64,000 bases of DNA from Tubulanus polymorphus. Lineage: Eukaryota > Animalia > Nemertea. The stretch's first letter is position 1; the number at the start of each line of letters is the position of its first letter. The stretch covers positions 25,944 through 89,943 of the forward strand of contig NW_027437463.1 of NCBI RefSeq assembly GCF_964204645.1, in the 5' to 3' direction. Of the stretch, positions 1 to 64,000 are shown piece after piece. The position numbers and the translations under genes are program-made. The notes beneath the pieces were generated by a model. That model did no database searches. It was given only the letters and a program-made list of their open reading frames with translations, and was not told where the DNA came from.

Positions 1-141
1 TTTCTCTAACGCTAAGTTATGTCTTCTTTGTTCTCCTAATGAACTATTTTTATCAATATGTTTAAATAAATATCCACCACCAGTAAATGCTAAAGCGTTA
101 ACAATTGCCGATCCTATAATAGTTATAATTGCAGAAGCCAT
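1..141 (-). CDS. Small conserved virus protein with hydrophobic N-terminus (5' part only)
   Basis: Reads MASAIITIIGSAIVNALAFTGGGYLFKHIDKNSSLGEQRRHNLALEK from a TAAATG start; homologous to 55991-56401 in copy B. Confidence 0.75.
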   Translation of the reverse strand, partial: MASAIITIIGSAIVNALAFTGGGYLFKHIDKNSSLGEQRRHNLALEK

Positions 142-166
142 TTATTTAGCAAAAAAAATTATGCAT

Positions 167-388
167 TTATATGGGAGGAATATATTTTTGTTTTTCCAAA
201 TAATCAATAGTTAAATTAGATAAAGTAACTGCTAATGTTAACTTTAAAATATCATTTATATCAAATCTATCAACATTAACACTTCCCATTTTGAATACTT
301 TTTTTAATACCATTGAATAACCAACAGTTCCAACTGATAGTAATGCGCCATTATATAATCCAGTTATTATCTACTTATTATCACTCAT
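167..388 (-). pseudogene. 73-aa small hydrophobic virus protein, nonsense codon at position 6
   Basis: MSDNK*IITGLYNGALLSVGTVGYSMVLKKVF...YIPPI; copy B has TGG (Trp) where copy A has TAG. Confidence 0.75.
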
Positions 389-730
389 TTATTTATCAAA
401 AAAATTACTATCATCAAAATATTTAGTTATCTTAGTGATGATTAATTCAACATTTATTTCATTACTACTTTGATGATTATCATATATTTTGGATAATATG
501 TTTTTGATATCATCAATAATTCCATCTTCATTTAATTCATAATATTCTAAAGGTGATTTAATTAAATCAATTACTTTTTCTATATTATACTTTTCTTTAT
601 CAATCATTGATGCATTGTTAAATGATTTACTTTTTATATCAGTAATTACATCATTTAGTTTAATTCTCATTTCTTTACCATGTTTAAAATCAAACCCAAA
701 ACATATACTCGGTCCAACAGTTATATTCAT
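389..730 (-). CDS. Hypothetical virus protein, 113 aa
   Basis: Intact ORF with TAAATG start; near-identical but frameshifted homolog at 55403-55745. Confidence 0.75.
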   Translation of the reverse strand: MNITVGPSICFGFDFKHGKEMRIKLNDVITDIKSKSFNNASMIDKEKYNIEKVIDLIKSPLEYYELNEDGIIDDIKNILSKIYDNHQSSNEINVELIITKITKYFDDSNFFDK

Positions 731-750
731 TTATATAGTGAAAAAAATTA
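728..750 (-). promoter_or_regulatory. Example of the recurrent T-run/TAAATG motif
   Basis: Minus strand reads TAATTTTTTTCACTATATAAATG: penton stop, T7, spacer, TAAATG start. The same sequence is at 55383-55405 in copy B. Confidence 0.65.
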
Positions 751-1509
751 CTCTTTACATCTTATAACTAATTCATAAATTACAGGGAAATTATTTAAAT
801 CAATTAAGTATCCATTATGATTTCTAATTTCTAATCTAAAATTATTAAAACTAGGAATGCATGGTTTGAAATCACATTCTGTTAAATTATAATTTATTTG
901 CGTTCCAAATTCTTTAACATTCTTCAATGGTAAAATGTTTAGTAAACCAGAATTACAAGTTATATCTTTAGTTGCTTCGAATGTTTTTGTAGGATCGATT
1001 AAATTGCAATAAATATAAAAATGTGTGTAAGGTATTAAGTTTGGTGTAGTAGCGTCAATATTTGTAAAAGATCTATCTGGAAGAATTCCTAACAGTTTAG
1101 CTATAGGTTTTTTTACCATAATTTTATGTTTTTCACTATTAGACAACCTTATCTTTATTCTATCAGAACTCTCACTTTTTAAAAATCTAATACTAAACCC
1201 AGAACTACTACCTAATTTGTGCCAGGCTTTTCTATTAATTTCTTGTGCTAATGTATCTAAATTATATAACCCTGGTTTTAAATATATATAGACCCATTCA
1301 TTTTTATTTCTAATATTAATTAAAAAGACTCTATGTTCAATAGACTTATCCGATACATTGTAAAAAGAATTACATAAACTTATATTAACTAATTTTAAAT
1401 CTACACAATTCTTGAATTCTCTATCTAATTGTACTAGTAAATTATGAGATTTATAATTTGTAAGTTTTCTAGAATCAACAAATATTCTATATTCTTTTAA
1501 TTCCACCAT
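748..1509 (-). CDS. Putative minor capsid (penton-like, single jelly-roll) protein
   Basis: 253 aa with motifs typical of Polinton/adintovirus pentons: IFVDS near the N-terminus, NSFYNV, LKPGLYN, FYIYCNLI and C-terminal LEIRNHNGYLIDLNN. Confidence 0.7.
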   Translation of the reverse strand: MVELKEYRIFVDSRKLTNYKSHNLLVQLDREFKNCVDLKLVNISLCNSFYNVSDKSIEHRVFLINIRNKNEWVYIYLKPGLYNLDTLAQEINRKAWHKLGSSSGFSIRFLKSESSDRIKIRLSNSEKHKIMVKKPIAKLLGILPDRSFTNIDATTPNLIPYTHFYIYCNLIDPTKTFEATKDITCNSGLLNILPLKNVKEFGTQINYNLTECDFKPCIPSFNNFRLEIRNHNGYLIDLNNFPVIYELVIRCKE

Positions 1510-1577
1510 TATTTATAACATAAAAAAATTACCGCTCATCACTAAAAATTAATTTTAATAAAATTTTTCCTTAATAA

Positions 1578-2876
1578 ATGGATGAGAAGATAGCATGCGA
1601 AATTTGTGGTGAACTTCTAAGAAAAAGTAATATGGCTCGACATATGAAAAAACATGATGAAAATTATAAACCCCCTAAAATAAACTGTCCAAAATGTAAT
1701 AAATTATTCTCAAGAAATTATGTTAAAAAACATTCAGAGAAGTGTAGAATTAATGGCGCAACGGCTAATGTTGATAGTAATTCTGCTGAAGTTGAACCTG
1801 AAGTTATTTGGAAAAGACCTTTCTTATTCTATGATAAGGATAATATAAAAGATCATTTCTGTGAGCCTTGTCAAGTAAAATATAGCCCTGAAAATATAGA
1901 AGATTGGGAGAATCATCAATTTCGTAAAGCACATATAGATAAAATTTCTAATAAATTTGAAACTGAATTCAATGAAAGAAAAAATAATTTATTAGAAAAA
2001 ATAAAATATGAGAAAACGTTACCAGATAATAAAGAAACAGTTGAAAAGTTAGAAAAACAATATAATGAATTAACAAGAAAAACATATTATTGTAAATATT
2101 GTAAATTGATTATTACAACAAGTAATTCAAATCTACATAATAGAACAATAAAACATAAAGAAAACGTAAGAAAATACCAAGAGCTTAATGAAGATCTATT
2201 ACCAATAAATTATAAACGAAAATGCCCACAATGTAGTTATGCGACCTTAAGGCAAGAAGGTACTGTGTTATTTTGTGTTGAATGTGGATGGCAAAAGAAT
2301 TTATGGGGTGAAGAAAAAACTAGAGATTTTCTCATAGAACCAAAATTAAATTATCTAGATGAAATTTTTAAAATATTTTCTATAGAAGATTATACACCAG
2401 AATATATGCAATGGCTTGAAAAAATGAAAATAATAGAAAATAAAAATGGTGAAATAACTAAAAAAGATATTATAAAAACAATTATTCCACCAACATTTAA
2501 CACAAAACAAAAGAAAATGTATTTATATTTATTATTTAACGATTATTATGAAAAACCTAAATTAACAGAAGAAGATATGGAAAATATAAAAAAAATATTT
2601 AAACAAATATTAATGTATCATTTGGAAAATAGAATAACAGATTCAATAAATTATGAATTCTTTTTAAATAAGATTGTAAATTATTTAAACCTAGATATTA
2701 TAATTCCATTTGATGAATTAACAAACAAAAAGAAACAAAGAGAGCGAGATGAAATGTGGAACAAGATAGAACTTTATTTAAATGAGAAAAATGGAATGGA
2801 AGAAGAATCTGAACAATTAAATGGAAATGAAGAAGCCAATAGTGATTTCGAGTTTGATGATATAGATCCATTTTAA
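1578..2876 (+). CDS. Zinc-finger protein fused to a poxvirus VLTF3 (A2)-like late transcription factor domain
   Basis: N-terminal C2H2-type fingers, then a CPQC-x13-CVEC ribbon followed by KLNYLDEIF, IFKQILMYHLEN, INYEFFLNKI and DEMWNKI, matching the VLTF3 motif order as I recall it; acidic tail. Intact 432-aa ORF. Confidence 0.72.
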   Translation: MDEKIACEICGELLRKSNMARHMKKHDENYKPPKINCPKCNKLFSRNYVKKHSEKCRINGATANVDSNSAEVEPEVIWKRPFLFYDKDNIKDHFCEPCQVKYSPENIEDWENHQFRKAHIDKISNKFETEFNERKNNLLEKIKYEKTLPDNKETVEKLEKQYNELTRKTYYCKYCKLIITTSNSNLHNRTIKHKENVRKYQELNEDLLPINYKRKCPQCSYATLRQEGTVLFCVECGWQKNLWGEEKTRDFLIEPKLNYLDEIFKIFSIEDYTPEYMQWLEKMKIIENKNGEITKKDIIKTIIPPTFNTKQKKMYLYLLFNDYYEKPKLTEEDMENIKKIFKQILMYHLENRITDSINYEFFLNKIVNYLNLDIIIPFDELTNKKKQRERDEMWNKIELYLNEKNGMEEESEQLNGNEEANSDFEFDDIDPF

Positions 2877-5800
2877 TAACCATAAGGTAATGTTTTTATA
2901 CCATCATCTGAAATATGCCTTTTATCATCAAATGGATTTAAATTAGTTTTTTCAACTTCATTAATGTACATCTCATGATTTTCTGATCTTAAACAATTCA
3001 TCTTGTGTTTCATTACAATTGATTTATATAAACACTTTATATAATCTTAAAATTCTATATGTTTATCAACCACATGTTTTGTTATTCCTTTTAACTTTTT
3101 AGCTTCATGATCTTTTGTTCTGTAACTATACATTTTACTTCTTATCCCAACAAATTCAATCATTTCATCACCTCCTAATTCATCTTTAAATTTACCAGGA
3201 ATCTTTTTATTATCATTGCTAAATAGTTCATGATCTTTAGGATAATTGCTAAAATCAAAATGATGTTTTAATGTTTTTAAGTCTTTTGTTATGTCATTTG
3301 TCTTGATTTTTAGTATGTACGCATCCGTATTTTTTTGGATTAATGGGAACCCAGAATTGAATGTTCATCTGTTGATAAATCATAAACATAGTCAGTTGGG
3401 TTATATATTTCAAATAAATCTTTAACTTCTTCAGTTAAATCTTTTTCTACATGCCTTAAATTAAAGCAATTTGGTTTAGATTTAATCAATCCAATATTCA
3501 TATTGAAGCCTAATGAACTGCATAACACATTTAACCCACTTATTGCACATTTTCCTTTCTGTGCAAAGGTTATCGTTTTATCCTTTATAAATTTTTTAGT
3601 ACCATCGGCTGCGTAGAACCCAATGAAGAACCATTTTCTAAGATTATATTCTGAATTTAATATATAATCTGGTACTATTTTTTCTTTAGTTGAAGTATTA
3701 CTTTTCACTATTGCATGAATATAGAATTCATCATTATATTCTATAGCAAAATCTTTAGGATTATTTACAAGTATTCTATAAACTGCTGATGATTTCATAA
3801 CATCCATGATTCTAAATGTTTTATGTGAATAAACTTCTTCACAGAATTTCTTAATTCTTTCTAATAATTTTAAGTCTTGATTGCATAAATACCAACAATA
3901 TTTATTACCCCAAACATATTTATACACACCTGCTGAACCATCACCCATGAAAAATCCTTTGATAAAATATTCTTTTTCTTCCAATGTTTCAGGTTCTATA
4001 TTATAAATATTATTAATTATTTCATCAAATGACATATGATTCATTCTTGGGAAAAATCTTTTATGTAATAATTCATCTCCAATTTTTATATCAGTTGGTT
4101 TTATTTCATCACCATTTTGTTTAATTAAACTGTGGTCTTCAGTAACATCTACAAACCCTAATTTAGTTCTAACTCTATAGATTTTCTTATTTGTTTTATG
4201 TCTAATAATATTCTTTAATTTTTTCCATCCATTTCTTGTCCAAACATCTATTAAACCATTTATTTGTATCAATTCTTTTTCTCCATATGAAATATAACAT
4301 TCATTTTGTTTTGGAATTATTTCTGAAATTCTTCTTACTAATATTTTATTATTACATTTTAATAATATTGGGGTGTCGGCCGTTACAGAATCGAAGTACA
4401 GAATTTCTATATGTTTTTCCCCAAACAATGGTTGTAATACATTGTAATAAAAATCATACATTAATAATTTTGATATTTCTAAAACTGTTGAACCAATGAA
4501 AATGGGTTTATTAAATTTCATTGACGTTCTTTTTAATTTTACTGCTGTTAAATAATCTTCAAATCTTTTATTTCCTAAATGTCTAGGACTTGATTGTAGG
4601 TGTCTCAATCGTTCAGAATTATTTACTAATTCAATATCATTTCTATTTCTAATATTTTCACATGTTTTACCATAAAAACTATTGTTCATTAATTTGAAGA
4701 AATCTTTTTCAAAATCTGTTTTTGATATGGTTCTCTGTTGAGTATTGAAATCTATATATTTTTCTAACCACTTGGATTGATTAAATTCAATATATCTATG
4801 TACTTTCTTTAATTTCATTCCTTGTTTTAGATAAAATTTTAACATTCTATAATGAACAATATAATTGTATTTATTATTTTGAGTAAGTATTAATTTTTCT
4901 GTAAAAACATGATCTTTCGGTTTTATTTTCTTCTGGTATTCACTTAAATAACTATCATCTACAGTTAAATGTTCTGGGCAATAAGGTAAGTTTCTTGTTT
5001 TAAACTTTATGTTATCAGGATATTCTAAATCAACTACAAAGAAATAACCAATTGGTGCTTCATCTTCTAAACTCATAATTGCGCTTTCCCAATTAGTTTT
5101 ATCATCATTTTCAACTTCTGTTAATATAAAATTTTTATATGGTTGAGGTTGCATCATTGCCCAACCATATAAATTATTGGCGTCAATATATAATAATTTA
5201 TATTCATCATTTGCTTTAAAATACCTATCTCCCATAACACCACTAATTCCACCTCTAATTGATTTTTCAAATAATAAAACCATATCTGGTTCTTTTAATA
5301 AATCTAATTCTACATTTGTATATTTTAAACCACATTGCCAGGTTAAACCAGGACTTGAATAACAATAACAAGGATCAACATTAAAATGATTCAAATTAAC
5401 TTCTCTAAATTTTTCAAATATGTCAGCCAATATCATAACATCTGATTTTAAATATAAATCAACTAATTCGCCATGATTTTTCATCTTAAAATGGTTCCAA
5501 ATATTTAATGTTCTATTAAACACTTCGTCTTTCACATACTCCTCTTTTAATTTATCATAAAATTGATCTTTTAATAATTCTGTTACATTAAAATCATCAT
5601 GTGTTTTATAAAATGAATAAGGAATTGCGCCTTTATATCTCAATAATTTAAAATCTTGTTCATTTGGATAATAATATCGAGTTATAACAAAATCATTATC
5701 AACTAAACTTTTTGATAAATTATCTAATGAACTTGCTAGAAATCTATAAGAATCTAAAAATCTAATGCAACCAAATTGAAATGAAATATAATTTTCAGAT

Positions 5801-7931
5801 GTTTTAGCTAATAGTTTAAAATCATATTTTCTTACATTTGCTTCATTCATAGCATTATATTCTTCTATTTCTTGATTAATTGCACCCAATTTTCCCGATA
5901 ATTGTTTTATAAATAGATGGGTATCATAACCCGATAAATTATGAAATAATATTGGTACGAAATTAACTTTCTTAGCTTGTAAATTGCAATCTTCATGAGC
6001 AGCTCCACGATATTTTGAATTCAAATGATCATGATCTCTAACTCTTTTATCAAATGAATAAAAACGTTTTTCACAATAACAACAATGAGTTGCATAATTA
6101 AAATCAATTTCATCTTCTTTTGTCATAACTATTCTTTTATTTTTGTTTAATAATTTTGTAAAATCACTTTCTAATTCAATCATTTTATCACAAAAATCAT
6201 TAACTACATTTTCACCTCTAAAAGAAATATATTGACTTTCATATAATTCGGGATAATTTGATTTGATGTAAATTCCATAAGCAGCAGCTCTTTGATGAAC
6301 TTTTTTAATTGTATTTATAATTGGCGGGTCTTGTATTGTGTCTTCATTTAATTCATTTCCTTTATCCATTGATTTTAATAATTGCTTTTTGTTATATATT
6401 TCTTTTCTATCTTGATCAGTTAATTCTTTATTCAACGATTCAAAATCCCCATAAATTACAAATGGAACAATATTTTTAAATTTATGATTAGTAAATTTCA
6501 ATTTATAATCTTTTTCTGTTGGCATTATTAATTTACAGAATCTTTATTATCACATAATTCTTTATGTTTTAATAATGTATTCTCAGTCATAAATTTGGAT
6601 AAACATTTTCTACATAGATAAATTTTATTATGATGATCACTTTCTGTTCTAAAGAATAAATCAATTTGTTTTAACCACATATAATGTTCATTTTCATCTT
6701 TTTTGTAATATAACAAATCTATAGCATTTTCATCATCATAATATTCTGTTAAATATAAAGCTTCCAATGTATAATCTTTAATATTTTCACCTTTTGTCTT
6801 TGGTAATTGCATTAATTCGAATACATTTATTTTTAAATTATTAACTTTTTCTATTTTAGGAATCATTTTTATAGTTACTGGATATTGATCAATTTTATAT
6901 AATGTTTCATATTTCCGATAATCTGTTATTCTACAAACATTTTCCTGTGTTGGATGTAAACAACTAATAATTGACCATAGAAAACATTTATTATCTTCAT
7001 TTTGAACATTTATTACTGCTTTTGTTGTAAACGGTAATTTGATATAACTTGATGCTTTCATATCCTTTTCTGTTGTAAAGTTTGAATCATTTTTAAACAT
7101 TTTATTACTTTTTGATGTTTTATTCCTTTTTGTATTATAAACATTTAAATCTAAATATATAATTTCATTCAATGTTAAGCCAGAACCCTCAAAATATCTT
7201 TCTTCAATATGACGTTTAAATTCATTTAATATTTTTTCTAACTTCTCTTTTATTTGTGTTTTTGAAATTATTTCTTCAGAGTGTGTTTGAATATTATAAT
7301 CCATTTTTTCTTCTGACTTTATAAAACTTACTTTCCCAGAGATACTAATTTTTGGATATTCAACATCTGTTATCAAATCTAGTATTTTTTCTATTATTTC
7401 ATTAAATTTACTATAATCTTCTATTGTTGTACCTTTAAAAAATCTAAATATAATAGCTGCAGGACCAATTTTACTATGTAATGTTTCTAAGATTTCAATT
7501 GTATCTTTTATTTCTAGTGAATCAATATAATTTCTAATATTTTCCATGTAAGGTTTATTTGAAATGGATTTAGTTTTTGAAGTTGATTCTTTTACTTGTT
7601 GAGGTTTATCATCAAAATAATCTATTCCTAAAACATTATTTCTCAAATTTTGATGGTGTTTTTCTGTTTCGAGATGTTTATTATAATTCCTTTTTGTTAT
7701 AAATTCATCACAAACTTCACATTTTATTTCATCCACATTCATATTTTCTAATCGTTCTTTTCTTTCAATGGAATTTTCTGGAGTTTCAAAATCTATAACA
7801 TTTTTTATATGATTTGAAGATTTTTCATGTTTAGATTTATTAGATTTATCGATGTATTTTTTACAATATTGACAATAATATTGATTTTTATTGATATTAT
7901 TGTTTTCTAGTTGGTGTTCATTCTCCCCCAT
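2873..7931 (-). pseudogene. Protein-primed family B DNA polymerase (pPolB) with N-terminal zinc fingers, endonuclease VII-like insert and intein; disrupted
   Basis: Motifs SYIKLP..VINVQNEDNKCFLWS, YGDFES (ExoI), FHNLSGYD (ExoII), YLKSDV (ExoIII), YIDANNLYG, KLMNNSFYGK, YFD/TD, KMYSY, KLKGI. Lesions: frameshift near 6535, frameshift near 3360, in-frame TAA near 3048. The C-terminal part continues to ...KTLPYGY* at 2873. Confidence 0.93.
3329..4389 (-). mobile_element. Intein with LAGLIDADG homing endonuclease in pPolB motif C
   Basis: Insertion of ~354 aa between YFD and TD relative to copy B (YFDTDSY). Block A SVTADTPILL, block B VTEDHSL, LAGLIDADG-like FIKGFFMGDG and FFIGFYAADG, block F YVYDLST, terminal ...GFPLIQKN (in the shifted frame) followed by Thr. 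Confidence 0.92.
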
Positions 7932-7996
7932 TTATTAGGAAAAAAAATTACTTGTGGTGATGAGTGTTAGGAAAAAAATTACTTGTGGTGATGAGT
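7929..7996 (-). promoter_or_regulatory. Tandemly duplicated ~31-bp upstream element of pPolB ending in TAAATG
   Basis: Minus strand: two copies of CACTCATCACCACAAGTAATTTTTTT(T)CCTAA directly followed by TAAATG. Confidence 0.6.
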
Positions 7997-10478
7997 GGTG
8001 TCTCGTACTTCGTACTCTGATCTGAAAGCCTACTTTTCCAATTACTATAGTGTTCCTGGACCCCTTTAAAAATGTACTCTGAAAAAAGAATATTCTCTAT
8101 TTTGTTATGTCATTGAAGATTCTCTTCTATGAGGTGCCAACGCAACTTCTTCTAATTTTGATTCCATGTGTGAATTTGTATAATTGATTTGCATTTGAAG
8201 GTATGAACTTGTATTGAATATTCAAACATTTTTGTCCATTTGAGGATTATGAGTGTCCATAGATGGAATCAGGTTTCTTTTTAACGTTTTCATTACACTT
8301 TGATGTGTTGTCTTGATGCCTTTCCTAGGGGCATCGTATAATTTTTATGGACTTTTGCTTTACTGAAGTCCATTTTTGCTCATGTATGACACGTGCCTCC
8401 ATTGGTACAAAATAACTTGCGAAAGAAGCTTAGTTTCTCATCTGATCTTTCAAAATGTTCAATGTTGTAATAATCTCTAACCCTCCTGCACCACCCTCCT
8501 GTAAGGTTTGTTAGAACTCTACAGCCGGTAAGTCTTAATAAATCTTCTTGAAAGTTTGTGTATGAGTTGGAACAGGTAAGAGGTGATATTGAAAATGGTG
8601 ATCTATCAGCTAGATGATATGTCCAACATGACAGCCATGTCTGCCATCTTGAATTTTTCATTGGCACCATACAGCTTGCCAACCTATATTGATTTCCTTG
8701 ACCCTGGTGTATTAGCAGGTAAGAGGTCTACCCCTATTAAAATTGGTGACCACCAATTGTCTAATATTGCTGCTATATTATCCAATGTATGATTTTCTTC
8801 ATTTTCAATAATCATTAGCACTGTCACATGTTATATAGCTGTAGAAATCTGTGACTAATGAGTATACTCTACACCAGGGGAGTTGAAAATTTGAATACAC
8901 TACTACGTATTAGTCAATTTTTATGAAAACCATAGTTATGTATTGATAATGATGTTAAATGGCCATTTGTCTACAAGGTATATATTGATTCCCCTATGTA
9001 GATTCAGTTATTTTCGATTTGAGGAATTTCTATCAACCTCAGATACATGTATATCGTACATAGTTTAAAATGACCCTTGTGTAAAAGATTAATTTTGTGC
9101 TGTAATTATCAAAAGTGTCGGAATATTCATTATTGCCATACCACGTAACAACCATTGTGGGAATAGATTATTTCAGTTGCATGGCATGTTGTCTCTACTA
9201 AGAGAATGAAAAAATAGTTGAGAAAAAAATGTTTCGGTTCTCCATCGTAGGTTTGACACATATGTATTAATGTTGTAGTCATCGAGAATTAATCATATCT
9301 CTACAGATTTTGTGCATATTTACATGTCAATAAAGATATTTTCAAATAAGACCATAGCGTTGTGTTTCCATTGCTGAAAAGGAATAGGATCGATTCGATG
9401 CAGCATACTTGATTCCTTATACGACTAGGGCCTACATATGTTAAATTCCCCGACATCAATTTCCGAAGTTCACGTTATCGTATTGGGTTTTAGTTCAACA
9501 TTTTAGTTGAGTAGTTTATGCATCTATAGTTTTGACTGGAAGACAACACCGTTGGGCAAATATCTCAAATATATAGAAGGAAAAATATCGAATTGTGGTC
9601 GGCCCAGACTGCAGATCGATTCTCATGTACTGCCAAGGCTTCTAATGCAATATCTCGAGGCCCCCACATCGCTGCTGCAGACCAGATCTTTGATGCAGAG
9701 CCCAACATATGAATGACCTGTTCAGCCCTACAAATACATTTTTCTGGCATTCTATCATATCATTTAATGATAATTACTCAAGTAAAGTAAAGACGTAAGC
9801 CCCAATACGAAATATTTTGAAGCATGAATTTATTTTTATTGTTTCAATCATAATATTACATGTAATGCATTCACATCGTGATGTTACTTAACCTAAATGT
9901 TTAGAATAGTTATTAAGATGAGCGCAACATACATAGCATCAAAATTTCAAAATTCAGCCATCCATTTAACATATTGACTCGTTGTTCAGTGGGGTAACTA
10001 AAACACATTTTAAAAAATAATTTCTAGTTTCGAATCTGTAAGGAGAGATGAAGTGGGGTTTCTTCCGACTTCCTGAGCTATGAATAACTAGTTTTAAAAT
10101 TTAAAAGTGATTTCGACGGTTTATCCGAAGTTTAAAAGCCTTGCGTAAGTTGGATCTTTTGGGACCAAGACAAATCCTTCGACTTCGAAAAATTCCGATT
10201 TCCAGCCGTTTCCAAAAACTATACGACTTCCAATTAATTTCTGTAAACGGAAAGATTTAATCCATATCTACAAGAATGATTAAAAACACTGAAATATTTC
10301 GGGTTCAATTTTTCCAATATACTCTCACAACTAGAATAACGACTGTTGACATGTATCATCGATTTACAGCCAGAAAAAAAGGGTCGGGACAGAAAAGAGA
10401 ATAGAGGAGAAAATTCTGGACCATCAGTATTCATGTGATATAAATGTGATCGTGATATAAGCGAGTATCCGACTACGT

Positions 10479-11437
10479 AAATTCCTTGTTTCTGAGTTGA
10501 AATCATCGCCCTTTTATTTCCGCAAGTGACTTTTTAGGTATTTTCCGAGTTTCTGAGCTGAAATCATCGCCCTTTTAATTTCGCAAGTGACTTTTTAGGT
10601 AAATTCCGAGTTTCCGAACTGAAATCATCGCCCTTTTAATTTCGCAAGTGACTTTTTAGGTAAATTCCGAGTTTCTGACCTGAAATCATCGCCCTTTTAA
10701 TTTTGCAAGTGATTTTGTAGGTTAATTTCGAGTTTCTGAGCTGAAATGATCGCTCTTTTAATCTCGGAAGTGACTTTGTGGCTAAATTCCGAGTTTCTGA
10801 CCTGAAATCATCGCCCTTTTAATTTCGCAAGTGACTTTTTAGGTATTTTCCGAGTTTTTGAGCTGAAATCATCGCCCTTTTAATTTCTTAAGCAACTTTT
10901 TAGGTAAATTTCGAGTTTCTGAGCCGAAATGATCGCCCTTTTAATTTCGCAAGCGACTTTTAGGTAATTTCCCAGTTTCTGAGCCGAAATCATCGCCCTT
11001 ATAATTTCGCAAGCGACTTTTTAGGTAAATTCCTTGTTTCTGAGCCGAAATGATCGCCCTTTTCATTTCGCAAGTGATTCTGTAGGTAAATTCCGAGTTT
11101 CTGAGCTGAAATGATCGCTCTTTTAATCTCGAAAGAGACTTTTTATGTATTTTCCGAGTTTTTGGGCCGAAATCATCGCCCTTTTAATTTCGCAAGCGAT
11201 TTTGTAGGTAAATTCCGAGTTTCTGAGCCGAAATCATCGCCCTTTTAATTTCGCAAGCGACTTTTTAGGTAAATTCCTAGTTTCTGAGCCGAAATCATCG
11301 CCCTTTTAATTTCGCAAGCGACTTTTTAGGTAAACTCCTAGTTTCTGAGCCGAAATCATCGCCCTTTTAATTTCGCAAGCGACTTTTAGGTAAATTCCGA
11401 GTTACTGAGCCGAAATCATCGCCCTTTTAATTTCGCA
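10479..11437. repeat. ~60-bp minisatellite, about 16 copies, with degenerate extension to ~11720
   Basis: Unit approximately AAATTCCGAGTTTCTGAGCYGAAATCATCGCCCTTTTAATTTCGCAAGYGACTTTTTAGGT. Confidence 0.95.
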
Positions 11438-12689
11438 GTGACAACCGGGATCACACACAACTCACCAGAACAACAATGGATTCTTTTCAAGAGAGCGATG
11501 TCACAACGCTACATTTCTGAAGTGAAATCATCGCATTTCACAAGTGATTTAGGTAAATTCTGAGTTTCTGAGCTGAAATCATCTTTTTTTAATTTCGCAA
11601 CTGACTTTTTAGGTAAATTCCGAGTTACTGTGAGCTGAAATCATTGCCCTTTCTGAGTTAATCATCGCCCTTTTTTCACGAGTGTTTGTGTAAATTTAGA
11701 GTCTCTGAGCTGGACATCACTAGTTTAATTTCACATTAAGGGATTATTGGTAACTTCTGACTCGAGATCTAGAATCATTATAGTTAGTGATTTTCGAGGT
11801 TTATACCGTTTATGAGCTAGGAATGATTACATTTTAACAAAAGGGAGTCGATTGACGAAACTAAGACTAGGAATCAACTATCTTAGATTTCAAAAGTTAT
11901 CTTGATCGCCATCGTACGCCAAAATCTTTCCTCGTTTTATTCCGAGTGAAATAGGAATAAATTCCACTATTGCTATTTTCGGTATGATTCCAAGTCTGTG
12001 AGCTATTCAACTTAGGGAAAGTTGGACTTAAATGCCAATTCTAGGAAATTATCTGACCGCTGATTTTTGTCCCCGAAATGTTTGTATGATCGTCGAATTT
12101 ATTCATCACATCGGCATACCAAGGACTGCAGTTGTCACCTTGTTGTGTTTTAATATGCAGTTGAGGTTCGTCCATATTTACCGTCTGGATGGATTATTTA
12201 GAAGAACGGCTTTATGATAAGCCAATAACGAACTTCATGGTACAGGCTTACTAACGAGGATATCATCCACCCTCTAAGCAGTCTTTACTACGTGATACTA
12301 AACTATAAATACGTACTACTAATACCGGTACCATTCTATTCTCAGAAGATTGATTTTTCAAAATCCCCACATCATAACTGGGAGATATAAATTGTATTAA
12401 TTCCAACGAACGAATTGGCGGTTGCGGGGCCACCAAGTGTAGCAAAAATTCAAAAAACAATCGGATCCACCCGCTCGTAATGAATGATTTGGCTTCCGTT
12501 TATATAATTTCTTAATCTTCTACTTCATATGAGCTATTTTTCTTCTTTTCCTGGAGAGAACGATGATTCATCGTGCCACCTTTGAAATCTTCAATTTATA
12601 ATAGTTTGAATACGGGGTGATTGCCACTTGGGTTGTGACAGAAACGGACCATTTTCAATTCAATGCAATTGAGTACTTTTCGTTCTGAC

Positions 12690-13033
12690 CACAGCATCCT
12701 CCCTCTGCCGGGACTCGAACCTGATGGCATCGCTACACTCAGCCACGGCACGAACCCCTGCATCAGTAGACCGGGTGCGCAGGTACATGCGCAGCTTTCC
12801 GAACGAAAACTGGCGGCACCAATCAGATTGCTCGTTGTATAATCGTTGAGGCAAATTTCAAGGAAGAACTATAAATGGGAAGACCCGGGCTAAAATAAAA
12901 CGGGATTTCTGATTGGCTAAAAATCACATCATCTGAACTGCGCATGTATCTGCGCACACGGTCGATTATGGCAGGGTTTCATGCCGTGGCAATCTCGATG
13001 CCATCAGGTTCAAATCCCTGCCGGGGGAGGATG
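12690..13033. mobile_element. MITE-like inverted-repeat element (related copy at ~48925-49112)
   Basis: Imperfect ~100-bp arms (CATCCTCCC..GAACCTGATGGCATCG..GCCACGGCA versus TGCCGTGGC..CGATGCCATCAGGTTC..GGGAGGATG). Confidence 0.6.
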
Positions 13034-13037
13034 GACC

Positions 13038-13798
13038 ACAGGGGTTTGGCGATGGGCTTGGATTTTATTTCCGGGTTGTTGATAATCTCGCGAGAATGGC
13101 GCTAAATATGAACTGCGAATAAATTCAAAATATCACGGAAATACCTTGTGTTAATATTGTTTATTTATCCGCTATAAAGTTCTGATAAACAATTGGTCGT
13201 TAAGAATCATTATCAGACGGTCGTCAGATGGCTACGGGATGAAACGCCTTCAGAGTTGTGCCAGCCAGAAAGTTGGGACAGTCACGTGACTTAACGCTTC
13301 TTATTTGACGCGAACCTGAAGCATATAAGATGGAAACTATGATACGAAAATTATTTGAGAATAACTTACATTCAAATGCATTTTTTACTATGAATTATAT
13401 ATTTCATCATAATTTATTTAGTTATTTATTTCATATGAATCATAATCTGACAATTGATATCGGTCTGTGAATATGTTAACTTTTCGTGTTGAAGTTTTAA
13501 ATGCGATTACGTCATCAGAATGTCATGTGACTGTCCCAACTTTCTGGCTGAAAATTTAAGTACAGCGGAGGCCTGGCGTTTCATCCCTTGTGATTTTATA
13601 TAGAAGCGTGACGACCGGTCTGATAATGATTCTTAACGACCAATTGTTTATCGAAACTTTATAGCGGATAAATAAACAATATAAACACAAGGTATTTCCG
13701 TGATATTTTGAATTTATTCGCAGTTCATATTTAGCGCCATTCTCGCGAGATTATCAACAACCCGGAAATAAAATCCAAGCCCATCGCCAAACCCCTGT
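13038..13798. mobile_element. Foldback/MITE element with long near-perfect arms
   Basis: 13038-~13290 is the reverse complement of ~13525-13798; termini ACAGGGG...CCCCTGT. Confidence 0.85.
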
Positions 13799-13805
13799 CA
13801 TTTCG

Positions 13806-16417
13806 GTCTGTCTGCAGAGTTTCCAGAACCTGTCATGTCAGGTCTTAAGACACAGTATAATCAGTATTAATAACAATCATTATACTCATTATGATTAGGC
13901 CCTATATTATTATATATTACTATTAATTACTCGCAATATAAGCTTAATTAATTCACCAAGTGCACATACAATTTAAAAACATTTCAGTGCAAGCTTATAA
14001 GTTGACATAGATAAATTAGACATAACACTGATTAATTAGTGAGACCTCACACGGCAACGCGCGCCATTTTGCAGAGCTTCGGGACCTGTGGTGACAGGTC
14101 TGCTTGAAAACTGATGAAATGGAAAAAAACTTTATTTTTTATGGTATCTTTATAGTAATGAATATAATATAGATTGCTAACCATGGATATAGTTAATCTT
14201 AAGTTACTATAAAACAATAATTTTGAAGCGAGACCTCACACGGCAGCTCGCGCCATTTTGCAGAGCTTCTCGAGACCTGTGGTGACAGGTCTGCATTAAA
14301 ACTGATGAAATGAAGGAAAACATTAATTTTTATGGTCTCTTTATAGTAAAGAGTATAATATCAATTGCTAACCATGGATAGAATTAATCTTAAGTTACTA
14401 TAAAACAATAATTATGAAGCGAGACCTCACACGACAGCTCGCGCCATTTTGCAGAGCTTCTCGGGACCTGTGGTGACAGGTCTGCTTGAAAACTGATGAA
14501 ATGGAAAAAACTTTACTTTTAATGGTATCTTTATAGTAATGAATATAATATAGATTGCTAACCATGGATATAGTTAATCTTAAGTTACTATAAAACAATA
14601 ATTTTGAAGCGAGACCTCACACGGCAGCTCGCGCCATTTTGCAGAGCTTCTCGAGACCTGTGGTGACAGGTCTGCTTGAAAACTGATGAAATGGAAAAAA
14701 CTTTACTTTTTATAACCTTTATATAGTAATAAGTATAATATAAATTGCTAACCATAGATAGAGTTAATCTTAAGTTACTATAAAACAATAATTATGAAGC
14801 GAGACCTCACACGGCAGCTCGCGCCATTTTGCAGAGCTTCTCGGGACCTGTGGTGACAGGTCTGCTTGAAAACTGATGAAATGGAAAAAACTTTACTTTT
14901 TATAACCTTTATATAGTAATAAGTATAATATAAATTGCTAACCATAGATAAAGTTAATCTTAAGTTACTATAAAACAATAATTATGAAGCGAGACCTCAC
15001 ACGGCAGCTCGCGCCATTTTGCAGAGCTTCTCGGGACCTGTGGTGACAGGTCTGCATTAAAACTGATGAAATGAAGGAAAACATTAATTTTTATGGTCTC
15101 TTTATAGTAAAGAGTATAATATAAATTGCTAACCATGGATAGAATTAATCTTAAGTTACTATAAAACAATAATTATGAAGCGAGACCTCACACGGCAGCT
15201 CGCGCCATTTTGCAGAGCTTCTCGGGACCTGTGGTGACAGGTCTGCTTGAAAACTGATGAAATGGAAAAAAACTTTACTTTTTATAACCTTTATATAGTA
15301 ATAAGTATAATATAAATTGCTAACCATAGATAAAGTTAATCTTAAGTTACTATAAAACAATAATTATGAAGCGAGACCTCACACGGCGGCAGCTCGCGCC
15401 ATTTTGCAGAGCTTCTCGAGACCTGTGGTGACAGGACTGCATTAAAACTGATGAAATGAAGGAAAACATCAATTTTTATGGTCTCTTTATAGTAAAGAGT
15501 ATAATATCAATTGCTAACCATGGATAGAGTTAATCTAAAGTTACTATAAAACAATAATTATGAAGCGAGACCTCACACGGCAGCTCGCGCCATTTTGCAG
15601 AGCTATTCGGGACCTGTGGTGACAGGTCTGCTTGAAAACTGATGAAATGGAAAAAAACTTTAATTTTTATAACCTTTATATAGTAATAAGTATAATATAA
15701 ATTGCTAACCATAGATATAGTTAATCTTAAGTTACTATAAAACAATAATTATGAAGCGAGACCTCACACGGCAGCTCGCGCCATTTTGCAGAGCTTCTCG
15801 AGACCTGTGGTGACAGGTCTGCACTAAAACTGATATAAATAGAAAAAAACTTCATGCTTTAAATTGTTGATTTAAAATCAGTCTCAATAAAATCAGTCTC
15901 TTTATTGCATTCGGCTCTTTTACATGCACGCACATCATAAAGACAATGAATATAAATAGTGAGACTTCAGGACTTCAGGACAGTGAGGAGTGTTGCCGAA
16001 CTGTGATAGTGAGCAGATAATTTTCAGTGTCTTATTGCGGAAACGAAATATCAAGACCTCGATTCATCTAGCGAAAATATTCTCTTATAATGTGCTCTTA
16101 TTTCTACATTAATTAATTCATCTATGCCTGAAACTTATTTTTTCCCTTTAATACAGAAATAAGTCATAGTTTACACATAAATATTTTCTTCTTATAAATC
16201 AACCTTTCAAATGAATTATTTGTCAGAACATTTTCCTTATCGTTATTGTTGAATCATTTTCGATATTAACGACGGGTCAGAATATTCATTCAACTCAAAA
16301 TGTTCTTCCATTCGTCTAACACATGCCTAGATATTTCGCCGTTTCGTCAAATATTGTCATGAGTTTGGGTTTTTTCGGGACCTGACATGACAGGTTCTGG
16401 AAACTCTGCAGACAGAC
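13806..16417. mobile_element. Non-autonomous TIR element carrying an internal satellite array
   Basis: Perfect 39-bp inverted repeats GTCTGTCTGCAGAGTTTCCAGAACCTGTCATGTCAGGTC at 13806-13844 and 16379-16417. Confidence 0.8.
14041..15835. repeat. ~190-bp satellite, 9 full copies plus a partial tenth
   Basis: GAGACCTCACAC recurs at about 14041, 14230, 14421, 14611, 14801, 14991, 15182, 15373, 15567 and 15758. Confidence 0.95.
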
Positions 16418-16641
16418 ATCAATCACCCCTGTGGTTCTGACGGTGGCAAATGTTAAGTTCGGCGGACGGAGGTTTTAATACAATATTTCTTGCTGTTGAT
16501 GTTCCCAAACAACTTAGTGGGAACCGTACATCGTCTGGTTAACTATTCAGACTACATATCCTGGTAATTGATGTCTATTTAAACACCCTTGACTTTTTTT
16601 GAGAGAGCTTTCTTTTATATTTCTACAGCGACTTACAAATT

Positions 16642-17118
16642 CGCTGTGGCTACTCGTACGGACGTACCGATTACTCTGGAGGCTATTCGTACGGAACTAG
16701 GATAACTGTCGCTGATTGGCTGATTAACGCCGCGCACACAGGGACTTGTCACAATTGATTGTGAATGAATAAAACCAATATCAATGACCAGGTCCACTAT
16801 CCCTGTATAATATAAAAAACTATTATTATTGTTATTTTATTATACAGTTGCAGGGATACTGGTACCCCCATCATTGGTCTCATCCATTATCAGTCGTGAC
16901 AAGTCCCTGTGTAAATTACTAGCGCAGCATCATAGGCCTACCACTAGACCACCGAGCTCGCTGACAGTCGGCCGAATGTTTTAACTACATAGGCCTATAG
17001 CCTCACCTTACCCTCTAACCCTATCCCTTCCCGTACGAACATACAGTAGTAATCCGTACGGGTGCGTACGAATAGCCTACAGAATTATTCGTACGTGTCC
17101 GTACGACTAGCCACTTCG
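16642..17118. mobile_element. Mutator/MULE-like MITE with 9-bp TSD and a nested palindromic insert
   Basis: TTACAAATT duplicated at 16633-16641 and 17119-17127; imperfect TIRs (GTGGCTA.TCGTACGGAC / GTCCGTACGA.TAGCCAC); inner IR CACAGGGACTTGTCAC...GTGACAAGTCCCTGTG at 16737-16911. Confidence 0.7.
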
Positions 17119-19845
17119 TTACAAATTTCACTTTTGAACTGTTTGTTGTTTAAAGTAAACCAATGTACTGAATTGCTGGTGACATTTTGACTCTGAAACA
17201 GTGATATTTAATGTAATTGATTGAACCATTTACGAGAGATGCGGATCTGCACTTACTGAACTGCTAGTGCTAGTGTATTGCTTATTTTAGTTAGTGTAAA
17301 AGTTGAGATCACATCAGATCAGTTAATCCAAACTTCGGTCTTCAGTTATCAGAGTTCGTCGACTATGGTCGAAACAGATGCACCAGCCAATGAAATTCCC
17401 TGTCCTGCGGGTGCCGGTAAACGAAAATTAGCGCAGGCGCTAGGATCGCTCAATCAGGATTGTTTCCCTGCTACTGGTAATGTTATTTTTATCGCTGCCG
17501 TAGAGCTATGGTAGGTATGTTCATATCCGGGGGGGGGGGGGTGCATTATCGATTGTGATCCGCATTTTTAGTCGAACAAAATAGAAATAGAAAAATACCC
17601 TTTTTCAAGAGCTAAATTCGTCAGCTTAGGACCCGGAATAAGCGACGAATCATAAGGAATCGGAAGGTTTAGGATCTTAAAATTCAAATACTGAAGACCT
17701 CATGATTATATTTCGTGTCGGGGCTGAGCGATCGCTGCCGGAAAGTCGATGTCTAAGTTTTGCGTTGAAGCGAGCGATACAAAATGGCGGCCGGTACTTG
17801 TTATTGAATGACGACGCGCCGCGCTGCTCAGGATGAGATCAATATTTAACAATTATTCATTGGTCTAGCGGTGAATTATTAGAGTTTTCCTTAATGAATT
17901 TCTTTTTTTTATTTGATCACAGGTCCCTTAATTCGCTCAAAGATCTATGATATTTTGTGTGATTTTCTTTGTCACGCCAAACACTGGGTACTGGAAACAA
18001 ATTTCTTGTGTAAAAAATATACAACTATTGAAGCCGTGAAGATTTAATGTAGGCGTACTGACGATACGGAAAAATTTATTCTCGTATGAACGATAACAAA
18101 AATAGGCTTTCAATTTGTAATCAACATTCCCAAAGTATGTTTTTTTCGCAAAAATGAAATTCTTTTCTATTGATCATGACGAACCATCGCTCATAGCGGA
18201 TCTTCGATATTTTGGACAATTTTCTTTGGCCACGGGCCACGCCAAACACAGGTGCCTTCAACGAAACCTACGTTTTTTTTTTACAATGTAGAATTCTATG
18301 ACTGAAGAGCCACCGGCTCGCCTCTATTTACTCATTATAACTTAAATCTGGCTGTGCGCTTCACCAAGTTTTTTAACTTTTAAATTTTCCACTTTCCAGC
18401 CAAAATTTTTCATAAAATGTAACTCCTCTCAGATTCGACTACCAACAGCTAATAAACGTAATTTTCAATTATGAAAATTTCTTATTTTCCCATTTGTAAT
18501 TATTTATCACTATATTTCTGAATATTAGGACAGATTTGGCAAAATGATCGCTAAACATTTTTTGCGTGCGCGGACCGCCACTATGCTCCCGTCAGTAAAG
18601 GGGCTGTTGAAAGAGGGAGGCATCTAATGGGATGAATTGAGGCTTGTGATGGGCAAAAATAGAGGCTTGTGATGGGACAGTGAGGCTCCCGAGGGGATTT
18701 TCCAAAAGCAGCAAAATTGAATTATATATTAAATATTGCTGAAATCTAGCTCAAAACAAAACAAATGGATTATTATTTAGTTATTATTATTAGTATTATT
18801 ACTATTGCTTGGTTTATGTTTCTAACCTGATTGATTTTATTATGATATCATGTATATATATTTCAAATTTCAGAGTTTTGACCCTGATTTTCTGCTATTC
18901 TTTACTAAAATTCATTTAGCAAGTAATAATATTAATAATTGGTATATTTAAATCAATTCGCAATATAGACCTGACTGACAAGCCTTGACAATCATGTTTG
19001 ATTCATTTCAATAATTATATAGTGAACAAAATTATTTCACCTGAAATCATATAAATATTTCTCGATATTTCACAATTTCTTGTCGTTACCATGGAAACCA
19101 AATAATAATAATCTATATAATAATAGATATTCCTAGATAAACTTAGGGCAAACATAAACTATTGATAACTAGTTATTCTATCCCCTTAATACATCATAAC
19201 TTTTGTTCTAACATCGATATTTTCATTATTTTACCCTTTTTAGGCTGGTTTCCATGGAAACCATAGGCATTTGGGATCAGATAAAAATTTTGGGTCTTTC
19301 AACTTTATCTGAAACTGCTATGAGAGTATTGCTCTTTAAATTTTTAGTCCATCTCTTTTTCGTTTAAGAGATATCGAAGTTTGTTTACATGAGATATTAC
19401 CTTCTTAAGAGTTTTTGTGTATTGAAACATGAAGACACTTTTTGCTCAAATTTTCGAACTTCAATTTGCAATATCTCGAAAACTACTGGAGATAATTCAA
19501 AAATTTATAAAGCATATTGTTATTTGAGCCTTCCCCATTCCAACAAGCCTTCAGTAAGACTGGAGCTATTTGCACGAGCGCTGAAGGTGCGAGCCCTTAA
19601 AAAAATTTTTATTTCTAGGTGCTCAGATTCGTTTTTGCAGCATTTGGGGGCCATAAGTAACTAGTTTAAATTCGGTAATTTTCATGTAGCAGCAATTGTC
19701 AGTAGTTTGTTCGAGGCACTTTTCTGCCGTATGTTGGTAGGCTTATGTGCATTAAATAGTTCTATGTTCTCATATCTGTTAATATGATTTAATTTTATCA
19801 TTAACAGCTTAGAGGAAGCATTTATTAATTCAATTTGCAAAATAT

Positions 19846-21613
19846 TTTGGTGACTTTGATAAGATATGATGATGAAATTTTTCGTCTCAATAGGAGAATC
19901 GATGCCTATGTATTCAGCGCGCGCTGAGCGCAGTGGTGTGACCTTTATTGGCATTGATTTCTTTTATTTTTAACACACGGGGAATTCCCTGGATATTTAT
20001 AGGCCCTACCACCGGCAGTTCAATACGCGCTCTGCTCGCGTGAAACTATACAATTATTGACGTATAGAGGCTTTACTAAGTAACTATGAGAATGTGTTTA
20101 TACAATTATTGACGCACTGGTTATGAAATTGAGCGTGTGAACCTGACAGTCTTAGAAAGCTAGATAAGTAAATAAACTCCCGATCATTTTTTTTAAGCAT
20201 GGCATATCTTTTATTTGTATGGTGGTAAAGTGCCGTAACATGGCGGGCCGCCGTGCTAAAACCCCTTAGCGAGAACACTGTTGACATCTGCAGTTTGAGA
20301 ATCGTAAAAAATCTGAAATTCGATTTCTCTAAACGGTATCATCAGAAAAATATATCAAAGCAATGTTTGAAAAAAGTGTCTAATTGAGCTCTTAAAAACG
20401 GTAAAAATATGAATTTATGGAAGTAAAAAGTTTGTTGTTGAAGATGACGCTAGCTAGTGCTGTAGATCACTATGGGTTGACGTTGCAGGTGAGGACGTCG
20501 GCGCTATTTGACGCTGTGGATCGGGTCCGTACATAAGGACTATTCGCTAAAGGTGCGCTGTTACCGGTATGCGATCCACTCATTTTTTCGCTGGATCGCC
20601 TCTGTCCTGGCGCTATGGATCGCTAATTTTCGTTTCCCGGCCCCCATAGGGCGGGAACTTTCTTTGACTAGTGTATAAGTGAAACAGAAAGTCAAAAAAT
20701 TAGTTGGAACTAAAGTATTCTTGCAAATGGGTTTACTGCACAGTACAGGGGCGTGTTTTCGAGCAACCGCCCGATTTGCTTAGTGCAAGACGAAAAAATT
20801 GCTCGTCTTCGGCAACGGGAGGCGAAGATTGCTCGTTGTCGAAAAGAATTGTGTGTGTATCAGTTGGAGACGCCAAGCAATGAGCAACTCATCAACTTCC
20901 CAATGAGTGAGCAAATAATCACGCATGTATGTGATACTTTCAAATAGGGCGACGAATCACATTATACTGATGTATTAAGCGGGAAAGATGATGCCTCTCT
21001 GTCTCCAGTGATAACACACAGGAGATGGCAAGCCATCGATTGCTCAACAGTTGCTTGCAGAACTGGTCGCAGCAACCGACGACTAAAAATTGTCTCGTGC
21101 GCTCCAGGAAAATTCTGCCATGGAGATTGTTTAGTTTTATTATCAAATAAAGGCTTTCTAAGGCTTTGGGGTCATTCATTTATTACGTACGCATTAGGGG
21201 AGGGGGGAGGGGTCAGTGCAATTGCGTACTGTTATGCTTAATGTATACGAAAAAATGGCCGATTTTGCGTACAGAGGGGGAGGGGGGTTGAAAAATTCAA
21301 ATTTTATGCGTACGTAATTAATGAACGATCCCTTTCAGGTTCACATGCTCAATTTTATTACCGGTGCATTTATAACTGTATAAGCACAGACTTCATAGCT
21401 CCATGTCACAAGCCTCTATACATCAATAATTGTATATTTTGGCGCAAGCGCCTGTTGCTTTACCGGAAGCATAAATATCCAGGGATTTCCCGTGTGTTTG
21501 AAATAAGAAAATGAATGCCAACAAAGGTCATACTCAGCGTTCGCTGAATAGACGAACTAGCAGCCTCAATTTCTCCTATCGAGATGAAAAAACTTTATCA
21601 TCACAGTCACCAA
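19846..21613. repeat. Diverged ~300-bp inverted repeat pair (old TIR element or two inverted copies)
   Basis: 19846-~20150 is the reverse complement of ~21335-21613 (e.g. ACACACGGGGAATTCCCTGGATATTTAT / ATAAATATCCAGGGATTTCCCGTGTGT). Confidence 0.7.
21168..21332. mobile_element. Short MITE
   Basis: TIRs GGGGTCATTCATTTATTACGTACGCAT / ATGCGTACGTAATTAATGAACGATCCC with internal G-runs. Confidence 0.65.
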
Positions 21614-22201
21614 ATCAAAATTTATAAAAAGGTTTTCTCAGCTCAAGTGGTAAAATTAAATTATATGAATAGATGTGAGGACATGGAACTATTGAACCAT
21701 GAATTTTGACCATGACTTTTGAAAACAAACAGTGCTTTTCGCCAATAATTCTGAACCGATTTTTTATGAACTTTTTGAAAGATTAGACCCTGAACTAACT
21801 TCTGAATATCGTTATTTCTGTTTTGATTGATAATCCTGTCCAAAGGGAACATAAAAACGGGTCGAGATTTTAAAACGGCTCGAGATTTTAAAACGGCTCC
21901 TTTCATTACTGAGGTCGCCTCATGGTGGTGCCTGCTGACAAGTACCGCACTCAACGCAATGTTTTCTAATCACATTTTCATGTATTTTAAGGTGTTAATG
22001 TTTTGGCTAAGATGTTACTGATCTGATGCATGTTCTATGACAGCGTATACATTCCTTTCAAAGAACATTTTGCCAAATGCGGATTCAGACATTGAATTGT
22101 GCTTAGTGCCCGCATCTTTTGGCTAACCCCTGTACAAAAGTACAGTACAGAAGCTGCTATAGTGTATCCTATTTTATGTGTTTTAGAGCGATGGTTGAGA
22201 A

Positions 22202-23242
22202 ATGAATTCGAATTTGAGATTGATTGATTTTGTGCGTGCGAAGCTTGACCAAATTGAACCTGACACAAATGATAAGGTGAATTTGGATGGAGAGGCGATT
22301 AGTAGTAATCAAAGAGGAAGTGAAGCTAAAGCATTCTATGATGATGTCATCCAGTCCGTGCCACAGTCTTTGGCAGAAAGCCCTCGGCGTGAATTGAAAG
22401 AAAAATCTTTGAGTGTAGAGCCTGAAATGACGAAACATCACACTAACAGCAATGACAAAAAAAGGATTTTTCATGAATTTTTGCGTTTCGCGCAAAATGG
22501 GAATTTGTCCAAATTGAAAGAAGTGTTTGAAAGTGGTCATGTAGAAGTAGATACAGTTGATATTTTTAACTGGACAGCGTTAATGTGTGCAGCATGCAGT
22601 GGTGCATTAGATGTAGTTGAGTATCTTGTTTTGAGTGGAGCTAACCCTCATTTGAGAAACAATCAGCATTTAACCGCCTTGGATTTAGCGCGTAAAGCAA
22701 ATAGACATGCTGTAGTTCAGTATCTTGAAAATTCAAAATGCGGTTTGATAGAGGTTGATTCCGTTGTGACATCCCTAAAATATGAGCTGAGGTCCGATGA
22801 CCCCTTTTATTGTGAAACGTGTAAAATGAATTTCATCGAAACTTCAAGAACTAAGCATGAGAACTCAACAGTGCATTTATTTAGCAGCAAAAAGTTCACA
22901 AAAATGAAAACTATGTATCATTTACCCGAAAGCAATAGAGGATTTCAGTTGATGTTGAAAAGTGGCTGGAATCAAGACAGTGGCCTTGGTCCGGAAGGGA
23001 AAGGCCAAAGATATCCTGTTAAAACAGTTCTCAAGCAAGATCGCCAGGGTTTGGGTCAGAGCTCCAATCTCAAGAAAGCGCGTATTACACATTTCGGTCC
23101 ATATGACAAAATGGCTGTAAAAACTAGAAAGAAACATCGTGAAATGACAGTAACTACTCTGTCAAAAAAGAATCAAAAGGATAAAGAACACAAAAGAAAA
23201 CAATGGGAGATTAGATTGAGAACATATATGAATTCAGAATAA
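22202..23242 (+). CDS. GPANK1: G-patch domain and ankyrin repeat-containing protein 1
   Basis: 346 aa: ankyrin repeats (DIFNWTALMCAACSG, TALDLA), CETC..HENSTVH zinc finger, G-patch (SNRGFQLMLKSGWNQDSGLGPEGKG..PVKTVLKQDRQGLG) and C-terminal WEIRLRTYMN. Confidence 0.92.
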   Translation: MNSNLRLIDFVRAKLDQIEPDTNDKVNLDGEAISSNQRGSEAKAFYDDVIQSVPQSLAESPRRELKEKSLSVEPEMTKHHTNSNDKKRIFHEFLRFAQNGNLSKLKEVFESGHVEVDTVDIFNWTALMCAACSGALDVVEYLVLSGANPHLRNNQHLTALDLARKANRHAVVQYLENSKCGLIEVDSVVTSLKYELRSDDPFYCETCKMNFIETSRTKHENSTVHLFSSKKFTKMKTMYHLPESNRGFQLMLKSGWNQDSGLGPEGKGQRYPVKTVLKQDRQGLGQSSNLKKARITHFGPYDKMAVKTRKKHREMTVTTLSKKNQKDKEHKRKQWEIRLRTYMNSE

Positions 23243-23329
23243 TCTGTAGATTTCCATCAATTCAACTCTGTGAAGAAGGTATAAGCACTATGAATAATTC
23301 AGATGTCCAGAAATTTATGTAGAATCCTT

Positions 23330-24327
23330 TTTTATGTTAAATATTCCATTGAGGTCTAAACACAATACTGTAGATAGAAGCATTGATAATATTCCAATGA
23401 CACAAGTCTCAGAAACTAAATTTCTAGGTCTTATCATAGACGATAAACTTTCCTGGAAATCCCATATTAATGCTCTATGCACCAAATTATCACGATTCAT
23501 TGGCAGCCTAAATCAATTTTTGACCAAAACAACTCTTTTTAAATTGTATAACTCTTTTTATCTACTGTCATCTTAGTTATTGCAATATTGCTTGGGGTTC
23601 TACATACCCATCCACCCCCAAAACGTTTAGAAATCTTACAAAAGAAAGCTGTACGTAGAATTTATAAAACCGACTATCTTGCCTCTACTTCACCCTTGTT
23701 TAAAGATGCAAAGATTTTGAAATTGATTGATATAATTTATCTCCAAATGTCTCAATTTATTCATCAATATGTTAACAATGAATTGCCAGATATCTTCAGA
23801 AATTTCTTCAAAGTTAATAAGTACTCGCCATAATACAAGATACAAAAAAACATTTCTAGCTCGATCCATTTAAAACAAACCTTAAACGGTTCTCTGTCAA
23901 AGTCAAAGGCCCAACTATTTGGAATCGTTTAGACAACAATATTAAATGCTCCCCTTCACTAAATTCATTTAGACGCAAAATTAAGGACGCACTTACCACG
24001 AGTTATTGATATCTCCTTTCTCAAAAAAATTTCTTATTTCTCAAAATGATTCTTAAGTTAGCTCTTTTTGAATATTCCTGACAAATATTTAGTGTATACA
24101 CCGTTTGTGTTGTACCGTCAATTTGTTTGTCCGGTTAATTGTTTGTCCGTCTCTTTGTTTGTCATGTTTTTCAAGTTTAATTTTCTAGGGTGTTATATCC
24201 TATAAGCACTGCTTCTTTATAACTTCCCTACTGATATATTGTAGTATTCTATATGATTATTCTTTTTTGAATTCTGTATATACTGTACTACAATTTACAG
24301 GAAATAAATAATAGATAAATAAATAAA
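23330..24327 (+). mobile_element. 5'-truncated non-LTR retrotransposon (CR1/L2-like) 3' fragment
   Basis: Broken RT C-terminus (KFLGLIIDDKLSWKSHI, YCNIAWG, LQKKAVRRI, GPTIWNRL) ending in an (AAAT)n-like tail at ~24302-24327. Confidence 0.8.
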
Positions 24328-25429
24328 GAATTAACAGATTGTCGTAAAACATTAAACCCACCGTTATGCATTTTTGACTGACAAAGAGTGCAGTAATGAC
24401 CCAAAATATTTCTATAAGCTTACTGCTGATAAATATTTCTATAAGCCTACTGCTGATGAAATATTTTTGTAACAGTTTATTTCATAATTTTGGATGTTTA
24501 AAGGCCTATTGGTTGGTCTAGCCATTAAGTGTTTTCTATGGCTGCTTCATGGGTGGTTTTTCGAGCTACTATTGAAGATTTTGTGGAGGAGCTCCTGGGG
24601 CAATGGGAACCCCTTCGCTTTCCTTTATTGAAAGATATTTAGGTGTACTGTGTATTTTACCAGCGATAGGCCCAAGTAGGTTATGAAAACTCTATTTTTA
24701 GATTTTGAATATTTGAAGTTTTGGAATCTAAATATAGAATTAGAAGTTTAAGACACATCGCTTTGACCTCAACCTAGAGACTTTCGGCAGGTGTGGCTCA
24801 GTTTTTATTGCCCAGGCGCTCGGAATTCTGTTTCCGGGTTCGTTCCTCATTTCGTGTTTCAGTCTTTATCTCCGATGGATCTTTTTGATCCGGTTCAGGA
24901 GGTCTGACTGTTAATTTGAGGTTATTTGTGATTTTCCCTGCTCTTTATCGGCATCTCAGGGTCAGGTCCTCGGCCGGTAAGCGCCTGGGCGAGTGTTTGT
25001 CAATCGGAACTCGTCCGGGAGACTCACTCTCTCAGTGCAGCAGATATTATCGACATGATTTTCATGTTTTGTTTTATCTGTTTATGAATATATATCCTGA
25101 TACGTATATATATGTGCATGTATATGTGTGTATGTGTGCATATGTATATGTGTACATGTTTATAATATAGTCCGTGCACTCCAGTTTCTAGTTCGGAATC
25201 CCTGGGCTGGAGTCAGATGTCTAATTTTTACCGGGCGTTTTTGCCTTTGTAGCCCAGGTTTAGCTCGGGTTTTTTCGTCCTTGTGCTATTTGCTGGGTGA
25301 ATTTTTACGTTTGTTGAACGTGCTTTTAGGCTTTTGCCTTTACACATTTTTTGGGAGCCATATCCACCGCATGGTGCTTGGCTAATCCTTCTAAAATTTG
25401 CCCCACGTAATGTATCCTGAAGGAAATAT

Positions 25430-25689
25430 CATAATTTTCCGCAATAAAATTTGTATTTCTGAGGGATACTTACGTGGGGCACAGGATATTCCCACCCGTC
25501 TTCCCCGCTCTTTGCGCAGAGTTTCAGAAGAAATTGAGTCTTGGGCCCGTGGCGGCGCCACCGTACGGTACGGGGTACTCCAAAAAATGTTTAGCGGAAT
25601 ATTTCCCAAACTAAGGTAACTTCTAAAATGTGCCCCATGTAAGTATCCCTCAGAAATACAAATTTTACTCCGGAAAATTATGATGTTTC
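25430..25689. repeat. Inverted repeat (MITE-like), ~60-bp arms
   Basis: AAAATTTGTATTTCTGAGGGATACTTAC.TGGGGCACA versus TGTGCCCCA.GTAAGTATCCCTCAGAAATACAAATTTT. Confidence 0.7.
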
Positions 25690-25907
25690 TAGCGCGAATA
25701 CTGATACTCAAGGCGTATGATATAATGATTTATTGTGTGCCATGTGTTCAATGATTCATGTAGTTTTGAAACCCGTGCATAAGGAAACATTCCATCAAGA
25801 TATCTGACGAAAGTCTGGTTTCAAATTATGGAAATTTACTCCTGTGAAAATATTGAATCGTCTGTGGACAATCTCTGTCAGTAATATTGGGTCAATATAT
25901 TGACGTT

Positions 25908-26685
25908 TTTATTAGGCCAGCCATGGGCTGAGCCTATAACTATACAAGTGGAGCGAATATAAATGGTTTCCAGAGTAAAGGCTCTTTGACTGTGCAACTG
26001 AGCATATATTCATACAAATCATTCATTAGAGCATTATCCATTCTCCAACCCCTATGAAGCTGAATTTTGAAAGAGGGCCTCGTTGAAATTTTATCTGTTT
26101 TAAAAAGCCAATCAGAAAGTCTCCTCTATGATTGGCTTAGCTGCAGAGATTAGCAGGTGTTCACGTGAACCCGCGGTATCGTCTACCGTTTTACTTCCGG
26201 GTTTTATTTTAAGATCTAAAATTGTATTTCAATATCCATTTCTGTGAAATCTTTAGTTGATTTGGTTTTTGGGAGGAATATTTTTATTTGTACTGCAGAA
26301 AATATTGACAATTGTGCCAAGTCTTGTGCAAAATAGCTTTTTCTCAAATCGGATGGATGACCTTGATATGCTAATTAGCCATGTGCTCAAATTGCAAATT
26401 CAATCCTTTTATTCTGCAAAAAAATATCAAATCCAATTCAATATTACTTTTTTGAACAAGGTTAAACATCAAATCCAATTCAATTTTGTTTTATTGAGCA
26501 AAATTCAGAAAATTCAATCTGTTCTACTTATGAAAACACGATCGAATTGTGTAAAATATTAGCCTGGGATTGACTAGTCTATGAGCTGGGAGTGTATTTG
26601 GACAAATCTAACCCCAAGAATGCATCATTTGCTGTATTATGAAAAGCTGACAGGCTGGTCATAGTGTCCCTTGGTGCTCTTGTTG
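25908..26685 (+). mobile_element. Non-autonomous Helentron/HINE-like repeat, copy 1 of 3
   Basis: Begins in a T-run then AGGCCAGCC; ends GGCTGGTC, short hairpin, CTTGTT. Homologous to 33708-35880 and 44163-44932. Confidence 0.65.
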
Positions 26686-26710
26686 AACATGAATGAGCCG
26701 CTTAAGCAAA

Positions 26711-27280
26711 TTGTGTTACCACAGTCAATTGGAAAGTTGTAGCTCATAACGTGTTCTATGATGATTTTGGTGAGTTTCAAGGTCATTGGTTTTTGTATAT
26801 GGCCACCAGGGGGCATTGAATAATACAATAACTTTGTATTGCTATATTATATTTGTACCTATGCATATTTTGTTACCACAATCAATTGCAAAGTTGTAGC
26901 TCATGACATCGTCTATGATTGCGGTGAGTTTCAAGGTCATTAGTTATTCTATATGGTCACCAGGGGCGTTGAATAGTAGAATAACTTAGTATTTCCTTAT
27001 TAGATTGGTACCTAGGTATATTTTGTTACCATGATCAATTGCAAAGTTGTAGTTCATAACATTTTCTATTATTGTGGCAAGTTTCAAGGTCATTGGGTTT
27101 CGCATATGGTTAACAGGGGGGTTGAATAGTAGAATAACTTAGTATTTCCATATTTAATTGGTTACGAGGCATATTTTGTTATCACAATTAATTACAAAAT
27201 CGTAGCTGCTGACATGTTCTATGATTGTGGTGAGTTTCGGGGCCATTGGTTTTTGTATATGGTCACTAGGGGGCGTTGAA
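26711..27280. repeat. ~153-bp diverged tandem repeat, about 4 copies
   Basis: TTGTTACCAC..TCAATTGCAAAGTTGTAGCTCAT..GTTTCAAGGTCATT..CACCAGGGG recurs near 26711, 26870, 27022 and 27176. Confidence 0.75.
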
Positions 27281-27840
27281 TTATGAAAGTGTTAGATCGT
27301 TTAGCATTTGAAACCACCACCCAAGTGGGCATGGTGTCCCAAGACCCCTAGTTATTTGAAAATCATTATTTTCTGGTTGGTTTGGATCAACAAGATTTTT
27401 TTCGCTACATGCGTCGTCCTCTACATATGCATGTGTGCAAATCTAATCTAAATATAATGTGTGAATATTTACTTTCTAGAAATGATACCACCATAGACAA
27501 TTCACCAATTTAGTTAATACAAAAGTCCTGCCTAGTTGAGCTCTATCTTATTACCCCTTCTAATTCAAGGCTTGTCAATTCTAAACAATACAAGGGAACT
27601 TAGTGTGTCTACATTGTATTGACAGAAAATACCGTCCATGCTGATGAAAGATAGGACCTATGTCCTTGGGCCCTTGATGGCTTGTCCTATATGTAATGTA
27701 CAGCCATCCGAAATCTACCTTCAGATATTATCTTGATCGGACACAACGGCTGCTACGGCCCTGTTATGTATGTTCCAACTGTCGATCTAAGCCTAAAAGT
27801 CATTCTTTATACAACCAATTGGTATTTTCTCATTCTAGTG

Positions 27841-27974
27841 ATGGCTGGTACAAATACTGATTCTGTTTTAAACTATTTAACACAAATTGAAGAACTTGCT
27901 GAAGATATTCTTGTCGACAAAGAGCGGCTGATCGATTTAGACAGAAGACGGCAGAAAACCCGAGAAGCAACACG
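27841..27974 (+). CDS. PDRG1: p53 and DNA damage-regulated protein 1 (prefoldin-like), coding exon 1
   Basis: MAGTNTDSVLNYLTQIEELAEDILVDKERLIDLDRRRQKTREAT(R); GT donor at 27975, phase 2. Confidence 0.88.
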
Positions 27975-29693
27975 GTAATATTTTTTGTTGCAATCACTAT
28001 TTTGTTGAGATATTTTGTATTAATGGGGAACTGCAGTGCCGAAACTAAAATCTCTCATTCATTGTTATTCAGCATGATGTTCAGTTCGGTAACAGTTAAA
28101 AATCCCCCCAAATTTTATTTCACTGTTGAAAAACTTTAATAGTTATCAAAAATTTCACATATTCCGTGGTGTTTTTTACAATATTCACCTTGGATAATCT
28201 GTGACTTTTACCAAGCTATGTGCATAAAAATGACATTATTCTGTGACTTTTAGCTAGCAACATGCATAAGAAATGATATTATCGTAGTTTCGAAAATTTC
28301 TATGAAGAAATCTAGTTTAAAAGTAATGCAGTAGACTCAGCTCAACTCGAATTCATTGGGACCAGAGAAAAATGCAACGAGTTAAGTGGAATTCGAGTTG
28401 GGGTTTTGGTGAAATTGGCAAAAAATTATTAAGAAATTGAACCTATATATACCATTCTGTATTGATCCTACAATCAGATGCTAAATAGAAATGATTTCGT
28501 AAAGCTTGTTTTGTCTCTTTTTTACCACCAAAAAAATTACTTGATGCGAAGAAAAATAACGATTCTAAACTGCAGCTTGAATCCTTGGTGAACTTTATGG
28601 TGCGAAAATAGACAAAACGACTTCAAAGATGACTTCAATGATAGAAAAATCAATAAACAATTGGCTGTTAATTTTCGGTTTTTGAATCGCGAGCCATGCT
28701 GGAGATTATGTATGTACTGAATGACTGAATGTCCCTGTTTGGGATGTTTTGTCTTTATGTGTAGAGTGGATCTTCTATTACATAATTACGAAGCAGTAAA
28801 CACACGCACACTATTACTCGATAATTGTGGTTGCTGCCGGGAAGAAAATAGTTCGCGTTGAACAGATATACGAGTTGAGCAATTTCGAGTAGAGTGAATT
28901 TGAATGTATGGTTTGACATAGGAGACAGAAAAAAAATTCTACACATGCCGAATTGAATGGATTTTCGACTTTTCGTCTACAGTAGTAAAATATCTTTGTA
29001 CCCTAAATATTATTGTAAAAAGTAGTATCTGTTTTCGTTTAGGGTTTTTAAGTTTGATAGAAAACTGAAAATTGGGGGGATTTTTACTGCGGGGTAAAAA
29101 CGAATAAAGGAAAGATTTATAATAAAGGACCCATGGTCCTTTATTATACTTTGGTCACTGACTCATGAAATAAAAGTATAAGAGTACCGCCGGCGTCAAG
29201 GTACACGAAGAACCGTAGCGTATTAACTTCCACTAGTCGCTGGGTATGATATATGTACCAGTGAGGGAGGTAAGTGTTCAGTTTCTTTTGATAGATTAAT
29301 GAATTACATCGAATGAAAAGGCCTTACTTTTTCATGACTGAACTTCGTTTGCCCAGTGAATCGGAATACAAACTCCTTTCAGCTATTTCGTTTGCTACTC
29401 GAGTCGTTTAGAAGAAAAATATAATCTGCCACCCCCTTCACTACTCAGTGGGCTTGCTAACCTTGCGATTGCGCAAGACCGATTAATGATGACGGCACCG
29501 ACTAATGCCAATGAGAGCTCTCCACATTTATCGGCTGTCCCTGAGTCTATTTTAATAGCGATAGTGAAAGTACTGATTATTACTGAATTAACAAATTAAA
29601 AGACCTTTTTTAGCTATATTGTTAAGAAACAGTGGGTTTGAATTGCCTTCTAATTGTCTTCTTATCTGTCGCTACATTTTGCGTGTGCATATG

Positions 29694-29935
29694 ACAGTTG
29701 CTTCGATAATTTTGATGGAACATTGCAGGCGTTTCAAACCTTCCCTTGAGTTGAGGGTGGCCAGACTGTATTTTGAGATGATAATATACGAACCGAATAT
29801 TTTAGTGTAATTTAGCAACAGTTGCTTCGATAATTTTGACGGAACATTGCAGGCGTTTTAAACCTTCCCTTGAGTTGAGGGTGGCCAGACTATATTTTGA
29901 GATACTAACTGAATATTTTAGTGTAATTTAGCAAC
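29694..29935. repeat. ~122-bp tandem duplication
   Basis: ACAGTTGCTTCGATAATTTTGA...TAGTGTAATTTAGCAAC present twice head to tail. Confidence 0.85.
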
Positions 29936-32900
29936 TTGCGATATTTGGTCATGCTTAATTAGTTGTTAGCATCAATAACACATATATTTTCTCTTTCTTT
30001 AGGTGGTGATCTAATGAATAGCAGTCATTACGGCGTTGCATGGAAGACCATAACCTAGATACATGTATAAGGGTGCGTCTAAACTATTGAAGATTCAAGT
30101 TATTGTAAAAAATTTACTTTTTATCTTGCGAATAAATAAAACATGTAATTTCGATATTAAAGTGTTACCTCACTATATTCAAGGTTGTTTGTCAACTTCG
30201 CTTTAATACCCCGCCCCCCCCCCCCCACCCATTACGAAGGCAAAGTTCAATGTTGTCACAGGGATTAATTTTTAAGATTTACATTGCCATAACTTATTGG
30301 GACCAAGTCAGCAGCAGAAAAGCCTAATTTTTGAACACTTATTTCACTTTCTTCCTTTTCTTCCCAGAGTATTATGTTGGTGAGATTCTCCTACGAGAGG
30401 CCGCCAGTTGCTGCTCTATTGTTTCGATATAAGCCCGCTTGCGACGGCAACCCGACGCCTACCAGGGATGATATTTTTCTTCTGTTCAGCGGATTTCCTT
30501 TTCAATCAATTTTTACCTTCATGACATATATCATCATATCGTAGTACAAGTATGACGTAGAGGTCAACGAGACGATACCCGCACAAAGGCTTGATCGTAG
30601 TGAACAAGCCGCATCAATTCATGCGTTCAATTTCAACTATATGCTACACAATGTTGGTCCACCAGTATGGAGTTTTTTACCTTCATGACGTAGTCATGTA
30701 TTTCCCTAAATTATTAGAAAATACTGATAGTAAGACCGCGGGAAAGTTTTTATCGTTGAATGGGCGAATCACGGCGGCAGAGTGCACCTGTGATAAGGCG
30801 GAAATAATTCCATGTGAAGGCAAAGCTTTTAAATAATAAGACAGTCGGAGGTGGTTTATCAACTTTTTTCAACTATAGTGCTGCTTTTTTCCCAATCAAA
30901 TTGCTAGATTTCGATGGTTTCTCATAAGTCAACACTTGTAATTCAAGTGTGATTTTGATGTGTGTAGAGATACATCGTGACTAGCGTATTGAATGGCGGC
31001 GCCATGTTTAAGCTGCGCGTTGATCGTTGAATAGTGGAATTATAGGGTGGAATTATCTTGATTGTATCCATACGAAGTTTATTAAAGGTTAGTGTCAACA
31101 AATGGTCCATTACAGTCCCTCTAATTTATGTGGAGAGACGCTCTTAACCGGCAAAACCGTGGTCTGTTTCGTGTTATCGTTGGCCTACGTGACTGACCTT
31201 GCTTGAGCGTTCGCTGCCGGTGCGCCGTTTCAAAGTTATGAATAAAGTATTATATAACTGATTGTTAATGACATACAACAAATAAACCTTTAAAGAAAGG
31301 TACCTAGTGTCTGACATTCTACTGAAAAATTCCGGATTGATTCACTGCATAGTTTGTTCATAGTGAGCATTTTAGTATATGAATCAATTAAGATGATTGA
31401 TGGACGCGGGTGCGGTTGTTTCAGCTGTTGAAGACGTTCGATGTAAACAATAATTTTAACCACGTGTGCGATGAAAACAGGGACATCAAACTAAGAAGCA
31501 CTGAATTTTTTGATTACATGTGATTTGAATAGGCGTTTGTGCTGGTTTTTCAAAAAGTCGAATCTTAATTGACCCCTATTGCACAGGCCTAAGCTAGGCC
31601 CTCTGGAATTGAATTGAATTTGACACAGTAATTCACCTGTAATTTGCGATGAATCTTTTTGAAAATAAGCTTGAAGATTGGGTCTGGCGAGATGTCCACC
31701 CACCCCTATTGTAAAAAATGTCATTGGTGATCAAATATGGCTGGGGTTGGCGTGGCCATCTTGAATTTCTTGTTTGCACCATGCAGCCCGCAATTCTTGA
31801 TGGATTTCCACAAAATTTGGTGTGAGGATCAGGGTAGGTAAGCTGTCCATGCCTTTTGTATATGGAGGTCATGGGCTTTCAAATATGGCCGCCAGGTCAG
31901 CCATCTTGAATTTCTAGCACGAAGCGAACTGCAATTCTTGATGCATTTTCATGATACTAGGTGTAATAATTTTTGGTAAAATGTCTACCCCTTATTGAAA
32001 ATTGAGTTCAAGTATGGCCACCAGAGTTGCTATCCATCTTGGATTTCTTATCAGCACGATGCCTACGCCAATTCTTGATGCATTTTTTCATGTAGTGTGA
32101 TCTTTGGGGAAGCTAGAACGGGCCTGTCTTTTCATGAAAGGATATATAAACAGAAAATGAACATTATCACCACATAGCCTATACCGTCTTAACTATTTTA
32201 AAACTTGTTACATCGTAACAATGTAAATCTTTCTGTAAAACTTTGAATACTGAATCATTCTTCTACTTCGTCATGAAGGTATAAGGCCCGTGGGCCTCTT
32301 GTTACTATTTCTCAGATTGATGCAAATCCGTTGCAAAAAATGGAGGGGGGTGGTGAGGATAATAGCATCTTAAGGATAGATTGGTACCATAAAAGCATTT
32401 CCCAATCAGTTTTTAAATGCGATCATTTTTGTTAGCGGCATGTGTATGCTAACAAAGTTTTATCTATCTGTTGCCCGAACGTGGTCTGTGGATATATGTA
32501 GGCTACATTAATGATTTTTCACCGAGTGTTGCTAGTGTAGTGCTATAACACGGCTTTTGCGGCCCATAACGTGGCGCTGCATACATTGATTTCTTGTGCA
32601 AATGAATAGGTGATGACCATCCTGACTCGTCTTGGAACTAGCAGTGTCTTAACGGTAAAACGTGGACGATGTAGTTTGATTTTTTGAGCTAAATTTCAAT
32701 GTGAAAACTGCTGAAAAACGATCTGAGAGGATGTGAAGAACCAAAATTTTTTCCAAAAGAGATATATTTATTTGCAAAAATTTAGATCTATTCTCAAAAT
32801 TCCATCATTTTGCCATCTTTAATCGGTAAAGTTGCCAGTAATGGTAAGGGACAAAAGCAGGCGAGCAAATGGGAGGATCTCGTATCCCGCTCATCGGCCT

Positions 32901-33048
32901 CAGTTGCTTTGATTCGGAGTGCAGTCGACATAAGCTGGGGTGCGATGGCGGTTGCTCTCAGTTGCGTTGGGTTGTCGCGTCGCTTGTCGACATAAGCCAG
33001 CTTTTAGACCTCTCATGAACATTTGATACTTAAAATTCTCCTAGTTAA

Positions 33049-33335
33049 CCCTTTCAGTGCTGACCAATCAATACCCTATAGTGCGGGAGATAAATTGAAA
33101 ATTTAAAAAAATTACACCCCAATGTGTTGAATAACAAGCGTACCACTACAGTGCGTCTACACCCGGCACGGTGTAAGGTGAGTTACTAATATTTCACTAT
33201 GTTTGACAGGTGCTGTCATCTTTCGATAGAGATAAAAACTAATTACTAATTATATCAATACACTGCAGTCCAGTGTACTAGCAAAATCCATCACGGATTC
33301 ATACATCGCACTGCGGTATAGACGCACTGAAAGGG
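33049..33335. mobile_element. piggyBac-like MITE
   Basis: TTAA-CCCTTTCAGTGC ... GCACTGAAAGGG-TTCA (right TSD has one mismatch). Confidence 0.65.
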
Positions 33336-33707
33336 TTCAATTAAACAAAAATGGTATTCCTGGAGTCATGCTGAAGTTCTTTTCCAGCTAACTCGAAATC
33401 CAACTTCAAGAGAAATTCAAATTTGAATTAATCTCAAAAATTAACACGGAATTCCAGGAGGTTCGATTTTAGGTTTTATACTTTATCTTCTGTATATTAT
33501 TGACTGTATCAACAGTTCAAAATTATTTCAGTTTGTAATGTCTGCAGATGATACTAATGCCTTCATATCCCATGAAGATATGAAATCTCCGGAATTATCT
33601 AAGTAGATACGTGGTTTAATAGTTTATAGACGTTCACCTAAAAAACTCAAGAAAAGTGAATTGAAAATATCTATATATGGAATGATGATAAAGTTTATAG
33701 AACCAAT

Positions 33708-35880
33708 TTTTAGGCCAGCCATAGGCTGAGCCTATTACTATACAAATGGAGCGAATTTAAATGACATGGTTTCCAGAGCAAAGGCTCTTTTACTGTGCAA
33801 CTGAGCATATATTCATACAAATCATTCATTAAAGCATTATCCATTCTCCAAACTCTACGTAGCTGAATTTTGAAAGAGGGCCTCGTTAAAATTTATATGA
33901 GCTTTTTCACGAATATCTGATCGCAAAAATATTGGTTTTGAAAAACCAATCAGAAAGCAAAGACTCCTCTATGATTGGCTTAGCCGCAGAAATCAGCAGG
34001 TGTTCACGTGAACCTGCGGTATCATCTACCGTTTTACTTCCGGGTTTTATTTTAAGATCTAAAATTGTATTTCATGATCGATTTCTGTGAAAGCTTCAGT
34101 TGATTTGGTTTTTAGGAGGAATATTTTTATTAGCACTACAGAAAATATCATTGGCCATTGTGCAAAGTCCGGGAAAAATTGCTTTTTCTTAAATCGGAAA
34201 GATGACCTTGATATGCTAATTAGCCATGTGCTCCAGCTACAAATGCAATCAAATTTTATTCTGCAAAAAAATATAACATCCAATACAATTTTTCTTTATT
34301 GAACAAAAAATAACATCAAATCCAATTCAATTTTTTTTATTGAGCAAATTTCAGAAAATTCAATTCTATTCCGCATTAAAATCAATAGGGTAACTGACAC
34401 TTTTTTTTAAATTTCAAAATATGATGTATTCTATTGATCTATACACTCATCTTCAACCGTTCTGTACCAAAATGTTTAGTTTACGCGCAATTTGTGATTT
34501 TGAAACTAGATTTTTGACCTCATTTCGTTGTTTACATCGCTTACTGTTCAGCGTCGGCTAAATCAGCAGGTGCGCGCTGCAACGTCATTACAGGCAGAGC
34601 TGAGAAATAGCGTCTATAGAAATGTGTTAGATTTTGAGGAAGCTGCGTGTATTTTCTGTTATATCTCAATGCCAGATTGTTTTACAGCTTTGAAACTGGC
34701 CAGGGAGGCAAAAGGATCTATTGTCTATAGCATGAACCTATTTCAAAGAATCAATGAGTAATTTGAATAGGCTAAATCGATCAAATTGAAGAAGCAGATT
34801 TCAATCCGCTGCTATGAAGCTATTAAAGTACACTATGCTAAGCTCTCAGCACTGATACTGCTGCTGCATAGTTCACCTATAGTTCAGCACCACAAGAACA
34901 CTACACAGTGTCTTTCTTATAAGCGATCACAGATTTCGATCTCGCTAAAGAATAAATAGATTTATATTCGTTTACTATTTACTATTTTTCATAGTCATTT
35001 AAGACTATAGTTTGAAAACTAAACATTTCAAAACTCTACAAAAACTTTCATAAATTTCTACAAATATTCAAAGGAATAATGTTTTTCGATTAAAGTTTCA
35101 CGCTGCAGAAGAGTTTTGATAGATAACATCACAAATCTTTCACAAACGTTATTTCTAAGTTTTAAAATAGGAATGATGAGGAAATATTCTAATTTTGTGA
35201 CCAAAGTCGCTACCAATACCAGGTATATTTCAAGAAAACAATTGAAATTGTTCTTGCGGCTAATTCAGTCTAAGTTTCATCAGTTCATAAGTCAAAATAT
35301 TCTTAGATCTAACCATGATCTTACTATCACTAAATGATAATACAAAACGATGATTTAAACATCCGTGGTCCTTGCTGTCTACTAGAAAATGCCATGGATT
35401 GCTATTCAAATCCTATTTTTGCACTTAGTTTGAACGGATATGGTCCGTTCAACAGCTAATTATAATCATTAATATGTAGACTTTCAAAATCAAGAGGCAT
35501 TTTGTCTCAATTCGAATGCCAAATAGGTATAAAATTAAGTTGAATTGCACTTGTAGCTTATTTCCTATTCATTTCTATAGACATCATTTCCGAGCCGTCA
35601 CTTTAGTGACGTAGTTCTATTAATAGACACAGTACCACGCGTTCAGCAGAAGCAATGTATACACTGAACAGGTGCGCGAACATCAAAATCATCAATTCTG
35701 ACTAGATTGAAAAGATTTTTCCAATTATAAAATCACCTAGCCTTATTGTATACTATAATATATCGTTTAGTGTAAAAAGTAGAAAATCTTTGAAAAAGTG
35801 TCAGTTACCCTATAAGACCAAGGGAAAAGATTTATCTGAGGTATTTGTTCCTGCCAGATCCAGTCGCTGTCTGTGCTACT
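33708..35880 (+). mobile_element. Helentron/HINE-like repeat copy 2, split by a nested TIR element
   Basis: Homology to 44163-44830 stops at AATCAA (~34385) and resumes at TAAGACCAAGGG (~35813). Confidence 0.7.
34386..35812. mobile_element. Non-autonomous TIR DNA transposon (~1.4 kb)
   Basis: TIRs TAGGGTAACTGACACTTTTT / AAAAAGTGTCAGTTACCCTA; the empty site is visible in the 44.7-kb copy of the host repeat. TSD and superfamily are ambiguous. Confidence 0.8.
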
Positions 35881-35896
35881 TTTGTATTCTACGATT

Positions 35897-36277
35897 CTAA
35901 TACTACGCCCCAGTGTTATAGCTTCCGCGGCCATACATTGGAAGAGGTTTCGTTCTAAGACTCAATATTCAGCCACCCTCTGATATGTGACATCATATGA
36001 ATTTTATTAGAATATTTTTTCATCTGGAAAAATATTTTTTTGAAAATATGAAATAGTTTCCCTGCTGCGCCTGCCTGTACCCTACGAAATTTTGGACGTA
36101 GACCATAAACAAATGTTTATCTTTGGTCTACAAAATAATTCTTTAAGAAAGATAGAATACAATATAAACTTCTAGAACTTTGAAGTCACGAATTAAAAAG
36201 ATTTTTCAAGCAATGCCTTTCCTCCAAACAACACTAGCTTTCAAGGTAAACCACACTTTGCCCATGGGCAATTTATT
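35897..36277 (+). repeat. Dispersed repeat, second copy at 46851-47243
   Basis: CTAATACTACGCCC...CAGCCACCCTCTGATATGTGACATCATATG...GCCCATGGGCAATTTATTTT shared by both sites. Confidence 0.8.
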
Positions 36278-37213
36278 TTTCCGTGTGATGGAATAAGACA
36301 ATGATTTACAGCGAAATATAAGGCGGCATGTAGTAGCAATGTGTATTTATGAATCGATCAGTGATTATTATAGTAGTACAGACCATAGATGTTGCATGCA
36401 AGGATCCCACAGTACAGGGAAATTGGGAAAAATTTCTGAAATTCATTTACATTTCACATAGGCCTATTGCATTTGCCAAGGGAATTTTCTTCAGCGATTT
36501 CCCTTGAAAATCATATTTATCAACCAGTCACCACTAAAATGTTGACTGTAGTATGATGGTATCTGTTCATTTTCCACTTGGGAAAATTAAAAAATCACCC
36601 ATGAAATACTTGGGAAAACCTTTTTATTAGGATGACGGTACGTAGTACACGTCGTCCTATTGTTATCGTGAAATCCGTCATGTCAAACGATTACGTCCGT
36701 TTAACGCCACACATTCTATGCGTCTGGAACTTTCACAGTCGCTTAAATATGAAACATAGAAGGTCGAGTTCATATATGGTGAATTTTTGTTATTTGGTTG
36801 ATTAAGTATTGGCGAAATAAAAAAATTGAAACTCTAAAGTAGCGTCACCCCTGTCTAGAAATAAAACTGTATTAGTCCGTGCTTAAAATAGTGCCACGCA
36901 TACATTTTTGAAATAGCACTTTACATAGGCCTATTCCATGATTTAGTTGTATATTTCTGTATTGTCGTTTATTGCCTGAAATTTCCGTATTTCCTTGGTG
37001 TGTGTGTCAGCGGATTAATTGAATGTTTAGGCATTGGTGATATGGACTCAGCGAGTACACGTGCTACATCGATTCAACATTAGCTGCTGAATCGATACTC
37101 GTACGTCGAGCAACGCCGAAACTATGTTACTATTACTAGTAAAATGATTTATCGTCATTAATTCTTTTGGACTTTCTCGTCAGCGATCGGTTTTTAGAGC
37201 CCGATTATGTGTA

Positions 37214-37587
37214 TGTGGAGACCACGAATTGGTATTGTATTATACCTATAGAATACCTATAGACCTACGTATTATAATCCAAGTCTTTACAGCACTTCGA
37301 TGACCGCATTGTACTTGTCACGTGATTTCAGTAACAACGGAAGCTTTTCCCTTGCCTCGTTCATTTTACGTGCAAGTCGCGGTAGGAGCTGCTTGGTAAA
37401 TTTTGTTATCCCGGAATCATAACGTGTCAAAACGTGAAGTGAATTATTGCGAATATTGTCGTCTGGTCGTCTCCAGTCGTGGAGAACTGAATCGAACTCC
37501 GCAATAAAAGTGTATTGAAACTGAAATAAACATATTTGTACCAAGAAAGAACTTGTCACTCGCGTCATCGGGATATCAGCCGTTACA
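37214..37587 (+). repeat. 5' LTR
   Basis: TG...TTACA with AATAAA signals near 37503 and 37526; the first 88 bp match 43090-43177. The 3' end is inferred from the CA terminus. Confidence 0.7.
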
Positions 37588-37645
37588 GTTTGACACGAGA
37601 TCCCACGATTGACACGTATCATCGAAGATCACGCGTTCGACACTA

Positions 37646-40600
37646 TGACATCACCGGTCGATACCAGCTCTCCTACCAGCATTACCGGACTCAAAAACAG
37701 TCGTCGCGGCTATAAGGCCAGCGTAACCAGAAAGCGGAACGAACTTAACACTTTATTCAAAGAGGAGACCGTCGACTCCGAAAGAATCGAACTTTATAGG
37801 GAAGAATTAGTCGTCGCATGGGAAAGATATATTAGCAGCCATAAAAAACTGATGTCATCTCTGACCGAACAAACCGAGATCGACGACGAGGATGCCTGTT
37901 TTCTAGAAGAAAACGAAATACACGAAGATTTCTGAAGAACATCGATCACATTATTACTATACCGCAACCTGCACTAGAATCGCCTAGTGAAACTACCGTC
38001 CAACATTTAACAAATCTCGTCAGTCTACAGCAGCGCCAAACGCAGAACCAGATGCAAGCAATCGAACGAATGATGTTTCAGCAGTCAATCGCGGCGAATT
38101 CCCTTATGTTACCGAACCCTGACGTACCATTGTTTAGCGGCGACCCAATGGAGTACTGTTATTTCATCCGAGCCTTTGAAAGTCTCATCGAATCGAGGGT
38201 CACTGATAGTAGAACGCGTTTATACTATCTCAACCAATACACCAAAGGCGAAGTTAACGAGCTAGTGAGAAGCTTCATGTTCAGCACATCGGAAGACGCA
38301 TACGCCAACGCCAAGGATACCCTGAGGAAACGGTATGGTCAGCCATATAAAATTGCAGCGGCATACGTCAACCAAATCACCACTGGAGCTCAATTGAAGA
38401 GCGAAGATCGAAATGGGTTACGGAAGTACTCAGTCCAACTGTCTAGCTGCCACAATGCACTTCAGGATGTCGGATTTCTGTCGAAAATAGAAAATCCGGA
38501 CTGTTTAAGAAGGGTAGTAGGCAGACTGCCTTATGACTTAAGGAAACGATGGCGAACTAGGGCTGACGTTATCAACGAAATGCAAGAAAGAGAGATCACG
38601 TTCAAAGACATATCGGATTTCGTCGAAAAAGAGGCTAGAGTAGCACAAAATCCTATTTTCGGCGACCTCAACCCGTTCGAGAAGAAAGATTCGAGGGAAT
38701 CACATCATGGAAAAAGAAACTTTGGTTTAAACACCCAAACGTACAGTTCGAATACTCAGACGAATAAAAGAGACGGCAGACCATTAAGATGCTTTAACTG
38801 CGAAGGACCACATCGTATAGACGAATGCAGTCATTTTAAGGGGATGAACTATGAAGAGAAAGTGAAGATGATTAAAGACAAGGGACTTTGCTTTAATTGT
38901 TTAATTCCACATCATACAGCTAGAGAATGTAATAGCAAACAAAGATGCAGTGTATGCAGGTTTAAACATCACAGCTTGGTACACAAAGGGACGGATAATT
39001 CTAGTTACGACGCGACTGAAGTAAAGGCAGAAATAGTTGGTAGTACTCAAATTACTCTTAACCAAGGATCCAAGAACGGAGCCGTGAAGTCAGACGGCAA
39101 GGTTGGGTTGCCAATAATCCCAGTCAAGGTGAAATATCATGGTGAAGATCGGTACGAAACTGTCAATGCGTTACTAGACACGGGTTCAACTGCAACGTTC
39201 TGCACGGAGAGTTTGATGAGTAAAATTGGGGTTACTGGTTCAAACGCTGAAATCCATCTCACTACCATGGGAAATTGAAGTTATTCCAAGCAAGAACGGT
39301 GGCCCATACGCTGTCCGCACTCTATTTGGATGGGTGACAAATGGTCCATTGGGAAGAGCTGTTGGTCGTAAAGTGAAGTCGTTTTCCATCAAAGGCCTAA
39401 GCCTAACGGATCAGCAGTCAACTAATAGTCTAACCGAGATGTTCGAGAGCTTCTGTAACAGAGAATTCCAGAATGATGGCAACAATGAAGAAGCTATGTC
39501 ACAGAACGACAAAAGGGCACTCAAAATTATGGAAGACACAGTTCATCTCGTCGATGGTCATTACGAGTTGGCTCTTCCATTCAAGACACTTCCTCCTCAG
39601 TTGCCGAATAATCGTTGGTTAGCAGAAAAAAGGCTATCCTTGTTGAAACGAAGATTAATAAGCAACTCAGAGCTAAAAGTTGGTTATCATAAGTTCATAC
39701 AAGACTTGTTCGTAAAAGACTTCGCTGAATTGGTTCCAGAAGATGAACTTAACTCTACAGAAATAGAGTGGTACCTACCTCATCACCCGGTCTACCATCC
39801 TCAGAAGAAGAAACTACGGGTGGTATTCGATTGTTCAGCCAGTTTCGCGGGAATTTCACTGAACAACCAGCTGTATTCCGGGCCAGACCAAACTAACGCA
39901 CTGATTGGTGTACTATTAAGATTTCGTCAGGAAACGTTCGCTATTGTTGGTGACGTGGAAGCTATGTTCCACCAGGTTAAAGTCGTGAAAGAACATAGAG
40001 ATGCACTACAGTTCCTATGGTGGGCGGACGAAGACATGGTAAATACCAGCGTATATCGCATGAAGGTGCATCTATTTGGGGCTACGTCCTCTCCCAGCAT
40101 ATGTAACTTTGCATTAAGAAGAACAGCGATTGATAACCAAGATAACTTCAGTAAGATGGCAACCGAAACCGTAATGAAGAACTTTTACGTCGACGATCTT
40201 CTTAAATCCGTCGAATTAGAGAGTATCGGATCAAGCTTGATCAAAGAAGTTGTTAATCTTCTAAAGCTTGGCGGATTCCGACTGACCAAAATAGCTTCAA
40301 ATTCAAGGGCTATAATTGAAGAAATACTAGAAGAGGAGAGAGCACCCACGATGAAAAACCTCTGCCTTGAATCTCTACCAGTAGACCGCGCCCTCGGAGT
40401 ACAGTGGAATATGAACAATGATTGTCTTGGATTTCGAACAACGCCTGGCGGTCAAACTCGGACGAGAGGCGGTGTACTCTCCGTTATGAGTGCAATATAC
40501 GACCCCTTGGGATTGGCAGCGCCAGTAACATTGACTATTAAAGTCCTTATGCAAGTGATGATTCGACGTAAGCTAGGTTGGGATGATATACTTCCCGAAG

Positions 40601-42830
40601 ATCTGATGAAAATCTGGAAGAAATGGTGCACTGATTTGCCGAAATTGAGCCAATATGAAATCAAACGATGCATCAAACCACGGAATTCCAGAATTATAAG
40701 TAGAGAACTTCACCACTTCTCCGAAGCTTCAGAGAATGGTTATGGCTGTGTATCTTATCTTCGTCAAGAAGACGAAAGTGGTAAGATACATACGTCTCTG
40801 ATGATGGGAAAATCTCGAGTAGCACCCTTAAAGCCAGTCACAATTCCTCGAATGGAACTTTCAGCAGCAACATTGTCCGTAAGAAATGATATGATCCTAA
40901 GAAGAGAACTAGAAATCGACATCAAGCCATCCTATTACTGGACAGACAGCATGGCCGTGATAAAATACCTTCAAAACGAAGATAAGAGATTCAAAGTTTT
41001 CGTGGCCAATAGAATCGCACTAATTCGATCCGTCTCTACTCCAACTCAGTGGAATTTTATTGACGGGAAGTCTAATGTCGCAGATTGTGCATCAAGAGGA
41101 CAAGATGTTGATACGTTCTCGAAAAATGAAGAATGGAAAAATGGCCCTGAATTTCTACGAAGGCCGAGTCTGAATGGCCTAAACAGCCGGGGAATGATTT
41201 ATTGCAGTTGAAAAATGATGATAATCTCGAAGTGAAACAAGAGAAGATTCTTGTAAACCCTATAAATGAAGGAAACAGGAACTTTTTACATGACTTATTC
41301 CAGATGTTTTCATCGTGGTTCAAGCTGAAAAAGACAATTGCTTGGCTACTTCGTTACAAGAAAAAATTGATGCTCGCTGTATCCAATCGTCATAAGAAAG
41401 AAGTTAAGTATGATAACCTCATCGAAATTCGGCCGATTACTGTTGACGAGCTAAGAGCGAGTGAACGTTTAATACTTAAAGTTACGCAGAATGTCCATTT
41501 TCCTGAAGAATATTCAACTATACTAGGAACGAAAAGTCCGACGTCCGATAGAAACCAATTGAAGTCTATTCGCCGAAGCGTGAAGAAATCAAGTCCTATT
41601 AGAAAGCTGGACCCAATCAAAGTCGATGTTTTATTGAGAATCGGAGGCCGATTACAGAGCGCACCTATTTCCGAGTCAGAGAAGCATCCGATAATTCTAC
41701 CAACGCTATGTCACGTTACAGAGCTTATAATTCGTCATTACCACATCGCTACAGCTCACGAAGGTAGACAATACATGCTTGCTACAATAAGAAAAAGACT
41801 CTGGGTAGTCAAGGGCGACTCTACAGTTCGAAAGATAATCTCCGGATGTGTACCTTGTAGGAAAGTCAAAGGGAAACCAGTTCAGCAGAAAATGGCACCA
41901 TTACCAGCCGACCGTATCACACCAGCGCCACCATTTACCAACGTCGGTTTAGACTTCTTCGGACCGTTCGAAATTAAGAGGGGTCGAGCTGTCGTCAAGC
42001 GATATGGTTGTATTTTCACATGTCTGGTCGTCCGAGCAATTCATATAGAAGTCTGTGATAATCTGTCAACTGACTCCTTCATCAACGCATTACGGAGATT
42101 CATGTCGCGTCGCGGATATCCGGATAAAATAAGATGCGATAACGGTGCCAACTTAATAGGTGGATCGAAAGAATTAAAACGAGAAATTGAAGCTTGGAAT
42201 CAGAAGAAAATCCACGAGACTCTACTCCAGAAAGAAGTAGAATGGTTGTTCAACCCTCCGAGCGCTTCGCACTGGGGAGGAGTCTGGGAGCGCTGTATCA
42301 GAACGATACGAAAATCGCTCAGTTTTGTGATGAAATTGCAGCTAGTTAATGAAGAGGAATTTAGAACGTTGATATGCGAAGTCGAGTCGATTGTTAACGG
42401 CCGACCTATAACTCCGGTAACCAGTGACCCTGACGATTTGGAACCGTTGACACCAAACCATTTACTGCTGCTGCGTGGCGGATCCAAACTTCCACCCGGA
42501 GAATTCGCATCAGTTGATCAATATTCGATAAGAAGATGGCGCCATGTACAATACCTTGCGGACCAATTCTGGCGGCGATGGCAACGAGAGTACATCCCTT
42601 TACTTCAAGAAAGACAGAAGAATCAAGACGTTGTTGGTAACATTAAGAAAGGAGACATCGTATTGGTTGCTGATGAAAAAACTCACCGCTCCGAATGGCC
42701 CCTAGGACGTATCGTCGATGTCCACACTGGTCGTGACGACTTAGTTCGATCCGTTCGTATCAAGACTGCAAGGAACGTACTTGTCAGACCGATCGTCAAA
42801 TGTATCCTTCTAGAAAGTACATTAAACTAA
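37646..42830 (+). pseudogene. BEL/Pao gag-pol polyprotein in four fragments
   Basis: Gag (FSGDPMEY, three Cys/His knuckles), protease LLDTGS, RT (YLPHHPV, RVVFD, YVDD), RNase H (HHFSEAS, normally D), integrase (GLDFFGP, CDNG, WERC). Frameshifts near 37930, 39275 and 41170; apparent internal deletion after the protease. Confidence 0.92.
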
Positions 42831-44162
42831 ATCCCATCGTTATTACGGCGATTAGAATTAAATGGTTAATCCGTGAATTCATCTATGAACAATTAGATAT
42901 CGAGAAACAGTTAATTAAGTGACTCAGATCGATAATTAATTACTATTCGCGAGTTCAATATCGCTTAGATTTAATGTTAAACTAATAACTTCGATATTCA
43001 AGTCTTTAATTATTGATGAGCAGATTTGGGTTGATTTGATTTATTTTGTAATTAGTTAAACGCCCAAAGTTCGTTTAAAGGGGTCGGGATGTGGAGACCA
43101 CGAATTGGTATTGTATTATACCTATAGAATACCTATAGACCTACGTAATATAATCCAAGTCTTTATAGCACTTCGATTAAATTAGCTGAAGAAATATTAT
43201 TCACGATAACTTTTACTATAAAAAATTCCTTTTGTGAAGCCATTAAAACCTTTAAGTCTGTAACTTAATTTCGTCAGTAACTAGTCTTAATTTCGACTGT
43301 AGCCATATTAGTTTCATGTTTGGAAATTTTCACAAATATCCCATTATGAAAGCTTTAACCACCATCGATTAGGTAACTTCTCGTCAGTAACCGGCCTACA
43401 CCCTCATCGTAGTTGTTTTGTACCATTCTCCTTGATCTATCAAACATTTTTCAAGTCAAAGATTCCCATAATCAATCTTTAAGATATCATGTAAGAATTC
43501 TAATGAGACTGCTGGTAAATATTCATTCTGTTCCACTTGGTCGATCGTTTGACTAGCTCCAGGGCCTAAGGGTACAGTTAGCAGTTGACCTATGGTTCAG
43601 TCTGTGAACAGCTTTAAATAACTGTGGTAACTGATGGATGTGAAGCTTGTACCCCATGGACTGCATGGTCATTGGCCTGCGTCATGGGTTCTTGGCGATT
43701 GTGCCGAGAGCAGACTGTATCCGGTGGTCATGGTAAGTATAAATTTGATTAAACATGCACCGATGGCTAAAATGATACCTTCGTTTCTCAACCCCTCTAA
43801 TTGTATGTTGGCGAACAATATTTCGAGCCTTTGGACCTTTTTCCCTCTAGTTTTCAAACTTGCAGGGATGCTAACTGCTCCGTTTTGCCTTAAATCTCTG
43901 TAATACCTTCAACTTGCATTATATGTTCAACTCTTTGTCTAACATTGTGGAACGTCGTTTGGACCTGACTTGCAAATGTGTTTGAAAAGCACTACAGTGT
44001 GTAAGCCTTAGCAACCAACCTAACTCGTCATTACCCTGAGTTCCACTTTTAATTTCTATTCTCTGTCGTCGTCCTATTAAAAAGTTTCTTTCTAGTTTCA
44101 TGTACCTGTGGGAACTATTTCCATGTGACATGCTAGCCTACGATGACCGTCTAGCCTACGAT

Positions 44163-44932
44163 GTTTTTAGGCCAGCCGAAGACTGAGCATATTACTATAC
44201 AAATGGAGCGAATTTAAATGACATGGTTTCCTGAGCAATGGCTCTTTGACTGTGCAACTGAGCATATATTCATACAAATCCTTCATTAAAGCATTATCCA
44301 TTCTCAAAACTCTATGAAGCTGAATTTTGAAAGAGGGCCTCATTAGAATTTATGAGCTTTTTCGCGAAAATCTGATCACAAAAATATCTGTTTTAAAAAG
44401 CCAATCAGAAAGCAAAGACTCCTCTATGATTGACTCAGCTGCAGAGATCAGCAGGTTTTATTTTAAGATCTAAAATTGTATTTCAAGATCGATTTCTGTG
44501 AAATCTTTAGTTGATTTGGTTTTTGGGAGGAATATTTTTATTTGCACTAATTTGCACTTGAGAAAATATCATTGACAATTGAACAAAGTCCGGGAAAAAT
44601 AGCTTTTCCTCAAATCAGATGGATGACCTTGATAGCCATGTGCTCGAACTGCAAATTCAATCAAATTTCATTTTTATTGAACAAACATCAAATCCAATTC
44701 AATTTTACTTTATTGAGCAAATTTCAGAAAATTCAATTCTATTTTGCGTTCAAATCAATAAGACCAAGGGAAAAGATTTATCTGAGGTATTTGTTCCTGC
44801 CAGCTCAAGTCGCTGTCTGTGCTACTTATGAAAACACGATTGTATTTTGACAAATTTAACCTTCAGAATGCATCATTTGCCATTTTATGAAAAGCTGACA
44901 GGCTGGCCATAGGGCCCCTGGGGGCTCTTGTT
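44163..44932 (+). mobile_element. Helentron/HINE-like repeat copy 3 (uninterrupted)
   Basis: TTTTTAGGCCAGCC ... GGCTGGCC-ATA-GGGCCCCTGGGGGCTC-TTGTTT: sub-terminal IR plus 3' hairpin in a TT context. Confidence 0.7.
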
Positions 44933-45324
44933 TCTGATATGCGCCCGATGTTTGTTATGTAAAACGTTTTTGAAAGGTTGTTTTTCATTTAAATAAAGTT
45001 TAAATAGTTACATAGCCGTAATTCATCAAAACAATATACATCGTTACAATATACATCGTTACAATATACATCGTTCTGACCAAGACTTAACCCCGTTTTA
45101 CCACCACACTCTACTTACTACCAAATTGGGATTCACCAAGGGTGGCATTAAATCGAGGTATGACTGTAATGTGAAATAGATCCTCAGTGATATATTGATA
45201 TTTATTTATTCACTTATATTGTATTATATTTTCTACCCAGTAACATGTGTCTCTAATGATTTCAATGATTGCCCCTTTATAACACAGTCCATTTTAAGAA
45301 TTCTAAAATTGTTCAATATTGTAG

Positions 45325-45425
45325 AGCATTTCGAAAGGATAAATCTAATGACAAACAGTGGATATGCATGGGAAATATGTTTTTTAAGTTTCCAAAAAGA
45401 GATGTGTCGAAAATGTTAGATGAGG
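45325..45425 (+). CDS. PDRG1: PDRG1 coding exon 2
   Basis: AG acceptor at 45323-45324; (R)AFRKDKSNDKQWICMGNMFFKFPKRDVSKMLDE; GTAAG donor; phase fits exon 1. Confidence 0.88.
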
Positions 45426-45502
45426 GTAAGTAGAGTTGTATATTTCAATACACAATGATAGGAATAAATGTTAGAATTTTTATTTCGTATTTACAATTTC
45501 AG

Positions 45503-45660
45503 ATATTACTGAACTGGAAAAGGCAATTGATAATGTTAATAAGGGCCTGAAGACTAAAATGGAGAAACTTCACGGTGCAGAGGAACGAGAAAGTCCTCGA
45601 GGTTTTAGTTTGAATCCATTGACTCGAAAAGAAATGATAGCTGTAAAAAAGTGTCTGTGA
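45503..45660 (+). CDS. PDRG1: PDRG1 coding exon 3
   Basis: TTTCAG acceptor; (D)ITELEKAIDNVNKGLKTKMEKLHGAEERESPRGFSLNPLTRKEMIAVKKCL*; spliced product is 130 aa. Confidence 0.88.
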
Positions 45661-48600
45661 AATAGTTTAGTATTTTTCAACATGAAAGCGATTATTTGTA
45701 GTTGATCTATGCAGTTGAGAAACATTTACAGAAGACCTGGCATAATTCTGATCAGTTGATAGTGATTGATTTAATTTCATCAGGCCAGAAGCATGGGGGG
45801 TTATGACAACTGCCCAAAATCCATGTCCCACTTGACTTAAAAGAAATGGATTTAGAGAAATTGGATAAAATCCTATGTTTGTCCAGTGTACTCCTGAAAA
45901 GAATGGAAATTAAGTGCTTATACAGGCTCTGATCTAAGGAATGAAAGCCACTTGCCCGGTGGGCAAGCATATCTGAAATTTCGCTTGCCCCCTCCAAAAG
46001 CTACTTGCCCTACACAGGCAGTCCAATTGGTGGCACTATCATCCGTTGTATCGAGTGGGAAAAAAGCTTTGTGTCATAAAATTGCACTAGCCTGGTGGAC
46101 AAGTGATAATGGTAACCTACTTGCCCTGATGAGAATATACTTGCCCGGACAATCGGTGCTTAGATCGGACCCTGTCATAAAATCGGCCATGTTACGGACC
46201 GGGCCATAGTTCACATACATGTAGGCCTACGCATTGATGGACTATAGACATTGCACATGGAACAGACATTTAGGATAGGCTTGGGTCATAACATGCCATG
46301 GAAATGGCTGAGGCGCCGAAACAACAGCGGTCACAGCGGCAATGGTAGCCCCGGTATTTCTGCCGACGACCATGTTTTTTTGGTTTACCTTTGTCAGCAG
46401 TATGAGGTTGGCATTGGACTAGGTGCCGTATATGTGCGAATTTTAAATGCTCATTGCTGGAGAACATAATCATTTCACATATCGCCATAGGTATTGTTTC
46501 ATTTTAATACCCAGTGAATGTGTTGATTGAGATTGAAGTGAAGCGAACGTTCACTATATGTCAAGGCCTCCACGTGCGCGGGAGTGCTAACATTAGACTG
46601 TTGCGCACACAAACACACGCTCATACAGACTTCTATATGGTGATGCTGTAACCCTGCTTGGCGCGTGCACGTTTGGTATGATAACAGGCTGAATAATCGT
46701 CGTAGCAGATGAGCGCTGTGTTTTCTGTTTGATAGAATTTGTATGTAATAAATTGTAAATTTCTTGTGACCTGAAAATACTAAGCAGCAAACTATAGGTA
46801 TACGCCGAGGTCTGAATATTGTAGTGGTAAATTCCAGGATTTAAAACTACCTAATACTACGCCCCGGTTTTAGCTTCCTCGGCCATACATCGGAAAAGAT
46901 TTCGTTTCCAAGACTCATTATTCAGCCACCCTCTGATATGTGACATCATATGAATTTTATTCGAATATTTTTTCATATTGTGAAAAATATTTCTTTGAAA
47001 ATATAAAATAGTTTCCAATGCCGCGCCTACCTGTACCCTAAGAAATTTTGGACGTAGACCATAAACAAATGTTTATCTTTGGTCTTATTTGACTACAAAA
47101 TAATTCTTTCAGAAAGATGAAATGCAATATAAATTTCTAGAACTTTGAAGTCACGAATTAAAAAGATTTTTCAAGCAATGCCCTTACTCCAAACAACCTC
47201 TAGCTTTCAAGGTAAACCACACTTTGCCCATGGGCAATTTATTTTGTTGTCACTTTTACTTCAGCATGATTTGACAGGTAGGGTAGGGGGCCCTTTATCC
47301 CAACTATAGCATACTGATGTTCAGTTGGCACAACTATGACTTCAAGTTCTGGCCCCAAAGTGCCTCGTCGTACACATAGCTCCTGAAATTTCAATATTTT
47401 TCAGCACATCCCACTCTCACGTTGACCCTGCATTAGGTAGCTGCTCGAATCAAAAATTGCTTCCAACCCTTACGAAAATGGTACACGTGTAATTGTAAAT
47501 AAAAATACACGTGTAAAATTTGCCCAATTTTACACGTGTACTTTATCCCAATTACACGTGTATTACACGTGTACTTCATCCTTATTACACTTGTTTTTCA
47601 TATTGTATTACAAGTGTACTTTATCCTAATTACACGTGTATTTCATCCAATATTACACGTGTCTTACACGTGTACTTCATGCTAAATACATGTGTCTTCG
47701 ATTGCCATTTTTGTTGAATTCAAATCAAACCACCATGTGAGGAAATCTCCTTAATCCATGTGCTGTTTAGAACGAACGAGATTCACATTTTCCATACAAA
47801 CTGATTTATTCATCTTCATAAATTTTATAAATCTTTGAGTAATGGCATTTCTTATGTTGGCCTCTTTCGCACCCTTCTCCTTTCAACATTGTTCTGATAT
47901 GATAACCATTTGAAAAAAATTAAGCAAAAGTATACAATGATTTCTTTATGAGGATAAATAAATCAACTTCAGCAGCTTGGGATGATGATTAAATTCTGTA
48001 GCTTTTTCTAAGAGTCTTCTGCATATAACAACAGTAAACAGTTTTTGCACTCTTCAATGACTTGATTTTAAGCCATATGGTGAACTGCTTGACAATCTGG
48101 AAATTTCAATGTTCAACGCCACCTGATGAAAAACAAGGGGTCTAGGGACACCATGCCCATATGGTTTCGAATGCTAAACAATCAACATAATAAAATAGAA
48201 ACAGGACATCGAAACTCACCACAATCATAGAACATGTCACAAGCTACAATTTTACAATTGATCGATGTTATAAAGTATTCATAAGTACCAAAATAAATTA
48301 GACAAATTGTATATAATTCAATATTCAACTCCCCTTGGTGGTGAGAACAAAAACCTGGGTAACCCCAATTCCACATGAGATGAATACTACAACAGTGGTA
48401 ACAATTATCAAATATCAAGACTATAAGTCAAAACCTGTTGATATTTTCCTTCAAAAACCTTTTTCTATCTACGAATTAGAACTGATGACACTAAGATTGC
48501 TGCCAAATGTGTCACTCTCGTATGTGTTAGATTGTTAAGAATGTATACCCATCAGAAATTTCAAAGAAAAATTGCAAACCATGCCTTCGCATGGCACAAT

Positions 48601-50110
48601 TGCACTTACTTGACTTACTTGCTAGATGAAAATAACTAGAAATATAGCAGTGATTATACAGGTTTTCTGCTTTGCTGATTTAAATTGCTGTAAAATTTCA
48701 AAAGAAGATATTTTGTCTTTTTGTCACTTGGGGTAGAAATCATATCTTAATATGTGTCCGCTTGAAACCTTGATAGTGCAAATGTTACCGGCTGCAATTC
48801 TTGATTGGTTTTTCTTAAACTAAATATGAGGATAAGGGCATTCCTAATGGATTTCCATGAAACTTGGTGTAAGGATTAAGGCAGGCTTTTTGAAAATATA
48901 GGTCATCAGACATTTGCTGCCGGGGCATTCTCCCCGGCAGGGATTCGAATCTGTTGGCATCGAGATTGCTACAGTACAAAACCCTGCCACACTAGCCCGA
49001 ATGCGCAGATTAGTGCTGCAAGTTTTCGTGTGGTAAATTAAACCTTGCAGCACCAACTTGGGCACGTACCTGCGCACTCGGTCTATTGTGGCAGGGTTTC
49101 GTACCGTGGCTGAGAGTTAGCAGGTGAGATGTTTACCCTTATCGAAGATGGAGGGTATCGACTATCATGTCGGCTATTAAGTAGCCATCTTGAATTTCTT
49201 GTTAGCCCGATATAGCCAGTAATTCTTTAATGAGTTTTCATGGGACTTTTGCAGCTATCAGCCTGCTGTCTGTACACACTACTATTCACCGTATGCATCT
49301 ATAGTAGTCTTGTGAAAAATTTTTTAAATATGTTTATCCAAACTCGAGAAAAGCCCTTGCAACGGGACGCTTGCGTTTGCGCGGTGATGTTGATGACGTC
49401 ATTCTGAGAACACATCGCCTGCAGCACACTCAGAAGCGTTATAATACAATGCTGATATTCGTTGAATATCGCGCTAATTCTACCGTCTTTTGAAATGCCT
49501 TGTGTGTGTAGCTATGAACTGTTCCCACAAAGGCAGCGACAAATTTTAGTGGCCAAAACCTAAGATTTAGCCCTATGATGATGGACCGTAAGAGCGAAAA
49601 ACACCAAATAAACCTTAAGGTATTTAGTATCGGGTATTGTACCGAAAATTCCCGTTTGATACACTACATAGTTTTTCAAATTAGCACATTTTTAGTGTAA
49701 ACCAATTATGTTGATTGACAGGCAGGCTCAGCTGCGCGTCTCATTTTATCGATGATGTCAGATGTAAACAATAACATTACCACATGCGCAATGCAAACGG
49801 AAAACATATTGAATTTTTTTCATAACAAACTACTCTAATGGAATATCAATTTTTTTTCATAATTTGCCTTTCTTTCATGTAATTTATAATTTATACATCA
49901 GACTTTGCTTCTTCGAACCTCAGGACTTAATAGTCCTCTTGTCAGAGTTTAACAGAGATTTGTTTTGGAGTAAACCGAATAGCCTTACAAATACCAATTC
50001 CACATGGCTTAACGGTCGGTGTCTATGCTCTTCGGGACAGTAGTAAAAGAGTTTTTCATTACAAACGCACGATTTAAATTGGTCTCCTAAGCTAATCTTT
50101 ATACTTTCTT

Positions 50111-50569
50111 TCACTTCTCTATTATATTACATAACTGAGTAATTCTTACATTTGATCGGCTAACTACAGGTGGAAAGAGGTCAGATGGCATGAAAATTGA
50201 CTGTGGCTGAGTAATTGGCGCGAGTAGATAAAGCATTGAGGTTTCGAAAGATGTCGCCAAAATGCTTGTATCATCAGGGGTAGACAAATTATCCAAAGAT
50301 AAATGAAAACTCCACGTTGTTGATCGTTTTTCATTTTTATATCTTTTATTACAAATTTCACAACACTTAATATTATTAATTCCATCTGATAAATAATTTA
50401 TGTTATCTTTTAATTCAGCGTATCTAATTTTGCAATTATCATAAAATTCTAACAACTGTTTTATACTATAAAATGAAAAAGAAACTAATCCTGTAAGCAT
50501 AATAATTGATTTAATATTCTGTTGATTTTTATATATAAGATGTAATAAGTTAAATATATTTTCACTCAT
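50111..50569 (-). CDS. Hypothetical virus protein (hydrophobic segment, CxxC); the C-terminus probably reads through into flanking DNA
   Basis: AT-rich first ~80 codons with TAAAAATG start; composition changes after ~50330. Confidence 0.4.
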   Translation of the reverse strand: MSENIFNLLHLIYKNQQNIKSIIMLTGLVSFSFYSIKQLLEFYDNCKIRYAELKDNINYLSDGINNIKCCEICNKRYKNEKRSTTWSFHLSLDNLSTPDDTSILATSFETSMLYLLAPITQPQSIFMPSDLFPPVVSRSNVRITQLCNIIEK

Positions 50570-50616
50570 TTTTATAGTAAAAATATATGAAATAAATTAA
50601 ATTAAAAGATGCGGTC

Positions 50617-50838
50617 TTAATCCTCTAAATCATTTTCTAAATTAACTTTTTTATTGTTATTTTTCCTGAGATTGTTTCCATTTAACTTCTTTAACTTTTT
50701 ACTCAATTTCATGTTTTCATTCATTAGATCCTTACTGATATTTTCATAGTAAAAGTAAAGTGCAGCTAATATTAAACCTCCAGCAACTAGATAATGTTTC
50801 AAATCACTTTTTCCAATAGGAATGCTGAAACCATCCAT
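50617..50838 (-). CDS. Small single-pass membrane protein, 73 aa
   Basis: TAAATG start; YLVAGGLILAALYFYY hydrophobic stretch followed by a basic tail. Confidence 0.6.
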   Translation of the reverse strand: MDGFSIPIGKSDLKHYLVAGGLILAALYFYYENISKDLMNENMKLSKKLKKLNGNNLRKNNNKKVNLENDLED

Positions 50839-51126
50839 TTATTTAATTAAAAAGATTAATAAGTAATTTGAAATATCTTATTATGAATATTTAGAGTTTA
50901 ATTATTATTTTTGAGTTATGATATTTTGATTTAAGATGGTGTGATTTATTGCTTCGAGTATAATATTTTCCACAATTACATAAAACGCTTTCATTAGGAT
51001 TATATTTAGGCGTAACAATTTCATTATCTAAGTTACATTGAGTTCCTATATCTTTGAATGATTTTTCATTATCAAATTCACATTGAATACCAATATTTGA
51101 TGAATTTTCATTATAGATAATTTGTT

Positions 51127-51522
51127 TTATTTTGATAATTTTTTTAAATAAAATAATTGCCTTTTTTCAATTCTTAAGTTAATCAAATCATTGTTACCTT
51201 TAGAAAGTATTAAATCACTATCTCTTTCATTGAAAGGAGTTTGAATAATATTTATTATGTTTTCATCTAAATTACCTTTACAATTTAAAACTGTATTGAA
51301 TATTTTAGGATTTTTAGCGCCATTATCAAACGTATCAATTAGTTCAGTAATTAAATATGTTTCATTTGATAATATTTGATTAATTACAGTAATATTATCA
51401 ATTTTATAATGCCTCTCATACACTTAATTTGATGCTGAAATATAATTCTTAATGTTAAACTGTGAAAATGATTTATTGGTTTCTTTTATTTCGATTTTGA
51501 ATTTAGGTTCTTCTTTCTTCAT
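51127..51522 (-). pseudogene. Hypothetical virus protein, probably disrupted
   Basis: 98-codon open frame at 51127-51423; likely true start TAAAATG at ~51522 separated by a stop. Confidence 0.4.
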
Positions 51523-51552
51523 TTTAATAACCAAACTTTTATTAAAACTCAT

Positions 51553-52115
51553 TCAAATATAAATATTCAATGTTTTAAATATGAATTATTTCACTCGTTA
51601 ATTACTCATTACTTTTTATATTGAAAATAAGAATTTAACACGTATAAATATAAATATTCAATGATTTGAATATGGATTATTTCACTCGTTAATTACTCAT
51701 TACTTTTTATATTGAAAATTGATTTTTTATTATTCGAAATCTATATTTGATCTTATTTTCTAGATTATTATGCTAATATTTTACTCTCACTTTTAAAACA
51801 TGAATATTTTAAGAGTAATTGGTAATGTCTTGTTTCAAGTCAAAGGTTGAGGGGGCGAGTGAGTCGAAAAATGAAAATAAATTAGTTTGCTCCACTTCGC
51901 TACCGCTCCACTCCGCGACCAATTGATTTATTTACAATACACAAATTCATATAATCAAATATATTTTAATAATAATAATTCTATTATTCAACTGAAAAAC
52001 ACACGGTTATGAAAATATATTATAGTTTTAAATTACTTTTAATATTTGTTTTTAATGAACTCGACCCTTCAACCTTTAACCTGAAAGCCCATTACCCCTA
52101 TTACTCTTAAAATAA
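51553..52115. promoter_or_regulatory. Non-coding control region with a direct repeat and an inverted repeat
   Basis: ~72-bp direct repeat (~51556 and ~51646) and ~60-bp imperfect IR (~51806-51870 versus ~52058-52114) between divergent gene blocks. Confidence 0.55.
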
Positions 52116-52310
52116 TCATATAAATGAATAACATTTAAATTGACAGATTATTCAATATAAAAGTACATATTTACAACATTATTTCAATATTAATATTTGT
52201 ATGAGTTAGATTTTTAAACATTAAAAGTGTTAGTAAAGTGTGATTGAAATAATGCATATATAAATCATTGAACTTCTAAAATCAATTTAAAAGAAAAATT
52301 TAGTATTAAA

Positions 52311-54201
52311 ATGGAAGCAAATAAGTACTACTGCCCAACATGTATTATCAATATAGATAAATCCCAAAAAGCAAGACACAATAAAACTAAAACACATTTA
52401 GAGAATAAATTGAAACTAGAATATAAAGATGATATATTAGAAACTAAATTAGATCAATTAAAGAATGAAAAAGAAACATACAAATGTGATACATGTAATC
52501 AATCATTCAGTGATAAAAGATATTATAATGAACATTTAAAATCTAAAAGTCATATTAGAAATAAGAATAATCATATTTTAGGTGAAGATTATTTTGATAA
52601 AAATAGAAAATCATGGGCAATTAGTAGATTTATATTTAAAATCAGATGTATTATTATTAACCGATATATTCGAAAGGGTTAGAGATGTAAACCTAAAATA
52701 TTTCAATATTGATCCTTGTCATTGTTATTCAAGTCCAGGATTAACATGGGATTGTGGATTAAAATTTACAGATATAAAAATGGATTTCTTAACAAATATA
52801 GATCAATTACTATTATTTGAAAAATCTATAAGAGGAGGAGTTTCAGGTGTATTAGGTGATAGATATTTCAATGTAAATGATAACCCTGGATATAAGTTAT
52901 TATATATGCAAATAATTTGTATGATTGGGCAATGATGGAACCACAACCTTATGGAGTATTTGAATTAACTGAAGTTTTACAGAATGAAAATAATGATAAA
53001 TTTGATTGGAAGAAAAGAATCCTAGATATTGCAGATGATTCAGATACTGGTTACTTCTTTGTTGTAGATTTAGAATATCCTGAACATATTAAATTTAAAT
53101 CTAGAAATCTAGCATGCTGCCCCGAACATAAAACTGTAACTCATGAAGAATTATCAAATTACCAAAAAAGAATTAAACCCGAAAATCATATTCATACAGA
53201 AAAGTTAATGGTAACTCAAGAAGATAGATATAATTATGTAGTGCATTATAGAATGTTAAAGTTTTATCTAAAACAAGGAATGATTCTAAAAAAAGTACAT
53301 AGATATATTTCATTTAGTCAATCTAAGTGGTTAGAAAAATATATAGATTTTAACACCAAACAGAGAACTGAAGCTAAAACTGATTTCGAAAAAGATTTCT
53401 TCAAGTTAATGAATAATGCATTCTATGGTAAGACTTCTGAAAATATTAGAAATAGAAATGATATTGAGTTAGTTAGTAATGGTAAAAGAATTAGACATTT
53501 ACAATCATATCCTAAGTTTTTAGGTAACAGAATATTTGATGAAAATTTAGCTGCAGTTAAGATGAGAAGAACATCAATGAAATTTAATAAACCAATCTAT
53601 GTTGGTGCTTCAGTTTTAGAAATATCAAAATTACTAATGTATGAATTCTATTATAATGTATTACAACCACTTTTTGGAGAAAAACATATAGAAATATTAT
53701 ATTTTGATACAGATTCTTACATATTAAAGATAAAAACTGATAACATAACTGATGATTTAAAAACATTAAAACATCATTTTGATTTCAGTAATTATCCTAA
53801 AAATCATGAATTGTTTAGCAATGATAATAAAAAAGTTCCCGGTAAATTCAAAGATGAATTAGGTGGTGAAGAAATGATTGAATTCATCGGTATTAGATCT
53901 AAAATGTATTCATATAAAACTAAAGAACATGAAGCTAAAAAGTTAAAAGGAATAACCAGAAGTGTAGTAGAAAAGAATATTCATTTCAAAGATTACATCA
54001 ATTGTATATTCAATGAAGAAGTTAGAAAACATAAGATGAGATGTTTAAGATCTGAAGATCATGAAATGTTTATTGAAGAAATTGAACCCATTTGATGATA
54101 AAAGATATATTTTAGATGATGGAATTCATACAGTTGCTTATGGTTGTAATTTAGATGAATACTTAAATTTAAAAGAGAAGAAACAAAAGAGAACGAGATA
54201 A
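52311..54201 (+). pseudogene. pPolB, intein-free allele, with a large internal deletion and frameshifts
   Basis: Zinc fingers, then a jump near 52600 to NHGQLVDLYLKSDV; KLMNNAFYGK, YFDTDSY, KMYSY, KLKGI. Frameshifts near 52908 (damaging the DxNxLY motif) and 54088. Confidence 0.92.
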
Positions 54202-54253
54202 TGAATAGGATTATAACGTGTTAATCAAATTTTAATAAAAATATGTATTATAA

Positions 54254-54607
54254 ATGGAGAGTAAACAAGCGCACAGTGAGAACAACAAATCATTTCTAGA
54301 TAGAATAAAAGATACTTCAAATGTCAAATCAGTAGATTATAAATTCAAAAAGTTAAAAGAATTAACAATTCATAAGAAATATTTAATTACATATATTGAT
54401 ACAGTTACTAATAACTATGGAGATAAATTAGTTATACACTTAGAATATGAAGGATTAAAAGGAAATACACATAAATTCAGAACATATTTACGAGATAGAT
54501 TTCATAGATTATCAAGTGAAGATCTAGAAGATTTATGTTCTGGTGATTTCTATTTCGTATACAAAGGTAAGAATGAAAAAGGGCACCATGAAATAGATTT
54601 CGAATAA
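54254..54607 (+). CDS. 117-aa virus protein, possibly an OB-fold/ssDNA-binding type
   Basis: Intact ORF with TAAATG start; beta-rich pattern FKKLKEL..Y.I....TNNYGDKLVIHL..FRTYL. The function is a guess. Confidence 0.55.
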   Translation: MESKQAHSENNKSFLDRIKDTSNVKSVDYKFKKLKELTIHKKYLITYIDTVTNNYGDKLVIHLEYEGLKGNTHKFRTYLRDRFHRLSSEDLEDLCSGDFYFVYKGKNEKGHHEIDFE

Positions 54608-54624
54608 GAAAATATGTAAAATAA

Positions 54625-55385
54625 ATGGTAGAATTAAAAGAATACAGAATATTTGTTGATTCTAGAAGACTTACAAATTATAAATCTCATAATTTACTAG
54701 TACAATTAGATAGAGAATATAAAAATTGTGTAGATTTAAAATTAGTTAATATAAGTTTATGTAACTCATTTTACAATATATCGGATAAAACTATTGAACA
54801 TAGAGCCTTTTTAATTTTTAATAAAAATAAAAATGAATGGGCCTATATATATTTTTAAAACCGGGGTTATATAATTTAAATACATTGGCACAAGAAATTA
54901 ATAGAAAAGCCTGGCACAAGTCAGGTAATAATTCCAGGTTTAATATTAGATTTTTAAAAAGTGAGAGTTCTAACAAAATAAAGATAAGGTTGGCTGATAT
55001 TGAAAAGCATAAATTTATGGTAAAAAAACCTATAGCTAAACTGTTAGGAATTCCTCCAGATAAATCTTTTACAAATATTGAAGCTACACCAAACTTAATA
55101 CCTTTTACACACTTTTATATCTATTGCAATTTAATCGATCCTACAAAAACATTCGAAGCAACTAAAGATATAACTTGTTATTCTGGTTTATTAAACATTT
55201 TACCATTGAAGAATGTTAAAGAATTTGGAACGCAAATAAATTATAATTTAATAGAATGTGATTTCAAACCATGCATTCCTCGTTTTAATAATTTTAGATT
55301 AGAAATTAGAAATCACAATGGATACTTAATTGATTTAAATAATTTCCCTGTAATTTATGAATTAGTTATAAGATGTAGAGAGTAA
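54625..55385 (+). pseudogene. Minor capsid (penton-like) protein, frameshifted near 54852
   Basis: Two ORF pieces together align end to end with 748-1509. Confidence 0.8.
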
Positions 55386-55402
55386 TTTTTTTCACTATAT
55401 AA

Positions 55403-55745
55403 ATGAATATAACTGTTGGACCGAGTATATGTTTTGGGTTTGATTTTAAACATGGTAAAGAAATAAGAATTAAACTAAATGATGTAAATTGCTGATATAA
55501 AAAGTAAATCATTTAACAATGCATCAATGATTAATAAGGAAATTTATAATATAGAAAAAGTAATTGATTTAATTAAATCACCTTTAGAATATTATGAATT
55601 AAATGAAGATGGAATTATTGGTGATATTAAAAACATATTAACCAAAATATATGATAATCATAAAAGTAGTAATGAAATAAATGTTGAATTAATCGTAAAT
55701 AAGATAACTGAATATTTTGATGATAGTAATTTTTTTGATGAATAA
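55403..55745 (+). pseudogene. Homolog of the 113-aa protein, +1 frameshift near 55488
   Basis: Near-identical to 389-730. Confidence 0.8.
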
Positions 55746-55966
55746 ATGAGTGATAATAAGTGGATAATAACTGGATTATATAATGGCGCCTAACTATCAG
55801 TTGGAACTGTTGGTTATTCAATGGTATTAAAAAAGTATTCAAAATGGGAAGTGTTAATGTTGATAGATTTGATATAAATGATATTTTAAAATTAACATTA
55901 GCAGTTACTTTATCTAATTTAACTATTGATTATTTAGAAAAACAATAATATATTCCTCCCATATAA
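55746..55966 (+). pseudogene. Homolog of the 73-aa hydrophobic protein, stop plus frameshift
   Basis: Aligns with 167-388; TAA at codon 16 and one A missing in the run near 55830. Confidence 0.75.
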
Positions 55967-55990
55967 ATGCATAATTATTTTACTAAATAA

Positions 55991-56401
55991 ATGGCTTCTG
56001 CAGTTATAACTATTATAGGATCGGCAATTGTTAACGCTTTTGGTGGATATTTATTTAAACATATTGATTAAAATGGATCATTAACAGAACAGAAAAGACA
56101 TAACTTAGCATTAGAGAAATATAATAAAGCAGCAGAAGAATATAGAGAAAAACGACAAAACTATATGGAATATATTAACAAGGAATTATATGATCAGAAG
56201 ATTTCACATAGAGATTTTCAATCAGTTGATGATGCAATGAGTTTATATAACGCGGTAACCAATAAAGAAAAATTACATCTATACAAACCTAAATTATCAG
56301 ATTATTATACCCCAAGTAATGAACGGAAGAAATATGAAATAATTTGGATTTTAGGTGGAACTGTTATTGTTATATTTGTTGCTTATAAGTTTACTAATTA
56401 G
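55991..56401 (+). pseudogene. Virus protein with N- and C-terminal hydrophobic segments and a central coiled coil
   Basis: Homolog of 1-141; 12-nt deletion and an in-frame TAA near 56069; ends IIWILGGTVIVIFVAYKFTN. Confidence 0.7.
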
Positions 56402-56421
56402 TAATTTTTTTTGCTAAATAA

Positions 56422-57612
56422 ATGGAAGATAAAGTTGATGATATTGATATTATTCCTCATGATATAAATAAAACTAAATTAAAAAGATATTTAGAAAAAC
56501 AAATATTAGAATTTGAAAGTGACTTAAAGATAAAAAAGAAAAAATATTTAAAAAGTAAAATTATATATTATCTTATTATCAGTGGTTCGGTTACAATTAT
56601 TTCTGTAATAACATTTCTAGCAATATTTAGTCCATTAACACCTTAAAGGCCGAGGAGCAGTAATAGAGCCCGATCAATGTCAAAGATGGCAGTACCCATG
56701 AAGCAATAGTGCAGTGGAGAGCTCCAACGGTTGAAACTGGAAATCTCCTTTTTTCTCTGTCAGTTATCCGATTTGGACCCTCCTTTTTGTCAGACATATG
56801 TATTAATGTGTAATATATTCATTTCTGCAATGTGTTTTAGGCCCTCCTCTACGAGAAATTAAGCTTTTTAGTTGGTATTTCCTTAAAAATTTGAATCTTT
56901 GAATGACATAGAGGGAGGAGTTATTCAGTGAATTAGTGTAGCTCACAGAGCACATTAACACTAATTTGATACCTATAGTCATCAGTATACATAAACAAAA
57001 CATAGCCTCATTCATAGTACCAAAATTTGGCAACATCAAAACTTTTTCTATGGTCAATGGATCAGTCTGAAATTTCGTACACTTGTTTAGCTATCTACCA
57101 TCAATGTTTCAAAAAAATTTGAAATGTCTCTAAAATTTTTAATCTTGGCCCTATCTCTACAGAAAAAGATCGCTAGCATCAGATTTTCATTCCCACTATG
57201 ACTAGATTATTTAAAATTAGTTTCGAACTTGATATGAAAACTTTTATGAATTTGTCAAATTTTACTGTGTGTGACCTGCTTTTCTGTTGTGAGCCAACCT
57301 CGCTCACTCTAAACATTTTAAACAAGATACTGTAAAAGTGGGACGGCCGATCTCAAGTGTTTGCCACCCGGTTAACTAGCATCCATACTCCTCGGCCTTT
57401 AAGCTATATCAATTTGTGTATTAGGATTAAGTTCAAGTGTTTTAACTGGTATAAGTTCAAAATTAAATATAAAAAGTAATAAAGAAAAAATTAAAACTAA
57501 TATAAAAGAAATTAATAAATTAGAAAATACACTAGATTATATAATAAGTTTAAATGGCCATATAACAGTTGAAGAACAAGATAAATTATTAAAAGAATTA
57601 ATAAATTATTAA
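56422..57612 (+). pseudogene. Two-TM coiled-coil virus protein interrupted by a transposon
   Basis: MEDKV...AIFSPLTP* resumes in frame at 57403 as AISICVLGLSSSVLTGISSK...KELINY*. Confidence 0.75.
56647..57398. mobile_element. Non-autonomous DNA transposon with TTAA TSD (Kolobok-like termini)
   Basis: TTAA-AGGCCGAGGAG ... CTCCTCGGCCT-TTAA. Purine-purine 5' termini fit Kolobok better than piggyBac (CCY). Confidence 0.8.
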
Positions 57613-57628
57613 TTTTTTTATTATATAA

Positions 57629-58946
57629 ATGGTAGATAGTTTTCCAAAAGCTTTCCAATATAATAAATCAATTAAATATAATATTCCAGCAATAGATTTT
57701 AATAAAGATATTACATATAGAAATGAAGTTTTAAATTCATTAATTGATTTATATATTTATGTTACTGAAAGTAATAATTTTCATGTAAAGATGGAAAATA
57801 TATTTCATGTGTATACAATTAATTTCAAAAATTTAAATGAGGCAAAACAATGGTTATTAAAATCTAATATGAAGTATTGGCAGAACCAATTAAATTTTGC
57901 TGTTTATTGCGCAACAACAGGTTGTGGAATTAGTTGGAATGATCATTTAAACAAACCAAGTTTACCATTGATGTTATCACTTTTTAGATTTCATACATAT
58001 TTTCAAATAAAATTAATATTAGATGAATTAGAATGTCCTTTACCAGGTTCAAAATATTTTAAAGAATTGAATAATAATATTAATTTTTCTAAGTTTTATA
58101 AAATATGTAATGAATTTAATATTAATTCAAATAAAGATTTTAGAGCAAAAATTGGAACAATGGGTGGATTAGGAATATTGTATACTAAAGAATTTGGAAA
58201 AATAATGACAAATTCAGATATAAGAACTATGAATGAATTACCAAAATATTATAATAATATACAACAACAAAACAATAATGGTTGGGTTAATTTCATTTTA
58301 GAAAATAGTGAAGGTTTTACTAAAGCCGGATTACAAAGAATAAATCAATCTATTAGAACTTATTTGATATGTATTTTAGGTGCGCAAGTTGAAACAAGAT
58401 CCCCAATAATTGGAAATGATAACACATCATTCGATGCGCAGAAACAATTCAAAGTATTATTTGAAGATTCAATTCATAATGATAAAAATAGATCGATTCC
58501 AGAAAACATTGTAAGATATCAAAATTATTTAGATAAATCACATATTAGATTAAATTATTGTATAGGCCCTAATCTATTAATTATTTCTAATGATTTAGTA
58601 TTAAAGATGGGAAACATAATTGGTTATAATAATCTAATTAAAACTGCAACAATAAATAATTCATTTGGGTTAAATGATATAAATAAAAAGATTATTACTG
58701 CTCCAAAATTAATGGAAGGTGAAAAAAATAAAAAACATATTCAATCAACAGAAACTAAAACTAATAATATTAAATAAAATAAAAGATTACAATACTACAG
58801 AAAATATAGAAACTGATATTATTCAACATGATATAATTAAACTAAATGATGATAATAAATCCTATGAAAATGCTAAATTAGCTTTAACTTGTATAGGAAT
58901 TGTTATAGGAATATTATATTTTATATTTTTTTATTTTATTATATAA
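57629..58946 (+). CDS. Conserved Polinton-like virus protein of unknown function (frameshift near the C-terminus, terminal TM segment)
   Basis: 382-aa ORF with WQNQLNFAVYCATTGCGIS and FRFHTYFQ motifs; the overlapping frame continues to LTCIGIVIGILYFIFFYFII. Confidence 0.65.
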
Positions 58947-58956
58947 ATGGCTATAA

Positions 58957-61257
58957 ATGGCAGAAGATTTTCCATTGGGTTCTTTAGATGAACCCGGTAT
59001 AAGTGATGAACAACAACCTGATTTTGATGAAGCAAGTTTTAATGATGATAATAAAACAGCATATAACAATAATTGAAATAATGATGAAGATGATGATTTT
59101 GATGATGATGATTATGATGGAATTAATTCCGAATTACGTGAAAAATTAATTAAATATTTAAAAGTCCCTGAAAGTGGTAGAATTTCAACTAGAACAGAAA
59201 GAAAAGAATTTATGAAACTATTAGAAAAACAACAAGAAAAATGTCCTGATAAACCTATGGAATTATATAGAATGAAATCTAGAGTAACAGATACAATTGT
59301 TAACGAATTATTACCAAAAGTTGTAATAGATGAAATTGATTCAGAAGGTGTTGTAGAATTTTAAAAGATGACCCATTTTTCATGAATAATTTTGGAATTT
59401 AAAAATGATTCATGGTATCTTAATCTTGAATTAAATAGGAATATTGTAACAATTCAATTATCTAGAATGGGTCAAGAAAATATTTTTGAACCTGGAATGC
59501 GAGCATTATCTACAATTGAAGGTTCAAAAGGTGGTAGAGAATTTCTCAGAATTATATGGAATTCACTCGATAGAATAAATAAAGAAGAACCAATTCCTAA
59601 TATTGATATAAACAAATATTCACCATTTAAAAATCCAAATCCAAATCCTACTTTTGTTGATCCAGAAACTGATGAAGATTTTGCAAATCGATTAGATAAA
59701 TTAAGAAATTCCGAATTACGTGAAAAATTAATTAAATATTTAAAAGCTCCTGAAAGTGGTAGAATTTCAACTAGAACAGAAAGAAAAGAATTTATGAAAC
59801 TATTAGAAAAACAACAAGAAAAATATCCTGATAAACCTATGGAATTATATAGAATGAAATCTAGAGTAACAGATACAATTGTTAACGAATTATTACCAAA
59901 AGTTGTAATAGATGAAATTGATTCAGAAGGTGTTGTAGAATTTTAGAAGATGACCCATTTTTCATGAATAATTTAGAATTTAAAAATGATTCATGGTATT
60001 ATAATCTTGAATTAAATAGGAATATTGTAACAATTCAATTATCTAGAATGGGTCAAGAAAATATTTTTGAACCTGGAATGCGAGCATTATCTACAATTGA
60101 AGGTTCAAAAGGTGGTAGAGAATTTCTCAGAATTATATGGAATGCACTCGATAGAATAAATAAAGAAGAACCAATTCCTAATATTGATATAAACAAATAT
60201 TCACCATTTAAAAATCCAAATCCAAATCCTACTTTTGTTGATCCAGAAACTGATGAAGATTTTGCAAATCGATTAGATAAATTAAGAAATTCAACACCAG
60301 AAACATCGAGAAGAGACAATCAACAAATTGATAATGATTCAAGTCAATTACAATTAACATTAGAAAAACAAATTGATAGTTAAAGAGATTCAGAAGTACT
60401 GATGAATAGTATATCAGATACACCCGATACTGAAACTGGAATAAATCGAATACAATCTTTACTAGAAAAAGGATTACTTGATTTAACTGATGATGAATTA
60501 GAGGCATATCCTGAACAAACACGTAGAGAAATTAAAGGTGTACAAATATCAGCTGGTGAAATTGCTAATATTAAGATGAGATTTTCTAAAATAACCATGT
60601 TAGAAAAAGAATTAGCTAATGCAAATGAAGAATTAAAACAATTAGAATTAAATAAAAAATCTTCAAGTAATAGAGGAAGCTGATTATGAAAGCAGAAAGT
60701 TAGCTTTAGAAAAAGAAATAGATGATTTAAAATATAACAAAGAATTACAGGAAAAAGAAAGAGATACATTATTAAAATCATATGATCTTAATCATATTAA
60801 AAAATTAAAAGTTATTTTTAAAGATTTGTTCATAAAACCAGATTCTAAAATATCATTGAAAGATAGAATAAAATTATTATTTAAGTTAGAAGGTATAACA
60901 ATTCTTTCAATTCTAACAGCTGTAACTATGTTATTTACAACAATTGGTTTAGCTATATCAAAGTCACTGAAATCTACTCCTACTCCAAATAAACCAGATA
61001 AACCCCCAGAAAATAATAATTCTATACAAGATAAAGTTAAGGATGGTTTAAAGAAATTAGCAAAATATTTATGGGAACTATCTAAAAAATCTGCTGCAGC
61101 ATTGGCCGGAGTTATTGCATCAATTGTTGGTTTTATATTGAAATCTGCAGGAAACATTATTAACTTTGCTGCTGAACATATTATTTTATTTTTAATTACA
61201 GTTGTAAGTGCTATTATTTTTGGATTAGTGAATATGATATCAAAAAATATCAAGTAA
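58957..61257 (+). pseudogene. Large acidic/coiled-coil protein with C-terminal hydrophobic and amphipathic helices, fragmented
   Basis: Starts MAEDFPLG after TAAATG; successive ORF fragments with no internal T-run/TAAATG starts; ends ...AAALAGVIASIVGFILKSAGNIINFAAEHIILFLITVVSAIIFG. Confidence 0.6.
59125..60287 (+). repeat. 582-bp tandem duplication
   Basis: 59125-59706 is repeated at 59707-60287; AATTC microhomology at all three junction points. Confidence 0.92.
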
Positions 61258-61313
61258 ACATGATAAAAAATAAACATGATAAAAAATAAATAATTAATTT
61301 TTTTGTTAAATAA

Positions 61314-62559
61314 ATGAGTGGGAGTTATATATCAATCCTTCTAAGAATCATAAAATATCTAATGCTATTAAAGCAGAAAGATCACATCATATAATTACTC
61401 ATAACCCTTCTAATATTAATCCCGATGAAACTTTATATGTTAGAATTCCTCGATTAACACAAAATACTTTTTACGTTCCAAATAGTATTTATTTATCGGC
61501 CGATATAAAAGTAATCGGTAATAATAATAATTATGTTGTTGATAATGTTGGAAGGTATTTGATTAAAAAGTTAACAATAAAGATTGGTCCAGAAACAGTT
61601 TTCTCATTAGATGATTATAATTTATTTATGCATTATAAAGATTTATGGTTAACTAAAGAAAACAGAAATAATATGATATTTCAAGGCATCCAATCAGAAA
61701 ACCAAAATAAATTAAGATCAGAAGCACATAATGCAATATTAACTTATGCTATAGATAAATTGATAAAAAGTATATATGGAAGCAAATATAAAATTCCATT
61801 AGACTTTGAATTGATAAATAACAATGCACCTTTATATAGATACGCAATTCAAGAAGATGTTATATTCGAAATAATGCTCCTGTTAATGAAATTGTAATAT
61901 CTAGCGTTAATAAAGATATGAGTTATAAATTATCGAATATATGTTTAGAATATGATACAGTAACTGATGAAAATATTTCAAGTATAATTCAAACTAAATA
62001 CAATCAAGGATTTTCATTATTATATGATTATATTGATAAATTTAAAACTATAACTATTAATGCAAATGATGAAATTATTAATGAGAATAGTAACTTCCCA
62101 AGAAGATCTATTAAAGGTATATTAATATTTTTTACCATTGCAACATATACTAGTGGTGCAATAAATGTTGATAATTATTATAATCCTGAAATAACAAAAG
62201 TAGAAATAACTATCAAAGGAATAGCAAATAAAATATTTTGTCAAGGAATGAGAATGATTGATCAGTGGCCAGAAATTAGAAAACATTTTATGAATGAAAA
62301 AGTGAAATCATCTGAAAATTGTAATATTAATCAAATTGATTATTATACCGGTAATAAATATGCATTATGGTTAGATTTTAGAACAACAGAGGATAATTCA
62401 TTACATGGTTCTGGAAAAAAACTACAGAACACTAAAGATGGAATACAATTATTCATGACAAAGAATAAAGGAATCAAAAATTTTAAAATGCACATTTATA
62501 TTATATCTGACGCGCAATTAAATATTGTAAATTCTCAATTGAATAGTGTTATGTATTAA
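61314..62559 (+). pseudogene. Putative major capsid protein (double jelly-roll), two frameshifts
   Basis: Reconstructs to ~415 aa: HHIITHNPSNINPDETLYVRIPRL, NVGRYLIKKLTIKI, YKIPLDFEL, YKLSNICLEYDTV, RSIKGILIFF, YNPEITKVEITI, ALWLDFRT..DNSLHGSG, YIISDAQLNI. Size and beta-rich pattern fit invertebrate Polinton-like virus MCPs. Frameshifts near 61328 and 61875. Confidence 0.72.
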
Positions 62560-62591
62560 AATTTTAACTTTAATAAAAATTTATATAATAA

Positions 62592-63776
62592 ATGGAAAGA
62601 GGTAAAGTATATAAATATTCCATACATCGATACACATGAAAATAATGATGGTTTATATTATGTAATACCTTGTAATATAGCTTTGATATTTGATCCTATT
62701 TTCAAAATTTATAAAACTAAACTAATAGAAATCGATAATAATAAAAGTGGTGTTGTTGATAATTTAAGTAATGTAATTGATAATAATGTAATACCTTCTA
62801 CATCTAATAATGCAATACCTTCTACATCTAATAATGTAATACCTTCTACATCTAATAATGTAATACCTTCTACATCTAATAATGATAAGATTGAACCTGA
62901 TATCAAAACCAAAAAGACAAATGAAAAATATTGTGATGTATGTAAGAAATATATATATCATATAAAAATTGGGCATCACATAAGAAATCAAATAAACATA
63001 TAGAAAAAGAAAAGAATAATAATGATAATAATATATCTGATAATAATATAATAGATAATATCATAGATAATGTTAATACAATTGAAACAAATGATACCAT
63101 AGATAATATAACAGATAATGTTGATACAATTGAAACTAATGATAATGAAACAATTGATGATTCTAAAAAACATTGTAACATTTGTGATTTAGATATTTCT
63201 CAAAGTAATTTTTCTAAACATAAAAAATCTCAAGCGCATTTCGAAAATGAAAGGAAGTTAGAAGAACATGAAAAGAAATTAGAAGAAATAGAAAGAAATA
63301 AAACGTGTCAATATTGTAATAAAAAAATTGAACCTGTTGATGAAAATACTCATTATAAATCAAAGTTACATCTAATTAATGTTTATAAAATGGTGAGTAT
63401 GATACCATTGTTAAATAACCCAAATAAATATATCAAATATTTTAATCCTAAAACTAACCAATATTATATATTCTATAAGTTGTTATTTGATAAATTATTA
63501 GCTTATGCAGAAGATAATCCTCAACAAATATATAAATTATTATATTTCAGAAAAATAGATTTAAGTTATCTAATAAAACATTTTGGATATCAACTTGATT
63601 TTGATAATGATGATTTTGATGAATACTTAGAAAAATTAAGAGAAAAAGCTAATATACCTACTAATTATCATTCAAAGATGACTCGACTAAAATTAATAAA
63701 TCTACCTAAGACTTTTGGTGAATTAGATATAAACAGAGATGATTTTATAAATATATTAGAAACAAAATTAGAATAA
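62592..63776 (+). pseudogene. Multi-zinc-finger low-complexity virus protein, frameshifted
   Basis: TAAATG start; 24-bp repeat encoding (NNVIPSTS)x4; CDVC, CNIC and CQYC fingers with H-x5-H endings. Confidence 0.55.
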
Positions 63777-63800
63777 TTATTATAAAACTAATTTATATAA

Positions 63801-63876
63801 CTATATACTAGACGTACGAGTAAGAATCCAAGAATCCAAGAAATCTTACTTTCTTACTCGTACGTCTAGTATATAG
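63801..63876. repeat. Perfect 26-bp-stem hairpin/palindrome
   Basis: CTATATACTAGACGTACGAGTAAGAA (63801-63826) pairs with 63851-63876 around a 24-nt loop; imperfect pairing extends to ~63781-63898. Confidence 0.9.
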
Positions 63877-64000
63877 ATATATATATAATAGTTTTCATAA
63901 AAATTAAAAACATAAAATTATTAATCTAAGTATAGAAATAGTTATAATATAATCTATTTTTATTATTATTAAGAGAAAACATATAATTTATTCATTTTTA

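Follow-up and report, generated by a model that had tools for sequence, protein, structure and literature searches.

Small viruses proposed to parasitise poxviruses have a precedent in the entomopoxvirus-associated PLVs AHEV_PLV1, AHEV_PLV2, CBEV_PLV1 and Ca_PLV1, of which a relative has been found inserted in a chromosome of a beetle (Barth et al. 2024, PMC11296320); that study presents physical evidence in the form of occlusion bodies and contains no promoter or VLTF3 analysis. In mavirus and the EMALEs of Cafeteria, the gene starts share a TCTA motif with the late promoter of CroV, and the helper was deduced from this motif (PMC8547959). Stony-coral polintoviruses are integrated in animal genomes and some of them carry a VLTF3 homolog, reported without promoter analysis (PMC11131425). 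The cytoplasmic linear yeast plasmids pGKL1/2 combine pPolB with a pox-like initiator (PMC6211774). In vaccinia, late promoters are characterized by TAAATG over the start codon and, further upstream, one conserved T amid other Ts (PMC11980589), and the pox polymerase itself reads the TAAA at positions -1 to +3 (PMC12917281).

The window, a stretch of 64,000 nucleotides from the nemertean Tubulanus polymorphus, contains two copies of an integrated element which a sequence-only reading had interpreted as an animal virophage transcribed by a pox-like helper virus; this interpretation is partly supported. The clade described here resembles the entomopox PLVs in its small AT-rich dsDNA, double jelly-roll capsid and A32 ATPase and as a proposed hyperparasite of animal poxviruses. 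These PLVs, in contrast, carry a protease of the adenovirus type and lack an rve integrase, whereas the clade has an integrase of the rve + chromo type and no protease was seen, and its evidence is confined to promoters. With mavirus and the EMALEs the element shares the character of an integrated pPolB virus and a gene-start motif resembling a viral late promoter, but there the host is a protist, the helper belongs to the Imitervirales, the capsid is of virophage type and activation was shown by experiment, while here it is a prediction. Animal integration and, in some members, VLTF3 are features also of the coral polintoviruses. The yeast plasmids differ in that RNA polymerase and capping enzyme are products of their own genes, while capsid and integrase are absent.

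Two decayed copies of a Maverick/Polinton-type virus

Both copies (Table 1) are decayed members of a multi-copy Maverick/Polinton-type virus; they are broken and likely passive. The copies proposed at 1-8 kb and 50-64 kb are confirmed at 1-8018 and about 50330-64000, as is their strong AT bias, the GC content being 24% in both copies and 38% in the DNA separating them. At the probable end of copy A, the only element end inside the window and one whose exact position may differ by a few bases, 728 reads from run X6 diverge from the window sequence behind 7966 and the depth falls from ~670 to ~120 beyond 8004. In run X1 the element seemed to be ~100-fold in excess, which was rejected as evidence of replication because the figure represents summed contig depths; single-contig sites gave roughly 9-13-fold.

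Table 1. Features of the two element copies in the window
Feature	Position	Strand	Details
Copy A, Maverick/Polinton-type element	1..8018	-	GC 0.24 (flank 0.38); assigned by its genes; continues beyond the left edge of the window
Three small conserved genes	1..730	-	starts 730, 388 (broken) and 141; 93% identical to 54619-56119
Likely minor capsid (penton) gene, 253 aa	748..1509	-	weak Pfam match DUF5901 (E 0.003); 42% to locus L006 ORF 565-1329
Divergent promoter gap, 68 nt	1510..1577	.	plus side T-run and TAAATG; minus side T-run and TAAATAATG
VLTF3-like ORF, 432 aa, open	1578..2876	+	zinc fingers, then zinc ribbon and VLTF3-like domain
pPolB of copy A	2873..7931	-	Pfam PF03175 (DNA_pol_B_2), E 3e-19; tblastn with L003 and L019 polymerases
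Intein with LAGLIDADG homing endonuclease in copy A pPolB	~3329..4389	-	broken near C-terminal end
Probable end of copy A	7941..8018	-	31-nt tandem duplication with T-run, then short repeats, 5'-AG terminus
Copy B, decayed mosaic relative	50331..64000	+	neither end identified
pPolB remnant of copy B	52311..54150	+	large internal deletion, intein absent
117-aa gene in the copy B slot matching the VLTF3-like gene of copy A	54254..54607	+	33% to L006 ORF 125-469
Conserved family gene, 382 aa	57629..58777	+	81% to L006, 38% to L019
Broken gene for the double jelly-roll major capsid protein	61314..62559	+	copy B only
Long hairpin	63772..63905	.	3' of post-capsid ORF; z -12.9

A protein-primed PolB, as in Maverick/Polinton elements, was found in both copies as predicted (PF03175 in copy A and a remnant in copy B, whose DNA is ~77% identical to the polymerase DNA of copy A), the gene being broken in each; that of copy A carries two frameshifts, near 6540 and 3360. 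The major capsid protein (MCP) was assigned via the natural homolog P0001, which is 74% identical to the C-terminal piece of the copy B protein, is predicted to adopt a double jelly roll (pLDDT 86.8) and matches the iridovirus and PBCV-1 capsids with a Foldseek E of 3e-17. The expected capsid-like gene thus exists, but the MCP was found in copy B only, and pPolB, MCP and VLTF3 never occur together in any single copy of the window. Virophage-type major capsid proteins comprise ~500-600 aa. The capsid found here, in contrast, has 415 aa, and in the Foldseek ranking iridovirus and PBCV-1 come ahead of Sputnik and mavirus, whose capsids stand at 40 and 49 with identities of 10-12%; the designation as virophage fits the inferred lifestyle and not family membership. 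Four short capsid motifs of this family are absent, by text match, from the portion of the entomopox-PLV supplement that was covered.

The remaining genes are seen in two relatives, L004 and L006, which share 70-76% capsid identity with copy B. Both encode an rve integrase with a chromodomain and a Pox_A32 ATPase (E 5e-14 and 5e-11, respectively); neither the integrase, in the visible parts of the copies, nor the A32-type packaging ATPase was seen in the window. An adenovirus-type maturation protease was not detected by a His-Trp motif scan of 15 clade loci, all partial, a scan which did detect the proteases of L002 and L003. The conserved 382-aa gene yielded no Pfam or NCBIfam match, and scans of viral contigs were empty, whether run with this gene or with the alignments of the capsid and of VLTF3.

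A two-part signal at the gene starts

TAAATG covers 16 of the 20 gene starts in the window (5 of 6 within 1-8020), compared with 45 of 892 background ATGs. A T-run of at least five precedes 11 of these 16 starts, so that the previously noted T-run/TAAATG combination stands with respect to TAAATG, while the T-run is common and not universal. Within a single capsid-defined clade (SH-aLRT 98 in a capsid tree restricted to the retrieved relatives; GC 20-44%), 53 of 62 starts called automatically over 15 loci carry the same hexamer; it is found at 6 of 298 starts in 64 other loci and at 1 of 31 in 10 AT-matched loci, which bears out the excess over an AT-matched expectation. Capsid starts alone carry it in 13/13 cases within the clade and 0/20 outside, and divergent clade starts in 13/14. 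As a second element, a T occurs nine bases before the first T of TAAAT (-10 in pox numbering, if that T counts as -1) in 50 of 53 clade starts and in 19 of 49 internal TAAATG. Clade genes that bear this two-part signal include those for capsid, polymerase, integrase and ATPase. Stop-start coupling was rejected as the source of the motif, the TAA being the stop of the upstream gene in only 1/53 cases. The promoter argument withstood three tests, namely those against AT-matched relatives, internal ATGs and stop-start coupling.

With the published vaccinia pattern, taken from a review (PMC11980589), the clade signal shares TAAATG at the start codon and the upstream T, and the resemblance is strong; that to entomopoxviruses is partial (TAAATG at 8/19 and 6/19 control starts, with the upstream T in 3/8 and 5/6 of these). 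The review places the T at the tenth base upstream of TAAAT, whereas the clade peak lies nine upstream of its first T, and the vaccinia signal is a late one, whereas in the clade nearly all genes, including those for replication, possess it. TAAATG also precedes all seven starts (7/7) of L003, a different polinton, with the upstream T in only four. As the motif is that of one clade, with in effect one origin, small p-values demonstrate its conservation and not its function. It appears improbable that the motif merely reflects a translation-start context or an inherited relic devoid of a current promoter role. AAA is the most frequent triplet before ATG in the sister lineages (33/218) and reaches 16/29 among AT-rich starts, such that TAA could be a drifted variant; a relic, however, would be expected to decay, whereas the invariant T at -3 and, separately, the T at -12 from the ATG persist although capsid identity is only ~52-60% and GC ranges over 20-44%.

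In favour of a pox-type polymerase, clade coding strands avoid runs of at least six T (9 versus 37.9 expected), but A-runs are depleted as well (A7+ ratio 0.44), so that T-run avoidance may be general, and a depletion of the pox early terminator TTTTTNT is not claimed, its ratio of 0.45 being weakly stronger than that of the control (0.72). AATAAA shows no depletion in coding strands, be it in the window, in the clade or in other relatives, and is thus unusable for distinguishing nuclear from cytoplasmic transcription. The very short intergenic gaps emphasized earlier are real, but were rejected as a marker since gaps of at most 30 nt are found in 22/47 clade and 115/234 other cases.

The VLTF3-like gene and the polymerase intein

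The VLTF3 match is real but weak. Although the entire 432-aa ORF (1578-2876) gave no Pfam match, its trimmed C-terminal part matches Pox_VLTF3 (PF04947) with E 1.8e-6 and 28.2 bits against a cut-off of 25, and trimmed pieces score 27-28 bits over profile positions 83-163 of 168; the homologs P0087-P0089 were missed by the same profile search. In an ESM Atlas search, 27/30 matches fell within the VLTF3 set (top score 0.94). Among 1.84 billion representatives, the closest canonical VLTF3 has 63% identity with VLTF-3 of Amsacta moorei entomopoxvirus, and entomopox VLTF3s score above all 75 giant-virus-type VLTF3s for 4/4 element proteins, a pox lean that may be driven by shared AT-rich composition. 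Further searches gave no additional members: a word-based homolog search with the C-terminal region returned 0 of 1075 candidates, a profile search with the alignment only two proteins already contained in it, and a PDB sequence search with the profile nothing below E 0.16. A single-sequence fold of the ORF was discarded (pLDDT 40). Two outcomes had been named beforehand as speaking against the sequence-only reading, an absent VLTF3 profile match and a missing TAAATG excess; neither occurred.

The claimed VLTF3-like gene is thus present, with a profile match above the cut-off, but as evidence it weighs less than had been claimed because the corresponding slot of copy B is occupied by another gene and because mriyaviruses, inferred to be nuclear, retain VLTF3 without any RNA polymerase (PMC11253617). 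The latter finding would also fit a Maverick that lives autonomously in the nucleus and is transcribed by host polymerase II, in which TAAATG and the upstream T constitute a lineage-specific initiator, perhaps aided by the VLTF3-like factor. Integration of the element and its rise to several copies agree with this explanation, as do the sister lineages of the same capsid family, which lack the motif and mostly have AAA before ATG, and the gene expression reported for coral polintoviruses. Against it, a start at TAAA would leave almost no 5' leader, the two elements of the signal and the distance between them are like those of the pox late pattern, and clade members without a visible VLTF3 keep the motif, most of these loci being fragments. 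Among the clade locus ORFs, none passed the VLTF3 profile search (L006 is truncated in the N-terminus of that gene), which counts against the helper reading. We regard transcription by polymerase II as unlikely, yet as an explanation to be taken seriously.

The polymerase intein reported earlier is present in copy A, inserted in the polymerase motif YFD|S...N|T. Its catalytic-motif site, S start, N followed by T at the end, and HINT and LAGLIDADG modules are those of a Pol-c type DNA polymerase intein; related inteins are inserted after YGD in 17/18 cases and after VGD in 1/18 (18 of 37 loci inspected). It is an allele of the giant-virus PolB inteins, 38-41% identical over its length, and not of pox inteins, and sharing this allele implies past co-residence with a nucleocytovirus. 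These data are compatible with a dependence on the polymerase of a nucleocytovirus other than a poxvirus whose late promoter is similar, or on that of a polymerase-encoding partner element, and the VLTF3 tree, a three-way split with saturated branches computed without asfar-, irido- and chordopox rows, favours no single origin. The hairpin of copy B has counterparts of different sequence at the same position in L004, L005 and L008, there between convergent genes (z -8.0 in L004 and -11.3 in L008). Mimivirus-type transcripts end in hairpins, which the conserved structure recalls, and yeast pGKL1 depends on pGKL2. The linear plasmids of yeast use a TAAAN initiator with slippage (PMC6211774). On the other hand, TAAATG is found at 0/50 starts of giant-virus-type VLTF3 genes, and the intein may have been acquired earlier and separately. 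Moreover, no window ORF has a Pfam match to RNA polymerase, and a simple motif test found no RNA polymerase catalytic motif in the window or the 15 clade loci, no complete element being among these sequences. A non-pox source of the polymerase is considered rather unlikely.

A proposed mode of transcription

Since almost every gene starts with a poxvirus late signal, the element appears likely to borrow a pox-like RNA polymerase, much as virophages rely on giant viruses, and we give about an even chance to the reading that this integrated Maverick/Polinton-type virus is served by the enzyme of a co-infecting pox-type virus instead of host polymerase II. Integration requires the nucleus, which counts against transcription by a helper polymerase. 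In the preferred scenario, TAAA would be recognised by the helper polymerase of an infected cell, transcription would begin at its first A and slippage would supply a 5' poly(A) leader; the absence of an encoded 5' UTR would thus be accounted for. Once helper replication has begun, the element's genes would all fire; it would then copy itself with its own pPolB and use its own capsid and ATPase for packaging and its rve integrase for integration. The VLTF3-like protein would likely act as an accessory factor which favours the element's own promoters or competes with the factor of the helper.

Pox-associated PLVs and the VLTF3 of coral polintoviruses are already published; for a clade-wide pox promoter signature we found no report. 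Animal Mavericks may be autonomous viruses, transposons or parasites that depend on a helper, and a signature marking one capsid clade and not its sisters offers a cheap sequence test for their likely mode of transcription. The helper model predicts 5' poly(A) leaders at TAAAT as well as pox-like viruses in hosts without known ones. As a more tentative and somewhat doubtful extension, the present clade of animal Mavericks as a whole might consist of obligate satellites of undescribed pox-like invertebrate viruses, persisting as provirophages active only upon infection, whose VLTF3-like protein would divert the late transcription of the helper and thereby provide animals with an antiviral defence of virophage type.

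Two decayed Maverick/Polinton copies and their surroundings

The AT-rich blocks 1-8018 (copy A) and ~50331-64000 (copy B) have a GC content of 0.24, compared with 0.38 in the surrounding window DNA, in agreement with the strong AT bias noticed in the sequence-only reading. An animal host is likely from the contents of that DNA, chiefly the BEL/Pao retrotransposon, with an ankyrin/G-patch gene beside it. Both are Maverick/Polinton-type viruses because of their gene set, consisting of PolB, a capsid and, in the close relatives L004 and L006, an rve-chromo integrase and an A32 ATPase. The capsid gene of copy B is broken; its C-terminal piece matched 58 homologs among 186 candidates, and a natural homolog is predicted to fold as a double jelly roll, which together with the PolB profile match (see table) substantiates the two-copy family with pPolB and capsid-like genes. 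The copies have 1.5 kb in common at 93% identity. Copy B's polymerase is ~77% identical to that of copy A, carries an internal deletion and lacks the intein, and a 117-aa gene occupies the slot of copy A's 432-aa gene.

Coordinates of features in the window and in related loci (L004, L005, L006, L008)
Feature	Position	Strand	Remarks
Copy A, probable end	near 8018		polymerase gene entered from there
Copy A protein-primed PolB	7931-2873	minus	Pfam E 3e-19; two frameshifts
Copy A genes beyond PolB			open 432-aa gene (opposite orientation), likely penton, three small genes
Intein in copy A PolB	about 4389-3329	minus	junctions YFD|S...N|T
Short host repeat, very high-copy	~12695-13033		X6 depth ~2900 vs ~50 nearby
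Ankyrin + G-patch gene	22202-23242		single exon; likely host's
BEL/Pao LTR retrotransposon	38052-42830		three ORFs; between the copies
Insertion, ~760 bp	about 56644-57402		inverted ends; breaks copy B gene; likely small non-autonomous DNA transposon
Tandem duplication, ~582 bp	59125-60292		near-perfect; within long copy B gene
Long hairpin, window	63772-63905
Long hairpin, L004	3757-3811
Long hairpin, L005	3113-3167
Long hairpin, L008	3183-3255
Deoxynucleoside kinase, L006	10340-10981		Pfam dNK E 2e-31; adjoins start of VLTF3-like gene

Raw-read depth (run X6; 12% of the run, 88% likeness) is ~160-750 over copy A. A single flank site that seems to be unique (18314) has ~36, which gives a rough estimate of 4-10 copies with the end bins excluded. 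Since the VLTF3 bin (266) lies near the polymerase bins (313-340) and the intein bin (158) at about half, most A-type copies likely carry the VLTF3-like gene, and some of them the intein.

The position of the long hairpin is conserved while its sequence is not; it sits between convergent genes in L004, L005 and L008, and has no counterpart in 12 other clade loci or in copy A. It may serve to terminate transcription in both directions, or in replication or resolution. Equal longest contigs of the capsid, VLTF3-like and dNK homologs P0061, P0093 and P0101 (16883 bp each), and of a second capsid and VLTF3-like pair, P0034 and P0089 (12994 bp both), hint at shared contigs. Capsid homologs of the family recorded under nine Bartonella assemblies (cluster P0009) are likely contamination from a eukaryotic host; a further locus, L082, is recorded within a Saprospiraceae MAG.

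The TAAATG start signal and its clade

TAAATG stands at 16 of 20 gene starts in the window, compared with 45 of the 892 other ATGs in both copies (binomial p 7e-18). Because these 20 starts were hand-chosen, by ORF length and homology after a first look at start motifs, the test was repeated blind on 79 loci retrieved by capsid alignment, with ORFs of at least 80 aa called automatically. The motif was found at 53/62 starts in the 15 clade loci, whose capsids share at least ~52% identity with the query, versus 6/298 in the remaining 64. Capsid starts alone gave 13/13 in the clade and 0/20 elsewhere (33 of the 79 loci with a capsid ORF of at least 380 aa). The claim that TAAATG marks nearly all gene starts thus held and extends to a clade; it also withstood an AT-matched comparison, as the 10 other loci with GC of 33% or less show 1/31. 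The clade spans 20-44% GC, and AT bias is therefore rejected as the cause. Stop-start coupling was likewise discarded, TAA being the previous gene's stop in 1/53 cases and the motif standing at 13/14 divergent starts.

A quick capsid tree, built from the window piece and 36 of the 79 loci (43 with short or broken ORFs omitted), joins the window with 14 of the 15 clade loci in a single branch (SH-aLRT 98), L042 being assigned by identity. As the motif-bearing loci form one clade, the counts attest to a strongly conserved signal of roughly single origin rather than to many independent cases. Outside it, L003 (IMG/VR, 9034 bp), a different polinton with a protease-integrase fusion, 38% GC and a 38% identical polymerase, has TAAATG at 7/7 starts, and L048 at 2/2; either a repeated origin or a wider distribution of the signal may account for this.

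Nine bases before the first T of the motif, 50/53 starts carry another T, versus 19/49 internal TAAATG; a strict five-T run is present in 24/53. TAAAT or TAAAAT lies just upstream in 5/9 clade starts without TAAATG. The pattern resembles vaccinia late promoters, in which TAAAT plus G overlaps the start codon and the 10th base upstream is a conserved T among other T residues (PMC11980589, review), and in which TAAA at -1 to +3 is read directly by the viral polymerase, as shown by structure (PMC12917281); in the latter numbering the clade's T is -10. TAAATG is also annotated at salmon gill poxvirus genes (PMC4542343, table). Two 20-kb insect-poxvirus-type stretches match the two-part signal partially, with TAAATG at 8/19 and 6/19 starts and the upstream T at 3/8 and 5/6 of these; TAAATG occurs at 0/50 giant-virus-type VLTF3 gene starts. 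A role of the motif other than as a promoter appears very improbable.

VLTF3-like gene and intein as traces of other viruses

The whole 432-aa ORF has no Pfam match to VLTF3, but trimmed pieces exceed the cut-off (27-28 bits), with which the ESM Atlas agrees. Of the five proteins that passed E 0.001 in a search among 1.84 billion representatives, three are element-like homologs and one is a false hit to a zinc ribbon; the fifth, P0090, is a canonical VLTF3 with 63% identity to that of Amsacta moorei entomopoxvirus. Against 75 giant-virus VLTF3s, selected by motif, both entomopox proteins rank first for 4/4 element queries, the window protein scoring 39 and 25 bits with them and at most 20 with the former. 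The 28-row tree, including 21 of the 75, falls into three groups with saturated branches and composition warnings, and names no donor. VLTF3 has been reported before in coral polintoviruses (PMC11131425), on a MELD virus map (PMC8502044) and, at a frequency of about 30%, in two PLV clusters (10.64898/2026.06.19.733378), and mriyaviruses keep it without an RNA polymerase (PMC11253617). The gene supports contact with nucleocytoviruses but is no proof that a viral polymerase is used. Transcription of the element by host polymerase II seems rather unlikely to us.

The polymerase intein was recognized correctly. A viral-contig scan yielded 37 loci. The four closest have 38-41% identity along the full length, and three of these lie in giant-virus MAGs; the insertion follows YGD in 17 of 18 inspected relatives, and the two frames that were tested belong to RNA-primed polymerases of family B. 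Homing requires both DNAs within one cell, and the lineage therefore likely once met a nucleocytovirus, though the intein relatives are not poxviruses. That a helper of another, non-pox type supplies the polymerase is still less probable than reading by polymerase II. Endonuclease insertions ascribed to inteins (PMC11161782) and homing endonucleases (PMC12220804) are already noted for polinton pPolBs.

Proposed mode of transcription

Reading of the lineage by a pox-type helper polymerase is plausible and the likeliest of the modes considered, with in our judgement an even chance of being correct. The helper polymerase would initiate at TAAA, and slippage there, the source of 5' poly(A) leaders (PMC6211774), would give element transcripts such a leader; the element genes would all be turned on once helper replication has begun, and the element would carry out its own replication, packaging and integration. 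The genes, the motif with its restriction to the clade, and the relationships of the intein are shown by the sequences, whereas the helper, expression in the cytoplasm, what VLTF3 does and any host benefit are inferred.

PLVs recovered with the occlusion bodies of entomopoxviruses have been described as the first hyperparasites of poxviruses (PMC11296320), and promoter motifs have an established use in inferring the helper of EMALEs (PMC8547959). A literature search that covered few subscription papers brought up no account of pox late promoters throughout a clade of animal Mavericks, and the signature is absent from passages of 10.1101/2024.03.23.586382, 10.64898/2026.10.13.758929 and 10.1101/2025.04.19.649669. 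Judged by its capsid the element, initially termed a candidate virophage, is not a member of the Lavidaviridae, but it may work like a virophage.
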